From: an uncultured delta proteobacterium
GTDB taxonomy: Bacteria; Myxococcota_A; Polyangia; Fen-1088
Reading direction: 5' to 3'
Length of the DNA: 64,000 nt
Assembly: GCA_963767925.1 (NCBI GenBank)
Contig: CAVYGB010000009.1
Coordinates: 128,001-192,000, forward strand
Position 1 is the first letter of the stretch, and every line of letters begins with the position of its first letter. The notes beneath the pieces were generated by a model. It had not been told where the DNA came from, ran no database searches, and saw only the letters and a list, made by a program, of their open reading frames with translations. Made by a program: the position numbers and the translations under genes. This document shows, one piece after another, positions 1 through 64,000 of the stretch.

Positions 1-976
1 CCTGCTCGAGCGGCTGCTCGAGACGCTCGACCACCTGCACCGCCTGTCGCCGCCGGTGATCCACCGCGACATCAAGCCGGCCAACATCATGTTGCGGGCC
101 GACGGGCAGCCGGTGCTGGTCGACTTCGGCGCGGTCCACGACTGGGGCAGCCGGGCCGGACACGGCTCGCTCACCGTGGTGGGCACGGTCGGCTACATGG
201 CCCCCGAGCAGGCGATGGGCGCGCCGGCCCCCGCCTCGGACCTGTTCGCCCTGGGGGCCACCGCGGTGCACGCCCTCAGCCACTGCCACCCGGCCGACCT
301 GCCCCGGCGGGGCCTGCAGCTCGCCTTCGCCGATCGGGTCGGCTGCTCGCCCGAGCTGGTGGCGGTGCTGCAACGGCTTGTCGAGCCCGACCTGCGCGAG
401 CGCTACGCCCGCGCCTCGGATGCGCTGGCCGATCTGCGACGGCCGTCCCGCCCGACCCCGCCGGAGAAGGCCCTCGCCGTGCGGGCGCCGACCCGGGCCC
501 TCGTCCACCTCGCGCTGCCGCCGGCGCCGCGGCCGCTGACGAAGGTGGCGCAGGCGCAGCTCCGGGGCCGGGCGACCTTGCGGGCGGTCAAGACCCTCGG
601 CGCCTGGGCGACCGCGATGGCGGTGGCGGGGGGGGTGTTGAGCTCCTCGGGCAGCCCCGGCCCGTTGCTCGTCGCCGCCCTGGCCACCATCGGCGCCGCC
701 GGCCTGCTGACCTTCACCCGGGGCAACCAGCGGGACCTGCACCTGCACCGCAACGGGACCGCCGCCGAGGGGCGGGTCTACGACGTGCGCCGGGACGTCA
801 CCGGCAACACGCTGTACGCCCGCGTCCTCTACGACTTCCAGGTGGGCGAGCAGCACTTCCGGGGTGAGCTCGACGCCTCGAACGCCGCCGCCCGCCAGGT
901 CCAGGTCGACGACCCCGTCCTCATCGTCTACGACCCCGACCGCCCCCGCCGCCACCTGGCCACGCTGGTCGGCTGA
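1..976 (+). CDS. Ser/Thr protein kinase, 5'-truncated by the window edge, with two TM helices and a C-terminal DUF3592-like domain
   Basis: IHRDIKPANI, DFG and GTVGYMAPE kinase motifs; hydrophobic hairpin; C-terminal 'V.IVYDPDRP' pattern. Confidence 0.85.
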   Translation, partial: LLERLLETLDHLHRLSPPVIHRDIKPANIMLRADGQPVLVDFGAVHDWGSRAGHGSLTVVGTVGYMAPEQAMGAPAPASDLFALGATAVHALSHCHPADLPRRGLQLAFADRVGCSPELVAVLQRLVEPDLRERYARASDALADLRRPSRPTPPEKALAVRAPTRALVHLALPPAPRPLTKVAQAQLRGRATLRAVKTLGAWATAMAVAGGVLSSSGSPGPLLVAALATIGAAGLLTFTRGNQRDLHLHRNGTAAEGRVYDVRRDVTGNTLYARVLYDFQVGEQHFRGELDASNAAARQVQVDDPVLIVYDPDRPRRHLATLVG

Positions 977-999
977 GGGGCGCGGCCGCTGGCGCCGCT

Positions 1000-1258
1000 T
1001 CAGCGCGCCAGGGCGGTCAGGAAGGCGCGGGCGGCGCCAGCGCGGGCTGCCAGGCGGGAAAGAACGGGCTTATCGCGCAGGCCGGATCGGCCAGCCGCTC
1101 GCGGAAGCAGGCGCACGCGCTCTCGCTGATGATCCGCGCAGCCCCGCCGGGTGCCGGTGCGCGTAGGTCTGGGCCAGCCAGCCGCCCCCCGACATTCCCC
1201 AGAACACCCAGGGCGGAAGGCCCAGCCGCCGCCGCACCCCTTCGAGGTCGTCCACCAT
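1000..1258 (-). pseudogene. alpha/beta-hydrolase fragment, frameshifted near 1130
   Basis: DDLEGVRRRLG...WVFWGMSGGG (GxSxG nucleophile elbow) LAQTYAHRHP, continuing in another frame as IISESACACFRERLADPAC; N- and C-terminal parts absent. Confidence 0.55.
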
Positions 1259-1379
1259 CTGGAAGAAGCTCGCCTGCGCAACCGGGCCCGACCCACTTCG
1301 CGGGGGGACCGCGGTCCGATCAGGGCGGCGGGGATCGGTGCCGGTGGGCCCCCTCGACCGAGCCGGGGGCAGGCGCGGG

Positions 1380-2693
1380 TCAGGCCAGGGCGCGGATCTC
1401 GCGGAGGACGGTGTCCATCTCCTCGGGCGAGTTGAGGATGCCGGGGCTGAGGCGCGCGTACTGGGTGGCGTAGGGGGTCACGCTGGCGATGATCCGGCGG
1501 GCCAGGAGGCGCTTGATGACCTCGGGGGCGGGCAGGCGGGCGACCTCGAAGCAGACCAGGCCCGAGGAGAGCGACTCGGCCAGGGGGGTGTGCAGCTTGA
1601 CGTGGGCCATCTCGCGCAGCCCCTCCTTGCACTGGCGGGTCAGCGCGTGGATGCGCGCGGTGATCCGCTCGCGGCCGATGGTCCGGTGGAAGGCGAAGGC
1701 CTCCGGCAGGGCCCAGCGGTGCTCGAAGCTGTGGAACCCGCCCGGGGTGGTCAGGGCGCCGGGCGGGCTGGCCGGCAGCTCACCCTTGATCCAGGCGATG
1801 TAAGCCTGCAGATCGAACGAGGGGATCAGCGGGCGGTGTCCCTGCCAGGCGGCCGGACGCCCCCACAAGATCCCGGTGCCGCGCGGCCCGAAGATCCACT
1901 TGTGGCAGCCGGCGGCGAAGAAGTCGCAGCCGAGCTCGGCCGGTGACTCGCGCTCGACCCCGAAGCCGTGGACCCCGTCCACACAGAACAGGATCCGCGC
2001 CCCTTCGGCGCGCTGGCGGTTCGCGTCCTCCACGACGGCGGCCAGGCGGCGGATCGGCAGCTTGACCCCGGTCGAGGAGTGCACCCAGGTCACGCCCACC
2101 ACCCGCGTCTCGGGCCCGATGGCCGCCTTCAGGCGGGCGGCGATCTCCTCCTCGGAGGCGGCGGCCGGCTGATCGTAGAGGGCGACCTTGCGGACGCGGG
2201 CGCCGGTCCGGCCCGCCACGAACCGCAGGTTCTCGTGGGTGGCGTAGTGATCGTGGACGGTGGTCAGCACCTCCTGCCCGGGCTGCAGCGCCAGTCCGCC
2301 GTACAGCATCGCCAGCGCCATGGTGGTGCTGTCGGCGAGGGCGATGTCCCCGGGTTTCCCGCCGGTGTAGGCCGCGACCGCGGCGCGCACCTCGTCTTCG
2401 GCCCCCTCGAGCCGCTGCTCGACGTATTCGGTCGGATTCTCGTCGAGGCCGCGCCGGTGCCGCTCGATCGCCTCCCGCACCGGCCGGGGATGGGAGGCCA
2501 TCAACATGAGCGCCATGTGGATGTGATCGCGGCTGAGCAGGAACTGGCTCCGCACCGCGCTCCAGTCGGGCGGCGTGCCGTCCGCGGCCAGCAGCGGCGC
2601 CGGCCGCTCGGCCCGCCCGCTGCGACAGGCCGGCGCCAGCGCCCCCGCGCCCAGCCCGGCCCCCGTGAGAAACCTCCTGCGGTCGATCGACAT
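1380..2693 (-). CDS. Tat-exported class V PLP aminotransferase-fold enzyme (PvdN / isopenicillin-N-epimerase-like)
   Basis: SIDRRRFL twin-arginine signal with possible lipobox LAPAC; VDGVHG and AGCHKWIFGPRGTG (PLP lysine) motifs. Confidence 0.85.
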   Translation of the reverse strand: MSIDRRRFLTGAGLGAGALAPACRSGRAERPAPLLAADGTPPDWSAVRSQFLLSRDHIHMALMLMASHPRPVREAIERHRRGLDENPTEYVEQRLEGAEDEVRAAVAAYTGGKPGDIALADSTTMALAMLYGGLALQPGQEVLTTVHDHYATHENLRFVAGRTGARVRKVALYDQPAAASEEEIAARLKAAIGPETRVVGVTWVHSSTGVKLPIRRLAAVVEDANRQRAEGARILFCVDGVHGFGVERESPAELGCDFFAAGCHKWIFGPRGTGILWGRPAAWQGHRPLIPSFDLQAYIAWIKGELPASPPGALTTPGGFHSFEHRWALPEAFAFHRTIGRERITARIHALTRQCKEGLREMAHVKLHTPLAESLSSGLVCFEVARLPAPEVIKRLLARRIIASVTPYATQYARLSPGILNSPEEMDTVLREIRALA

Positions 2694-2837
2694 GACTCAC
2701 CTCCCGCCCGTATCTTGCCTGCATTCGGGCCCGGCCGACGCAAGTCGTTCTCGGCAACCCTGTCGGGCACGAACCGGTCGCGGTCGCCCGCAGGAAGCGC
2801 CGATCGGGGTCGGCGAGCGGGCCGGGGGGGGGCGGGG

Positions 2838-3362
2838 TCAGGCGCGGGGTTCGGTCAGGGGGAGGAGGGGTTTGGTCATGAGGACCAGGTGGGCGGGGCG
2901 GCGGAGCTTGAAGAGGTCGGGGAAGGGGGCGGTGTCGAAGGGGGCGTAGCCGAGGGCGGTGTAGATGGGGAGCAGCTCGGGGCGCAGGTTCACGATGCCG
3001 AGATCGAGGAAGCGGCAGCCGGCGGCGCGACAGTGTGCCTCGACGGCGGTGACGAGCAGGCGGCCGAGGCCCCGGCCCTGATAGTCGGGATCGACGGCGA
3101 GCATGCCGAGGTGGCCGCGGGGGCCGTGGATCTCGGTGTGGACCGCGGCGGCGAAGCCGCCCGCGCGGCGGTCCTCGAGGACCAGGAGGCAGCTCTCCGG
3201 GGCGGTCAGCTTGCCGGTCACGTCGGCGGCGTGGGTGCGGTCGCCGTCGATGAAGAAGTCCTCGACCCGGAAGGCGCGGTTGACCAGCCGCACGATGCCG
3301 GGGACATCGTCGGCGGTCGCGCGGCGGGGCGGGGTCAGGTGGGCGGGCGGCGGAGCGGCCAT
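2838..3362 (-). CDS. GNAT family N-acetyltransferase
   Basis: LAVDPDYQGRGLG acetyl-CoA motif A; Y..LGY. Confidence 0.88.
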   Translation of the reverse strand: MAAPPPAHLTPPRRATADDVPGIVRLVNRAFRVEDFFIDGDRTHAADVTGKLTAPESCLLVLEDRRAGGFAAAVHTEIHGPRGHLGMLAVDPDYQGRGLGRLLVTAVEAHCRAAGCRFLDLGIVNLRPELLPIYTALGYAPFDTAPFPDLFKLRRPAHLVLMTKPLLPLTEPRA

Positions 3363-3365
3363 GGG

Positions 3366-3698
3366 TCAGGCGGGGGGCGCGAGCCGGCGGGCTTCTCGGC
3401 CCATCTCACCGCGCAGCATCTTTCCGAACATGACGAAGTCGGCGGCCAGCGACCAGAGGGGGTGGCGGAAGGTCGCAGGACGGTTCTTCTCTACCAGGAA
3501 ATGGGCCGCCCAGGCGAAGCCGTAGCCGAACACCGGCGCCAGCGCGAGCAACTTGCGCGGCCCCACCGTGAGAGCAACGGCCACCGTGGCGATCACCCCC
3601 GCCGTGCCGACATAGTGCAGCCCCCGGGTGAGCGGCCGGCCATGCTCGCGCACATAAAACGGCCAGAACTCCCGGAAGCTCCCCAGGCCCTTGTCCAT
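3366..3698 (-). CDS. DUF962 / Mpo1-like membrane protein
   Basis: FWPFYVREH...LHYVGT...GYGFAWAAHFLVEKNRPATF.HPLWSL..DF signature. Confidence 0.88.
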   Translation of the reverse strand: MDKGLGSFREFWPFYVREHGRPLTRGLHYVGTAGVIATVAVALTVGPRKLLALAPVFGYGFAWAAHFLVEKNRPATFRHPLWSLAADFVMFGKMLRGEMGREARRLAPPA

Positions 3699-3771
3699 GC
3701 CGCCAGTCTACGCCGGATACCGACCGTCGACCCACCGTCGACAGTCGAGGAGCACCCCGGGGCTGACGGTT

Positions 3772-3833
3772 CATCACCTCTCCCCGCGGTCTGCCGGGGG
3801 AGAGGTCGGCGCGTCTGCGCGCCGGGTGAGGGG
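3772..3833. repeat. dispersed REP-like palindromic element, copy 1
   Basis: CATCACCTCTCCCCG...GGGGAGAGGTCGGCGCGTCTGCGCGCCGGGTGAGGGG; closely related copies at 39926 and 61545. Confidence 0.8.
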
Positions 3834-3934
3834 CCTCCGGCGTGGCAACCGCCCCTCACGGGCAGCGCGGCGGCGCCTGTGAAGGTCATCCAGCGGAGGT
3901 CCGGGGCTTGCAGTGTCGGTGCGGCGAGTCGAAC

Positions 3935-4279
3935 ATGCTCATGCTCAGCATCATCGGCGCCGCCGGGTTCGGCGTGGCAGGCGCGCTTCATCCCATGGCG
4001 CAGCTCGAGGCTCAGGCCGCCGCCGCCGCCGCCGTCGGGGGCGCGGGCGCGGGCGCGGCCCGGGCCTGCGGGGAGCCGCCGCTGGACGGCTTCGATCCCG
4101 ATCCCGCCCCGACCAGCGGCGGTGACGGGGGCGATGTCTCCGGCGCGATCGACGGCTGGGATCCCGAGGCGATCCAGGCAGGCCTCGAACGCGACGACCT
4201 CCTGTTCGGCCTCGAGCGCGCCTTCGAGGACCTGGAGCACGAGTCGAAGATGGCGTTCATCCGGAACATCCGGGTCTGA
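3935..4279 (+). CDS. small hypothetical protein
   Basis: GC3-rich ORF from ATG ~3935; hydrophobic N-terminus; ends ESKMAFIRNIRV. Confidence 0.55.
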   Translation: MLMLSIIGAAGFGVAGALHPMAQLEAQAAAAAAVGGAGAGAARACGEPPLDGFDPDPAPTSGGDGGDVSGAIDGWDPEAIQAGLERDDLLFGLERAFEDLEHESKMAFIRNIRV

Positions 4280-4581
4280 CTTCCCGACTTCCCTGATGCT
4301 CCGGGCGGGGGGCGGCCGGGTTGGGGGCTGATGCGCGCGAGCACCGGTGCGCGGTCGAGCCTCGTGCACTTCGAAGTAGCGTCAATCACCTCGAGCGGAC
4401 CGAGACCTACCGACAGCCGTCGCCAGCAACCAGACGACCTGCATGATCAGGCGGCGACAATCCCAGAGTCCCTGCGAGGCGCGTCGACGACATATCCGGC
4501 ATATTCCGAGAGGAGCAACGAAGCGCAGACGCAGGATCGTCGCCGCCTGATTGACGCTACTCCGAAGACGGTGCACGGGCG

Positions 4582-5100
4582 TCAGCCGGCGGCGCTCTTG
4601 ATCAGGTGGGGCGCGATGAAAGAGAGGATGCGCGCCTCCGCGACGCCCACCTCGACGCTCAGGCCGGCGTCACGCATGAGTTGCAGGCCGCGGCCCTGGT
4701 TGCGAGGATCGGTGTCGACGGTGCCCACGAACACCCGGGGGATGCCGCTGCGGACGATGGCCAGAGCGCAGGAGGGGGTGCGGCCCTGGAACGAGCAAGG
4801 CTCGAGCGTCACGAACATCGACAGCTCCTCCGGCCGCCAGCCCCCCGGCAGCTCGGCCAGCGCCGCCACCTCCGCGTGGTGCCTACCCGGCGCCAGCGTG
4901 AACCCGCGCGCGACCACCGCGTCGCCGCGCACGATGACACATCCCACCGGCGGGTTGGGCCGGCACGCGGGCAACGCCGACGCGCTCTGCGCCAGCGCCT
5001 CCTCCATGAATCGCGCCTTGGCCTCAGAAGAAAACATATCGATGGCTTCGACCCCGAGTGTACCAGCCGCCCCGCCCATGACGACCACGACCCGCGACAA
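4582..5100 (-). CDS. stand-alone RibD-type cytidine/deoxycytidylate deaminase domain (start may be ~60 nt further in, at MFSSE)
   Basis: PNPPVGCVIV, HAE, TLEPC...TPSC zinc motifs, DPRNQGRG; no reductase domain. Confidence 0.85.
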   Translation of the reverse strand: MSRVVVVMGGAAGTLGVEAIDMFSSEAKARFMEEALAQSASALPACRPNPPVGCVIVRGDAVVARGFTLAPGRHHAEVAALAELPGGWRPEELSMFVTLEPCSFQGRTPSCALAIVRSGIPRVFVGTVDTDPRNQGRGLQLMRDAGLSVEVGVAEARILSFIAPHLIKSAAG

Positions 5101-5125
5101 CGCCCATCACCTTCGCCGCGCCGGA

Positions 5126-5340
5126 TCGACCCCATGGATCAGCCGCCCGCCGCCGACGACCAACCCAGTTACTTCTACCCCCGCTCCTCCGCCGCGCCGT
5201 TCGACCCCATGGATCAGCCGCCCGCCACCGACGACCAACCCAGTTACTTCTACCCCCGCTCCCCCGCCGCGCCGGTTCGACCCCATGGTCAGCCGCCCGT
5301 CTCCGACGACCAACCCGGTTACTTCTACCCCCGCTCCGCC
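5126..5340. repeat. tandem repeat, 3 x ~75 bp
   Basis: unit TCGACCCCATGGATCAGCCG...CAACCCAGTTACTTCTACCCCCGCTCC begins at 5126, 5201 and 5277. Confidence 0.9.
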
Positions 5341-5350
5341 TCTGCCCTAG

Positions 5351-5709
5351 CTCTATCTGTGACTCTGTCTCTGTCTCTGTCTCTGCTCTGTCTCTGTCTC
5401 TGCTCTGACTCTGCTCTGTCTCTGACTCCGCTCTGACTCTGACTCCGCTCTGTCTCTGACTCCGCTCTGACTCTGACTCTGACTCTGCTCTGACTCCGCT
5501 CTGACTCTGACTCCGCTCTGTCTCTGACTCCGCTCTGACTCTGACTCTGACTCTGCTCTGACTCTGACTCTGACTCTGCTCTGACTCTGACTCCGCTCTG
5601 TCTCTGACTCCGCTCTGACTCTGACTCCGCTCTGTCTCTGACTCCGCTCTGTCTCTGACTCCGCTCTGACTCTGACTCCGCTCTGTCTCTGACTCTATTC
5701 TGTCTCTGA
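5351..5709. repeat. compound microsatellite (CTCTGA/CTCTGT/CTCCG)n
   Basis: ~360 bp built almost entirely of these 5-6-mers; pyrimidine-rich + strand. Confidence 0.95.
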
Positions 5710-5733
5710 AAACGCGAAGCTGAGTGGCAGTTG

Positions 5734-5843
5734 GGGCTGTGGGCATGTGGGCAAACGCGTCTGCGCGTCTGCGCGTCCGCTCTGCGCGTTTGTCCAAGGG
5801 CTGTGGGCAGTCTGCTGTCCACAGCCCGGCATGTCCACAGCCC
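5734..5843 (+). other. three-stem (3-way junction) structured element
   Basis: P1 5734-5747 pairs with 5830-5843, P2 5748-5759 with 5785-5796, P3 5798-5810 with 5815-5827; each stem is fully paired with one G-T(U) wobble. Confidence 0.7.
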
Positions 5844-5846
5844 ACC

Positions 5847-6363
5847 CCCGCCCCAGCGCCGCCCCTTCCGCCATCGGGCGCCCGCCCCAGCGCCGCCCCT
5901 TCCGCCATCGGGCGCCCGCCCCAGCGCCGCCCCTTCCGCCATCGGGCGCCCGCCCCAGCACCGCCCCTTCCGCCATCGGGCGCCCGCCCCAGCACCGCCC
6001 CTTCCGCCATCGGGCGCCCGCCCCAGCGCCGCCCCTTCCGCCATCGGGCGCCCGCCCCAGCGCCGCCCCTTCCGCCATCGGGCGCCCGCCCCAGCACCGC
6101 CCCTTCCGCCATCGGGCGCCCGCCCCAGCGCCGCCCCTTCCGCCATCGGGCGCCCGCCCCAGCACCGCCCCTTCCGCCATCGGGGTGCCCGCCCCAGCAC
6201 CGCCCCTTCCGCCATCGGGCGCCCGCCCCAGCACCGCCCCTTCCGCCATCGGGCGCCCGCCCCAGCACCGGCACCGCCCCTTCCGCCATCGGGCGCCCGC
6301 CCCAGCGCCGCCCCTTCCGCCATCGGGCGCCCGCCCCAGCGCCGCCCCTTCCGCCATCCGGCG
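5847..6363. repeat. tandem array, 15 x 34 bp
   Basis: unit CCCGCCCCAGCRCCGCCCCTTCCGCCATCGGGCG, no spacers; one copy has +1 nt and one has a 6-bp duplication. Confidence 0.95.
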
Positions 6364-6521
6364 CCCGCTTCAGGCCGGCGCCGCCGTTCCGCCGTCCATC
6401 GCCCGCCGTCGCGCGCCTTCGTCGACGTTGCGCGGACCAGCTCCCTCGCGTCTCTCGTCCGATCGGCAGGACGATCGTACTTGAAACTATGCCGCGTCTG
6501 AGTTACTATTGCCTCATTCAA

Positions 6522-7199
6522 ATGGGGGACCCCAAGCGCTGCGCTCAGCTCGCCTTGCCCCGGACGTCCGGGTGGGGTGGTCGACGGGAGGGGGCCGGGC
6601 GTCCTCCGATTGCCGGACCGAGGCGGCCGGCGCCGCATCGGACGCGGCCGCCCCACAAGGGCGCCCATCCGTTGCACGTGACCTTGCGGGCCAGGGCGGG
6701 GTTGGTCTCGTTGCGGAGCAAGCGGGTCTTCGGCGTGTTGCGGGACTGTTTTCGTGCGTCGAGCTCAGCAGGCTTCCGGGTCGTGCAGTTCTCGGTGCAG
6801 GCCGACCACGTGCACCTGTTGGTGGAAGCAGAGGACAAGGCGGCGCTGTCGGCCGGAGCGCGGGGGCTCGTGATCCGGAGCGCGCTGGCGATCAATCGAG
6901 CCTGCCAGCGCACCGGACGGATCTGGGGAGATCGGTACCATGCGCGCGAGCTGGCGACGCCGCGGGAAGTGCGCAATGCGCTGGTCTACGTTTTGATGAA
7001 CCACAAGAAGCATGGCCTTCGCGACCGCGGGCACATCGACCCCTGCTCATCGGCCCCCTGGTTCGACGGCTTCCGCGTCCCACCCGCGCCGCCGACCGAC
7101 CCACCGGTGACAAGCTCCCCCCTCACCTGGCTCGCAACGGTCGGCTGGCGTCGGCGCGGCCTGATCGACCCGACCGAGTCCCCCAAGACCGTTCTGTGA
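6522..7199 (+). CDS. HUH/Y1 tyrosine transposase, REP-associated (RAYT / IS200-like)
   Basis: HVTLR, QADHVHLLVEA (HUH), IWGDRYH, ALVYVLMN (catalytic Tyr), IDPCSS; N-terminal WGGRREGAGR. Confidence 0.88.
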   Translation: MGDPKRCAQLALPRTSGWGGRREGAGRPPIAGPRRPAPHRTRPPHKGAHPLHVTLRARAGLVSLRSKRVFGVLRDCFRASSSAGFRVVQFSVQADHVHLLVEAEDKAALSAGARGLVIRSALAINRACQRTGRIWGDRYHARELATPREVRNALVYVLMNHKKHGLRDRGHIDPCSSAPWFDGFRVPPAPPTDPPVTSSPLTWLATVGWRRRGLIDPTESPKTVL

Positions 7200-7336
7200 G
7201 CACCCGGCCTTCGCCGCTGAGGGCGCGCCGGTTGGGGGAAGGGGCGTTGTGCTGTGGGGGGACGTGGGCGGCGAGGGAGATGGACGGCGTGGCGACGTGG
7301 GCGGGGGCGCCGGAGAGCGAAGGGGGGCTGAACCGA

Positions 7337-7404
7337 CGGGGGCGGGGGCGGGGGCGAGGGCGGGGGCGAGGGGGGGGGCGAGGGGGGGGCGAGGGGGGGC
7401 GGGG
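7337..7404. repeat. G-rich low-complexity tract (GGGGCG/GGCGAG)n
   Basis: repeated G3-G8 runs between the convergent RAYT and amine oxidase genes. Confidence 0.75.
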
Positions 7405-9156
7405 TGTCTGGTGGGCGGCGAGGGATTCGTTGGCGGCGCGTTCGCCGGTTTCGAGGGCTCCGTGGACGGTTCCGAGGGCGCCTTCGGTGTGGGTGGCTTC
7501 GCCGAGCGAAGAAGAGGGTGGCGGCGACCGGGGCGGCGAGGTGGGCGGGGGCCGAGAGGCCGCCGGGCGGGAGGAAGGTGTAGGCGCCGCGGGCGTGTGG
7601 ATCGGCTTGCCAGTCGAAGACCCGGTGGGCTTCCAGGTCGGCGGCTAGGGCGGCGGGGTCCAGGCCCAGGCCGCGGGCCAGGCTGCGCAGGGCGGCTGCG
7701 GTCACGTCGTGGGCCGGGCGGCCGCGGAGGGCCTCGGCGGGGGGCCACCGGACCAGGCGACGAGGATGCGCCCCGCTCCGGCGGCGCCTGCCAGAAGGTG
7801 GGGAAGGGCGCCCGGGGGGGGTGCAGGAAGGTGAAGGCGCCGGCTTCCGCGTGGCCGCTACGCCGCGCCTGCCCGCCGCGCTGTCGCTGCGGGCCGCTGC
7901 CTGGCCGGCGCTGCGGGCCGCTGCCTTGGCGCTGGATCCGCGGGCGGGCCGCTGCCTGGCCACGGGCGCTGCCGGCGCTGCCGCTGCCGGCCGCCGCCTT
8001 GGCGCCGGAGCGGGACGCCGCTTTGGTGGCGCTGCGGGACGCTGCTTTGGTGGCGCTGCGGGACGCTGCTTTGGTGGCGCTGCGGGACGCTGCTTTGGTG
8101 GCGCTGCGGGACGCTGCTTTGGTGGCGCTGCGGGACGCTGCTTTGGTGGCGCTGCGGGACGCTGCTTTGGTGGCGCTGCGGACGCTGCCTGGCCGTGGTC
8201 ACCTTCGCTGCGGGTCGCCCACTGCCCGCCCGGGGGGGGCCTTGCCGGGTACTACGGCGGTTAGGGGGTGGCGGAAGCGGAGGAGGGTGCGGACGACCGG
8301 GCCGACCTGCAGGGTGCGGATGGCGTGGCGCTTATCGGCGGGCAGGGGGGGATCGAAGCGGACGGCGCCGGGGGTGCGGGGGTTGGCCATGAGAACGCCG
8401 AGGGGGAGGGTGACGACCAGCGCCCGGGCCCGCACCGGGGGGGGGAGCGGGCCGAGGACGTTGCGCGCCTCGATCGTGACGGCGCCGCGCCGCCATGTGA
8501 CGATGCGGGCCTCGACGCCGAGGCGCAACTCGGCGCCGGCGTGCTCGGCGCGGGCGGCCAGACGCTCGACAAGCGGGCGGTAGCCGCCCTGGACGCGGAA
8601 CAGGCGGTCGCCGTCGATCTCCGCGGCGCCAGGGTCTCCTGCCGCAGGCCCTGCATGCCTCTATCCGGTCGGCGGGAGCGGCGTTGATGCCCTCGACGTA
8701 GGCGCGCAGCAGGCTCTGCACGTCGGGGCCGGCCTGCCGCCGCCAGCCGGCCTGGGTCGCCAGCTCCTCGAAGGACCGATCGCGCCCGGCCTGCGGCAGC
8801 TCCTCCAGCAGGGCCAGCGCCGCCTGCCAGCGGCCGTCGACCCGGGCAAAGCGGCGGCTGTCGCCCTGCCATGGCGCTCGGGCACCTCGTGCAGGCGCAG
8901 CCGCGCCCGCCGCAGCAGCGACAGCAGGATGGGCGGCCGGCCGTGCACGAACTCCGCCCCCCGCCTCGATCGGCCCCGGCCAGTCCGGCTCGGTCCGGGT
9001 GTCGACCCGCCCGCCGACCCGATCGCGCGCCTCGAGCACCAGCACGCGCGCGGCGCCCGCCGCGAGCGCCCGCGCCGCGGCCAGCCCCGCCACCCCGGCG
9101 CCGAGCACCACCACATCCCAGCGCCCGCCGGCGGTGGGGCGGCGGCTGGCGGACAT
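7400..9156 (-). pseudogene. flavin-containing amine oxidase family gene with multiple frameshifts (3' end approximate)
   Basis: GAGVAGL...LEARDRVGGR, GAEFVHG, VVTLPLGVL, DWQADPHARGAY, LFFA/EATH..GTVHGALETG, distributed over several frames. Confidence 0.8.
8011..8178. repeat. tandem repeat, 7 x 24 bp, inside the amine oxidase gene
   Basis: unit CGGGACGCTGCTTTGGTGGCGCTG. Confidence 0.95.
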
Positions 9157-9201
9157 GTCCAGCCACGGTGGGTACGTCCGGCCGGAGCGGCCAGTAGATT
9201 C

Positions 9202-9546
9202 CGCCGCTGACGGCGCAGACCCCTCACCCTCGACCCTCTCCCCGCGGCGGACCGCGGGGCGAGGGCGAACAGGTGCGGGGTGGCGAGCGCCGCTGGCGGC
9301 GCAGACCCTTCACCGTCGACGCTCGTCGCGCGGCGGACGGCGGGGCGAGGGCAAACAGGTGCGGGGTGGCGAGCGCCGCTGGCGGCGCAGACCCTTCACC
9401 GTCGACGCTCGTCGCGCGGCGGACGGCGGGGCGAGGGCAAACAGGTGCGGGGTGGCGAGCGCCGCTGGCGGCGCAGACCCCTCACCCTCGACCCTCTCCC
9501 CGCGGCGGACGGCGGGGCGAGGGCAAACAGGTGCGGGGTGGCGAGC
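9202..9546. repeat. tandem array, 4 x 86 bp, of a REP-like palindrome (BIME-like)
   Basis: GCAGACCC recurs at 9215, 9301, 9387 and 9473; unit contains CCCTCACCCTCGACCCTCTCCCCGC...GCGGGGCGAGGG, related to the reverse complement of the 3772 element. Confidence 0.9.
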
Positions 9547-9788
9547 GGACCGTCCGTGGGCGAGCATTGCAGCGACCGGTGCTGGGCGGCGGGCGCACCC
9601 TCCCTGGCACGCCTTGGCCTTTGCCTACAGGAGGGGGCGCGTGCAAAGAGCTGCGGAGTCGGGTGGGGGGGACTCTCGGTCAGGGAACCCGCTGCTTGTG
9701 TTGCCCTCTCCCCGGCCGTCTGCGGCCGGGAGGGGGCGATGGCCCGGACCTCGTTGCGCCTGCCTGAACGCTGCCGCCGCCGTCCGGG

Positions 9789-12161
9789 TCACTCGGTGGC
9801 GTTCTTCTCCTTCAACAGGCGCCACACCTTTTCTGGGGTGATGGGGATGTCGATGTGGCGGACGCCGAGGTGGGCGAGGGCGTCGACGACGGCGTTGGCG
9901 ATGGCGGGGGGGGCGCCCACCGTGGCGGATTCGCCGACGCCTTTGGCGCCGAAGGGGTGGTGGGGGGACGGCGTGACGGTGTGGGCGGTCTCCCAGTTGG
10001 GGGTCTCCATGGCCGTCGGGACGAGGTAGTCCATGAAGCTGCCGCCCTGGATGTTGCCGTCCTCGTCGTAGCTGATCTCCTCGAGCAGGGCGGGGGCCAT
10101 GCCCATCGAGAGGCCGCCGTGGATCTGGCCCTGCACGATCATCGGGTTGATGATGTTGCCGCAGTCGTCGACGGCGACGAAGCGGCGGATCTTCACCTCG
10201 CCGGTGCCGCGGTCGATGTCGACGACGCAGATGTAGCTGCCGAAGGGGAAGGTCAGGTTGGGCGGGTCGTAATAGGAGCTGGCCTCCAGGCCCGCCTCCA
10301 TCCCCGGAGGGTGGTTGGTGTAGGCGGCGAAGGCGATCTCCTGGATGGTCTTCGCGCGCGCGGGCGCGCCCTTGACCGAGAACTTGCCGATCTCCCAGAC
10401 CAGGTCCTCCTCGCTCACCTCCAGCAGGTGGGCGGCGATCTTGCGCGCCTTGTCCCGGATCTTGCGCGCGGCGAGGGCCCCCGCCGCGCCCGCGGTGGGG
10501 GTGGAGCGGCTGGCGTAGGTCCCCAGGCCGTAGGGGGCCGTGTCGGTGTCCCCCTCCTCGACCTGCACGTGGCCGGCCGGGATGCCGAGCTCCTCGGCGA
10601 CGATCTGGGCGTAGGTCGTCTCGTGGCCCTGGCCCTGGGACTTGGTGCCGAAGCGGGCGATGGCCTTGCCGGTGGGGTGGATCCGGATCTCGCAGGAGTC
10701 GAACATCTTGATGCCGAGGATGTCGAACTGCTTCGAGGGGCCGGCCCCCACGATCTCGGTGAAGCTGGAGATGCCGATGCCCATCAGCTCGCCCCGCTGG
10801 CGCTTCTCCGCCTGCTCGCGCCGGAGCTCGGCGTAGCCGATCATCTCCATCGCCTTGTGGAGGGCGCCGGCGTAGTTGCCGCTGTCGTATTCCCAGCCGA
10901 GGGCCGATTTGTAGGGGAACTTGTCGGCGGGGATGAAGTTCTGCAAGCGCAGCTCGGCCGGGTCTCGTTTCAGATCCTGGGCCAGGATGTCGACCATGCG
11001 CTCGATGGCGTGGGCCGCCTCGGTCACCCGGAACGAGCAGCGGTAGGCGATCCCGCCGGGCGGCTTGTTGGTGTAGACCCCGTCGACCTCGGTGAAGGCG
11101 GTCTTGACGTCGTACGACCCCGTGCAGATCGAGAACAGCCCGGCCGGGAACTTCGAGGGGTTGGCGGCGGCGTCGGCGTAGCCGTGGTCGGCCAGGGTCT
11201 TGATGCGCAGGCCGGTGATGGTGCCGTCCTTGCTGGCGGCCAGCTCGGCGTCCATGTGGTAGTCGCGGGCGAAGGAGTCGGCCTGCAGGTTCTCCATGCG
11301 GTCCTCGATCCACTTGATCGGCTTGCCGGTGACAACCGAGGCGGCCACCGCGATCACGTAGCCCGGGTAGACCGGCACCTTGCCCCCGAACCCGCCGCCG
11401 ATGTCGGGGGCGATGATCCGGATCCGCTCCTCGGACAGGCCCACGTGCCCGGCCACCAGGGCGAACACGGTGCGGATGGCGTGGGGGGCCTGGGTGGTCA
11501 TCCAGACCGTGAGCTTGCCCTCGGTCTTGTCGAAGGCCGCCACGCAGCCGCAGGTCTCGATGGAGGCGACGTGGATGCGCGGGATGTAGATGCGCTGCTT
11601 GACGGTGACGGCGGCTTCCTTGAACACCTTGTCGGTGGCGGCGCGGTCGCCCACCTCCCAGTGGAAGATGTGGTTGTCCTTCTTGTCGGGCTTGTCGGTG
11701 CGGAGCACGGGGGCCCCGGGGGCCAGCGCCTTCCAGGGATCGACCACCACCGGCAGCGGCTCGTAGTCGACCTCGACGGCGGCCACCCCGTCGGCGGCGG
11801 TGTAGCGGTCGGTGGCGATGACGGCCGCCACCTCCTGAGCCTGGTACATCACCTTCTCGATGGGCAGCACCATCTGGGTGTCCGACATCAGCGTCGGCAT
11901 CCAGTGCAGCTTGTACTTGGCCAGCGTCTCACCCGTGATCACGGCGAGCACGCCCGGCACCTTCAGCGCCCGGCTGGCGTCGATCTTCTTGATCTTGGCG
12001 TGGGCGAAGGGGCTGCGCACGATGTCCATGGTCAACATGCCGGGCAACACCACGTCGTCGACGAATTTGCCCTGGCCCCGGATGAAGCGCGGATCCTCCT
12101 TGCGCTTCATCGAATGCCCCATGCCACACACCTGGGCGGACGTTCGCGGCTCCGAGCTCAT
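9789..12161 (-). CDS. coxL: aerobic carbon monoxide dehydrogenase large subunit, form I
   Basis: GHSMKRKEDPRFIRG N-terminus, GGGFGGK, active-site AYRCSFR (form I AYxCSFR), QGQGHET, GAKGVGE; ATG overlaps the coxS stop. Confidence 0.95.
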   Translation of the reverse strand: MSSEPRTSAQVCGMGHSMKRKEDPRFIRGQGKFVDDVVLPGMLTMDIVRSPFAHAKIKKIDASRALKVPGVLAVITGETLAKYKLHWMPTLMSDTQMVLPIEKVMYQAQEVAAVIATDRYTAADGVAAVEVDYEPLPVVVDPWKALAPGAPVLRTDKPDKKDNHIFHWEVGDRAATDKVFKEAAVTVKQRIYIPRIHVASIETCGCVAAFDKTEGKLTVWMTTQAPHAIRTVFALVAGHVGLSEERIRIIAPDIGGGFGGKVPVYPGYVIAVAASVVTGKPIKWIEDRMENLQADSFARDYHMDAELAASKDGTITGLRIKTLADHGYADAAANPSKFPAGLFSICTGSYDVKTAFTEVDGVYTNKPPGGIAYRCSFRVTEAAHAIERMVDILAQDLKRDPAELRLQNFIPADKFPYKSALGWEYDSGNYAGALHKAMEMIGYAELRREQAEKRQRGELMGIGISSFTEIVGAGPSKQFDILGIKMFDSCEIRIHPTGKAIARFGTKSQGQGHETTYAQIVAEELGIPAGHVQVEEGDTDTAPYGLGTYASRSTPTAGAAGALAARKIRDKARKIAAHLLEVSEEDLVWEIGKFSVKGAPARAKTIQEIAFAAYTNHPPGMEAGLEASSYYDPPNLTFPFGSYICVVDIDRGTGEVKIRRFVAVDDCGNIINPMIVQGQIHGGLSMGMAPALLEEISYDEDGNIQGGSFMDYLVPTAMETPNWETAHTVTPSPHHPFGAKGVGESATVGAPPAIANAVVDALAHLGVRHIDIPITPEKVWRLLKEKNATE

Positions 12162-12652
12162 GGCGTGCCTCCCGGGTTGGGGGTCGACGAGGTGGCGGCG
12201 GCGTGGCGGACCGCCTTGATGATGTTGACGTAGCCGGTACAGCGGCACAGGTTGCCGGAGATGGCCTGGCGCACCTCCCCCTCGCTGGGGTCGGGGTTGC
12301 GGGCCAGCAGGGCCACGCTGGTGATCATCATGCCGGGCGTGCAGAAGCCACACTGCAGGCCGTGCTGGCTCATGAAGGCCTCCTGGACCGCGTGCAGCTT
12401 GCCGTCCTGCTCGAGCCCCTCGACGGTGGTGATGCGCCGACCCTGGGCCTGCACCGCCAGCACCGTGCACGACTTGACCGGCACGTCGTCCAGCAAGATG
12501 GTGCAGGCCCCGCAGTGGGTGGTCTCGCAGCCGATGTGGGTGCCGGTCAGGCGGAGCTGCTCGCGCAGCAGGTGGACGAGCAGCAGGCGCGAGTCGACCT
12601 GCGCCCGGTGGCTGGAGCCGTTGACGGTGACCTGGATGTCGTGTTTGCCCAT
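12158..12652 (-). CDS. coxS: CO dehydrogenase small 2Fe-2S subunit
   Basis: GCETTHCGACT...KSC and QCGFCTPG...NLCRCTGY. Confidence 0.95.
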   Translation of the reverse strand: MGKHDIQVTVNGSSHRAQVDSRLLLVHLLREQLRLTGTHIGCETTHCGACTILLDDVPVKSCTVLAVQAQGRRITTVEGLEQDGKLHAVQEAFMSQHGLQCGFCTPGMMITSVALLARNPDPSEGEVRQAISGNLCRCTGYVNIIKAVRHAAATSSTPNPGGTP

Positions 12653-12654
12653 GG

Positions 12655-13527
12655 CTATCTCCCTCCTCCGGCCCGCGCGGCGGCGGCGCCCAGCGCCCGG
12701 GCGGTGAGCACCCGGGCCATCTCGGTCTTGTAGTCGACCCCACCCCGGCGGTCCGGGCTGGGGCTGGTGGCGGCGGCGGCGCGCCGGGCGGCCTCGGCGA
12801 AGGTGGCGGCCTCGGGCTTCTTGCCCGCCAGGTAGGCCTCGGCGTCGGTCGCCCGGATCGGCATCGGGCCGAGGTTGGTCAGGCCGATGCCGGCGCGGGC
12901 GATGGTCCCCCCGGTGATGACCAGGAAGGCCGCCGCCCCGGCGGTGGCGAAGTCGCCCACCTTGCGCTCGAGCTTGTGGTAGGCGCCGCCGCTGCCCGGC
13001 GGAGGTGCCGGCACCCGCACCTCGGTCAGCACCTCGGTGGGGTCGAGGGCGGTCGCGAACAGGCCGGTGAAGAACCTCGTCAGGGGGATGGTCCGCGTCC
13101 CCTTGCTGCCGGTGGCCACCACCTCGGCGCCGAGGGCCAGCATGGTGGCGGGGTGGTCGTTGGCCGGGTCGCCGTGGGCCAGGTTGCCGGCGACGGTGGC
13201 CAGGTTGCGCACCAGCGGGTCGGCGATGACCCGGGCGGTGTCGAGCAGGATGGGGTACTTCGATCGGATGAGGGGCGAGGCCTCGAGCGCCGCCTCGCGC
13301 ACCAGGGCCCCGATACGCAGAAAGCCCCCCTCCTCCTTCAGGTAGTCGAGGTCGGGGATACGGCCGATGTCGACCAGGTGGGCCGGCTGGGCCAGCCGCA
13401 GCTTGAGCAGAGGCAGCAGGCTCTGCCCACCCGAGAGGATCTTGGCCTCGTCGCCGAAACGCCCCAGCAGGGCCACCGCCTCCGGCAAGCTCGCCGGGGC
13501 GTGGTAATCGAAGTTCGGTGGGATCAT
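12655..13527 (-). CDS. coxM: CO dehydrogenase medium FAD subunit
   Basis: MIPPNFDYHAP, GGQSLLPLLKLR, VRNLATVAGN.AHGDPAND, RKVGDFA. Confidence 0.93.
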   Translation of the reverse strand: MIPPNFDYHAPASLPEAVALLGRFGDEAKILSGGQSLLPLLKLRLAQPAHLVDIGRIPDLDYLKEEGGFLRIGALVREAALEASPLIRSKYPILLDTARVIADPLVRNLATVAGNLAHGDPANDHPATMLALGAEVVATGSKGTRTIPLTRFFTGLFATALDPTEVLTEVRVPAPPPGSGGAYHKLERKVGDFATAGAAAFLVITGGTIARAGIGLTNLGPMPIRATDAEAYLAGKKPEAATFAEAARRAAAATSPSPDRRGGVDYKTEMARVLTARALGAAAARAGGGR

Positions 13528-13563
13528 CGGCTCACACTCCCTTTCTGTTGAGGACCCTGAGGG

Positions 13564-14322
13564 TCATCGCGACACGAGCCAGTAGAAGAACAGCAGGAGC
13601 AGCACCACCAGCCAGAAGCCGGGCCGCTTGAGCAGGCGCAGGAGGGCGCGCCCGAGGACACCGCCGCCGAAGGAGAGCACCTCGATGGGTGGCGCCTGCT
13701 GCGCTTGCGGCGGCGAGGCGGCGCTGGCAGGAAGCTGCCCGTAGTTGTCGTCGATGGCCTCTCCCGCCGCCGCGGCCGCGCCGGCGCCGTTGGTCGCTCC
13801 GTGGCCGTTGCTCGATCCGCCAGCCGTCGTCGTCGTCCCCGCGCTGGCGCTCGCCGTGGGGGCGGCGGGGGCCTCGAGCTGGGCGCGCATCGCCTCGGTG
13901 AAGCGGCCCACCATCTGGTTGGAGACGTCCTGGATCATGCCCCGGCCGAACTGGGCCAGGATGCCGGTGACGTTGACCTCGGAGGTCAGGCTGACCTCGG
14001 TCTCCCCGGGCGAGCGCTCGAGCAGGCGGCTACTCATGCGCAGGTCGGCGCCGCCGCGGCCGCTGGTGTCCTGGCCCGAGCCGACGATGCGGGCGGTGCG
14101 GGCGGCGGCGTCGAGCGCCTCGAAGCGCACAGTGCCGCGGTAGCGGGCCGAGACCGGGCCGACCTTGACGGTGATGGTGCCCTGGTAGCTGTCGTCGCCG
14201 ACCTTGTCGGTGATGGCGGCGCCCGGCAGGGCCGAGGCGACGCGGGTGGGATCGGTGAGGAAGGCCCAGACCCGGTCGGCGGGGGCTTTGACGACGAAGG
14301 CGTGCTGCAGTGAAAATCCCAT
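13564..14322 (-). CDS. coxG: CoxG (SRPBCC fold) membrane anchor / quinone carrier
   Basis: VWAFLTDP...LPGA, VKVGPV, GILAQFGRGMI; C-terminal TM helix. Confidence 0.88.
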   Translation of the reverse strand: MGFSLQHAFVVKAPADRVWAFLTDPTRVASALPGAAITDKVGDDSYQGTITVKVGPVSARYRGTVRFEALDAAARTARIVGSGQDTSGRGGADLRMSSRLLERSPGETEVSLTSEVNVTGILAQFGRGMIQDVSNQMVGRFTEAMRAQLEAPAAPTASASAGTTTTAGGSSNGHGATNGAGAAAAAGEAIDDNYGQLPASAASPPQAQQAPPIEVLSFGGGVLGRALLRLLKRPGFWLVVLLLLFFYWLVSR

Positions 14323-14343
14323 GCTGGTTTCCTGGGTGCTGGG

Positions 14344-15468
14344 TCAGTTGCGGAGGAGGGGGAGGATCCGCTCGAGCGACGCGAGGTCGTGGGCGGCGGC
14401 GAAGGTGTCGACGTGGGGCAGGGCGGCCTCCATCCCGCCGGCCAGCGGCTGGTAGCGGGGGTCACCCAGCAGAGGGTTGAGCCAGATCAGCCGGCGCGCC
14501 CGCCGCTGGATCCGCGCGACGGCCTGGCCCAGGCGGACCGGATCGCCCCGATCGAGGCCATCGCTGACGATGACCACCGCGGTGGCGCCGTCGACCAGCC
14601 GATCGAGCCAGCGCTCGCCGAAGGTGGTGAGGCAGTCGCCGATGCGGGTGCCACCGGACCAGTCGGGCACCGCCGCCGCCAGCCGGTCGAGGGTGAGGTC
14701 GAGCTTGCCGGCCAGGAGCACCGGGGTCAGGTGGGTGAGCTCGGTGTTGAAGGTGAAGAGCTCCGCCCGGGGGATCACCCGCCGCACGGCCAGCGCGAAC
14801 AGCAGCAGGAACCGGGTGTGCCCCTGCATGGACCCGCTGGTGTCGCAGAGGAAGACCAGCCGCGGCTCGTGGGGCGCGGGGGCCCGGCGCAGCAGGGTGA
14901 GCAACTCGCCCGAGGTGGCCAGCGCGCGCCGGTGGCTCGCCCGCAGGTCGGGCCGACCGCGCCCCCGGGTGGGCACCAGCCGCCGCCCCGGGCGGGCGCG
15001 CAGGCGCTGGGCCAGGCGCTCGATCAGCCGGGCCATCTCCGCCTGATCCCGCTCCGATCCGGCGAGCGCGTCGAACGGCTTGCGCCGGAGCAGGGCCACC
15101 GGGCTGTAGCCCGGCCGATCCCCCGCCGGGTCGTCCGGGGCGCCCGCCACCAGCCGCCGGGCGTCCGGGTCCCAGCGCAGCGGCGGCTCCGGTAGCGGGG
15201 GTCGCGGCATCGCCGGGCGCGGCGCCGGCGCCGCCTCCTGGCCGGTCCAGAACGTGGCGAACAGGCGGTCGAAGAGCGCGAAGGCGCCGCGGGGGATCCG
15301 CAGCGCGATCCGCAGCGCCTGCCGCACCTCCTCCCGGTCGGCGCGATCGACGTGCCCCAGCGCCTCCGCTCCGTCGAGCTCCTCGCGCAGGCTGGTGCCC
15401 GCGCCCTCCGACCGCAGGGCCGCGCCCAGCCGGGCCAGGCGCGCCGCCCAGTCGACCGCGCCCTTCAC
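14344..15468 (-). CDS. coxE: CoxE VWA-domain protein
   Basis: DTSGSM MIDAS motif, WSGGTRIG, SDGLDRG, WLNPL; GTG overlaps the coxD stop. Confidence 0.9.
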   Translation of the reverse strand: MKGAVDWAARLARLGAALRSEGAGTSLREELDGAEALGHVDRADREEVRQALRIALRIPRGAFALFDRLFATFWTGQEAAPAPRPAMPRPPLPEPPLRWDPDARRLVAGAPDDPAGDRPGYSPVALLRRKPFDALAGSERDQAEMARLIERLAQRLRARPGRRLVPTRGRGRPDLRASHRRALATSGELLTLLRRAPAPHEPRLVFLCDTSGSMQGHTRFLLLFALAVRRVIPRAELFTFNTELTHLTPVLLAGKLDLTLDRLAAAVPDWSGGTRIGDCLTTFGERWLDRLVDGATAVVIVSDGLDRGDPVRLGQAVARIQRRARRLIWLNPLLGDPRYQPLAGGMEAALPHVDTFAAAHDLASLERILPLLRN

Positions 15469-16370
15469 GGCGGCGGACCCTCCGGCGGAGCCTGCCGGGC
15501 CTGCTCGATCAGCGCGGCCAGGTCGGCGGACGTGAGCGACGCGAGGTCGCGGCTGTCCTTGAGGAGGCAGCCCAGCGTCTGGCTGGTCGGCTCGGGCTGC
15601 AGCGACGGGCTCTGCAGCAGGAGCTGGGCGCGCACGAAGTCGAGGGTCTCGGCGACGCCGGGGGGCTTGATCAGGCGGCGCGCGCGCAGGGCGGCCACGA
15701 AGCCGGCCACCTCGGCGCCGAGGCGGCCGGAGGCGTCCGGGCAGCGGCTGCGGATGATGCGCACCTCCTTGTCGAAGCCGGGGTGGTCGACGTGCAGGTA
15801 CAGGCAGCGGCGGCGGAGGGCGTCGCCGAGGTCGCGGGTGCGGTTGGAGGTGAGGAGCACGCACGGCGGGTGGGTGGCGCGGATGGTGCCGAGCTCGGGG
15901 ATGGTCACCTGCCAGTCCGAGAGGATCTCGAGCAGAAAGGCCTCGAAGCCGTCGTCGGCCCGGTCGACCTCGTCGATCAGCAGGACCGCCGGCCGATCGG
16001 GGCGGGTGAGGGCGGCCAGCAGGGGGCGCTCGAGCAAGCAGTCGCGGCTGAAGATCTGCGACTCGAGGGCGCTGCGCGGCTCGTTGCGGCCCTCGGCGAT
16101 GCGCAGGCGCAGGAGCTGGCGCGGGTAGTCCCACTCGTAGAGGGCCGTGTGCACGTCGAGGCCCTGGTAACACTGCAGGCGGATCAGCTCGGTGCCGCGC
16201 AGGCGGGCCAGCACCTTGGCCAGCTCGGTCTTGCCCACCCCGGCGTCCCCCTCGACGAGCAGGGGCTTGCCCATCTGCTGCATGAGGTAGAGCGCGGTGG
16301 CGATGGCCGGCTCGGCGATGTACCCCTCCCGCTCGAGAACCTGGCGCAGCTCCTCGATCGCGGGGGTCAC
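15465..16370 (-). CDS. coxD: CoxD MoxR-family AAA+ ATPase
   Basis: EGDAGVGKT Walker A, RLQCYQGLD..ALYEWDY, LLIDEVDRAD, DALRRRC. Confidence 0.9.
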   Translation of the reverse strand: MTPAIEELRQVLEREGYIAEPAIATALYLMQQMGKPLLVEGDAGVGKTELAKVLARLRGTELIRLQCYQGLDVHTALYEWDYPRQLLRLRIAEGRNEPRSALESQIFSRDCLLERPLLAALTRPDRPAVLLIDEVDRADDGFEAFLLEILSDWQVTIPELGTIRATHPPCVLLTSNRTRDLGDALRRRCLYLHVDHPGFDKEVRIIRSRCPDASGRLGAEVAGFVAALRARRLIKPPGVAETLDFVRAQLLLQSPSLQPEPTSQTLGCLLKDSRDLASLTSADLAALIEQARQAPPEGPPP

Positions 16371-17365
16371 GGGGCCTCCAGGTACCGCTGGGGCGCGGCC
16401 TGGAACCGCTGCTGGCAGCCCGCGCAGCAGAAGAAGTAGTCGCTGCCCTGGTGAGTGGCCCGCGGCGCGCGCCCCCGATCCCGCACCGCCATACCACACA
16501 CGGGATCCCGCGCCGCCGCCTCGGCCGGCGGGCTCGCCACCTCCGGCCGCGGACCGGCGCCGTTCCGCGCGCTCGGCTGGTCCTCGCGCTGGCGCCGCTG
16601 CTGCACGATCTCCGCCAGGATCCCGAGGGCGATCTCCTCGGGCAGGTGGGCGCCGAGGTCGAGCCCGGCCGGGTTCTTGATCCGGGCGAGCGCCTCGGCC
16701 GGCGCCTGCTCGGACAGCAGCGCGCGCATCTCGGCGAAGCGGCGGGCGCTGGCCACCACCGACAGGTAGTCGGGCTGCTGGGCGAGGGCGGCCAGGACGG
16801 CGGGCTCGTCCCAGTCGCCCTGGGTGGCCACCACCGCGAACAGCGGCCCCGAGCTGCGGTCGAGGCGGAGCTGGGCCGGATCGCTGGCGAGGCTGTCGGC
16901 GCCGGGGAAGGTGTCGGCGTCGGCCGCCGGATCGACGGCGTGGACCCGGTAGCCCAGCGCCACCCCCAGCCGCACCAGCGCGCGGGCGATGGGCGAGGCG
17001 CCGTAGACAACGAGCTGGGGGGGCGGCAAGACCGGCTGTATGTGAATCTCCACGCTGCCTCCGCTGTGGCAAGTCATCGGGAACACCGTCAGGCCCGGGC
17101 GGCGGTAGCGCTCCGGATCGGGATCGAGGGCGACCAGGCGGGGGCGGCGGTCGGCCAGCGCGGCCAGCGCCTCGGCGATCACGGTGGGCCGGGTGCAGCT
17201 CCCGCCCACCCAGCCGTGAAAGCCCCCCGCGCGGGTCACCAGCGCCATGTCGCCGGTCTGGGCCGACATCGGCGGCCGGCGCGCCACCACGGTCGCGAGG
17301 GCGAACGGCTCCCCCCGGCGCGACAGCTCGGAGGCCAGCTCGAGCAGGTCCCTCCGCATCTTCAT
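16367..17365 (-). CDS. coxF: XdhC/CoxF family maturation protein fused to a C-terminal YHS domain
   Basis: GWVGGSC, MTCHSGG, PAGLDLGA..PEEIA; C-terminal DPVCGM...YFFCCAGC..RF..AP.RY. Confidence 0.85.
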   Translation of the reverse strand: MKMRRDLLELASELSRRGEPFALATVVARRPPMSAQTGDMALVTRAGGFHGWVGGSCTRPTVIAEALAALADRRPRLVALDPDPERYRRPGLTVFPMTCHSGGSVEIHIQPVLPPPQLVVYGASPIARALVRLGVALGYRVHAVDPAADADTFPGADSLASDPAQLRLDRSSGPLFAVVATQGDWDEPAVLAALAQQPDYLSVVASARRFAEMRALLSEQAPAEALARIKNPAGLDLGAHLPEEIALGILAEIVQQRRQREDQPSARNGAGPRPEVASPPAEAAARDPVCGMAVRDRGRAPRATHQGSDYFFCCAGCQQRFQAAPQRYLEAP

Positions 17366-18054
17366 CCCTCCCGGCTGGCGCGCGGGTCGATCGCGGCGGC
17401 CGGCGCGCCGCGCGCCGCCGCGGCCCCGGCTGCCCCCTGCGCCGGTCCGGCGGGCAACTCCGGATCGGCCGTCACGCCGGCGTAGTCCTCGGCCACGTCG
17501 ATGTCGCGCAGGGCGGCCTCCGGCCAGGACACCGCCGCCGCCTCGGCCCGATGGCGGCGCACCACCTGCTTGCCGCAGCCTTCACCGGCCATCGCCAGCA
17601 GCTCCGGGTAGAGGGCCCGCTGGTACAGCATCGGCGGGGCCTCGACCTCGCCGTAGCGGGAGACGACGAGGGGGGCGCCGCTCTCGCGGTAGCGGGCGAC
17701 CAGCGCCGCGAGCATCGCCGCCGTCACGTAGGGCATGTCGGCGAGGACCACCACCAGGGCGTCCGCCTCGCCGGCGGCCCGGGCCACCCCCACCTGCAAG
17801 GAGGCGCGCACCCCCTCGGCGTAATGGGGGTTGACCACCGTCGCGCAGGGCAACCCGGCCAGCGCGCCCGCCACCCCCTCGGCCTCGTGCCCCAGCACGG
17901 CGATCACCGGATCGAGGCCGGCGGCCAGCGCGGCCCGCACCGCCCGCCGCACCAGCGGCTCGCCGCCGATCTCGAGCAACAGCTTGTTCTCGCCCATCCG
18001 GCTCGACGAGCCGGCCGCCAGGACCACCGCGGCCACCCGGTCAGGCGCAAGCAT
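17362..18054 (-). CDS. mocA: molybdenum cofactor cytidylyltransferase (MocA-like)
   Basis: LAAGSSSRMGENKLL, LADMP, DIDVAEDY; located in the cox cluster (CODH uses MCD). Confidence 0.8.
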   Translation of the reverse strand: MLAPDRVAAVVLAAGSSSRMGENKLLLEIGGEPLVRRAVRAALAAGLDPVIAVLGHEAEGVAGALAGLPCATVVNPHYAEGVRASLQVGVARAAGEADALVVVLADMPYVTAAMLAALVARYRESGAPLVVSRYGEVEAPPMLYQRALYPELLAMAGEGCGKQVVRRHRAEAAAVSWPEAALRDIDVAEDYAGVTADPELPAGPAQGAAGAAAARGAPAAAIDPRASREG

Positions 18055-19147
18055 GCAGGGCCACCGTCCTTTCGCGCAGGTGCTGCGGGGTGCGGCCCGA
18101 AAGGACCGCCAGGGCCTCGGCGACCACGCTCAGCGCCACCTGCTCGGGCCCGTCGGCGCCCAGGTCGAGCCCCACCGGGGCGAACACCCGCCCGCGCTGG
18201 GCTGGCGAGAGGCGGGCCAGGATCTTCTCGCTGCGCGCGCGGGGGCCCAGCAGCCCCAGGTAGGCCACCTCGGCGGCCAGCAGGCGGGCCACCCAGTTCC
18301 CGTCGTGCTCGTAAGAGTGGGTCTTCACCACCGCGAAGGTGTCGCGCCCGACGGGCAGGTCGGCGCCGGGCTGGTCGGCTCGCATGCGGATCAGCCGCTC
18401 CGCCTCGGGAAAACGCCGGGCGGTCAGGTGGGCCGGCCGGTGGTCGGCGACGACCACCCGGAACCCGACCGCCGCCGCGAAGTGGACCAGCGCCCGGGCG
18501 TCGTCGCCCGCCCCGCACACCAGCAGGCGGGGCGGCGGCAGCAGCACCTCGCTGAAGATCCGCCGCTCGCCCACCACCTGCAGCGCCGTCCGCCGGGCCT
18601 GCAGGGCGGTCCGCGCGGCCGCCTCCACCTCCGCCGCTGCCCGGCCCTCGGGCAGGGCCAGCAGCGCGGGCCCGGTCTCGCCGAGCAGCAGGAAGCCGCC
18701 CGGGCCTCCCTCCTGCAGCACGGTGGCGAGGACCAGAGCCTCGTCGCCGCGCAGCCGCGCCGGGAGCGCCGTGAACAGATCGAGCGCCGGCCGATCGATC
18801 GGCTGCACCGCCAGGTCGACCTGCCCGTTGCAGCCCAGCCCCAGGCCCCAGATCTGCGTGTCGTCGTCGCCGGTGTCGTAGCGGAGCAGGCGGGCCCGCC
18901 CGCTCGCCATGACCTCCCGGCCGATGCGGCGGACGTCCTCTTCCAGGCAGCCGCCGCTGACCCCGCCCAGCATGGCGCCCTCGGGCTCGATCAGCAGCTT
19001 GGCCCCGGGCCGGCGATAGGCCGAGCCCTCGATGTGGGTCACGATGGCCAGCGCGGCCACGCGCTCTGATCGATCTCCGCCGCGCGCGTCGTCACCGAGA
19101 CACGCAACCCGACCCGCGATATGCCCCAGCTCCTGCCAGTGCTTCAT
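18041..19147 (-). CDS. XdhC/CoxI family Moco sulfuration/insertion chaperone
   Basis: GSAYRRPGAK, SGGCLE, GLGCNG, GAGDDA, YLGLLGPR, PVGLDLGA..PEQVALS. Confidence 0.88.
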   Translation of the reverse strand: MKHWQELGHIAGRVACLGDDARGGDRSERVAALAIVTHIEGSAYRRPGAKLLIEPEGAMLGGVSGGCLEEDVRRIGREVMASGRARLLRYDTGDDDTQIWGLGLGCNGQVDLAVQPIDRPALDLFTALPARLRGDEALVLATVLQEGGPGGFLLLGETGPALLALPEGRAAAEVEAAARTALQARRTALQVVGERRIFSEVLLPPPRLLVCGAGDDARALVHFAAAVGFRVVVADHRPAHLTARRFPEAERLIRMRADQPGADLPVGRDTFAVVKTHSYEHDGNWVARLLAAEVAYLGLLGPRARSEKILARLSPAQRGRVFAPVGLDLGADGPEQVALSVVAEALAVLSGRTPQHLRERTVALHACA

Positions 19148-19257
19148 TGCCAGCCCCCGGCGCTTCGGAGCACGGCCCAGCTCCCTGATCGCGGTCAGTC
19201 TATCCCCCTCCCGATCGGAGTCAAGCAGCCCACGCCTCGCGTGCTACCGTCAGGGGC

Positions 19258-20463
19258 GTGTGGGCGAGGGAGGACTTTCCGGCGCTGGCGGCGCGGGTTC
19301 ACGGCCATCCACTGGTGTACCTGGACAACGCCGCCACCACCCAGGTCCCCCGATCGGTGATCGATCGGATGACCCGCTTCGTCGGGGAAGGACGCGCGAA
19401 CGTCCACCGCGGCGTGCATGCGCTGGCCGAGCGGGCGAGCGCCACCTACGAGGCCGCCCGGGTGCGGGCCGCAAGCTTCGTCGGGGCCCGCCACCCCGAG
19501 GAGGTGATCTTCGTACGCGGAGCGACCGAGGCGATCAACCTGGTGGCGCGTACCTTCGGGCAGGCCCGCTTGAGGCCGGAGGACGAGGTCCTCGTCACCA
19601 CCCTCGAGCACCACTCGAACATCGTACCCTGGCAGATGGTCTGCGCCGAGCGCGGCGCCCACCTGCGGGCCGCTCCCGTCGGGGAGGAGGGGGACCTCGA
19701 TCTCGAGGCCCTCGATCGCCTGATCGGTCCGCGCACCCGCCTGGTAGCCGTGACCCACGTGTCCAACGCCATCGGAACCGTCACCCCCATCCGGTCGATC
19801 GTCGCGCGGGCCCACGCCCGCGGGGTGCCGGTGCTGGTCGACGGCGCGCAGGCGGCGGCCCACCTGCCGATCGACGTGCAGGCGCTCGGCTGCGACTTCT
19901 ACGTGCTGTCCGGCCACAAGTGTTTCGGCCCCACCGGCATCGGGCTGCTCTACGGGCGGGCCGAGCTGCTCGAGGAAATGCCGCCCTTCATGGGCGGCGG
20001 CGACATGGTGAGCGCGGTGAGCTTCGAGCGCACCAGCTACGCCGGCGTGCCCCGCCGCTTCGAGGCCGGCACCCCCAACGTCGAGGGGGCGGTGGGCCTG
20101 GCCGCCGCCTTCGACTATCTCGGCGCCCTCGATCGCGTGGCCCTCGCCGCCCACGAGCAGGATCTGCTGGCCCACGCGACGGCCGCCCTGGCGGCGGTGC
20201 CCGGGCTACGCCTGGTGGGCCGGGCCCGGGACAAGACGCCCATCGTCTCGTTCGTGCTGGCGGGGGTGCACGCCCACGACGTGGGCACCATCGTCGACCG
20301 GGAGGGCGTGGCCATCCGCACCGGGCACCACTGCGCCCAGCCCCTGCTCGAGCGCTTCGGGCTGGCGGCCACCGCCCGCGCCTCGATGGCCCTCTACAAC
20401 ACCCGGGCCGACATCGACGCCCTGGTGGCGGCGCTGGGCTCGGTGGCGGAGGTGTTCCGCTGA
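19258..20463 (+). CDS. sufS: SufS-type (class II) cysteine desulfurase
   Basis: LVYLDNAATTQ, NVHRG.H, EHHSN.VPW, SGHK..GPTGIG, RTGHHCAQP. Confidence 0.92.
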   Translation: MWAREDFPALAARVHGHPLVYLDNAATTQVPRSVIDRMTRFVGEGRANVHRGVHALAERASATYEAARVRAASFVGARHPEEVIFVRGATEAINLVARTFGQARLRPEDEVLVTTLEHHSNIVPWQMVCAERGAHLRAAPVGEEGDLDLEALDRLIGPRTRLVAVTHVSNAIGTVTPIRSIVARAHARGVPVLVDGAQAAAHLPIDVQALGCDFYVLSGHKCFGPTGIGLLYGRAELLEEMPPFMGGGDMVSAVSFERTSYAGVPRRFEAGTPNVEGAVGLAAAFDYLGALDRVALAAHEQDLLAHATAALAAVPGLRLVGRARDKTPIVSFVLAGVHAHDVGTIVDREGVAIRTGHHCAQPLLERFGLAATARASMALYNTRADIDALVAALGSVAEVFR

Positions 20464-20936
20464 TGGACGGGCCGCCGTCGCTGCACGCGCTCTACCAGGC
20501 GGCCATCCTCGATCACAGCCGCCACCCGCGCCGCTTCGGGCCGCTGCCGGAGGCCAGCCACCGGGCCCACCGGAGCAACCCGCTGTGCGGCGATGCCCTC
20601 ACGGTGGCCCTCGCGCTGGACCCCGGCGCGGGTGCGGCGGCCGGCGGCGCCCGCATCGACGACGTCCGCTTCGAGGGGGAGGGGTGCGCCCTCACCGTGG
20701 CCGCGGCCTCGCTGATGGCGGAGGCGGTCGCTGGCCGGACCGGGGCCGAGGCCGAGGCGCTGGCCGATCGCTTCTGCCGGTTCGTGGCGGGGGAGGCCCG
20801 GCCCGACGATCCGACCGCCGACCTCGGCCCGCTCGCCGCGTTCGCCGCCGTGGCCCGCTTCCCGGCCCGGGTCGAGTGCGCGCGCCTGCCCTGGCTGGCG
20901 CTGCTGGACGCGTTGTGCTCCCGAGCCGGGCGGTAA
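20463..20936 (+). CDS. sufU: SufU-type sulfur-transfer protein
   Basis: LYQ..ILDH, NPLCGD, GCA, RVECA.LPW; ATG overlaps the sufS stop. Confidence 0.88.
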   Translation: MDGPPSLHALYQAAILDHSRHPRRFGPLPEASHRAHRSNPLCGDALTVALALDPGAGAAAGGARIDDVRFEGEGCALTVAAASLMAEAVAGRTGAEAEALADRFCRFVAGEARPDDPTADLGPLAAFAAVARFPARVECARLPWLALLDALCSRAGR

Positions 20937-21039
20937 CCGCCGGACGGCGGGACGTTCCCCCCCGGTGACCGATCCCGCCGGGGGCGCCCCCGAGGTGAGA
21001 ATATCGCCGGTTTTCGCGGGGTTCTTCCCGGGTCCGGTT

Positions 21040-21054
21040 TGGCACAGGGGTTGA
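21040..21054 (+). promoter_or_regulatory. candidate sigma-54 (-24/-12) promoter
   Basis: TGGCAC-AGGGG-TTGA versus consensus TGGCAC-N5-TTGC. Confidence 0.45.
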
Positions 21055-21113
21055 TGGTGAGAGGAGGTGTGCGGCGCAGCCGGAGCTGTCGCCACACCGA
21101 AAGAGGTGGTGCC

Positions 21114-21302
21114 TTGAGATTTGCCTTCTGCAAGGGACGTGAAGTCGCGCCCGAGACCGCGGTCGCCATCGCCGAGTCCGCCTCGGGACCCGACGGGCGC
21201 GTGGTCTGGGAAACCAAGATCCAGAGCCACGAGGTGTTCGTCTGGTGGCTGCCCGACGGCAGCCGCATCCTCGGCTTCATGCCGGCGCGGGACGCGAACT
21301 GA
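21114..21302 (+). CDS. small hypothetical protein (start uncertain)
   Basis: GAGGT RBS before TTG; GC3-rich codons. Confidence 0.5.
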   Translation: MRFAFCKGREVAPETAVAIAESASGPDGRVVWETKIQSHEVFVWWLPDGSRILGFMPARDAN

Positions 21303-21311
21303 GCGAAGCGG

Positions 21312-21581
21312 TCAGCTCGGCAGGCGCGGCGAGGTCCGCGGGGGCGCCGGGGGCGCCGGGGGCGCCGTGCCTCCCCGGACTGATCCGACCAGAAGTACGA
21401 TCTTGACGTCGGCGCCTAACCGCTCGCGGACCGCCTGCTTGATGTTCTCGACCAGGTGGGGATAGGTCCGGCCGGTCGCCAGCTCGGTGCCGTTCTCCAG
21501 CCGGGCGATCATGCGCCGCCCCCGGCCTGTGCCCTCGATGTGCACGCGCAGCCGCCTCTCCGCGCCCCCCTCGTCGTTCAT
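21312..21581 (-). CDS. small hypothetical protein, weakly HicB-N-like
   Basis: ATGRTYPHLVENIKQAV resembles the HicB G.T..E...N...A motif. Confidence 0.45.
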   Translation of the reverse strand: MNDEGGAERRLRVHIEGTGRGRRMIARLENGTELATGRTYPHLVENIKQAVRERLGADVKIVLLVGSVRGGTAPPAPPAPPRTSPRLPS

Positions 21582-21778
21582 CGCTTCGACGCTAGCGTCC
21601 GGCTGGCACCGCCGGGATAGGGTCGACTACCAGATCCCTCGCGCGGCCTCGGGGGCCACCCGTGAAGGTCGTCCCGGGGCGCGTCGAGACCGTACCTGCG
21701 GGCCCCGGCACCAAGGGGTAGAACCGGAGCACGGCACCCGACCGCCGCCGGGGTTCCGCCCCCCTTCTCCCCGCCCGG

Positions 21779-22039
21779 CGTGATCACCTGGCCTTCCGGC
21801 TCACCCCGCTGCTGGCCTGCTCCCTCCTCGCGACCGCCGTCTTCGGCGGCTCCGCCCGGGCCTGGAGCGCCCCGCTGCAGGTGGCGGGCGGCGTGACAAC
21901 CGTGCGGGACATGGACAACGACAACGCCGTCCTCGGCGACCTCATCACCCGCATCGACGCCGGCACCAGCATCGGCCCCCGCATGCCCCTCGCCCCGGCG
22001 TTGACCATCGCCAGCAGCGCTGCGCGCGAGCGCCGTTGA
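21779..22039 (+). pseudogene. amidohydrolase remnant (signal-peptide-like segment joined to an internal fragment)
   Basis: LLACSLLATAVFGGSARA followed by GGVTTVRDM...RIDAGTSIGPR and an early stop. Confidence 0.45.
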
Positions 22040-22106
22040 CCGGACAAAGTGACGTTCCGGCCCAGCCGGTCTGAACGAGCTGCTAGGCTGCGCCCAGGGG
22101 GTACCC

Positions 22107-22970
22107 ATGCGCACGGCATACCTGGCGGCCGTGGCCAGCGCCCTGGCCGCCATCTTCGGCTCCGCGCTCGCCCAGGTCGGCGGCGCGGTTCCGGCCACGC
22201 CCGAAGTGGTGTCGCCGCTGGGCGCGCGCTTCTTCGCTCGCCCCGACAAGAAGGACGCCATCGCCCAGGCCCGCAAGAAGCTGGAAGCGACCCCCGACCG
22301 CGTCGAGGCCATCGTCGCCCTGGCCCAGGCTCAGGTCGACGCCCTCCGGCTGCGCGACGCCGTCGCCAGCTACACCCGGGCGATCCAGCTCGCCCCCGAC
22401 GACGCCCTGCTGTACCGCTACCGTGGCCACCGCTACATCTCCCTGCGCCAGTTCGACCGGGCCATCGCCGACCTCGAGCGAGGCGCCCGCCTCGACACCA
22501 CGCGCTTCGAGATCTGGTTCCACCTGGGCCTGGCCTATTACCTCAACGGCAAGTTCGCCCAGGCGGCGGTTGCCTACGAGAAGGCCTATCAAGTGGCCGA
22601 TCAGGACGACCCGCGCCTGGCCGCCTCGGATTGGCTCTACATGAGCCACCGCCGGGAGGGCAACGAGTCGGCGGCCCGGCGCGTCCTCGAGCGCATCGGC
22701 CCCGACCTCAAGGCCGCCGAGGACACGACGTACCTCGACCGCCTCCTGTTTTACAAGGGGCTGCGCAAGGAGGGGCAGATCTTCCACCGCCGCCTCGACG
22801 AGCGGCAGCGCGCCACCATGGGCTACGGTATCGGCAACTGGCACCTTTATAGCGGCGACAAGGTGGCAGCCCGCCGCATCTTCGAGCGGGTGCTCACCAG
22901 CAAGGAGTGGGCGGCCTTCGGCTTCATCGCCGCCGAGAACGAGCTGGCCAGCTGGGCCGGGCCGCCGTGA
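22107..22970 (+). CDS. secreted TPR-repeat protein
   Basis: N-terminal signal peptide; [24 protein letters not shown] patterns. Confidence 0.85.
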
Positions 22971-22980
22971 TAAAACGCCC

Positions 22981-23460
22981 TCCTTCGACCACGTGTTCGC
23001 CACCTTCGAATACGCCGGCGGCCGCACCGTCACCTTCACCTCGATCGAGTCGAACGCCCACGAGAGCACCTTCGAGCAGGTGATGGGGACCAGGGGGACG
23101 CTGGTCCTGGCGGCAACAGCGAGGGGTTCCTGTTCAACGAGGGCGGGCCGGCTCCCGCCGCCGCCGCGCCTTCACCCGCGCCAGCGGCGCCGGTCGCGGC
23201 GCCAGTCGGGCCCGAGCGAAGCGAAGGAACCCGACTACTTCGAAAACCGTCCCTGGCGCGCGGACCGGCTCCGCCTGCCAACGCCCCCCGGACCGGCTGG
23301 TGGCTCGCCTATCACGACGAGATAGCCGCCTTCTGTGCGGCGATTCGCGAGGGGGCTCCCTTGCGCTGTGGACCGGACGAGGCCCTCGGCAGCGCCATGG
23401 CCTGCATCCGGGCCGAGGAGGCCGACTTTCAGCGGGCACGGCTCACCCTCCCCGCCCTCA
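22981..23460 (+). pseudogene. C-terminal remnant of a Gfo/Idh/MocA oxidoreductase
   Basis: [11 protein letters not shown]...[10 protein letters not shown] and [15 protein letters not shown]....AL.SA.ACI.A spread over shifted frames; no Rossmann N-terminus. Confidence 0.55.
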
Positions 23461-24567
23461 GTGCGATCGGTGCTCCAGCCGGGGATAAGTCGCCACCAGC
23501 GGGAGCTCGAGGGCGAAGACCGCCGGCAGCGGCTGGTCGCTGACCCAGATGCGCCCGCCGTGGGCCTCGAGGGCCAGCCGGCAGAAGTAGAGGCCCAGGC
23601 CCAGGTTGGTGCGCCCGGCGCTCTCGCCCTTGGCATATTTCTCGAAGATCGTCTCGCGCATCTCCGAGGGGACGGGGGGGCCGTCGTTGCCGATGGTGAT
23701 GGTGGCGACGTCGCCCTGGGCCTCCGCCCGCATGACGATGTTTCCGCCCACCGGCACGTGGCGGAGCGAGTTGTCGACCACGTTTTCGATGACCCGGGTC
23801 AGCAGGTCGACGTCGGCGCTCACCTGCAGCTCGCGATCGACCTGCAGGTCGACGTGGACCGTCCGGTTGCGCATCAGGGGGCCGCGCGCCTCGGCCACGC
23901 TGGCCAGCAGATCGGCCGGGCGGGCCGCCGATCGGTGCAGCACCAGGCGCCGAGACTCCATCCGCACGAGGTCGAGCATGTTCTCGACGATGCGCATGAT
24001 CCGCTCGCTGGCGGTGCGGGCGTCGCCGAGGGCGTCGAGGCTCACTTCGTCCTGCGGCTGGTTGCCCAGGTGGGCCAGGCACATCTGCACCACCGTGATG
24101 GGGTTCTTGAGATCGTGTATCAGGAGCGACGACATCTCCTCCCGGAAGCGGATCAGCTCGAGCAGGTCGAGGTTGCGCGCCCGCAGCCGCAGCTCCCGGT
24201 CGCGCAGGCCGAGCAGGTTGCGCACGCGCGGCACGAGCTGGGCCCGATCGACAGGCTTGGTGAGAAAGTCGTCGGCTCCCACCTCCAGCCCACGCCGGCG
24301 CGACTCGCCGTCGTTGAGCGCGGTCACCAGCACCACCGGCAGGAACAGGTCGCCGCAGTCCTGCTTGAGCCGGCGGGTGGCATCGAAGCCGTCCATGTGG
24401 GGCATCATGACGTCCATCAGCACCAGGTCGGGGGCCGACCGCTGGGCGATCTCCAGCGCCTCGATCCCGTCGCCGGCCTCGAGCACGGAGGTCGCCTCGT
24501 CCTCCAGCATGGCGCGGAGCAGGCGGCGGTTCACGGCCTCATCGTCGACGATCAGGATTCGATGCAT
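23458..24567 (-). CDS. hybrid receiver-histidine kinase
   Basis: ILIVDD, LMDVMMP, FLTKP receiver; HDLKNP H-box; GLGLYFC G2 box; AGGAG RBS. Confidence 0.92.
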   Translation of the reverse strand: MHRILIVDDEAVNRRLLRAMLEDEATSVLEAGDGIEALEIAQRSAPDLVLMDVMMPHMDGFDATRRLKQDCGDLFLPVVLVTALNDGESRRRGLEVGADDFLTKPVDRAQLVPRVRNLLGLRDRELRLRARNLDLLELIRFREEMSSLLIHDLKNPITVVQMCLAHLGNQPQDEVSLDALGDARTASERIMRIVENMLDLVRMESRRLVLHRSAARPADLLASVAEARGPLMRNRTVHVDLQVDRELQVSADVDLLTRVIENVVDNSLRHVPVGGNIVMRAEAQGDVATITIGNDGPPVPSEMRETIFEKYAKGESAGRTNLGLGLYFCRLALEAHGGRIWVSDQPLPAVFALELPLVATYPRLEHRSH

Positions 24568-24594
24568 GTTGGGTTCTCCTGGGTAACGACCGAT

Positions 24595-24659
24595 ACACTG
24601 TTCATGCCAATAACTCCTGCCGCCACCCCGGACGCGAAGTAAGTAGTGATACTTATTTA
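24595..24659. promoter_or_regulatory. AT-rich divergent promoter region with an inverted repeat and a possible sigma-54 box on the minus strand
   Basis: TAAGTA-GTGA-TACTTA palindrome at 24640-24655; minus strand TTGGCATGAACAGTGT (GG-N10-GT). Confidence 0.45.
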
Positions 24660-24735
24660 AAGGGCCACTTGATCCCGTCGATTAGCGGTTCAGGGGATCG
24701 CAAGACAATGGGGAGGTTCTGACCGGAGTGGCGCC

Positions 24736-26613
24736 ATGCTGGAGCTGGATGCCAGGTCGCCGGGGCTCCAAGAGTTCGCGCTCGGCGTCGGCGCGCGGCT
24801 CGGCCCGTACCGTCTAGGTCCCGAGATCGCCAACGGAGGCATGGCCTCCGTGCATCTCGGGTGCCTGGAGGGGGCGCACGGGTTCGGGCGCGTGGTGGCG
24901 ATCAAGCGGATCCACCCCCACCTCGCGCGCGAGCGCGAGTTCGTCGACATGTTCCTCGACGAGGCCCGCATCGCGGCGCGGGTCTCGCATCCGTTCGTCG
25001 CCTCGGTCACCGACTTCGGCGAGTGGCAGGGGCAGCCCTTCATCACGATGGAGCTGCTGCTGGGCGAGCCCATCTCGCGCGTGCTGGCGTCGGCCTCCCG
25101 GGTCCCCTCGGAGATCGCCGCCCCCCACTACCGCCTGCTGGTCACCCGGCTCATCGCCGACCTGTGTGAAGGCCTGCACGCCGCCCACGAGGTGAAGGAC
25201 GACGCGGGCGTCTCGATGGGGGTGGTCCATCGCGACATCTCCCCCACCAACTTGCTGGTGCTCTATAGCGGCACCCCCAAGATCCTCGACTTCGGCATCG
25301 CCCGCGCGGAGAACCGCCTGCACCAGACCTTGCCCGGATCGTTCAAGGGCAAGCTGGCCTACGCCGCGCCCGAGGTGCTGATGGCCCAGCCCTACGACCG
25401 GCGCTCGGACATCTGGTCGATGGGTGTGGTGCTGTGGGAGATGTTGACCGCCAGCCGGCTGTTCTGGGGCGAGACCGACGTAGAGCGCATCATCGCCGTG
25501 ACCAAGGGGCGCATCCCGCCTCCCTCCGAGCGTCAGCCCACCATCCCCCCGGAGCTGGAGGAGGTGACGATGATGGCGCTCGCGCGCGACCCCGAGCGCC
25601 GTTACCAGACGGCCCGGGCGATGTCGCGCGATCTCGAGCGGTTTCTGGGGCATTGGGGGGACTCCGTGCCGCATGCCGATGTCGCCGACTGGCTGAGCGC
25701 CCTGTTCCCCGGTGCGGCCGACCGGAAGCAGGAGCTGCTGCGCACCGCCTTCTCCGCTCCCTCGGAGCAAGATCGGAACCAGGCCGGCTCGCCGGCGGCC
25801 GCCGAGGCCGCCCTCAAGGCGCAGCAGATCCAGGCGCAGGCCTTCTTCGCCACCATCCCCAGCATCACCAGCGTCTCGCCCGATCCCGCCGACCACAGCG
25901 AACCGGACGGCAAGACCGATCCGGGCCCGCCCCCCGCCGTGTCGGGCGCGGTGGCGGTCCCCAGCGCGCTGGCCACCCTCGAGACCGAGGCGGCCACGCC
26001 GCCGCGCCGCTCGCGCCGCCGCCCCATCGCGGCGGTGGTGCTCGGATTGATCGGGACCGGCGTGCTGGTGCTGGCGGTCCGGGCCGGCCCGTCGACCCAG
26101 GCCGGCCCCACCCCCGTCGTCACGGCGCCTCCCGCCGCGCCGCTGGCCCCTCCGCTGGGCGAGCCCGAGTCCCGCTCGGCGGCCCCCGACCCCCTGCCCA
26201 CGCCCCCGCCCGCCCCGTCGGCGGCGCTGCCTGCCCCGTCGGCGGCGCTGCCCGCCCTGGTGGCGCCGGCCCCCGCGGTCCCCGAGGAGCCGGCCGCGGC
26301 GATCAAGCGGGTGCGGCGGCCCGCCTGGGCGACGCGCGGGTCGCGCGGCGCGCACGCGCCGGACGCGGGCATCGCCGAGCCGGCCGGTCCCCGCAAGGGC
26401 CAGCTCCTCGTGCGCACGCCGGGCAGCCCGGCCGACGTGTTTTACAAGGGGCGTCTCCTGACCCGCACGCCGGCCCTGCTCACGCTGACCGCGGGGCAAC
26501 ACGAGCTGCAGATCCGGGGGACCGAGGACGAGGAGTTTTATCCGCTGAACGTCACGGTCAAGGCCGGCGAGACGGTTGTGTACGACGTCAACCCAGGGAG
26601 GGCGCCGCCCTGA
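24736..26613 (+). CDS. membrane Ser/Thr kinase with a Pro-rich linker and C-terminal PEGA-like domain
   Basis: GGMASV, VAIKR, HRDISPTN, DFGIA, GKLAYAAPE; TM helix; RTPA.LTL.AG.H. Confidence 0.93.
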   Translation: MLELDARSPGLQEFALGVGARLGPYRLGPEIANGGMASVHLGCLEGAHGFGRVVAIKRIHPHLAREREFVDMFLDEARIAARVSHPFVASVTDFGEWQGQPFITMELLLGEPISRVLASASRVPSEIAAPHYRLLVTRLIADLCEGLHAAHEVKDDAGVSMGVVHRDISPTNLLVLYSGTPKILDFGIARAENRLHQTLPGSFKGKLAYAAPEVLMAQPYDRRSDIWSMGVVLWEMLTASRLFWGETDVERIIAVTKGRIPPPSERQPTIPPELEEVTMMALARDPERRYQTARAMSRDLERFLGHWGDSVPHADVADWLSALFPGAADRKQELLRTAFSAPSEQDRNQAGSPAAAEAALKAQQIQAQAFFATIPSITSVSPDPADHSEPDGKTDPGPPPAVSGAVAVPSALATLETEAATPPRRSRRRPIAAVVLGLIGTGVLVLAVRAGPSTQAGPTPVVTAPPAAPLAPPLGEPESRSAAPDPLPTPPPAPSAALPAPSAALPALVAPAPAVPEEPAAAIKRVRRPAWATRGSRGAHAPDAGIAEPAGPRKGQLLVRTPGSPADVFYKGRLLTRTPALLTLTAGQHELQIRGTEDEEFYPLNVTVKAGETVVYDVNPGRAPP

Positions 26614-26663
26614 CACGAAGGGGGGAGCTCCGGGGGCTCTCTCCAGTCCCGGCAGGCTTCCGC

Positions 26664-28136
26664 GTGCTGGGGGCGGTGCTGGGGGTCCTGGCGCTGGCCG
26701 CCTCCGGGCGGGCGCAGGAGCGCGGCTTCGCCCTCAACCGCTACCAGCCGGCCGACGACCCGGCCGGGTTCTTCTCGGTGGCCTCCCCCTCGGTCAACGG
26801 CGACCGCGCGCTGTCGGCGGCGCTGGTGGCCGACTACGCCCACGCGCCGCTCGTGTTGCGCACGGTCGACGGGGGCCTCGAGCGGGGCGAGGTGGTGTCG
26901 GGGCAGCTCTTCCTGCACGCCACGCTGGCCTACGCCCTGTGGAACCGGCTGCTGGTCTCGCTGGCGGTGCCCTTCGCCGCCAGCAACAGCGGCCACGACG
27001 TCATGCCCCCCGACGGGCCGGTCATCCCGGCGCCGCGGGGTGCGGCCTTCGGTGACGTCGCCCTGGGCGGGCGGCTCCGCCTGCTGGGCCGGGGATCGGG
27101 ACCGCTGGCGCTGGGCATGGGGGTGCGGCTCTGGGTGCCGAGCGGGCAGCAAGCCGCCTACACCGGCGACGGCCGGGCGCGCGCCGCCCTGGACCTGGTG
27201 ATCGGCGGCCAGATGCCCTTCGGCCTGATCTGGTCGGCCTCGGCGGCGGGCGTGCTGCGCGGTCGGGCCCAGCTCCTCGGCACGGTCTCCGACGACGAGA
27301 TCCAGTTCGCCGGGGCGGCCGGCTACCGGCTGGCCCGCGACCGCCTGCTGATCGGCCCCGAGGTGGTGGCCAGCGTCATCCCGGGGGCCGCCGGCAGCAT
27401 CGGCCTGGCCCAGGTGCTGGTCAGCGCCCGTTACCAGGCGGGGTCGATGATCGTCGGCCTGTCGGCGGGGCCCGGGCTGGGCCGGGCCACCGGCACGCCC
27501 TCGGTGCGGCTGCTGGCCAGCGTCGGCTTCGCCCCCGCGGCGCCGGGACGGAGCAACGCCGAGCCCACCTCGGCCTTGACCTTCGCCCGCCCCGTCGCCC
27601 CCGACGGCGCCCCCGGGGCCCCCTCGGCGGCCGACCGCGACGGCGACGGCATCTCCGACCAGCTCGACCGGTGCCCGCGCGAGCGGGGGCCGAGCACCCA
27701 CGACCCCAAGAGCAACGGCTGCCCCAGCCTGGTGCGGGTGACCGAATACGAGATCGTGACCTTGAAGAAGGTCCATTTCGTCAGCGGGATGGCCCGCTTG
27801 CACCCCGACGCCTCCGAGTTGCTGTCGCAGGTGGCCCAGGTGCTGATCGAGCACCCCGAGATCCGGCGAGTCCTCATCGAGGGGCACACCGATGGCCGGG
27901 GTGGCGACAAGCGCAACCTCGCCCTGTCCACGGCCCGCGCCCGCACGGTGCGGCTGTGGCTGATCAAGAAAGGGATCGCGCCGGAACGCCTGGAGGCCCA
28001 GGGTTACGGGGCCAGCCGCCGCCTGGAAGCCGACGACACGATCCAGGGACGCGAGCGAAACCGGCGGGTCGAGTTTCGCATTCTCGACCCGGCACCGGTG
28101 GACGTCTCGGCCAGCGAAATCGGAAGCGGCCCATGA
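26664..28136 (+). CDS. OmpA-family outer-membrane protein with a TSP3-like repeat
   Basis: signal peptide; DRDGDGISDQLDRCP; IEGHTD..G....NL.LS..RA; NRRVEF. Confidence 0.88.
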   Translation: MLGAVLGVLALAASGRAQERGFALNRYQPADDPAGFFSVASPSVNGDRALSAALVADYAHAPLVLRTVDGGLERGEVVSGQLFLHATLAYALWNRLLVSLAVPFAASNSGHDVMPPDGPVIPAPRGAAFGDVALGGRLRLLGRGSGPLALGMGVRLWVPSGQQAAYTGDGRARAALDLVIGGQMPFGLIWSASAAGVLRGRAQLLGTVSDDEIQFAGAAGYRLARDRLLIGPEVVASVIPGAAGSIGLAQVLVSARYQAGSMIVGLSAGPGLGRATGTPSVRLLASVGFAPAAPGRSNAEPTSALTFARPVAPDGAPGAPSAADRDGDGISDQLDRCPRERGPSTHDPKSNGCPSLVRVTEYEIVTLKKVHFVSGMARLHPDASELLSQVAQVLIEHPEIRRVLIEGHTDGRGGDKRNLALSTARARTVRLWLIKKGIAPERLEAQGYGASRRLEADDTIQGRERNRRVEFRILDPAPVDVSASEIGSGP

Positions 28137-28143
28137 GCGGAAA

Positions 28144-29586
28144 ATGACTGCGAAAACGCGGGCGAAAGCGCGCGCGGAGACCAGCCGGCTGCGGCTGATC
28201 CTCGCCTGCGGGGCGATGGTGGTATTTGCGCCGGTGCGGGCGCAGGCTGCGCCGGCCAGCCGGTTCGACCGCACCCTGGAGGGCGATGTCCTCATCATCG
28301 GCAGCGCGCAGGGGTACGACTGCGGGGCCGGTGTGGCCGCACCGGCGGGCACCACCGTCGCCTGCCCGGGACTGGGCGATGGGGACAGCGCGCTCGACGC
28401 CTACTGGGTCGACAACGCCGCCGGCGGGAATGCGGCCACGGCGGCGCGCACCTCCGCCCACCTGGCCCTGCCGGCGGGCGCCACCGTCGTGCGGGCCCAG
28501 CTCTACTGGGGCGGGCTGGTGGCGGGGACCCAGGGCGACGCCACCGTGCGGATCGATCGGGCCGAGGGGCTGTCGGCCGACGTCGGCAACGCCGAGGTCC
28601 AGGAGGTCACCTTCCCGAGCGGGCTCGGCAGCGCCACCGCCTACCAGGCCACCGCCGACGTCACCGCCCTGGTGCAGGCGCTGGGGGCGGGGGCCTACCG
28701 GGTCACCGACATCGACGCCCGGGCCAACAACATCCTCGGCCCCGACGACCTCCTGTTCGCCGGCTGGGTCCTCGTGGTGGCCTACCAGCAGACGGGGGCG
28801 CCGGAGCGGCGGATCACGCTCTACGACGGCCTCACCGCCATCGCGCCGGGCAGCGATACCGAGGTCACGCTGCGGGGGCTGGATCTGTCGGGCAGCGGCG
28901 TGCCGGCCGGGGCGCTCGGCGTCTGGGCCTTCGAGGGCGACAGGGGCGAAGACGGCGACCGCGTCACCATCGACGATGCGATGCTGGCGGACACCGCTCT
29001 CAACCCGTCCAACAACCTGTTCAACGGCACCCGCTCGCACCTGGGGGTGGCCCAGGCGGCTCTGGTGCCGCCCCTCAGCGGCAACGTGAACTCGTTGCCC
29101 GGCGTCGACGTCGACCTCCTCGACATCTCGAGCCACCTGCGCGCCGACACGACCGAGATCGAGATCGGCGCCTCGACCCTCGGCGACACCTACTGGCTGG
29201 GCGGCTTCGTGACCTCGGTGGGCCTGGCGCCGCCCCCGCCCGATGGTGGAGCCGACGCGGGCGGGGAGGCCGACGCCGGCGCGCCAGACCTCGGGGATCC
29301 CGACCGCGGCCCGCCCGACGCGGAGGGGCTCGATGGCTCCGAGGACGCCGCCGTCGATGCCCCCCAGGCCGATGCCCGGCCCGACGGCGGGGGCGCCGAC
29401 GCGCCCGAGGACGGCGGCCCCATCGGCAGCCTTCGCACCGTGCTGGGCGGCTCGGGCTGCGCCTGCCGGGTCGGCGAACGCGGGGGCGAGCCGGGCGCGT
29501 CCCTCTGGCTCGGGCTGTGCGCCGTCGCCTTCGCCCTGTCCGCCCGGGCGGCCCGCGCGCGCCGCCGCTCAGGGCGGGGTCTGTGA
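28144..29586 (+). CDS. secreted protein (DUF3344-like) with MYXO-CTERM-like sorting tail
   Basis: signal peptide; A.L.LPAGATV..A.LYWGG, GW.LVV.Y; acidic DAG linker; GGSGCAC..., TM segment, RRR. Confidence 0.8.
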   Translation: MTAKTRAKARAETSRLRLILACGAMVVFAPVRAQAAPASRFDRTLEGDVLIIGSAQGYDCGAGVAAPAGTTVACPGLGDGDSALDAYWVDNAAGGNAATAARTSAHLALPAGATVVRAQLYWGGLVAGTQGDATVRIDRAEGLSADVGNAEVQEVTFPSGLGSATAYQATADVTALVQALGAGAYRVTDIDARANNILGPDDLLFAGWVLVVAYQQTGAPERRITLYDGLTAIAPGSDTEVTLRGLDLSGSGVPAGALGVWAFEGDRGEDGDRVTIDDAMLADTALNPSNNLFNGTRSHLGVAQAALVPPLSGNVNSLPGVDVDLLDISSHLRADTTEIEIGASTLGDTYWLGGFVTSVGLAPPPPDGGADAGGEADAGAPDLGDPDRGPPDAEGLDGSEDAAVDAPQADARPDGGGADAPEDGGPIGSLRTVLGGSGCACRVGERGGEPGASLWLGLCAVAFALSARAARARRRSGRGL

Positions 29587-30918
29587 GCGGCGGTAGCGCT
29601 CCGGATCCAGTCCGTACTCCTTGAGCCAGCGCCAGACCGAGGCGGTGTGTCGGCTGAGCACGGCCGAGACGCGGGCGACGTTGCCCTCGTGGGTGCGCAG
29701 CAACGCCTCCAGCTCGGCCCGGGCCGGCTTGGGCCCCGCGCCCGGCCGCCCCCGGCGGGGCATGCGGTGGGCGAAGGACTCGGGCAGATGCTCGAGCTCG
29801 ATGCAGGAGGAGCCCTGGGCCAGCACGAGCGCGCTCTCCAGCACCTTGGCCAGCTCGCGCACGTTGCGGGGCCAGTCGTGCAGATACAGGCTCTTGAAGG
29901 CGGACTGGGAGAAGGGCTTGCCCTCGGGCCCCATCAGCAGGCGGCACAGGCGGGGCAGGTCCTCGAGGCGGGCGCGCAGGGGCGGCAAGATCACCGCGTC
30001 GGCACCCAGGCGAGCGAAGATGTCGCTGCGCAAGGCGGTGTCGCCCGCGCCGCCCACCGCCCGGTTTGTCGCGGCGATGACCCGCACGTCCACCCGCCGC
30101 GGGGTGGTGCCGCCCAGGGGCAAGAACTCGCGGCTCTGGAGAAAGCGCAGGAGCTTGGTTTGCAGCGGGGTGGGCATCTCCCCGATCTCGTCGAGGAACA
30201 GGGTGCCGCCCTGGGCCTGCTCGATCAGCCCGCGCTTGGGCTTGTGTGCGGTGGAGTGGGCCCCGCGCTCATAGCCGTAGAGCTCGCTCTCGAGCAGCTC
30301 GGCGGGGATGGCGGCGCAGTCGATGGGGACGAAGGGGCCCTTGCGCCCGCTGGCGTCGTGGATGAGGTTGGCGTGCACCTCCTTGCCCACCCCGGTCTCG
30401 CCGCAAAGGAGGATCTCCGCGGGCGAGCGGGCCAGCTTGCGCAGGCGCCCCAGCAGCACCGCCAGCGCGGGCGAGGCGGTGGGGACGCGCCCGAAGGGCT
30501 CCCGGCGGTCCTCCTCGAGGGCGCGCAGCTCGGCGCTGGTGGCGAGCCGGAAGACGAAGCCGTGGTGGCCGGCCAGCACCACCGCCCCGTCGCGCAGCCG
30601 GGTCTGCTCGGCGACCACCCGCCCGTCCACGGTGGTTCCGTTGGTGCTGTTGTGGTCGTGGAGGGTATAGACGCCCTCGTTGCGGGTGATGGCGAAGTGG
30701 TGCGAGGAGATCAGCCGGTCGGTCAGGTGCAGCGAGGCGCCGCCGTCGAGCAGAGCGGCCTCGGGGCCCCGCCCCACCTCGAGCAGGGGGCCCACCGCGA
30801 CCGGGCAGGCCTCGAGGGGCGAGGGCTCGGCGGCGGCGGAGAGCACCTGCAGCACGCCGAACCGCCGAACGTTCTCGGTGCGTCCGAACTGGACCTCGGA
30901 TTCGGTAGCCTCCTCCAC
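29569..30918 (-). CDS. FHA-domain sigma-54-dependent transcriptional activator (start approximate)
   Basis: VGR, ISSHH, STNGT FHA motifs; GETGVGKE, ESELYGYERGAHSTA, LFLDEIGE, WPRNVREL; Fis-type HTH. Confidence 0.9.
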   Translation of the reverse strand: MEEATESEVQFGRTENVRRFGVLQVLSAAAEPSPLEACPVAVGPLLEVGRGPEAALLDGGASLHLTDRLISSHHFAITRNEGVYTLHDHNSTNGTTVDGRVVAEQTRLRDGAVVLAGHHGFVFRLATSAELRALEEDRREPFGRVPTASPALAVLLGRLRKLARSPAEILLCGETGVGKEVHANLIHDASGRKGPFVPIDCAAIPAELLESELYGYERGAHSTAHKPKRGLIEQAQGGTLFLDEIGEMPTPLQTKLLRFLQSREFLPLGGTTPRRVDVRVIAATNRAVGGAGDTALRSDIFARLGADAVILPPLRARLEDLPRLCRLLMGPEGKPFSQSAFKSLYLHDWPRNVRELAKVLESALVLAQGSSCIELEHLPESFAHRMPRRGRPGAGPKPARAELEALLRTHEGNVARVSAVLSRHTASVWRWLKEYGLDPERYRRSQTPP

Positions 30919-31251
30919 CTGCTGGATCCCCGACGCCGCCTCGATGAAACAGGGTAGCACGCGCCTTCGCGAGAGCAGGGCCCGCCTTGGTTGCGCAACA
31001 AAACTCTCCTTGGGACCAGGCCCCCGTCGCGCCTGACGAATCGGTTGGCGGCGCCGCTGTGAGCGCCGCTCGCACCCGGGAGGAGCCCCCCGGGAGCCGC
31101 CGAGAACCGTCGCGAAACCGCCCGGATCCCGGCGGCGAATTTGCGACGGTGCCCTGGCGTGATCCGGGCCCCCGACACTCGGGAAACGCGCCGACGAGAG
31201 CCCTGCTGATCCGATCTTCCCCTGGCTCGTGGGTTGCTTTGTCAGGTGGCC

Positions 31252-32355
31252 ATGGCGCAAATGATCACCGTCGAAAACGTCCTCGAAGCCTTCGACCTGC
31301 TGATCCAGCTGGGCTCGGGGAGCAAGGGGCAGGTCTGGCTGGCCCGTCACCCCGGGCACCCGTCGGGGCTGGTGGCGGTCAAGCTCCTCACGCCCAGCTT
31401 TCGTTCCGACTTCAGCGCCGGCGGTGAGCGGTGGGAGGTCCTCGGCGACCACCCCAACATCGTGCGCGTGATCGAGGCCAACTGGGGCGGCGCCCACCCC
31501 TTCGTGGCCATGGAATACGTCGACGGTCCCAGCCTCCGCGTCGTGCTCGAGATGAGCCGGTCCCAGTACATTCCCTTGCCGGTCACGATGCACATCATGA
31601 GGGGCGTGCTGCACGCCCTGGCCTTCGCCCACACGCGGGCAAACGCCGAGGCGGTGGTCCACGGCGCCCTCAGCCCCGACAGTGTCCTCATCGACAGCGG
31701 CACCGGCACCGCCAAGCTCGACGACTTCGGGCTGGGGCCCACCGACGGTCCCCCCGACACCGTGCGCGGGCGGGTGATGGATTGCCTGCGCCACCTGGCC
31801 CCCGAGCAGCTCGCCGGCAAGGCGGCCACCGTGGAGACCGACCTCTACGCCGCCGGCATCTTGCTGCACGAGCTGCTGTTCGGGGTGGGGCCCTTCGAGC
31901 ACCTGCCCATGTTGAGCCTGCTGTCGCCGCTGACCCGGGCCCGCAGCTTCACGGTGAGCGACCTGCCCCAGGGAACCCCGGTGGGGCTGCTGGGGGTCCT
32001 GCGCCGGGCGCTGGCCGGGTCGCGCGACGAACGCTTCGCCTCGGCGCGCGAGATGCTGGCCGCCATCCAGTCGTACATGCCGCCCTGGGAGGAGGGGGCC
32101 CGCATGGTGTCGCGCTTCGCCCGCCAGCTCGCCCGCCACGCCCACGACGCCCTCGATTCGGTCGACACCCAGGCCCCCATGCAGTCCTTCGAGTCGGTCT
32201 GGGAGCCGCGCATCGCGGGCGGCGACAGCGAGCCGACCGATCCCATGGCCGCCGTCACGGCGGTCTCCTGGACCAGCACCTACCAGCTCGCCGCCGCCAC
32301 CACGGCGGCCGAGGAGAGCCAGAATTCCGCGAATTCCCCGGAAGCCAAGCACTGA
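31252..32355 (+). CDS. Ser/Thr pseudokinase
   Basis: GSGSKGQVW, VAVK, HPNIV; catalytic loop HGALSPDSV lacks the HRD Asp and Asn; DDFG, LAPE. Confidence 0.8.
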   Translation: MAQMITVENVLEAFDLLIQLGSGSKGQVWLARHPGHPSGLVAVKLLTPSFRSDFSAGGERWEVLGDHPNIVRVIEANWGGAHPFVAMEYVDGPSLRVVLEMSRSQYIPLPVTMHIMRGVLHALAFAHTRANAEAVVHGALSPDSVLIDSGTGTAKLDDFGLGPTDGPPDTVRGRVMDCLRHLAPEQLAGKAATVETDLYAAGILLHELLFGVGPFEHLPMLSLLSPLTRARSFTVSDLPQGTPVGLLGVLRRALAGSRDERFASAREMLAAIQSYMPPWEEGARMVSRFARQLARHAHDALDSVDTQAPMQSFESVWEPRIAGGDSEPTDPMAAVTAVSWTSTYQLAAATTAAEESQNSANSPEAKH

Positions 32356-32415
32356 TTCGTCCGACCTGAACCGTCCACCAGATCATCCAACCCCAACCCC
32401 AAACGGAGACAAGAC

Positions 32416-33051
32416 ATGAGAATAGTCCTGATCGACGAGCACCAGAGCTACCGTGAGGCCCTCCGGATCGCCCTGTGGCAGGAGGCGCGCATCTTCGTCA
32501 GCGCTCACGGGGACTCGGTCCGGCCGCTCTACCCGCTGATCGAGAACCAGCATCCGGATCTGGTGGTGCTCGACGTGATCGTCAAGGACACCGACGCCAT
32601 CTCGGCGGTGCGGGAGCTGCACCGGCGAGGCTGCGCCCCCCGCACCTTGATCCTCACCAGCCAGAGCAACACCGCCTTCGTGCGCGACGCCTTCCGGGCG
32701 GGGGCCGACGGCTACGCCTTCAAGTCGCAGCCGCTCGACGAGGTGATGGACGCCATGCGGACGACGGCGGCCGGCGAGCGGTACCTGAGCCCCCAGCTTC
32801 CGCCGAGCGAGGCGATCGACGGTCCGGTCGATCTGGCCGCCCCGGTGGGGCTGGAGAAGCTGTCGGCCCGCGAGCGGGAGGTCTTCTGTCGCATCATCCA
32901 GGGTGACTCGACCCGGGCCATCGCCAGCGCCCTGTGCATCAGCCTCAAGACGGTGGAGACCCACCGGCTGCACATCAACCGCAAGCTGGGCATGCACTCG
33001 CCCGGGCAGCTCATCCGCTACGCCGCGGTCTCCGGGTTGATGGAGGTGTGA
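32416..33051 (+). CDS. NarL/LuxR-family response regulator
   Basis: receiver with PDLVVLD; LSAREREV...IA..L.IS.KTVETHR HTH; GGAG RBS. Confidence 0.92.
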   Translation: MRIVLIDEHQSYREALRIALWQEARIFVSAHGDSVRPLYPLIENQHPDLVVLDVIVKDTDAISAVRELHRRGCAPRTLILTSQSNTAFVRDAFRAGADGYAFKSQPLDEVMDAMRTTAAGERYLSPQLPPSEAIDGPVDLAAPVGLEKLSAREREVFCRIIQGDSTRAIASALCISLKTVETHRLHINRKLGMHSPGQLIRYAAVSGLMEV

Positions 33052-33155
33052 AGGGCCGCGCGAGGGAGGAGGGCGGGACCCGCCAGGGGTCCTGCCCCCT
33101 CGAGCTAGGGACTGTTTTCGAACTAGTCGGGTTCCCTCGCTGCGCTCGGGCCCGA

Positions 33156-36075
33156 CTAGCGTACCCGTTCGTTCACGAGGGCCCGCAGGCTGTTGGCGTC
33201 GAACGGCTTCTCCACCCGGATGTTGGGCACCCGATCCAGGAACTCGCGGGCCCGCACGGTGAAGGCGCCGCCCGTGAGGAACACGATGCGCTCGGCCTGC
33301 TCGGGCACCGTGGCCTGCAGGCTGTCGTGAAACTCCATCCCCGTCATGACCGGCATCATCATGTCGCAGAGGATGACGTCGTAGCGCGCTCCCGCGACGA
33401 GGGCGTCGAGGGCCTCCCCGGCGCTGGTGAGCAAGGTGACGTCGTGTTCGCCGGTGAGGAGGCGGCGGACGGCGTTGCCGATCAGCGGATCGTCGTCGAC
33501 CAGCAACACCCGGCCCCGCCGGCTGCTGCGCTTCACCAGCGGCGCCGCCACCGCGGCGGCCGCCGCCGCCCGGGCGGCCGGCAGGAAGACCTTGAACGAG
33601 CTGCCCACCCCCACCTGGGACTCGACCTTCATCTCGCCGCCCATGGCGGTGACGATGCGCTGGCAGATGGCCAGGCCCAGCCCGGTCCCGACCCCGGCGG
33701 CCTTGGTGGTGAAGAAGGGGGTGAACAGGCGCTGGAGCGTGTCGGGCGGGATGCCCGACCCGGTGTCGCGGACTTCGATCACCACCCGCCCGCCCGGATC
33801 GGTGCTGGTGACGATGGTGATCTCGTTGCGGTCGGCGTTGCCCTCGGGGATGGCCTGGGCGGCGTTGACAACCAGGTTCAGGAAGACCTGACCCAGGCGG
33901 GACTCGTTGGCGTCGACCGGCGCGACCTCGCCGAAGCGCTTGATCAGCCGGGCCCGGTGCCGGATCTCGTTCCAGGCCATGCGCAGGGTCGACTCCAGCA
34001 CCTGGCGCGTATCGACCGGTCCCCGCCGGTCCTCCTCGGCGCGCGAGAAGATCTTGAGGTCCTTGACGATCTGCCGCACCCGCTCGGCCGCCTCCTTGCC
34101 GTCCCGCAGGCAGTCGGGTAGCTGGTCCCCCAGGGTTCCCGGCTGGGGCGACTGGGCCCACAGGCGGGTGGCGTCCTGGAAGGCGATGTCGAGGTTGGCC
34201 AGCACGGCGGCCAGGGGGTTGTTGATCTCGTGGGCCACCCCCGCCGCCAGCATGCCCACCGAGGCCATGCGGTCGGAGGCCATGAGCTGGGTCTGGGTGG
34301 CCTTCTCGGCGGTGATGTCGCGAAAGGCCGCCACCGCCCCCTCGATGCGCCCGCCCTCGAGCCGCAGGGGCCGGGCGCTCACGCTTAGGCAGAGGCCGCC
34401 GTCGGTGGAGCCGGGGGGCCGCAGGAACAGCTCGATGTGGTCGGGCGCCTCGCCCCGCAGGGCCCGCACCAGGGGCAGGTCGCGGGCGGGCACCCGGGTC
34501 GTGCGGTCGTCCTGGTAAAAGCCGTAGCGCTCCGACCACTCGCTGGCGGGGGCGTCCACCCGCTGGCGGAACATCGCTCCGGCGGCGCTGTTCCACTGGG
34601 TCAGGTAGCCGCGGGCATCGACCGCCACCACCCCGTCGCCGATGCTGTCGAAGATCGATCGCAGCAGGGCCTCGGACTCCCGGGAGCGCCGCTCGGAGGC
34701 CGCCCGCTCGTCGAAGGCCCGGGCCAGGACCAGGGCCAGCGAGAGCTGGCTGGCCACCCCCTCGGCGAACTCGCTCCGCTCGGGCGGCGGCTCGAGGCCC
34801 GAGGAGGCGAGGTAAATCCCCCCCAGCAAGGTGCTCCCGTGCAGCAGGGGCACCAGCAGCCCCGACAGGGGGGCGGGCAGCTCCAGCTCGGGCGGGGCGT
34901 CGCGCGGCAGCTCCAGGGTCTTGCGCTGCTCGAGCAGGACCCGCAGGCCGTCGAAGCGTCCAAAGAAGGTGGCCAGATCGCCGGGGGCGGCCACCCTCTC
35001 GCCGAAGGCCCGGGTCGTGAGCGCCCCGGAGGGATCGAGGACGTAGAGCGCCCCCTGGGAGATCCCGCCGGCGTCCATGCAAGCGGCCAGGGCGGTGTCG
35101 AGGGCGGTCTGCACGTCGAGGCCATGGCAGAGGGCGCCCGAGATGCCGCTCAGCACCGACAGCTCGGCCGACAGGCTGGCGCAGCGCTGGGCCAGGCCGG
35201 CGTTGAGGTTGGCCTGCTTCTCGAGCTGGGCCAGCACCCGGCGGTTCCGCTCGGCCTCGACGTCGGCCCGGCGGGCTGCGGCGCCGTGCCCGAGGGGGGG
35301 CTGGGCGCGGGCCCGGGGCTGGGCCAGGCAGCGCTGGATGGCCTCCACCACCTCGCGCAGCTCGGGCGTGCGGATCACGAAGGCGTCAGCCTCGATCTGG
35401 GTGGCCAGGTCCCGGTCTTCGCGCTCGAGGTAGGTGTTCGTCGCCATGACGACCGGAATGGCGGCCAGCAGGGGATCGTCGCGCAGGGCCCGGCACAGGC
35501 CGAACCCGTCCATCCGCGGCATCATCACGTCGGTCAGCACCAGGTCGGGGCGCTCCTGCCGCACCCGCTCGAGCGCCTCGACGCCGTCGCGGGCCCCGAT
35601 TGTGTGAAAGCCCAGCCGCTCGAGGCGGTACAGGGTCAGCTTGAGCTGGATGGCATCGTCGTCGGCCACCACCACCTTGCGCCCATCCGGAGATCGTCGC
35701 GGTGGGGCGCTCGCCCTCGTGCAGGTGGGCCCGCACGATCTGCAGCAGGCGGGCGGGCTCGACCGGCTTGGTGATGACGTCGTCGAAGCCGGCCGCGCTG
35801 AGGCGGACCTCCTCGAGCTTGCTCACCATCCCCGAGCAGGCCAGGACGGCGATCTCCGGGCTGACCGCCCGCAGCTTGGGGGCCAGCTCGAACCCGCTGA
35901 TGTCGGGCAGCACCAGGTCGAGCAGGACGAGCTGCGGGCGCTCGGCCATGAGCGCCAGGGCGCTGGCCCCGTCGGGCGCGGCCAGCACCCGGTAGCCCTT
36001 GGCCTCGAGGGCGAAGGACACCATCTTCCGGGAGATGGCGTTGTCTTCGACGACAAGGATGGTGGGTCCGCTCAT
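33156..36075 (-). CDS. multi-receiver hybrid histidine kinase (REC-REC-GAF-PAS-HisKA-HATPase-REC), frameshift near 35690
   Basis: ORFs 35386-36075 and 33156-35675 join at 'DGRKVVVADDD'; AHEINNP, NLVVNA, GTGLGL. Confidence 0.85.
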
Positions 36076-36464
36076 GACGGAGCGGGGTGGCCGCTCGCGC
36101 CGAGGTGCCGCTCCAGGAGCTGGGGCAAAGCCCGGGTGTCGATCGGCTTGGTGACGTAGGCGTCGCAGCCGGCGGCGAGGGCCCGCTGCTCGTCCCCCTT
36201 CATGGCGTAGGCCGTGATGGCGATGATGACCACGCCCTTCATCCTGGGATCGGCCTTGATCCGGCGGGTGATCTCGAACCCGTCGATGCCCGGGAGCTGC
36301 AGGTCCATGAGGATGAGCCGGGGCCGGAAGTCGCTGAGGGTGGCGAAGACCTCGCCGGCGTCGACGGCGGTGCGCACTTCGTACCCCGACTTCTCCAGCA
36401 GGAAGGTCATCAGCTTCATGTTGGAGGGGTTGTCGTCGACGATCAGGATGGGCTCACCTGCCAT
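36072..36464 (-). CDS. single-domain response regulator (DivK/CheY-like)
   Basis: ILIVDDN, LMDLQLP, TAYAMKGD, YVTKP. Confidence 0.92.
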   Translation of the reverse strand: MAGEPILIVDDNPSNMKLMTFLLEKSGYEVRTAVDAGEVFATLSDFRPRLILMDLQLPGIDGFEITRRIKADPRMKGVVIIAITAYAMKGDEQRALAAGCDAYVTKPIDTRALPQLLERHLGASGHPAPS

Positions 36465-39278
36465 GAATCACTCCCTTTCTCGCGGACGTCTCGACGCCCA
36501 GGTGATCGGATAGAGTCTGGAGCAAGGTCTCTTTGCGGCCCTGACCCTTGGGGATGATGGCCTGGGCCCGGCTGAGGAGGCCGGTGCGCTGCTCGGAGGA
36601 GAGATCGGCCACCGTCCAGACCAGCACCGGTGTGCGGCTGCACTGGGGGCGCTCGCGGAATTCACGCAGGAAGGTGAAGCCGTCCATGCCCGGCATGTTG
36701 AGGTCGAGCACGACGATGGCCGGGCCGTCCGCCTCGCGGTCCAGCGCCGCCAGGGCCTCGCGGGCGTCGCTGAAGCAGAGGGGCCGGCAGCCCAGCCCCT
36801 CGAGGGTGGTGGCCATCAGCTTGAGTGACCCGGGATCGTCGTCCACGACGAACGCCGACTTGCGCTTGGGGGGCACGATGTACCGCGCGAGCGCGGCCAG
36901 CACCCCGTCGGGGTCGATGGGCTTGGACAGCACGTCTTGCACGACGAAGCCCGCGGCGACGCTCTCCGTCACCACGGTGATGACCACCACCGGCACCTGC
37001 GGGTTCCTGCTCTGCGAGCGGATGGCCTTGAGCACCTCGAGGCCGGCCATGTCGGGCAGCAGGAGGTCGAGGGTGACGGCGTCGAAGGACCGCTCCCGGC
37101 AGCGGGCCATCGCCTGGGCGCCGGTCGCCACCGCCTCTACCGAGAACCCGGCCGTGGAGAGAGCCTTGACCAGCATCTCCTGGTCGCGGGCGTCGTCCTC
37201 GACCACCAGGACGGCGGTGGCGTTGGCTCGCCCCTGGGCCACCACCCGGCTGCGCCCGGCCCTGGTCGAGGTGCTGGTAAAGCGGGGCAAGACGGCGTGG
37301 AAGGTGCTGCCCACCCCGACGGCGCTCTCGATGCCGACGCTGCCGCCCTGGGCCTGGACCAGGCGGCGGGTGAGGGCCAGCCCCAGCCCGGTCCCCTGGT
37401 GCCGCTTGGCCGAGCCCCCGTCGAGCTGCTGGAACTCGGTGAACAGCCGGCCGATCTCCTCGGGGGCGATGCCCATCCCGGTGTCCTGCACCTCGAGGCG
37501 GAAGCTGTCGGGCCCCTCCGGCCGGGCCCGCACGACGACCCGACCGCCCTCGGGCGTGAACTTGAAGGCGTTCGACAGGTAGTTGTAGAGCACCTGCTTG
37601 AGGCGCCCGGCGTCCAGCGTGACCTGGCCGATCTCGGGGTCGAGCTCGGTCTCGACGTGCAGGCACTTCCTGATGGCGGTGGGGCGCAAGATGGAGAGCA
37701 CCTCCGCCACCAGGCCGCCGAGCACGAGCGGCTCGGGATAGAACTCCATCTTCCCGGCCTCCACCTTCGACAGGTCGAGGATGTCGTTGATGAGCTGCTG
37801 CAGGTGCTTGCCGCTGCCGAGGATGTCGTTGAGGAACTCCTTCTGCCTGTCGCCGAGGGGGCCCGCCGCCTCGTCGTGCAGCAGCTCGGAGAAGCCGATG
37901 ATGGCGTTGAGGGGGGTGCGCAGCTCGTGCGACATGTTCGCCAGGAACTCGCTCTTGAGGCGGCTGGCCTCCTCGACCTGCCGGGTCTGCTCGGTCAGCT
38001 CGTCGGCCCGGTTGCGGGCCTTCTCCAGCTCGTGCCGCTCGGTCACGTCGATCACGGTCGAGACCCGCAGGGCCGCCTCGCCCGGCCGGGAGGGCAACAT
38101 GCTGGTCGAGACCATGACCGGGATGGCCGACCCATCCTTGCGCCGCAGGCGGGTCTCGTAGGTGTGGGAGCCCCGCTGCTCGACGAGGCGGGCCAGGGTA
38201 GGGTTGTCCGATCGGGCGTCGGGGGGCAACACCTCCTCGCCCACCCCCGGCACGATCTCGCCGACGTCGTAGCCCAGCAGCCGGGCGTAGGCCGGGTTCA
38301 AGCTGTGCAGGCGCCGCGACGACACCTCGGAGATGGCGATGCCGAACTGGGCCTGCTCGAACACCTGGGCCCAGATGGCCCGGGAGTGCTCGCCCTTCTT
38401 CTGGTTGGCGAGATCGCGGATGAAGCTCTTGAACATGTAGCGGCCGTCGGACCGCTTGCGGGCCACGACGGTGGCCTCGAGGGGCATCTCGTCGCCGTCG
38501 GCCCGCATGCCGACGATCTCGAAGCGCTTGCCCGCGACCTCGCCCGTACCCTCTCCCTCCTCGATGAAGCGGGCCAGCCCGGCCTGGTAGGCGGCGCGGA
38601 GGCGGGGGGGATGATCAGCTCGGCCAGGACCTGGCCGAGCGCCTCCTCCCGGCCATAGCCGAAGGTCAGCTCGGCGGCGGGGTTGAACTCGGTGACCCGG
38701 CCTTCGTGATCGGTGGCGATGATGGGATCCAGCGTGGCGTTGAGGATCAGGCTGTGGTGGGCCTCGGCGTCGCGGATCAGCTCTTCCTTGATCTCCAGGT
38801 AGCGGGCCCCGATGGTGACCATCGATCGGGACATCAGCTCGGCCACCACGACCAGCACCGCCGACAGCCGGGTCGGGCTGGCCCGGTAGGCCTGGACCAG
38901 CAGGGGGACGAGATCGATCTGCAGGCCGAAGAAGACCTCCGTCAAGGCCTCGAAGCCGACCCCCATGCGGGCGTACAGGGCGCCCTGTCCCCGCATGAAC
39001 GCCTCGAAGCCGGTCCAGTCGCCCGCCACCGCCCGGGCGAGCAGCTCGCGCGACCGCTGGCTATCGCGGGCCATCTGCTGCGGCGTCACCGACTCCGCGA
39101 TCGGGCCGAGCTCGGGGTGACGCTCCAGGCGCTGCAGGGTGGAGACCTGCAGCGCCTCGTGGTGCTTGTCGTAGACCGCCCAGAAATCGTCCAGCTCCGG
39201 GCGCCGGCTGGGCGGAAACCAGGGCTCCGACCGGCGGGGCTCGGTCCCTTGCTCCTGGTGTTGTGCGATGTCCTGCAT
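36454..39278 (-). CDS. globin-like-sensor PAS-PAS hybrid histidine kinase with two receivers, frameshift at a G-run near 38605
   Basis: N-terminal helical globin-like domain; EFNPAAE..FGY PAS; KSEFLANMSHELRTPL; GTGLGL; two REC domains. Confidence 0.85.
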
Positions 39279-39432
39279 GTCGCTCCCCCGCCTGCGGACC
39301 GCGGCCCCGAGCGGCTGACCATCAGGGGTCAGGCAGACTCACCGCCGCCCTGGATCCATCGCCGTTTCGCTGCGGGTCTAAATCGAGGCCGACCCTGAGT
39401 AACAGCCGCGTACACCGGCAACCGATGTATGC

Positions 39433-39916
39433 GATGGAGCAGAGCGAGCCAGCGGGGCGGCCTTCTCGGGGGCCTGCCCGGAGGAGGAGGTGGCGGCGGA
39501 TGGCCGCGCTCGGGGTGCTGGGCCTGGCCGGCTGTGCGCCACCGGGCCCGGTGAACCGCCTCGACGCCAGCCTCTGGCATCCACCTCCCGAGCCGCCGCC
39601 CACGCCCATCTTCGATCCGCCGCCGCTGGATCCCCCCGCCGTCGCCCCGCCGCCCAGCGACGCCGCCCCGCCGCCCGCCAGCAGCGACGCGGCCTTGGCC
39701 CCCGGCAGCGCCGACCGGAACCTCGTCTACACCGTGGTCTTCCGCCCGGCCGACGCCGAGCGGGCCCTGCTGCTCGACTGGACCATCGACCCCGGCGAGA
39801 GCCCCGGAGCAGGTGGCGCCAGCGAAGGTGGGGGCGAAGGCGGGGGCCAGGGCGGCGGCGGCGGGGGCGAAGGCCGACACCGCGTCCGCCTGCAGGCCGT
39901 CACCGTGGGGGAGTAG
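39433..39916 (+). CDS. putative Pro-rich lipoprotein
   Basis: RRRRWRRMAALGVLGLAGC lipobox. Confidence 0.55.
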
Positions 39917-39925
39917 CGCGATCGG

Positions 39926-39977
39926 ATCACCTCTCCCGCTTGCGGCGAGGTCGGCGCGTCTGCGCGACGGGTGAGGG
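39926..39977. repeat. dispersed REP-like element, copy 2
   Basis: ATCACCTCTCCCGC...GAGGTCGGCGCGTCTGCGCGACGGGTGAGGG. Confidence 0.75.
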
Positions 39978-40055
39978 ACGCCCGACCTGGCAAACGGGCA
40001 GCGGGTCCAGACGGACGCCCTCGATCTGGCGCGGCGTTGTAGTAAAAACAGCGAG

Positions 40056-43000
40056 ATGGGTGTGTTCGGGTATGGTCGGCCGGGCGAGATCTACCGGGGC
40101 ACGCGCTACGTGGTGACGCGGCGAACCCGGGCCGGGCAGCAGGTGGTGGTGAAAGCGGTGCGGCCCGAGTGCCCCGATCTGGCCGGGGCCCGCGCGCGGC
40201 TGGATCACGAGCACGCGCTGCTCGTCGATCTGCGCCTGCCGGGCATCGTGCGGGTGGCGGGGCTCGAGGATGGGGACAGCGGGGCGGCCCTGGTGCTGGA
40301 GGACGCTGGCCAGCAGACCCTCGAGCAGTGGCAGGGCCGGCGGCCGCTGGCCCCCGAGCGGTTCCTGCCCATCGCCACCGGGCTGGCCGAGGCCCTCACC
40401 CGCCTGCACGACCGCCGCATCATCCACCGGGACATCAACCCCACCAACGTCGTCATCGGCGAGGGCGGGCGGGTCACTCTGATCGACTTCGACGCCGCCA
40501 GCGCGACCGACGGGCCCGCCGATCGCGGCGGGGTGCCGGCCCACCGGGGGACCGCCCTGGCCTACTGCTCGCCGGAGGAGACCGGGCGGGTGGGGCGCCT
40601 TGTCGACGGGCGCGCCGACCTGTATTCGCTGGGGGCGACCTTCTACGAGATGTTGACCGGGGCCCCGCCCTTCGTGACCCGCGACCCGGTCGAGCTGGTG
40701 CACGCCCACCTGGCCCGCTCGCCGCTGCCGCCCGCCCAGGCCAACCCGGCGGTGCCCGAGCTGCTGTCGGAGCTGGTGCTCAAGCTGCTGGCGAAGATGC
40801 CCGAGGCCCGCTACCAGAGCGCCGACGCGCTCCTGTGGGATCTGCGCGAGGCCGAGGCGCGCCTGCGCAGCGCCGGGGACATCGACCGCTTCGAGCTGGG
40901 GCTGGCCGACCTGGCGCGCGAGCTGGCCCTGCCCGAGACGCTGTACCAGCGCGAGCAGGAGCGGGCGGCCCTGCTGGGTGCCTGGGATCGCGCCGCCACC
41001 GGCGATCGAGGGGTGGTGGTGCTGGCGGGGCCCGCCGGGGTGGGCAAGTCGGCCCTGGCCGCCGAGCTGCGGGGGCCGGTCGGCCGCCGCAGCGGCCGGC
41101 TGCTCACCGGCAAGGCCGAGCTGCGCCGGAGCAGCACCCCCTACGCCCCGGTGGTGCAGGCCCTGCAGCAGCTCGCCGCCAGCCTGCACGCCCAGGCCGA
41201 GGCGGGGGAGGAGGGGGCGCGCACGGCCCGGCGGCTGCAAGAGGCGCTCGGCAGCAACACGCGCGTTGTCACCGACCTGTGCCCCGAGCTGGAGCCGCTG
41301 GCGGGGACGGCGCCGCCGCTGCCCGCGCTGGGGCCGATCGAGACCGAAAATCGCTTCTGCCTCACCCTGCGCGCCTTCGTGCAGGCGCTGGCCACCGCCG
41401 AGCGCCCGCTGGTGCTGCTGATAGAGGACCTGCAGTGGGTCGACCCCGCCTCCTTGCGCCTGCTGCGCGTGCTGGCCGATCGCCCGCACCTGCACCACCT
41501 GCTGCTGGTCGTGACCTGCCGGAGCGAGGAGGTGGGGTCCGAGCACCCGGCCCGCTCGACCCTCGAGGCCCTCCTCGCCGATGGCCCGCCCGCCGCGGTG
41601 GCCATCGAGCTGCCCGCTCTGACCGTCGAGGCGATCACCGCCTTCTGCGGCGCGGCCCTGCGCTGCGAGCCGGAGCGGGCCCGCCCGCTGGCCGAGCTGG
41701 TGCTGCGCAAGACGGGGGGCAATCCCTTCTTCGTGCGCCGGCTCCTGCGTTACCTGCACAAGGAGGATCTGCTCGGCTTCGATCGGGGGGCGGCGACCTG
41801 GAGCTGGGACCTGGCCCGGATCGAGAACGTCGGCGTCACCGACAACGTCGCCGGCGTGTTGCTGGCCACGCTGGCCCGGCTGCCGTTTGCCGTGCAGGTC
41901 GCGGTCCGCACCGTGGCCTGCCTGGGTCACCAGGCTCCCCTCGGCACGGTGGCGGCGGTGACCGGGCAGACCCGGGAGGCCACCGCGGGCGCGCTGCAGG
42001 TCGCGGTCAAGGAGGGGCTGCTGGTGGCGCTCGACGCCGAGGCGGGGCCCAGCGCGCCCGACGCCTCCTTCCAGTTCGTCCACGACCGGGTCCAGCAGGC
42101 GGCCTATTCGCTGCTGTCGGAGGCGGATCGGCGGGCGGTCCACCTGAGCGCCGGGCGGCAGCTCCTGCGCGAGCGGGCCGGCGGCCCCCTCGACGACCGC
42201 CTGTTCGCGGCGGTCGATCAGTTCGAGTCGGCGGCGCCGCTGGCCGACCCGGCCGAGCGGCTGGCGGTGGCCGAGCTGAACCTGCGGGCGGCCGATCGGG
42301 CCCGGGCCTCCTCGGCCTACGCCTCGGCCCTGGTCTATCTGCGCCGGGGGATCGCCCTGTTCCCCGCGGAGGCCACCCCCGAGCAGGCGGCGCTCGCCTT
42401 CACCTTGCACCGGGACGCCCTGGCCTGCGCCTGCCTGATCGCCGAGGGCGAGCAGGTGGACGAGCTGTTCCGGGCCGCGCTCGCCCTGGCCCGCAGCCCC
42501 GCCGACCAGGCGGAGCTGTACTGGATCCGGGCCCGGGATCGCATCACCGCCCTCGACAACCGCGACGCCCTGTACTGGGTGCAGGCGGGGCTGCGCCTGT
42601 TCGGGGCCGAGCTGCCCGAGGTGGCCCCGGGGGCAGCGCTCGGCGAGGAGCTGGCGGCCCTCGCCGCGGAGCTGTCCGGGCGCCGGGCCGACGACCTGCT
42701 CGCGGTGTCGGGTACGCCCGATCCCGATCACCGGGTGATCATGGACCTGCTGGCGACCGCCCTCACCGCGACCTACTTCGAGCGCCAGGACCTGTGGCCG
42801 GTGGTGCTGGCCCGCCTGGTGAGCCTCTCGCTGCGCCGGGGCCTGGCCCGCAGCTCGCCGTTCGCCTTCACCTGCTTCGGAGTGCTGCTCTCGCGACAGG
42901 GGAACTACCCGGCCGGGCTGCGGGTGGGCCGCCTGGCCATCGAGCTGGTCCAGCGCATGGGCGACCCGGTGGAGGAGTGCCGCACGGTCAACGTGTTCGT

Positions 43001-45659
43001 CTCCATCCTGAGCGCCTGGCTCGAGCCGCTCGACAGCCGCCTGCCCCTGCAGCGCGAGGTCCAGGTGCGGGGCCTGGCCGCCGGCGAGCTGACCTTCGGG
43101 TTCACCGCCTCGACAACCGTCGCCGTCTTCATGTTCCACCGGGGGGCCGAGCTGTCGCGGGTGCTGGCCGAGCTCGAGACCGGGATCGCCCTGGTGCGCA
43201 CCACCCGGATGACGGCCGAGCTGGAGATGCTGATCGGCTGCCAGCGCGTGGTCCACCACCTGACCGGGCTGTCCCCGGGCGGCGGCTGCGTCGAGCCGGA
43301 GGGGCAGCCCTGCCGGCACGTGACCCTCTGGCTGGCCAACGCCTACCTGTTCCGGGACTTCGCCGGGGCCCGGGGCCTGCTGGCGGCCTCGGAGGCCTCC
43401 CTGCCCACCGCGACCCGCTCGGTGACCATCGTCGACCACACCCTCTATGCCGCCCTCGTGCAGGCCGCCGGCTGGGAGGTGGCGGAGCCGGCCGAGCAGG
43501 CGCGGCTGCGCGCGGCCATCACCGCCGGCGAGCGGCAGCTCGCGGGCTGGGCCGCCGGCTGCCCGGAGAATTACCGGCAGAAGTGGCTGCTGCTGCAGGC
43601 CGAGCTGGCCCGCATCGAGCAGCGGCCGTTCGAGGCGGCCGAGCTTTACGACGAGGCGATCGAGACGGCCGGGCGGCAAGCGTTCCTGCGGGACGAGGCG
43701 CTGGCCGCCGAGCTGGCCGGGCGTTTTCACCGGGCCCAGGGGCGCAAGCGCTTCGCGGGCCTCTATCTCGGGCAGGCCCTCGAGGCCTACCTGCGCTGGG
43801 GCGCGCGGGCCAAGGCCGAGGCGCTGGAAGAGGAGTTCCCCGAGCTGCGGCAGGACCTGGGGAGCCCCGCCCCGGCGCGCGATCCGGATTGGGACGACGC
43901 CCGCGGGGCCGACCTGGATCTGGTGACCCTGCTGCGGGCGGCGGAGGCCATCGCCGGCGAGGTGGTGCTGAGCCGTCTGCTCGGCAAGCTGATGGAGGTC
44001 TGTCTGGCCACCGCGGGGGCCGAGCGCGGCGCCCTGGTCCTCGAGGAGGAGGGGGGACCGTTCGTGCGCGCGGTCGGCTCCATCTCCGACGGGGTCGCCC
44101 TCACGCGCGAGCCCGCCCTGTCCGGCCGCTACCTGCCCGCCGCGGTGGTCGAGCGGGCGCGCCGCGACGGCGAGACGGTGGTGCTGGCCGACGCCTCGGC
44201 CCACGAGGAGCTGGGCCAGGACCCCTACCTGGCGGCCGGGGCCATCCGCTCGGTGCTCGCCACCCCGATCGTGCGCCAGGCCAAGCGGGTGGGGGTGCTG
44301 TACCTGGAGAACAACCTCGCCACCCGGGTGTTCACCGCCGGGCGGGTGCAGATCCTGCAGCTCCTGTCGGCCCAGATCGCCATCGCCCTCGAGAACAGCC
44401 TCCTGTTCGAGGAGCTGACCCACGAGATCGAAGATCGGCAGCGGGCCGAGACGGCGCTCGGCTTCCTGGCCGAGGCGGGCGCCGCCCTCAGCGAGTCGCT
44501 CGACCACGAGCGCACGCTGGCCCGGCTGGCCCGCCTGGCCGTCTCCTTCCTGGCCGACTGGTGCGCGGTCGAGCTGTCGGGGCCGGTCCCGGGCCAGCGG
44601 GCCGCGGTGGCCCACCGGGACCCGGCCCGGGAGGTGGGCTTGCAGGGGCTGTTCCCCCGGCCGAAGGAGGAGGGGGCCCGCGAGGCCGTCCCGCGCACCT
44701 TCGAGACCAGCCGATCGGTGCTGTTCAGCGACCTCTCGGAGACGACGCTCGGCCAGTTCCTGCCCGACCCGGAGGTACGCGGACGCTTCAGGGCCCTCGG
44801 CGGGCGCAGCGGCATGATCCTCCCGCTGGTGGCTGGCGACCGGTGGCTGGGGGTGATCGCCCTGGTCTCGGACGATCCCGATCGCCGCTACGGCCCCAGG
44901 GAGCTGGCGCTGGCCGAGGAGCTGGCCCGCCGGGCGGCGGCGGCCATCGACAACGCCCGCCTGTACCGGGAGGCGCGTGAGGCGGTCCGGCTGCGCGACG
45001 AGTTCCTGTCGATCGCCTCGCACGAGCTGAACACCCCCATCGCCTCGCTGCAGCTCCTGGCCCAGGCGATCGAGCAGGGCGACCTCGATCCCACCCGGCC
45101 CACCATCACCGCCACCATGCGGATCATCTCCCGCCAGACCAAGCGGCTGGCCGGGCTGGTCAAGGAGCTGCTCGACGTCTCGCACATCCAGGGCAAGTGG
45201 CTGCACCTCGACCGGCAGCCGGTCGACCTCGGCGAGCTCGTGCAGGAGACGGTGGCCCGCTTCGCCGAGGACCTGCGGCGGGCCGGCTGCGCGCTAACCG
45301 CCGAGGTCGACGCCGGAGTGGTGGGGCGCTGGGACCGGGCCCGCCTCGACCAGGTGATCACCAACCTCCTCGGCAACGCGGTGAAGTTCGCCCCCGGCAA
45401 GACGATCGAGATCGAGGCCCGGGCCCGGGGCGGCAAGGCCCACCTGGCGGTGCGCGACCACGGCATCGGCATCCCCCAGGAGCGCATCCCCCACATCTTC
45501 GGGCGCTTCGAGCGCGCGGTGTCGGCCGCCCACTACGGCGGCCTCGGCCTGGGCCTGTACATCGTCCACGAGATCGTCGTGGCCCACGGGGGGACGGTGG
45601 CGGTGCAGAGCGCCGAGGGCAGCGGCTCGACCTTTTCGGTAGAGCTGCCGCTGGCCTGA
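40056..45659 (+). CDS. trifunctional Ser/Thr kinase - AAA ATPase - GAF-GAF - histidine kinase
   Basis: HRDINPTN, YCSPE, GPAGVGKS, EDLQWVD, KTGGNPFF, FVHDRVQ, LYLENN, SHELNTP, GLGLGLYI. Confidence 0.95.
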   Translation: MGVFGYGRPGEIYRGTRYVVTRRTRAGQQVVVKAVRPECPDLAGARARLDHEHALLVDLRLPGIVRVAGLEDGDSGAALVLEDAGQQTLEQWQGRRPLAPERFLPIATGLAEALTRLHDRRIIHRDINPTNVVIGEGGRVTLIDFDAASATDGPADRGGVPAHRGTALAYCSPEETGRVGRLVDGRADLYSLGATFYEMLTGAPPFVTRDPVELVHAHLARSPLPPAQANPAVPELLSELVLKLLAKMPEARYQSADALLWDLREAEARLRSAGDIDRFELGLADLARELALPETLYQREQERAALLGAWDRAATGDRGVVVLAGPAGVGKSALAAELRGPVGRRSGRLLTGKAELRRSSTPYAPVVQALQQLAASLHAQAEAGEEGARTARRLQEALGSNTRVVTDLCPELEPLAGTAPPLPALGPIETENRFCLTLRAFVQALATAERPLVLLIEDLQWVDPASLRLLRVLADRPHLHHLLLVVTCRSEEVGSEHPARSTLEALLADGPPAAVAIELPALTVEAITAFCGAALRCEPERARPLAELVLRKTGGNPFFVRRLLRYLHKEDLLGFDRGAATWSWDLARIENVGVTDNVAGVLLATLARLPFAVQVAVRTVACLGHQAPLGTVAAVTGQTREATAGALQVAVKEGLLVALDAEAGPSAPDASFQFVHDRVQQAAYSLLSEADRRAVHLSAGRQLLRERAGGPLDDRLFAAVDQFESAAPLADPAERLAVAELNLRAADRARASSAYASALVYLRRGIALFPAEATPEQAALAFTLHRDALACACLIAEGEQVDELFRAALALARSPADQAELYWIRARDRITALDNRDALYWVQAGLRLFGAELPEVAPGAALGEELAALAAELSGRRADDLLAVSGTPDPDHRVIMDLLATALTATYFERQDLWPVVLARLVSLSLRRGLARSSPFAFTCFGVLLSRQGNYPAGLRVGRLAIELVQRMGDPVEECRTVNVFVSILSAWLEPLDSRLPLQREVQVRGLAAGELTFGFTASTTVAVFMFHRGAELSRVLAELETGIALVRTTRMTAELEMLIGCQRVVHHLTGLSPGGGCVEPEGQPCRHVTLWLANAYLFRDFAGARGLLAASEASLPTATRSVTIVDHTLYAALVQAAGWEVAEPAEQARLRAAITAGERQLAGWAAGCPENYRQKWLLLQAELARIEQRPFEAAELYDEAIETAGRQAFLRDEALAAELAGRFHRAQGRKRFAGLYLGQALEAYLRWGARAKAEALEEEFPELRQDLGSPAPARDPDWDDARGADLDLVTLLRAAEAIAGEVVLSRLLGKLMEVCLATAGAERGALVLEEEGGPFVRAVGSISDGVALTREPALSGRYLPAAVVERARRDGETVVLADASAHEELGQDPYLAAGAIRSVLATPIVRQAKRVGVLYLENNLATRVFTAGRVQILQLLSAQIAIALENSLLFEELTHEIEDRQRAETALGFLAEAGAALSESLDHERTLARLARLAVSFLADWCAVELSGPVPGQRAAVAHRDPAREVGLQGLFPRPKEEGAREAVPRTFETSRSVLFSDLSETTLGQFLPDPEVRGRFRALGGRSGMILPLVAGDRWLGVIALVSDDPDRRYGPRELALAEELARRAAAAIDNARLYREAREAVRLRDEFLSIASHELNTPIASLQLLAQAIEQGDLDPTRPTITATMRIISRQTKRLAGLVKELLDVSHIQGKWLHLDRQPVDLGELVQETVARFAEDLRRAGCALTAEVDAGVVGRWDRARLDQVITNLLGNAVKFAPGKTIEIEARARGGKAHLAVRDHGIGIPQERIPHIFGRFERAVSAAHYGGLGLGLYIVHEIVVAHGGTVAVQSAEGSGSTFSVELPLA

Positions 45660-45678
45660 GCAGCGGAATACGGACACT

Positions 45679-45750
45679 GGCCCCATGGTCTAGCGGTCAG
45701 GACGGCGCCCTCTCACGGCGCACTCCCGGGTTCGATTCCCGGTGGGGTCA
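45679..45750 (+). tRNA. tRNA-Glu (anticodon CUC), CCA not encoded
   Basis: acceptor GGCCCCA/TGGGGTC+A; D arm GTC..GAC; anticodon arm GCGCC-CTCTCAC-GGCGC; T arm CCGGG-TTCGATT-CCCGG. Confidence 0.95.
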
Positions 45751-47408
45751 CGCGCAAAGGTACACCTGCTTCTAGGTGCGCCGTCCCGTGGATCGCCCAG
45801 ACCTTGCGGCCGTCGGCCACGGTCGGGCGGAAGCTGAGCGAACCAGGTGGGAAGAGGGCCTGGATCGCCTCCCGCGTCCCGGCGCGGTCGGTGGCGAGAG
45901 CCTGGCGAAGCGAGGCCAGCTTCTGGCGGGCGGAGGTTTGCGCCTGGGCGAGGAACTCGCGGCGCACCTGGGGGAGGCGCCCTGCCACGGCCAGGTCGGC
46001 CTCGATCTGCTTGATGCGGGTCGATCGGCGCTGCAGCTCGGCGACCAGCTCGCTGACGTCAGGAGCGGCCGCCAGGGCAGCCGCGTACTTCTTCTGCTCA
46101 ACGCGGAGCTGTACGAGCTCGGTTTCCAGCGCTGTCGATTCGCTTGGCGCCGCCACGGCGCGCTCGATCTCCGCGGTGACGTCGGCGACGATGCGGTCGA
46201 CGACCTCCTCAGTGAGCACGGTCGCGCACATGTAGCGGACGAGCGCCCCCTCCACCTCGTCCACCGGCTGGCAAATCGTCACGGGGCAGACGGCCTCGCC
46301 GCGCTTGTGGTGCCAACCGCACGCGTACGCCGTCACCCGGCCGCGGCTGGTCTTCGTGTTCCGCGTGCTGATCCCGCCACCGCAGTGATCACACTTCCCG
46401 ATCCCGGCGAGCGCGTGCTTCGCGCCGCGCCCGACCTGGTATGTGCGGGCGCCCCGGTTCGGAAGCTCCGCCTGCACGGCCTCCCAGGTCGCGTCGTCGA
46501 TGATCCGCCACTCGGCGACGGGCACCCGCATCACGTGGGCGGGATCGGCGACCTGGGCACTCCGCTTGCCGCCGCGCTTGATCCGGTCCTTGCGTCCGTG
46601 GACGTAGAACCCGATGTACCGTTCACGGCGGAGGATATCGCGGACGGTGCTGGGGTCCCAGGAGCGTGTGCCGCGACGACCACGACCGGGTGACGGAATC
46701 CCTCGGCGGTTGAGGTCCTCAGTCGTTCGCTTCAGACCCCAGCCCTCGAGGCACATGCGAAAGATCCATCGGACGACCTCCGCCTCGCCCTCGTCGACCA
46801 CGGCCGCGGTGTACTGGCGGCCGCTCGGGTCCGACCTGCGCTCGTTCCTGTACCCGAAGCAGGGTGCCGCCAGCGATCCGGCCAGCCCGCACCCGCTGAC
46901 GGAGCGCCTCTCGCGTCCGGGAGCGGATGGCTTCCAGCTCCATCTGGGCGCCCACGCCTTGGATGAAGGTCATCGCCGCGTCGATCGCGGTCTGGAAGGC
47001 AACCTCCTGGCCGGAGCTGTAGTAGAAAAGTCGCGCGCGGCGATCGCGGACCAGCTCTCGGACCGTGACCGCCGAGTCGATCGCGTCGCGCCCGAGCCGA
47101 AAGTGGTCCCGGCAGACCACTACGTCGCCCGGGCCAACCTCCGCCAGCAACTTGCGAAGCGCCACACGCCCGGCGAAATCGTCGCCGGCGATACCATCGT
47201 CGACGTAGTCATGGACTCCCTCCCAGAGAACGGGAGACTCGCGGCGGCGGAGCCCCTCCGCGAAGCGGAGCGCACCTTCGCGCTGGGTGTCGATGCTGAA
47301 CTCCTGGCCCTCCTTCTCGGACCGGCGCAGGAGGATCCGAAGCGCCGGCTGGGACCGGACGAGCTTGAGATTCGAGTTGCGAGAACCGGGGCCGCTCGGG
47401 GAGGGCAT
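45713..47408 (-). CDS. large serine recombinase (resolvase + recombinase + Zn-ribbon + coiled coil), +1 frameshift near 46864
   Basis: LLRRS..Q..SI..Q, DDGIAG, FRLGR, ELEAIRSRT, FGYRN, LN.RGIPSP...W....VR.IL..ERY.G, GKCDHCGG...YAC...C; 3' end runs antisense into the tRNA. Confidence 0.88.
45738..45766. other. attL of the serine-recombinase island (tRNA 3' end plus island arm)
   Basis: core CCCGGTGGGGTCAC repeated at 54404; arm CGCAAAGGTACACC is the reverse complement of 54385-54398. Confidence 0.88.
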
Positions 47409-47440
47409 GGTCGCCAGATTGCCAGAGTCGCCGGGCAGGA

Positions 47441-47554
47441 TCAGCGCCCTTCGCGCAGCTCGTGCAGGATCTGTCTTGCCAGGACGCGGGCCAGCGCGCG
47501 CGCTACCTCCACCTTCGCCTCATCGCTAGGCTCTGGGAGTTGAAGGATGGGCAT
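47441..47554 (-). CDS. 37-aa helical peptide immediately upstream of the recombinase
   Basis: MPILQLPEPSDEAKVEVARALARVLARQILHELREGR preceded by an AAGGGA RBS-like sequence. Confidence 0.45.
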   Translation of the reverse strand: MPILQLPEPSDEAKVEVARALARVLARQILHELREGR

Positions 47555-48065
47555 TGGGGCTACGTCCCTTGGAGGCGACCTCTTCCAGAGCACCGCCATC
47601 GATGATGAAGGCACGAAGGGAACTGCCGTCTCGGTCCAGGGCGACGTTGCCGGTGTGAAGGTCCCCGTGGCAGCTTCGCCTCTCGATCCAGACAGGCCTT
47701 TCGAGTGAAGCCAGCCGTTGGAAGACGTCGGCCGGCTGGAGTCCGGATCCACTCGATCCCCACTTGCGAGCAACCTCCAGCAGGCCGGCATGCCTGTCCA
47801 GTCGCGCGGGCGACCACAGGAGAGATCGTAATGGCACCTCCTGTGGGGCGGAGCTCGGAAAGGACCGCAGCTGTGTCGCGATATCCGCCGCGATTTGTGG
47901 GGCAGCTGCCACGACGGCCTCCGGCGGGGAGCGCAGGAGCTCCGCGATGGAGACGGGCGGGTTCTCGGACGGACCCGCCTTGCCGGTGACCAGCAGCGAG
48001 GTCGTGCCGGAGGCCCAGCGGCCGATGACCTTGATGTGGTGGAGTTTGCTGTCCAGACGGACGGC
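47526..48065 (-). pseudogene. APH/choline-kinase-like phosphotransferase fragment
   Basis: CHGDLHTGNV...FIID motif, truncated just after it; no clear N-terminus. Confidence 0.55.
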
Positions 48066-48148
48066 CGAGGCACTACCTGGTCCAGTTTCGCCAGCTGCTG
48101 AGCGCCACCCAGGACAGCCGCAGGACGCTGCTGGCCGCGTACGCCGGA

Positions 48149-48488
48149 TTGAAGGATTGGCGCAACCTGGGCTGGGTCGACACGCTGGACCTGGTTCACG
48201 CTCCCTGGTTCGACGGCATCGACGGGATCGATGACCTGCGCATGGCCGCAGATCTGACCGCACTCAACGTCGAGCAGGCGCAGAAGGTGTTCGGAGAGCT
48301 GAAGGAGCTTGACCAGCTGGAGCAGCATCCCCGGTACCGCCGCGACGGGTGGTTCCGCACCAAAGTGGACTCCATCCGACGGATTGCACGTCGCGCCCGA
48401 TCACACCGCATGGCGATTCTCAGGCAGATGCAGCTCCAGAACCAGGCCTTGAGCAAGGACGTGGCCAAGATCCGTCGCCTCCGCGACC
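48149..48488 (+). pseudogene. fragment of an unknown helical protein abutting the radical SAM remnant
   Basis: coding-like GC3 up to ~48488, then an abrupt switch to another frame. Confidence 0.35.
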
Positions 48489-48489
48489 G

Positions 48490-49335
48490 ATCGTCTCCAA
48501 TGCCAAGTTCGGCTCCACTCAGGACAAGGCGAAGCGGATCCAGGGCTCCTGGCGGGAAGCGGGGCTGTGTGAAGTCAATTTCAGCTGCGGCGAGTTTCAC
48601 CAGGAGTTCGTCCCCATCGAACACGTGGCCAACGCCTATCGAGCGGCCTGCGAGCTGGGATTCAAGACCGTCCTGCTGGCCGGAAACTTCCTGGCGCCGG
48701 GGCGCGGAAAGCTGGACCGCCGGATGTTCGAGGAGGCCGTTGGACGCCCGCTCATCGATGTACAGGACATGAGCCCGTACAGCGGATATTCGCACGGGAT
48801 GTCCGTCTCCGAATCGATGCCCTATGGGCGCGGGCGCGAGTTCGTGAATCCAGGGGACATCACCTTCCATCCGGTGGACAAGATTCCCAGTTGCTGCGAC
48901 CACATCCTGGTTGGCATCACCGCCCACCCCAACGGAAACACCACGGCTTGCTGCGGGATCATGGTCCGCCAGGAGTCGCTCCTGAACATCGGAAACTGGC
49001 GGCAGCAGACCCTGGCTGAAATTGTCGGACGCGCCCACCAGGATTTCGTGCTCAACTGGATCAAGTATCGCGGCCTGCGCGAGATGAAGACCTGGCTGGA
49101 GGCGCAGGATCCGGGTCTGAAATTTCGCAAGGAATATCAGAACATCTGCGATCTGTGCGCGGAGATCGTCTATAACCCGCGGGCTCAGGCGTTGCTGGCG
49201 AAGGGCGACGAGGAGATGCGCAAGCAGATCGTCGCCACCAAGGTGGTGACGGACGCAGTCCTCAATGCGCCTGACTTCAAGTATGAACCGTCGCGCGACC
49301 CGCTGGGACCGCCTCATGCTGAATCTCACGGATGA
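48490..49335 (+). pseudogene. radical SAM / SPASM-twitch protein (YydG/EpeE-like) lacking the N-terminal CxxxCxxC
   Basis: IVSNA.F...GL.EV.FS..EFHQEFVP.EHV.NA; CCDH...HPNG...ACCG...IGN; ICDLC. Confidence 0.7.
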
Positions 49336-50482
49336 GCGGGCCATCCGGTCGCTGCGGGAATTCCTGCGCGAAGTCGGTTATGGCCCCGCCAGCCGGGTCT
49401 TCGCAGCGGCGAACGACGACCTGGTGTTCCCGCCGTTCCGGGAATTGCAGACCCTCCTCAAGGCGGCGAGCCCCTTCCACCGACTTCTGTTGAGTGTCCT
49501 GCGGCTGGGCCACGCGGCCTCGGAGAACCAGCTGGTGCGGGCCTTTGGCCGGGAAAACCTGGACCTGCTGCTGGGGCTCAACCTGCTGGTCGCCGACGAA
49601 CGCGGCGAGTTTCACACGCCCAGCCTGGCTCTCGTGGAGACGGCCGGCCTGAGCCTCGTCGTGAGCCTGCCCGCACACTATCCGACCGGCACCGTGCGAC
49701 AGCAGCCGGTCCACCTGGGTCCGGAAGCAAACTTTCTCGCTCGATCGCTCCCCGCTTCGCTCCAGGGCCAGGATGTGCTCGACGCCTGCAGCGGCGCCGG
49801 CCTGCAGAGCCTGATCTGCGCGTCGCGGGGGGCACGCCGGGTCGTCGGTCTCGACCGATCGCCGCTGGCGGTCAACTTTGCCCAATTCAACGCCCTGCTC
49901 AACGGCTTCGGGAAGACCGTCGAGTTCCGACAGTCGGACGTGCTTTCTGCTCTGGATCCTTCGGAGCGGTTCGACTACGCCGTCTCGCTGCCACCATTCT
50001 TGCCCCTGGCGGACCTCCTGGAGACCGCCACCCGGGCCGCCGACGGGACTGCAGTACTGGCGCCGGTCCTCGAGCAGCTGCCCCGCCATCTGGCAGAGGG
50101 TGCGGCCGGCCTCATCTACTGTCAGGCGTTCGGGGATCAACATCGCATCTTCCTCCATGACCGGTGCAAGTCGGGTCTGAAGGCGGCAGGTGTTGAGGTC
50201 ACCGCATTCGTGCTGGCGAAGCTGCCGCTGCGGATACATTCCGATCGGGTGCTCGACACCCTGCGGCGCGCCGCCTTCGACGTGACCCGGGAAGACCGGG
50301 AACGAGCCGCCGCAACCTGGACCGCTCAGATGCAGGACGCGGGAGTCGAATTCGTCTACAGCGAGCTCCTCGACCTTCGGCGTACCCACGCCGAGCCGAC
50401 CTTCTCGCAGGTCCCGGTCTACGACGCCAAGATGACAGATCCTCTGGTGACCGCGGTCAAGATGAATCGCATGGCGGTATGA
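49316..50482 (+). CDS. class I SAM-dependent methyltransferase (HemK-like)
   Basis: VLDACSGAG, GLDRSPLAV, NALLNG, FDYAVSLPPF (NPPF variant); overlaps the rSAM stop. Confidence 0.85.
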   Translation: MLNLTDERAIRSLREFLREVGYGPASRVFAAANDDLVFPPFRELQTLLKAASPFHRLLLSVLRLGHAASENQLVRAFGRENLDLLLGLNLLVADERGEFHTPSLALVETAGLSLVVSLPAHYPTGTVRQQPVHLGPEANFLARSLPASLQGQDVLDACSGAGLQSLICASRGARRVVGLDRSPLAVNFAQFNALLNGFGKTVEFRQSDVLSALDPSERFDYAVSLPPFLPLADLLETATRAADGTAVLAPVLEQLPRHLAEGAAGLIYCQAFGDQHRIFLHDRCKSGLKAAGVEVTAFVLAKLPLRIHSDRVLDTLRRAAFDVTREDRERAAATWTAQMQDAGVEFVYSELLDLRRTHAEPTFSQVPVYDAKMTDPLVTAVKMNRMAV

Positions 50483-50496
50483 AGCGAAGTCCGAAA

Positions 50497-50969
50497 TGGT
50501 GTCCGACATGATCTCCGAAAAAGCGTCGAGCCACGATCGCCCTCTGCACCACAACGCGGTCCACGTTGGCCGCCGCGTCGGCGCCGCCATCATCACGGCG
50601 GGTTTGCTGGTGGCGAGCATCGCCGTGGCGTACGACAGCCGGAATCCTGCTCATCTGATCGGACTTCTGCTTCCCGCCACCGTGTTCGCGCTGAGCTGGC
50701 CCACCATCTGGCGCTCGAGCCGGGTTTTTGCCTCGGATCTGGGGCTGCGGATCGAATCCGGCGGCGAAAGCCGATTCGTTCCCTGGCAGTCGGTCACGGG
50801 CGTCGCCGTACCCTCCTGGGTGATCAATCCGGTTGCCTGGTTCGAGCCCCGGGCTATCACCTTGCGTGACGGCTCGCGCGTGCTGTTTTTCCCGGCGCCT
50901 GGCGCGGTGGCCCTGGTGAACGCCCGGGTGCAGGCCGAGCCGGGCACCCCGGAACGAAGCCGGGCCTGA
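50497..50969 (+). CDS. small membrane protein (two TM helices plus PH-like domain)
   Basis: two hydrophobic segments followed by GLRI......RFVPW.SV. Confidence 0.6.
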
Positions 50970-50976
50970 AGACGTC

Positions 50977-51669
50977 GTGTCGCAAGACCCCAGTCCCGGC
51001 CCCCCGGCCTCCGCCAGCGATGGTCTGACGCCGGGGGCGGTCGCCGGCGTCGCTGCGGTTCCAGCAGTCATTGCGCTGGCCATCCGGGCCTTCGGATTCG
51101 AGCTCCATTTGGCGGTGGTGCTCGCGGGTGCATTCGGCTGGGTCATCGCCCTGGTGCTGCGCCCTGTGGTGGCGGCGCTCGCGAAGCGCATGGGCGTGAG
51201 AGGTCGGGCCTTGCAAGTGGTCGTGGTGGGCTCGTCGGGGCCGCTCGAAGAGGGCGTGCGCCTGCTGGTCCTGATGTCCTGTGCGCGATCGCCCGAAACC
51301 GCCCTTTCGGTCGGATTCGGGTGGGCGACCGTCGAGGTGGCTTTCACCCTGGTCGGCTCGATCATCACCCGGCTGGTGCGCAATCGGGCGGGCATTCCAG
51401 CGGAGAACGCGCAACCGACCAACGCACCTCGGCCGTCACCGGCCTGGGGCGTGCTCGAGCGACTCTGGGCGAGCGGCCTGCACCTGGGCTTCAGTCTCGC
51501 GATCGCGGCCTACGGCCTGCTCGTGGTCCCGGCCGCGGCGGCACACTCCGCGACCAACCTGCTGGTCTGGCGCGCGCTCTCCCGAGGCCAGGGGATAGCC
51601 CGCCTGGAAGTCGTCGGCACCGTCTGGAGCGTGCTCGTTCTCCTGGTGGCGAGCGCCCTCTGGTGGTGA
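50977..51669 (+). CDS. YhfC/PrsW-like intramembrane glutamic metalloprotease
   Basis: GPLEEGVR (EExxR), GFGWATVE, ER.....HL, HSATN; multiple TM helices. Confidence 0.75.
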   Translation: MSQDPSPGPPASASDGLTPGAVAGVAAVPAVIALAIRAFGFELHLAVVLAGAFGWVIALVLRPVVAALAKRMGVRGRALQVVVVGSSGPLEEGVRLLVLMSCARSPETALSVGFGWATVEVAFTLVGSIITRLVRNRAGIPAENAQPTNAPRPSPAWGVLERLWASGLHLGFSLAIAAYGLLVVPAAAAHSATNLLVWRALSRGQGIARLEVVGTVWSVLVLLVASALWW

Positions 51670-51709
51670 GCATCCCGTGGAAAAACAACTCCCGATCTCT
51701 GGAGAGCCC

Positions 51710-53161
51710 ATGACTGATCTTGATCGTCGTCTTGCCCCCGGAAAACCCGTCGGCGCGCCATCGGTGGCTAGCTGGGTGCTGGCTTGTTGCCTTGCCGCTG
51801 CCTGTGCATCGCGGCCGGCGATCACGCCCGCGCCGATGGCGCCCGCTTCGCCGACGTCGGCGGTGTCCCCTTCGCCGGTCTCACCTCCTCCGGACGTGGG
51901 CGCGGCGGCCCGGTCGACGACCCCCGAACAGGTCGGCGAGCTGGTCTGGTCGGCCTTCCGGGCGGGAGACCTGGCGGCGGTTCGTTCCCGCTTCGATGCC
52001 CGGATGGCGGCTGCCCTTTCGCAGGAAAAGCTGACCCAGGTGTGGAGCGGAATGACGACGATGGTCGGCCGGCTCGAGAGCTGGACTCTCTCCGAGAACC
52101 GCCCGGAGGGCGAGGTCACGCTCCTCGTCTACACGTTGTCGCTGACCGGGGGTCATGTGCAGGGCCGCCTGGCGCTCGATCGTGAGCTGGCCATCGCGGG
52201 GCTTTTCTTCACGCCCCTTCCTCCCCCCGCAGTGAAGTCGGGCGCCGACGGACAGACGCCCGCTGCCCCACCGGGCGTTCGCTCCGAAGCGGTCCGCGTG
52301 GGCCAAGCGCCATGGGAGCTCGCGGGCGTGCTCACCGCGCCAGCCTCGCCAGGCAAACACCCCGCTGTGGTCCTGGTGGGCGGTTCAGGGCCTCTGGACC
52401 AGGACGCCACCGTGGGGCCCAACAAGCCCTTGCGCGATCTGGCGGAGGGCCTGGCCGTTCGCGGCATCGCGACGCTCCGTCATGAAAAGCGCACGTTCGC
52501 CCACCGGGACCGCCTCAGCAACGACATCACCGTCGAGCAGGAGGTGATCGCCGATGCGGTCCTGGCGCTCGCCCTGCTTCGTGCACGCCCCGAGGTCGAT
52601 CCCGACGCCGTCTTCGTCGTGGGCCACAGCCTGGGTGCCCAGCTGGCTCCAGTCATTGCCGAGCGAGACGGGAGCGTGGCGGGGCTGGTCCTGCTGGCGC
52701 CGCCCGCCCGGCGCATGGCGGACGCCATTGTGGATCAACTGCGATACCTCGGTCAGGCCCCCGAGCAGGACCTGGCGGCGCTCGCCAGCAAGGCAAAGGC
52801 CATCTACGACGGCGTGGCGCCCCCCGGGGAGACGTTCCTGGGTGCGCCGGCCGCCTACTTCGTGGATCTCGAGCGGCGTGACGCCATGGGGGTTGCGCGC
52901 AAGCTGGGCAAGCCGATGCTCGTGCTGCGCGGAGCACGCGACTACCAGGTCGTCGAAAGTGACTTTCGCGCGTGGCGGGCGCTGGTCCAGAAGGTGCCGG
53001 GCTCGACGGCGGCGACCCTGCCGGGGCTGAACCATCTCTTCATTGCGGGGAAGGGAAAGCCTGGCTCGGCAGAGTATGCCACGCCCGGTAAGGTGGCCGA
53101 CTCGGCGCTCGACCGGATCTCATCGTTCGTGAAACGGCACAAGCGCATGGCGCACCGCTAA
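51710..53161 (+). CDS. lipoprotein alpha/beta hydrolase with DUF3887-like N-terminal domain
   Basis: LAAAC lipobox; GSGPLDQD, GHSLG, GARDYQV, LNHLF. Confidence 0.85.
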   Translation: MTDLDRRLAPGKPVGAPSVASWVLACCLAAACASRPAITPAPMAPASPTSAVSPSPVSPPPDVGAAARSTTPEQVGELVWSAFRAGDLAAVRSRFDARMAAALSQEKLTQVWSGMTTMVGRLESWTLSENRPEGEVTLLVYTLSLTGGHVQGRLALDRELAIAGLFFTPLPPPAVKSGADGQTPAAPPGVRSEAVRVGQAPWELAGVLTAPASPGKHPAVVLVGGSGPLDQDATVGPNKPLRDLAEGLAVRGIATLRHEKRTFAHRDRLSNDITVEQEVIADAVLALALLRARPEVDPDAVFVVGHSLGAQLAPVIAERDGSVAGLVLLAPPARRMADAIVDQLRYLGQAPEQDLAALASKAKAIYDGVAPPGETFLGAPAAYFVDLERRDAMGVARKLGKPMLVLRGARDYQVVESDFRAWRALVQKVPGSTAATLPGLNHLFIAGKGKPGSAEYATPGKVADSALDRISSFVKRHKRMAHR

Positions 53162-53612
53162 CGTCGACGATTCGTCACCGGGCGCCGGAGCAGTCGAAAG
53201 GCCCGGACTGGCCCGGGTTGTCACAGGCTGACCGGAAACGAGGGCGATCAGGTGCCGTGCGGCCGCCCCTCAAATGGGCTTCTCGCTGGCGCCGGGGCGC
53301 ACGGGTCGTGGAAACTTTTTGGCGTACCACCCCGAAGGATGGGGCATGGGAAACCCGCCCGCTTGGTCACCCGGCCGCTCCTCGACATCAGGGGCCTGAA
53401 CGGTGGACGCGCCAAACTTCGCCCTGAGAGAGTTGTCCTGAGGCGCCGGATCGCCGAACTGCTGGCCACGGTGGGTGCGCCGAGCGCGAGGTGAAGGCCG
53501 GCGGCGCTGTTCGTGGGGCCTAAGCCTGGCCTAAGCCCGCCGAAATCCAACTCCAATGGACCGGCGGTTTCCGCGTTGCCCAGGTGCCCCCGCAGCCAAC
53601 GGCTGGATCCGA

Positions 53613-53984
53613 TCACCTTCCGATCGGCAGACGTCGAACGCGGATGCGAGCCTGATCGAATACCACGATCGCTCCTGCTTGCAGGTCGGCGTCGACAGCC
53701 GAGAGATTCGCCAGCAGGAGCTGGAGCTGACGATCGGGTCGGCGTTCCGTGCCGTGGCGAAAGAGAATCACGGAGGGCAGGGCGATGTCGAGCGTTGCGA
53801 GGAGTGTCCCAAAATCGGTATCCGCGGAGATCACGACGCGTTTTTCGACGGCCGCACGAGTGAGGATCTCCCGGTCGGACGAGGTCTGCATGCCATAGTC
53901 GCGAACATGAACTGCGTCGTGCCCGGCATTGCGCAGGCCCTCGGCGACCGTTGGGGAGAGCGCGTTGTCGACCAGGAATCTCAA
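53613..53984 (-). CDS. DUF5615 PIN-like toxin
   Basis: [30 protein letters not shown]. Confidence 0.9.
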
Positions 53985-54211
53985 GCCACGGTCTTGAGAG
54001 GAAGCTCGCGCTCCCGCACGGCTTCAGCCGCGTACCGCAGAGCTTCGCCGATGTCGGCGCGCTCCAGGTCTGGGTAGGCGGCGAGGATCTCGTCATGAGT
54101 CATGCCGTCAGCGACCATGGCTACAACCGTCGCCACAGGTATGCGTAGACCGCGGATGCAGGGTTGCCCCCCCATCTGGTCCGGCTGGAGAGTGATCCGT
54201 TCGTACCTCAT
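53981..54211 (-). CDS. DUF433 antitoxin
   Basis: [19 protein letters not shown]...EIL.AYPDLE..DI.EAL.YAA; stop overlaps the toxin ATG. Confidence 0.92.
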
Positions 54212-54384
54212 GACAAGATCCCTATTGTGCCACAGGTCAGCGGTGACCGTCCTGGCGCGCCGCCCAACGATCGGCGATCTTGCCGGTGCATCGGTGTCGA
54301 GCCCGGTTTCGGCTGCCTGGGCGGTGGCACGACCGTGCTGCCTCATGCCGCACGCCGCGCGACGAGAATCACCGGGATTTCCAG

Positions 54385-54417
54385 GGTGTACCTTTGCGGA
54401 TGACCCGGTGGGGTCAC
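54385..54417. other. attR of the serine-recombinase island
   Basis: GGTGTACCTTTGCG-GA-TGACCCGGTGGGGTCAC. Confidence 0.88.
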
Positions 54418-55272
54418 ACGCAAATGTGGACGGCGAGATCTTCGCCGTGCCGGAGATTGCCCACACGCGTCGGCCGCCGGCCTCGGCGGGGGCGAAGCAG
54501 AGGGCGCCGGGCCCGAACAGAGCCTGGAACACCTCCCGCATGCCGGACGGGTCGCCGGCGAGGGCCTGCCTGAGGTCGGCCAGCTTGCTCCGTGCCGAGG
54601 CCTCCACCCGGGCCAGCAGCTCGCCGCGGACATGCGGGGCGCGCTTGGCGGCCGCCAGGTCTCGGTCGATCTGGGCGAGGCGCTCCCCGCGCCTTTTCAG
54701 CTCGACGATCAGCTCCTGAACGTCCGGCACCGCCGCCACTGCCGCGCGTACTTCTTCTGCTCCCCACGCAGGCGTTCGCGTTCGGCTTCGAGGGCGACGA
54801 CGTCCGACGGTTCCGCGGCCGCCCGCTCGACCTCCACCCGGATCTCGCGGAGTACCTGGCCGACCACGGCCTCGGTGAGGATGGTCGAACGGATGTAGTC
54901 GACGAGCGCGCCCTCGATCTCGGCGACAGGCTGGCAGAGGGTCACGGGGCAGACCGCCGAACCGCGGCGATGGTGAAAGCCACAGCCGTAGCCCTTGATG
55001 TGGCCTCGGCTGTCTCTCGTGTTCCGGACAACCATGCGACCGCCGCAATGGGCACAGGTGCCGATGCCGGCCAGGGGATGCTTCGAGGCCCGGCCGGCGG
55101 CGTAGTATGCGGCGCCCGGCTCGCTTCCTGCCCGCGGGCGTCCCGCTGGCGCTCGTTCCGGTATCCGAAACAGCGACCGCCGGCGACATGCCCCGCCCTC
55201 ACGCGCGCGCGGATGCCTTCGCGGGTCCGGGAACGAATCGCCTCCAGCTCCAACTGGGCGCCGACCCCCTGG
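54418..55272 (-). pseudogene. decayed paralogous large serine recombinase (older tandem element)
   Basis: QGVGAQLELEAIRSRTRE...GGRCFGYRN, internal deletion, CPVTLCQPV.E.EGALV.Y, VWAISGTA; colinear with 45713-47408 but lacking the catalytic N-terminus. Confidence 0.85.
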
Positions 55273-55655
55273 TCGACCTCCGGCATACCGGCCTGAGCTG
55301 GATGATCCGAAAGAAGGGCATCACGAAGGCCGCGCTCGACTTCGCCGGTCACAGCGCGCCGGCGATGATGGCGAAGATCTATGGGCACGCGTTGCCCCTC
55401 CAGCTCAGCGAGGTCGTGGATGACTTGGAGTCGATCGAGAACGAGCCCGAGGCGCCGGTAGATCTGAACCGAGCGTTACCTGTCGAGGGGCCTGGCCCAG
55501 CGCTCTCGTACCCCGATGCGGAGCCCGGCTTTCCGACGGCGACACCGGTCGCGGAGGATGCCTCGGGCCGCGGCTCCCGCGCTGGCGGTGAGAGCCAGGT
55601 GGCGCCCCGGGCGGCGCGAGGGGCGCCGGCCCCTCCGGTGCGCTCTTGTCGGTGA
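55272..55655 (+). pseudogene. C-terminal fragment of a tyrosine recombinase
   Basis: DLRHT..SW.........AGHS...M..KIYGH (LRH / GH / catalytic Y). Confidence 0.7.
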
Positions 55656-55661
55656 GGCGCT

Positions 55662-56195
55662 GGCGAGACTGGAGGGCGACCCGCGCGCCGCCGCCAGCCC
55701 CCGCGGATTTTCCGTCTGGCGGGTGGCGCTCGAAAGACGCCGGCGAGGGCAGGGCGGCAGGCCGACTTGAAAGGGCCGGGCCCGGGCGAGGCACTCCCGC
55801 TCGCATCGGCCAGGTGGCGCCCGGCCGGCGCGTTCCCCGGGGGGGGCTCCGTCGGGGACGGCGGTGGCGAGCTGGAGGCCCGGGAGACCCGCGTGCGCCC
55901 CGCCAGCACCCCGGGATTTTCCCCGCTGGCGGCGGCCCTTGAAAAACGCCCCGGCGAGGGCAGGGGCAGGCCCCACTTGAAAGACCGGGCCCGGGCGAGG
56001 CCCGCTCGCATCGGCCAGGGTGGCGCCCGGGCGGCCCGCGCGGGGGTGCGCCTGCGCCGCGGAGCCCTTCTCCGTCGGGGACGGCGGTGCCGAGCTGGAG
56101 GCCGGAAGAGACCCCGCGCGCGCCCGGGGATTTTCCCGCTGGCGGTGGCCGCTTGAAAAACGCCGGGGCAGGTCCAGCGGTGGCGCTTGAAAAAA
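55662..56195. repeat. ~2.5 imperfect direct repeats of ~205-225 bp
   Basis: recurring blocks CGAGCTGGAGG, GGATTTTCCC, CTTGAAA, CCCGCTCGCATCGGCCAGG, CTCCGTCGGGGACGGCGGT. Confidence 0.75.
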
Positions 56196-56508
56196 ATTGA
56201 GAGTGTGAGGGGAGATCAAAGAGCATCGGGTATCCACGCCAGGTCTTCTCAAGGAGCCGCGTGAGGAGGTCATCCAGGGTCTTGGGGTACTTAGGCGAGA
56301 GCAGGCGATCGAATTTACGGGCCCGAGCTAGAAGGTCCGGGGGGACGTCGAAACCAGCCACGATGGCGAGAAACTCTTCCAGCCGAGTGGGATCACGAAG
56401 GTCGATGATCCTCTCGACGGTGCCGCTGACCGAGAGATAGGTTACCGATTCTCTCTCTGTTAGGGCGATTTCCTCTCTGCTCAGGCCGGTTGGCTCTTCG
56501 AGCTTGTA
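56190..56508 (-). pseudogene. internal fragment of a probable RES-domain protein
   Basis: lower-GC frame GLSREEIALT..SV..SVSG.VE.IIDL...WRGYPMLFDLPSHSQFF; family assignment from recalled similarity only. Confidence 0.45.
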
Positions 56509-56509
56509 C

Positions 56510-57165
56510 CCGTAGGAGGCAAACCGCCACAGGAGTCCGAGACCTCGATCAGAAGGCGCCCCTCGTGTCGCCGCCCGGAGACCCTGACGCGTCCCTCGAG
56601 AGGGGTAAACTTGATTGCGTTCAAAAGCAGGTTCGTGACCGCTGAGCGCAGCAGCCGAGGGTCGGCCTCGAGAACCAGATCCTCAGGAACAGAGAGCTGA
56701 ATCTCGATGTCTTTGATCTGGGCCTCGCCGGCCGAGTCCAGTCGGATCTCTTCCAGGAAGTCCCGTACACGGAGCGCTTCGGGTCGGACCGTAACCCCCA
56801 GCTTCAGCGAAGCGTGGGTCAACGTGGTATCAATCATGTCGGCGGTGCGTTTGAGATTCCTTTCGAGGAGATCGACTGCCCGCCCGCCCTGGGAGAGCTC
56901 CTGCAATCGCAAGCGGTGCAGGGCCAACCGCGCGGCCGATATAGGGTCGCGTAGCTCATGCGCAATGAACCCGAGGTGCTCGGACGCCTGACGCTGGATC
57001 TCCAGGTTCCTTTCGAGGGCATACTGGGAGACTGTCTGGGCGATCCCGGTTGGTGCGCGACTGCGGGTGCTCGATGGTGCCGACGACCACGTCGCTCAGC
57101 GAAGGATGCCCGGTGTTGCCGGGACCCGGACCATCCGGGGCTCGGGACGGTCGATCGGTGTTCAC
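56510..57165 (-). pseudogene. sensor histidine kinase remnant
   Basis: LGFIAHELRDP H-box, NLLLNAIKFT N-box, DSCGGLP, then truncated before the G2 box. Confidence 0.7.
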
Positions 57166-57200
57166 GTCGGATCATCGAACGGTGCGCGGGCAGAATTGCT

Positions 57201-57239
57201 CCCTCCCCCGGCGCGATGGCCGCGCCGGGGTGGGGAGGG
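57201..57239. terminator. GC-rich hairpin downstream of the beta-propeller gene
   Basis: CCCCGGCGCG...CGCGCCGGGG inverted repeat with CCCTCC/GGAGGG outer extension. Confidence 0.45.
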
Positions 57240-57267
57240 GACACGATGCCCAGGAGGTTCCGGGCGG

Positions 57268-60200
57268 CTACATCTGGATGGGGAGCTCGTTGCCGGCGTT
57301 GGCGGGCAGGTGCGAGAGGCCGAAGTGGCCGGAGGCCACGTAGATGTCCTGGTCGAACACCTCGATGTGGGTGGCGAAGCCGAGGGTGCGCAGGAAGCGC
57401 AGGCCCCTGGGCGCCTGGGGGTTGGACACGTCCACCACCAGGATGCCGTCGCCCCCGCCCGAGCCGCCGTAATACCCGCCGTTGCCGGCGAGGTTGATGA
57501 ACAGCTTGCCCTTGTCGGTCCCCATGAGCTGGATGTTGTACATCCGGGTGGCCTGGTCGTAGGCGGGGGTCAGCCGGGCGCTCGACAGGTCGAAGATCAT
57601 CAACCGGTCCGAGGTGGTCTCCCAGGTCGGCTCGGCGGCGAGCGCCTGGGGGCGCGGTCCCACCGGCGCCGTCGGGAGGGGCGGCGGGGTGGCCACGCCG
57701 ACACCGGGGAAGCCCCAGTAGTAGTTCTTCTGGGGCCGCCCGTTGATGAACAGGCGGTCGCCGTCGACGAGGAGGGCGGCGGGGTAGAGGTCGGTGAGCA
57801 CCCGGGCGTCGCGCAGCTCGGCCGCCGGCTGGCCCCCCACCGTCGCCTCGCGCAGCAGCGACAGGCGGTAGTCGCTGACCCAGCGCTTGTTCTGGTCCTC
57901 GGTGAGGATGCGGTAGTTGCTGTCCTGGGCGAGGAACATCCGCTCGCCGGCCCCGCTGCGCCAGGTGCGGATCAGCCGCCCCGGCGTGTTGATGTCATGG
58001 ACGGCGGCCCAGCCGGCGCCCTCGGGCTCCCAGCGCTGGGCGAAGTACTTGTAGCGGGTGTAGGTGACCCCGTCGGGCGTGCGGGTCTCGCCGATGCGCT
58101 TGCGGGTGCTGACGTAGAAGCCGGCCGGCTCGGCCGGGTCGGCCACCACGCCGAACGAGCCCCACTCGTACCCGTCGGGCAGCTTCTCCTCGCTGGCGGC
58201 GGGGGCGTCGGGGTCGCGCACGTCGAGGAACAGCAGCTTGCTGGTCATGCTCGACTGGCCGTTTTCGTAGCGCCACTCCGAGACGTAGAAGGCGAACCCG
58301 CGTTCGGTCATGGCGAAGTTGGCGACGTTGTCGAACCAGAAGCCGCCCCAGTAGGCCCCCATCCCGCACCAGTAGGGATAGTAGGGCACCGCCAGGGTGG
58401 GCAGCTCGACCTTGCCCGCCATCCGCGGGCTGGCCGGATCCCGCAGGTCGACGACAAGCGCCTCGCTGGTGGGGGGCACGTAGACGCCCGTGCGGGGGTC
58501 GATGCTCTGCTTCTGGCGGAACAGCACCAGGCTCCGGTCGTGCTTGAGCACCCGGTAGACCTGGCCCGCCTCGAAGGTGGCCAGGACAGGCGCGTTCTCC
58601 AGGTCACCCCCGGCGAGCTTGACCCGGAAGCTGGCCAGCTCCTGCCCGGGACCCCGGCCGGCGTTGGGCTTGCCCTGCACCTGCTCGACCAGGTGATCGC
58701 CGAAGCGGTAGATCTGGTTGTAGTAGGGGGCGAGCTCGATCTCCGACTCCAGGGTGGGGTTCTGCAGGTCCTGGATGTTGGCGATCGAGATGTGGGTGTC
58801 CGACAGGTTGACCATCATGCGGGCGGGGGCCGCCCCCTGGTGGGTGAAGACCACCGAGCGCTTCACCTCGCCGTGGGGGTGCACGAAGGTGCCGTAGTTG
58901 GCGATGACGTTCTGCTGGGTGGCGGGGCGGTTGGCGACGTAGCGGGTGAGGTCCCAGGTCATCAGCCCCACCGCGGTCTGCCACTGGTACCACCACCAGT
59001 CGCCGGCCGAGTCCATCCGCTTTGTGTAGTGGATGGGGACGGTGATGACGTTGAGCGAGCCGTCGGCGTGCATGCCGAGCATCTTGTGGGCCTGGTCGAG
59101 GTTGCTTGTCACGCCCGAGCCGATCCACTCGGCGTTCTTGACCGCCACGCACTGCCGCTGCACCAGCTTGATGGCGGCCAGGTCCTGCACGTCGATCAGG
59201 CTGACCGCGATCTTGGTGGGGCTCAGCCCCTCGTTGCCCTGCAAGCCGGCGCAGGTGGTGCTGTTGTCCTGCCCCACCGCCAGCAGGAACTTCTTGTCCC
59301 CCACCAGGCGGAACACGCTCATCTCGCCCGAGAGGCCGTCGATCTCCGAGGCCACCCGCAGGTTCCGGGGATTGGCGAAGCTGATGGCGTAGAGCGGGTC
59401 GATGCGCTGGGCGGTGATGGCGTAGACCACCTTGCGGTCGGCGTCGTAGGCGCTGGCCCGCACCACCTCGTTGCGCTTGCCGAAGTCGAGGCTGTCGAGC
59501 TTCTCGGGCTGGCCCCGCAGGCTGACGTCCCAGGACTCGAGCGTGTTGGCGGTGTAAGAGCTGCCCCTGGCAGCCGGACGACTCCCAGACCTGGCGGGCG
59601 AAGATGCCGTAGAAGGTGCCGGTGTTGCTGACCGGGTCATCGACGTAGGTCATCTTGAACTGGTCGTCGAGGTTGCCCCCGGTCTCGAAGCGAGCGTGGA
59701 GCTGGATGTCGCCGTTGGGGTTGCTGATGTCGATCAGCGAGACCCGGGCGAACTGGTTGTTGTTGTAGCTGCCGCAGCCGCCGAAGCCACCGGGCTGGGA
59801 CGGGCCGCGGGAGGAGGCCCAGACGTTCCAGTTCTCCACCACCATGAGGGCGTTGGCGGTGGCGGAGATGGCCACGCTCTCGAAGCGGCGCTCGTAGCTG
59901 TTGCCCTGCATGTCGCTGATGCTGAGGCTGCCGCCCTCGAAGACCTTCAGCTCGCCCACCTGGCGCGGGTTCTGGGCGTCGGCGACGTTGAAGGAGTAGA
60001 CGGTGGCCTGCTCCTTCTGCTGCTGGCCGGGCTCGGGCCGCCAGCCCCAGTAATACGACTGCGAGACGTAGGAGACGACGTAGATGGTGTTCTCCACCTT
60101 GCGCGAGACGCCCTCGCGCAGCTCACCCACGATGTCGATGGTCCTGAGCAGCTTGGGGTTGCGCAGGTCGGAGACGTCGATGGTCACGAGCTGCGAGACG

Positions 60201-60835
60201 TTGTGCCGCTCGAACTGCAGGTTGCCGCCCACCTGGCTCAGGTAGAGGGAGTCGCGCAGCAGGGCGTAGACGGTGTTGCCCGAGACGAACATCTCGACCG
60301 GGTAGCCGAACACGGGCAGCCGCCCCAGCCGCTGCGGCTTCTTGGGGTCGGTGAGGTCGTAGGTGACGAAGCCGCGGTAGGTGTTCAGGTAAAACAGGCG
60401 GTTCTGGTCGACCTTGTAGATGTCGCCCTCTTGCACCTCGCCGGTGCGGCCGCTGGGGGGCATGCCCGCCGCGGGGTTGCCGCCGGGGGCCTGGCCCGCC
60501 GGTGGGGGCGCGGCGGGGGCGGGGGCCGGGGCCGACGTCGGGGGCGGGGCGCTGCCGGGGGCGCCGGTCTCGGGACGGCCGGCGCCGCCGGGGCCCTCTT
60601 CGGTCGTGAAGTCGGTCTGCCCGGGCCTGGGCAGCGGCATGGTGCTGCCCGGGTTGGGCGCGCCGGGGTTGGGCGTGGGGTCGGGTCTGCCGGGACCCGT
60701 CACACCGGGACCGGGGCCGCCGGGCCCGATCGGAGCGGGGTCCCCCGCGCGCGGGCCGGCGCCGTCATCGTCGCACGCGGCCACGAGCAGCGCGGAAGCC
60801 AGTAGAAACAGTATGCGGTCCGGCGACTTGACCAT
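57268..60835 (-). CDS. large lipoprotein with secreted beta-propeller domain, frameshift near 59560
   Basis: LLVAAC lipobox; Pro-rich linker; VQEGDIYK, IDPLYAI, VSLIDV repeats; two ORFs join as GCQG/SSYTANTLESW. Confidence 0.82.
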
Positions 60836-61078
60836 TGACGATACCTCCGACGGGGCGGTGAGCAAGAGGCGTGCCCCTCGGTGGGGCCCGTGGCCACAGG
60901 CTCGCACGTCCGGAACCGGCGGGGATCTGAAGAAGGGCGGGCAGCGATGTCGCGATCGCGTCGTGTCGAACCGCGCGCGCCGGGCCAGGTCGCGCGGGGC
61001 ACGGCACGTCACGGGCCGTGACTCCGAAAGTCACGCCCCCTGTTCAGGTAGCGAAAACCTGAAAGGAGCGATTGTCCC

Positions 61079-61480
61079 ATGTTCATTTCATCTCGCGCGT
61101 TGCTCGCCCCGGCGGTCCTCGGCCTGGCGCTGGTCTCCGGATGCGGGGCGGCCACCTCGCAGGTGCGGGGGGGGCGCGCGGCCCAGGCCCCATACTCGGA
61201 GGAGGTCCTCACCGATCCGATGGCGCGGCTGCAGGCCATGCAGCAGATGCGGACGCAGATCCTCCGCAAGACCGGCCGGATCGAGGAGGCGCGCTTCGCC
61301 GGGTCGGTGCGCCCCAGCCTCGCCGGCCAGCTCGTGCGCGCCGGCTTCACCGCCACCGAGGCCGAACACGTCCTGGCCTGGGTCGACGAGGCCCGCGCCG
61401 ACCACGCCCGCGTCTCCGCCTGGTGGTCCTCGCTGACGACCGAAGCTCCCACCCCCTCTCTCACCCACTCCATGCGCTAG
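61079..61480 (+). CDS. small lipoprotein
   Basis: AAGGAG RBS; LALVSGC lipobox. Confidence 0.65.
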   Translation: MFISSRALLAPAVLGLALVSGCGAATSQVRGGRAAQAPYSEEVLTDPMARLQAMQQMRTQILRKTGRIEEARFAGSVRPSLAGQLVRAGFTATEAEHVLAWVDEARADHARVSAWWSSLTTEAPTPSLTHSMR

Positions 61481-61544
61481 CCACCCGACCATCACCTTCC
61501 CCCGCGGTCTGCTGCGCATCGGGGCCTGCCGTGAATCATTCCTC

Positions 61545-61606
61545 CATCACCTCTCCCCGCGTCCGCCGTGGGGAGAGGTCGGCGCGTCTCCGCGCCGGGT
61601 GAGGGG
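61545..61606. repeat. dispersed REP-like element, copy 3 (partial copy at 61490-61512)
   Basis: CATCACCTCTCCCCGC...GGGGAGAGGTCGGCGCGTCTCCGCGCCGGGTGAGGGG between convergent genes. Confidence 0.8.
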
Positions 61607-61633
61607 CGGTCGCCCGGGCCGGAGCGCCCCGAC

Positions 61634-62683
61634 TCAAGGCAGGGCAGGCAGCAGATCGATCTTCGTCAGCGCCGTCAAGCTGGCGGCGAGCGCGGCGAAG
61701 GTCCAGAACACGCCGCGGTCTCCGGTCTCGGGCGCGCCCTTGCCGGCGGCGCGGGCGGTGGCGGCGATCGCCACTATCACGAGCAGGCCGTCGCTCGCCA
61801 GCAGGGCCAGCGCCCAGAGCAGCCCCGCGATCCAGGCCCGCTGCCGCCGGGACAGGGCGGCGAAGGCGCGGCCGCCGTCGAGCTGCCAGACCGGGAGCAG
61901 GTTGAACAGGTTGACCCAGGCCCCCACCCGCGCGGTGGCCAGCCAGCTCGGCCAGTCCCCCAGCAGCCCGCCGAGCAGGAAGGCGAGGGCGGCGCCGAGC
62001 CCCCAGATCGGTCCCGCCAGCCCCACCCGCGCGTCCTCGCCGGTGGTGGCGGGGTGCTGCTTGAGGCGCACGAAGGCCCCCACGCCCGGGATGAACATCG
62101 GCGCGCTCGCGGCGATGCCGTAGCGGCGCAGCCAGGCCACGTGGCCCATCTCGTGGATGTAGAGCGAGACGATCAGCCCGACCGCGAACTTCCACCCGTA
62201 GATGGAGGTGTAGGCGCCGATGGAGACCGCCATCGACAGGAAGGTCTTGCCCTTGGCCAGGCCGAGCAGCAGCAGCTTGCCCTTGCCGAGCAGGAAGGCG
62301 ATCACCCACTTGAACTTGAGCAGCAGCAGCCCGACCACCACCAGCGGCGCCAGCCAGCGGTAGCGGCGGCGCAGCGAGGCCCAGCGTCCTTCCCCCGGGA
62401 CGGCGGCCGGGGCGCTGGCGCTCCCGGGCGCCCCCGCGCGGGTGAGGGCGTCGCTCAGCCGGGCCACCGTCTCGCCGATGCGCTGGTGCTGGACCGAGCC
62501 GCCAGGCAGCAGATCCAGCGCCCGGCGCCAGTCGGCGAGGGCGGCGGTCGCGTTGCCCGCCTGCTCCGCCGCGGTCGCCTGGGCCGCCAGGCCCTTGAGC
62601 GCCTCGGCGTGCACCAGCCGGTTGCACGACGGGCAGACCAGGAACGTCGGCGGCAGCTCGCTGCCACAGCCCGGGCAGCTCAC
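61634..62683 (-). CDS. site-2 protease (M50) with N-terminal double zinc ribbon
   Basis: CPGC..CPSC; HEMGH; NLFNLLPVWQLDGG; GTG overlaps the upstream stop. Confidence 0.88.
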   Translation of the reverse strand: MSCPGCGSELPPTFLVCPSCNRLVHAEALKGLAAQATAAEQAGNATAALADWRRALDLLPGGSVQHQRIGETVARLSDALTRAGAPGSASAPAAVPGEGRWASLRRRYRWLAPLVVVGLLLLKFKWVIAFLLGKGKLLLLGLAKGKTFLSMAVSIGAYTSIYGWKFAVGLIVSLYIHEMGHVAWLRRYGIAASAPMFIPGVGAFVRLKQHPATTGEDARVGLAGPIWGLGAALAFLLGGLLGDWPSWLATARVGAWVNLFNLLPVWQLDGGRAFAALSRRQRAWIAGLLWALALLASDGLLVIVAIAATARAAGKGAPETGDRGVFWTFAALAASLTALTKIDLLPALP

Positions 62684-63351
62684 GCCGGCGGCGATCCCCC
62701 GGCTGCTGCCGGAGCGGGAGCGGGCGCGGCCTGCAGGCGGAAGGGGCCGCTCAGGACGAGGCGCTTGTTGAGCTTCCAGGCCTCGTACAGCGCCACGCCG
62801 ATGATGAAGATCCCGAGGATGTTCTTCACTCCGGCGAGGAAAGGCCCGGCCAGCGCCAGCCCCAGGACCAGCCCGAGCGCCAGCGTCGGGTCTCCGGGAC
62901 CAGCCCTCAGCCCCTCGAGCACCAGCGGCACGTAGCTGGCGGTGATCGAGAGGTAGGTCAGGGCCATGGCGATCGCCTGGAACCTCCAGCCGCCGGCGCC
63001 GTCCGAGCCCCTCCGCACCGCGTACCCCACGAGGTACCCGACGGCGATGGCGACGATCCCCAGCTCGAGCCCGGTGATCTTCATGATCAGCCACCAGACC
63101 AGGGTCCCCAGCAGCGCCGCCCCGAGGCCGTAGCCGATCGCCCGCAGGACGGCCAGCTTGCTCGCGCCCGCCCCCGACACCCGGTCGGCGCAGGCCGGGC
63201 AAACCACCATGTCCCCGGCCGCGAAGTATTCGAGCGCGATGTTCTGGCCGCACGAACCGCAAGCCCGGGTGGCCCGCGGCTGCTCGAACTCCGCCTTGTC
63301 GAACTGCAGGTTGTCCGGCGCGGCTGGCGGCGGAGCGCCCGAGGAGTCCAT
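62680..63351 (-). CDS. membrane protein with N-terminal CxxC..CxxC
   Basis: CGSC/CPAC followed by several TM helices. Confidence 0.75.
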   Translation of the reverse strand: MDSSGAPPPAAPDNLQFDKAEFEQPRATRACGSCGQNIALEYFAAGDMVVCPACADRVSGAGASKLAVLRAIGYGLGAALLGTLVWWLIMKITGLELGIVAIAVGYLVGYAVRRGSDGAGGWRFQAIAMALTYLSITASYVPLVLEGLRAGPGDPTLALGLVLGLALAGPFLAGVKNILGIFIIGVALYEAWKLNKRLVLSGPFRLQAAPAPAPAAAGGSPPA

Positions 63352-63500
63352 GGCGGGATCGTAGGAGAACGCGTCGGGTCAATCAATGTACGCGTCCTGG
63401 ACCAACCACACCGCTGTCGGTCCCGCTCCCCACCTCGGGGCGGGCAACCGCCGCCGAGAGGTCGATCTCCCGGGGGCGGGACGCGGTGGCGCAGGATCGA

Positions 63501-64000
63501 TCAGGGGGGCGAGAGGCGTTCGGTCTCGGGGCGGGAGTGGCGGATGTCCTCGCCCTCGACCATGAACACCACCATCTCCGCCACGTTGGTGGCGTGATCG
63601 CCGATGCGCTCGATGTGCTTGGCGATCGACTGCAGGCGGGTCGCCTCGAAGATGGTGCTGGGGTCGTCCTTCATGCGGACGAGCAGCTCGCGCAGCACCT
63701 CGTGGTACAGGCCGTCGAGGTCGTCGTCGCTGTCGAGCACCGCCCGGGCCGCGACCGAGTCTCGCTCGACGAAGGCCTTCACGACCAGCCTCACCATGGT
63801 GCGGGCGCTGTCCATCATCTGGACGATCTTGCCGTCGGCCACCAGGCGCGGGACCTCGGCCAGCTCGACCAGACGCTCGCAAACGTTCTTGGCCAGATCT
63901 CCGATCCGTTCGAAGTCGGTGACCATCTTGAGCACCGTCATGACGAAGCGCAGGTCGGTGGCGACGGGCTGCCGGAGCGCGAGGATCTGCATGCACAGCC
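63501..64000 (-). CDS. phoU: phosphate signalling protein PhoU (5'-truncated)
   Basis: LALRQPVATDLR...DFERIGDLA; DDDLD; ERIGDHATNVAE.V.F.V.G.DIRH. Confidence 0.93.
   Translation of the reverse strand, partial: LCMQILALRQPVATDLRFVMTVLKMVTDFERIGDLAKNVCERLVELAEVPRLVADGKIVQMMDSARTMVRLVVKAFVERDSVAARAVLDSDDDLDGLYHEVLRELLVRMKDDPSTIFEATRLQSIAKHIERIGDHATNVAEMVVFMVEGEDIRHSRPETERLSPP

Follow-up and report, generated by a model that had tools for sequence, protein, structure and literature searches.

A large serine integrase gene with attP inside its own 3' end: integration at tRNA-Glu replaces a conserved -AA tail, a possible stability switch

Results

The window (the whole 64,000-nt stretch of DNA analyzed here) contains a tRNA-Glu gene with anticodon CTC at 45679..45751 (+), identified by ARAGORN, and an island of 8,666 bp (island 1; 45743..54408) at the 3' end of that gene. 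The tRNA gene is the integration target, and the island provides its final 8 nt. The limits of the island were drawn from repeats and composition. An exact 13-bp repeat, CCCGGTGGGGTCA, flanks it at 45738-45750 and 54404-54416, and its G+C content is 0.62 to 0.70 versus ∼0.75 in the left flank. In the 9.3-Mb assembly, the 13-mer has four copies, one at each of the two tRNA-Glu(CTC) genes and one at the distal end of the island belonging to each. The cargo includes a SAM-dependent methyltransferase-like gene (49265..50482, +; Pfam MTS, 3.6e-10, and related families) and a gene for DUF3887 plus an alpha/beta hydrolase (51677..53161, +; Pfam, and PHROG esterase/lipase at 3e-12). The right end of island 1 is occupied by a DUF433 gene (53981..54212, −; Pfam DUF433, 1e-23, at residues 332 to 387 of ORF 53981-55189), and the ORF after it is presumably DUF5615-like, a name taken from a translated motif.

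The large serine integrase gene of the island, int1, extends over 45713..47408 on the minus strand, with its ATG at 47408 and its stop codon (45713-45715) in the antisense of the tRNA gene, as read from Pfam matches, translations, and a paralog alignment. The Resolvase domain (PF00239, 1.2e-16) lies in ORF 46719-47408; the Recombinase domain (PF07508, 1e-23) and the zinc ribbon lie in ORF 45713-46801, where the window copy of Zn_ribbon_recom (PF13408) scored 24.2 bits, just under the cutoff of 25.3. A catalytic-serine resolvase domain is present, with R-R-S invariant in 56 aligned relatives, and a zinc ribbon into which a coiled coil is inserted comes after the Recombinase domain. The frame of int1 is interrupted by a 1-nt insertion near 46866, which splits the gene. 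Contig C8 carries a second tRNA-Glu(CTC) gene with the same kind of island and an intact 564-aa integrase paralog, to which int1 aligns with 88% nucleotide identity, 87% protein identity, and one frame-breaking gap.

Joining the two ends of the island results in a 48-bp attP-like site. The arms to the right of attL (45743-45766) and to the left of attR (54385-54408) are inverted copies of each other at 20 of 24 positions, while the next-best candidate in a half-site scan over 8.9 kb reached 9/24. The outer 14-mer of the arm has only three genome occurrences at no more than 2 mismatches, among true copies. By sequence and half-site comparison, attL (45719..45766) consists of a B half in the tRNA gene (45719-45742) and a P' half in the island (45743-45766) with the central GT at 45742-45743, and attR of island 1 (54385..54432) has its P half at 54385-54408 and its central GT at 54408-54409. 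The palindrome center, G54408/T54409, thus corresponds to G45742/T45743 and falls on the boundary between the T stem and the acceptor stem of the tRNA. An earlier note on this DNA had described a near-perfect, GT-centered palindrome of this size within the integrase ORF; both the symmetry and the location inside the 3' end of the integrase gene were borne out. A short attP of ∼50 bp with inverted half-sites and a nonpalindromic GT center is also the architecture at two metagenomic loci, L054 (15/24) and L066 (18/24), where the unintegrated palindrome lies inside the ORF.

The consequence of this arrangement for the integrase was read from both junctions. In the integrated form, the int1 ORF ends in the antisense of the tRNA gene as ...RVTPPGIEPGSAP, and the minus-strand frame with its stop at 45713 reads ...GTAHLEAGVPLRVTPPGIEPGSAP. 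Leftward from the center of attR, the frame ends ...RVTPPGHPQRYTLEIPVILVARRAA at a stop codon at 54343-54345, and the ORF across the joined island ends has the predicted terminus ...LEIPVILVARRAA. The free-form tail therein comprises 19 codons, HPQRYTLEIPVILVARRAA, plus a TGA stop (54343..54402, −), identified from translations and by its homology to tails in the genomes G008 and G005. Positions 54346-54384 code for its conserved 13-residue motif, LEIPVILVARRAA. At the sequence level, the free form thus ends in RRAA and the integrated form in GSAP. Since attP lies in the int gene, with the crossover dinucleotide directly behind the final folded residues of the zinc ribbon, integration removes the last 19 codons and adds 7 codons of tRNA antisense. 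The exchange of the C terminus on recombination that the earlier note had predicted follows directly from this anatomy, with the two frames readable to their stops at 45713 and at 54343-54345.

That note had also allowed for a sequencing error that would move int1 into a frame ending CTFARDPTG. This alternative is excluded for int1 by the intact C8 paralog, which ends in the same way as the window copy, and two metagenomic proteins with 90 to 91% identity have the same ending as int1, so the frame is not a sequencing artifact. The CTFARDPTG type of frame is the usual one in relatives.

A second integrase of the family, int2, lies to the right of attR as a remnant (54410..55271, −) recovered by three-frame translation, with tblastn pieces of 57%, 57%, and 72% identity. 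Its N-terminal domain is mostly gone, and its three pieces are in different frames, the last of which crosses the att site in the other frame (…STFACDPTG). The DNA to the right of attR is a P'-type arm plus the 3' part of int2, not chromosome. Because island 1 abuts this decayed second integrase, the two form a tandem array, and because the P half of island 1 runs directly into the P'-type half of the decayed neighbor (54409-54432), an attP-like site stands in the chromosome. Three degenerate repeat copies ∼210 bp apart (55691..56166; repeat families D1 and D2) occupy the expected place of the int2 5' half; TRF reported no tandem repeats over 54400-57300. The earlier note had overlooked both the frameshift in int1 and this second, decayed integrase. 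As int1 is frameshifted, neither integrase isoform can be made from the window copy as sequenced. With this frameshift and with the decayed neighbor in tandem, island 1 has probably lost its autonomy.

Public sequence data were searched for the junctions and for an empty site. Among 20 relatives examined, none yielded a syntenic empty counterpart of the locus in the window, since the kinase gene that flanks it occurs in many paralogs; unoccupied tRNA-Glu(CTC) genes were observed instead. A read search found one public run with 14% of the sampled words. Three runs from one study yielded short, low-depth island contigs plus unrelated tRNA matches, nothing in them spanned attL or attR, and the single read-derived contig at 46401-46831 ends short of the frameshift.

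The arrangement is not confined to the window. Of 40 metagenomic loci, 22 have an integrase ORF that enters a tRNA gene, which in every case is tRNA-Glu (CTC or TTC), and 18 have no tRNA gene; integrase ORFs also run into the tRNA in genomes G443, G393, G005, and G008 and at the C8 paralog. A match in genome G488 was set aside as a more distant recombinase with no tRNA gene at its end. The P' arm of the C8 paralog is nearly identical to that of the window. At the far end of the C8 island, the 13-mer is present, and the arm there matches the P' arm of its own integrase at only 12/24 positions and resembles a half-site of another family member, from which we conclude that the C8 island is composite. 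Among loci with enough upstream DNA (most flanks were too short), none but the window has a far-end P arm above 12/24. Viral contigs contributed one locus (L018), with an endolysin-like gene downstream, where the best palindrome (11/24) is not recognizable as such. Searches of curated collections for relatives of the family were negative for both plasmids (1e-40) and phages (1e-30).

Conservation of the removed tail was then assessed. Sequences homologous to the window's tail-coding stretch lie beyond attR-type sites in G008 and G005. The earlier note had held that its idea would fail if homologous islands had no conserved extension or -AA ending past attR; five of the nine sites read in these genomes do end in -AA. 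Their 13-residue ends are LEKPLNVVALRAA, LAFPLELVALQAA, LAVPVEVVALRAA, LEIPASLAALRAA, and QEIAFEFAVLRAA, and each is followed by TAG or TGA at the same codon as in the window. The distance from the crossover center to the first tail codon is 24 nt in the window and 23 nt in G008, which matches two different arrival frames of the integrases; the tail is thus kept in frame. Pairwise differences among tails were distributed over the three codon positions as 48/55/85, and codon differences of a single nucleotide were synonymous or nonsynonymous in a ratio of 40:38 in frame versus 9:63 and 25:62 in the other frames. The tail substitutions thus look like those of coding sequence. The tail that integration removes (…LEIPVILVARRAA) is conserved as a peptide, and relatives whose integrases cross attP in different frames keep it in frame with the integrase. 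Its conservation is not limited to the terminal AA but extends to a hydrophobic block, L-E-I-P-x-x-h-V-A-L.

To extend the comparison, 226 family proteins of at least 480 aa were compiled, of which 132 have tails of the tRNA type and 94 have non-tRNA-derived tails. Endings among the 94, which are not an independent sample because the proteins are related, include AA (27), VA (8), LA (2), and AI (2), and 52 have a terminus other than Ala. None of the 132 tRNA-type tails ends in AA, and the background of AA endings in this genome is 1.7 to 2.2%, marking a strong enrichment of this ending in the non-tRNA-derived group. The -AA endings recur in relatives with 26 to 46% identity whose tails are otherwise unalike, the free-form status of these diverse -AA proteins being assigned from the peptide alone. 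Ala-Ala is preceded by Arg in the window and in 9 of 42 aligned endings, versus Leu in ssrA. Endings …RLRRAI and …RLDRAI, as well as the LVA type, were found beside …RRAA and …LRAA; the attP-form relative L054 ends in YAG, and the C8 far end encodes …RRRMAV before its stop. A database search for a protein with the exact tail of the window element gave no match, which is weak evidence.

In an AlphaFold2 model of a relative, P0009, confidence is high up to around residue 537 (mean pLDDT, 87.5), while the crossover motif and the 19-residue tail have pLDDT below 50. The best Foldseek matches of the model are full-length integrase-att complexes (9y66, 9dxh, 9iu2, and 9rah), and long helices are seen. 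A free x-Ala-Ala C terminus on an unstructured tail, as in an ssrA-like ClpXP degron, is supported by the window tail (…ARRAA), the 27 AA endings among the 94, and the low pLDDT of the P0009 tail. The host genome encodes clpX and clpP and a tmRNA whose tag, ANDNAFALAA, ends in ALAA.

Discussion

The leading tools for inserting DNA in one direction are large serine integrases, whose control is commonly attributed to the recombination directionality factor and nothing else. A natural family in which recombination rewrites the C terminus of the enzyme itself, so that a neutral tail takes the place of a conserved, tag-like one, would bring in another level of control, complete in itself. We lean toward such a switch, in which attP lies within int, the tail is swapped, the free form carries an ssrA-like tag, and recombination toggles integrase stability. 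The tail would act as an ssrA-like C-terminal degradation tag or a ClpX recognition tag. Integrase made from the free circular element would then be short-lived, or be handled by ClpXP, and integrase made from the integrated element would be tagless, such that recombination itself would switch the stability of the enzyme. The role of the tail as a ClpXP degron, or as a toggle of directionality, is putative. Counting against the switch, it is not obvious why selection would favor an integrase that is stable after integration when no directionality factor is known.

The logic of the proposed switch would be that of integration-dependent immunity in mycobacteriophages, carried over to a serine integrase's own gene. 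In BPs, Brujita, Charlie, cluster G, N, and P phages, and Mycobacterium abscessus prophages, attP lies in an ORF and integration removes a 3' end that encodes an -AA ssrA-like tag, and in tandem mycobacteriophage prophages the reading frames across shared att sites matter, according to the passages of PMC9934374 that treat them. As those passages describe them, these systems share with the window an attP inside an ORF and a prophage-encoded protein without the tag; removal of a C-terminal ssrA-like -AA tag by integration is seen in the window at the sequence level. They differ in that the split gene is a repressor, the integrase is of the tyrosine family, the outcome is immunity, and the hosts are actinobacteria, whereas in the window the split gene is that of the integrase itself, a large serine recombinase by its domains, with no repressor involved and with Myxococcota-like hosts. 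No repressor-like ORF spans the window attP. The BPs integrase carries a constant tag of its own.

A parallel in gene anatomy is provided by Mx8 IntP/IntX and the SSV1 integrase, in which attP within the integrase coding sequence results in a new int 3' end (in the parts of PMC6070905 and PMC4383910 concerned), and the altered C terminus of Mx8 IntP changes its activity, as the relevant part of a review states. Mx8 shares with the window the myxobacterial host group and the attP within int. Both Mx8 and SSV1 use tyrosine recombinases, a fold that the window enzyme does not have; in the sections consulted as sources, no -AA tag is described for either, and the SSV1 gene is split in two, not retailed. 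Mx8 integrates into a tRNA gene.

Among serine integrases, phiC31, Bxb1, A118/LI, and TP901-1 have the same domain order and fold as the window enzyme, with an attP of ∼48 bp, inverted half-sites, and a nonpalindromic dinucleotide. Their attP sites are not known to lie inside the integrase ORF, and their known targets are protein-coding genes. A full-text literature search (without subscription journals and supplements) found no serine integrase with attP in its own ORF or losing an -AA tail. The window tail resembles the ssrA tag as a short disordered C terminus with a nonpolar or basic residue and then Ala-Ala, but it is gene encoded instead of added by trans-translation, position −3 is often Arg, and its recognition by ClpX is putative.

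Two other functions of a conserved tail appear unlikely. The first is that of a handle for ClpX or another unfoldase, by which the integrase would be remodeled in the manner of MuA and stripped from the very stable product complex on attL, its protein level not being what the tail controls. The C-terminal motif of the MuA type is basic, and …RLRRAI and …RLDRAI resemble it; attL also overlaps a tRNA gene. Most endings are of the plain xAA type, however, which does not favor remodeling, and the present data do not separate remodeling from degradation. The second, to which we give a similarly low probability, is that the tail takes part in the work of the recombinase, for example by contacting the catalytic domain or the coiled coil. 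In that case, attP × attB would be performed by the free form only, or excision would be licensed for the tRNA-tailed form only; directionality and not stability would then be switched. The hydrophobic block and the Mx8 IntP precedent are consistent with this (for the latter, in the part of the review cited above). On the other hand, the tail is predicted to be disordered and detached from the fold (in a monomer model, which is blind to intermolecular contacts), and distant relatives share only the terminal pair of small residues, a better fit to a protease tag than to an interface.

The conserved stretch past the P arm could instead work as DNA, for example as an extended attP, a directionality factor site, or a promoter or terminator, and be translated only incidentally, but we regard this as quite improbable. 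The stretch does adjoin the 24-bp P half-site, is alike at the DNA level in the window and G008, and persists in G008 at sites without an integrase of their own. However, the third codon position is the most variable, synonymous changes are enriched in the integrase frame only, the stop stays in place though TAG and TGA interchange, the 1-nt offset keeps the tail in frame, and -AA recurs where the tails of distant relatives are otherwise unalike. Finally, that the tail has no function, the ORF simply running to the next stop in G+C-rich DNA whose frames are rich in Ala and Arg codons, is strongly disfavored and very improbable, given 27 of 94 AA endings against a background that is ∼2% and not zero, and given the conserved tail length and stop position.

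Returning to the proposed tag switch, its extension to the family is more tentative, and we put it at somewhat less than an even chance: the window element would belong to a large, mostly uncultured, tRNA-targeting clade with attP in int, in which integration deletes an ssrA-like tag and excision restores it, the tag having been selected in three frames, and attR arrays of the G008 type would be fossils of repeated use of one site. Two short peptides and a protease mutant would allow a direct test of the tail-swap idea. Integrases that target tRNA-Glu would provide att sites that are compact and lie in a target conserved universally. That serine integrases can specialize on tRNA genes also bears on island-finding software that assumes tyrosine integrases there; in a tycheposon preprint, large serine recombinases were present in 27 of 937 elements (10.1101/2020.12.28.424599).

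Island 1 is joined to tRNA-Glu(CTC) at attP-like half-sites

The sole tRNA found in the window by ARAGORN was tRNA-Glu(CTC) (45679-45751, plus strand), and island 1 lies at its 3' end (45743-54408). The 13-mer CCCGGTGGGGTCA, which runs from the end of the T stem through the 3' acceptor strand to the discriminator of this tRNA, is present at 45738-45750 and again at 54404-54416. Only four copies were counted in the 9.3-Mb host assembly (G000; 13 contigs, 84% complete): one at each of the two tRNA-Glu(CTC) genes and two on the island side, 8.7 kb and 20 kb from the respective genes. The half-arm right of the first symmetry center (45743-45766) matches, in inverted orientation, the half-arm left of the second center (54385-54408) at 20/24 positions, while the runner-up in the scanned region matched at 9/24; thus, the attP-like palindrome that the earlier note placed in the integrase ORF is real and far above chance. 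The center of symmetry is GT (45742-45743 and 54408-54409). G+C content was ∼0.75 in the left flank and 0.62 to 0.70 within the island.

DNA to the right of the second center is not chromosomal sequence: a P'-type arm (19/23 positions like island 1's own) is present there, together with the 3' portion of another integrase gene, int2 (54410-55271, minus strand), whose catalytic domain is largely gone and whose sequence falls into three frame pieces. Because this arm and integrase remnant adjoin island 1, the locus is a tandem array, and an attP-like site is physically present in the chromosome at 54385-54432. Serine integrases of this class normally refuse attP x attL. Where the 5' half of int2 is missing, three degenerate repeat copies (70 to 80% identity) are spaced ∼210 bp apart (55691-56166); TRF did not report them. 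Gene-like codon usage picks up again near 57268.

The int1 reading frame continues past the island junction

Two minus-strand ORFs, one with a resolvase domain (46719-47408; 1.2e-16) and one with a recombinase domain (45713-46801; 1e-23) and a zinc ribbon slightly below the cutoff, constitute a single int1 gene split by one extra base near 46866, as seen when it is aligned to the unbroken, 564-residue paralog that the same assembly carries on contig C8 (88% nucleotide identity). Either mutation or misassembly could account for the extra base; the sole nearby read-derived contig stops at 46831. The downstream frame of int1 ends ...GTAHLEAGVPLRVTPPGIEPGSAP, with its stop within the tRNA-Glu(CTC) antisense. 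The C8 paralog, likewise at a tRNA-Glu(CTC), ends ...RVTPPGIEPGIAP, as do metagenomic proteins of 90 to 91% identity. Since the paralog and these relatives end alike, the frame at the int1 3' end, over which the earlier note had worried, is settled.

Leftward from the second center, the int1 frame runs on as HPQRYTLEIPVILVARRAA to a stop at 54343-54345. A DUF433 gene and an ORF with a DUF5615/PIN-like start (53650-54212, minus strand), at the right end of island 1, look like a toxin-antitoxin-like pair, which in the free form would closely follow the integrase stop, in the same orientation. The C8 locus (G000:C8:1941267-1961459; L002, L016, and L017) comprises the second tRNA-Glu(CTC), beside a tRNA-Gln, the intact paralog, and an island of 20 kb that includes IS21-like genes. 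The far end of this island reads ...RRRMAV* (asterisks denote stops), and the arm there is that of a different family member; therefore, the C8 island is composite.

A serine integrase family targets tRNA-Glu

A word-indexed search returned 204 proteins, and the C termini among the best 120 of these were largely antisense tRNA 3' ends in three frames (for example, ...TPTGFEPVLPA, ...DPNGIRTRV..., and ...RPRRDSNPCYLRERRVS). At 40 metagenomic loci the 3' end of the integrase gene was on the contig; the ORF enters a tRNA gene in 22, all tRNA-Glu (CTC or TTC), and no tRNA was found at the other 18. An integrase ORF running into tRNA-Glu was also present in four representative genomes; among such genomes the family is sparse (4/89 of the order and 4/401 sampled in the phylum, G000 included in both). 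Two metagenomic loci hold the unintegrated form, with the palindrome within an uninterrupted ORF (L054, 15/24; L066, 18/24); one unintegrated-form relative ends YAG. The predicted model of the relative P0009 (mean pLDDT, 87.5) gave full-length serine integrase-att complexes as its best structural matches.

In eight related genomes (L102 to L109), seven tRNA-Glu(CTC) genes continue into ordinary sequence and look unoccupied; at the eighth, L104, the contig ends, placing its downstream side outside this count. In L106, L107, and L108, which are among these seven, the T-arm side is partly mirrored by the 14 nt immediately after the gene (GGG...CGAA in both places), as would be expected if attB had dyad symmetry around the same center. 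The only relative from a viral collection, IMG/VR contig L018 (ORF 6289-8067), keeps to the tRNA-like motif over a few codons (...DPNGIR) before diverging; neither a tRNA nor a palindrome was found there, and an endolysin-like gene is encoded 5 kb further downstream. In a genome of the same genus (L005, G001:C153), an integrase with 85% identity matches the tRNA antisense as far as ...RVTPPGIE, after which ∼90 unrelated codons follow; ARAGORN found no tRNA at this locus, where the tRNA gene seems disrupted or replaced.

The free-form tail is conserved

The best 150 matches of a profile search over 1.84 billion representatives were pooled with the first search, and proteins of at least 480 residues were kept. 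Among the resulting 226, 99 had tRNA-type tails, 33 stopped exactly at the crossover motif, and 94 had other tails, of which 27 ended in AA, 8 in VA, 2 in LA, and 2 in AI. None of the 132 tails counted as tRNA-type ended in AA, and the background of AA endings in G000 was 1.7% among six-frame ORFs and 2.2% among gene-like ones. The contrast with background is large even though the proteins are related, a relatedness that makes binomial figures overstate its significance. More than half of the 94 lack a terminal Ala, and decay or truncation surely accounts for some of them. AA endings are strongly enriched in the family's non-tRNA tails. In 42 aligned proteins, a sample biased by selection for small-residue endings, the tail past the crossover motif was 10 to 34 residues (median, 18.5). 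Motif variants in this set, known from peptides alone (DPxG, VPxG, SPxG/TPxG, and RPQR), correspond to what each of the three frames would be expected to encode.

Searching two related genomes for the P-arm motif of L066 yielded a single site in G005 and, in G008, an array of at least nine; the array extends across 62 kb on the upstream side of a lone frameshifted family integrase located at tRNA-Glu(TTC). The array sites (G008:C6:1320193-1368378; L122 to L129 and L133 to L136) each consist of a tRNA 3' fragment, a P arm, and a tail-coding stretch, and each carries a separate, diverged copy of a flank resembling tRNA-downstream sequence; no further family integrase was found between the sites. 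Nine sites were read, eight from G008 and one from G005. Five continue in the frame of the cognate integrase (LEKPLNVVALRAA*, LAFPLELVALQAA*, LAVPVEVVALRAA*, LEIPASLAALRAA*, and QEIAFEFAVLRAA*), and four are decayed (one early stop, one read-through, and two diverged). The window tail, LEIPVILVARRAA*, reads plainly as the same peptide, and the stop codon, TAG or TGA, holds an identical position in all six. The ORF extension with an AA ending past attR, whose absence from homologous islands the earlier note had named as a refutation, was found at 5/9 sites. The first tail codon lies 24 nt from the center in the window versus 23 nt in G008, an offset that exactly compensates for the different frames in which the two integrases traverse the site. 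By codon position, pairwise differences were 48, 55, and 85, and single-base codon differences (synonymous to nonsynonymous) were 40:38 in the tail frame versus 9:63 and 25:62 in the alternative frames. Stop position, frame offset, codon-position differences, and synonymous ratio argue that the tail is kept as a translated peptide.

The tail resembles a degradation tag

The best reading of the tail is a degradation tag, with proteolysis inferred from sequence, predicted disorder, and the host tag. The P0009 model was confident to approximately residue 537, with pLDDT below 50 over the crossover motif and all residues C-terminal to it, and the free-form tail is accordingly predicted to be disordered. 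A host tmRNA, detected by the Rfam model and missed by an ARAGORN run over the whole genome, lies at G000:C6:444065-444425, ∼300 bp from the contig end, and encodes the tag ANDNAFALAA; clpX and clpP are both present. C-terminal Leu-Ala-Ala, as well as variants such as LVA, directs proteins to ClpXP. In the window tail, the residue before Ala-Ala is Arg, not Leu. Within the limits of sequence evidence, a family-wide arrangement is supported in which integration at tRNA-Glu strips a conserved, tag-like tail off a serine integrase; this much of the earlier interpretation stands, while the window's own int1 copy is probably a dead member of the family.

The Islander paper describes serine integrases as not known to target tRNA genes, and a tycheposon preprint reports large serine recombinases in 27/937 elements; in the search listing for a large recombinase survey (PMC10083194), the word "tRNA" was not found. 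The closest described system is integration-dependent immunity, with attP placed within a repressor gene and a tag ending in -AA lost on integration (PMC9934374). Among integrases that span their own attP, the nearest precedent is Mx8 IntP, a tyrosine enzyme (PMC6070905, PMC4383910), whereas int1 is a serine integrase.
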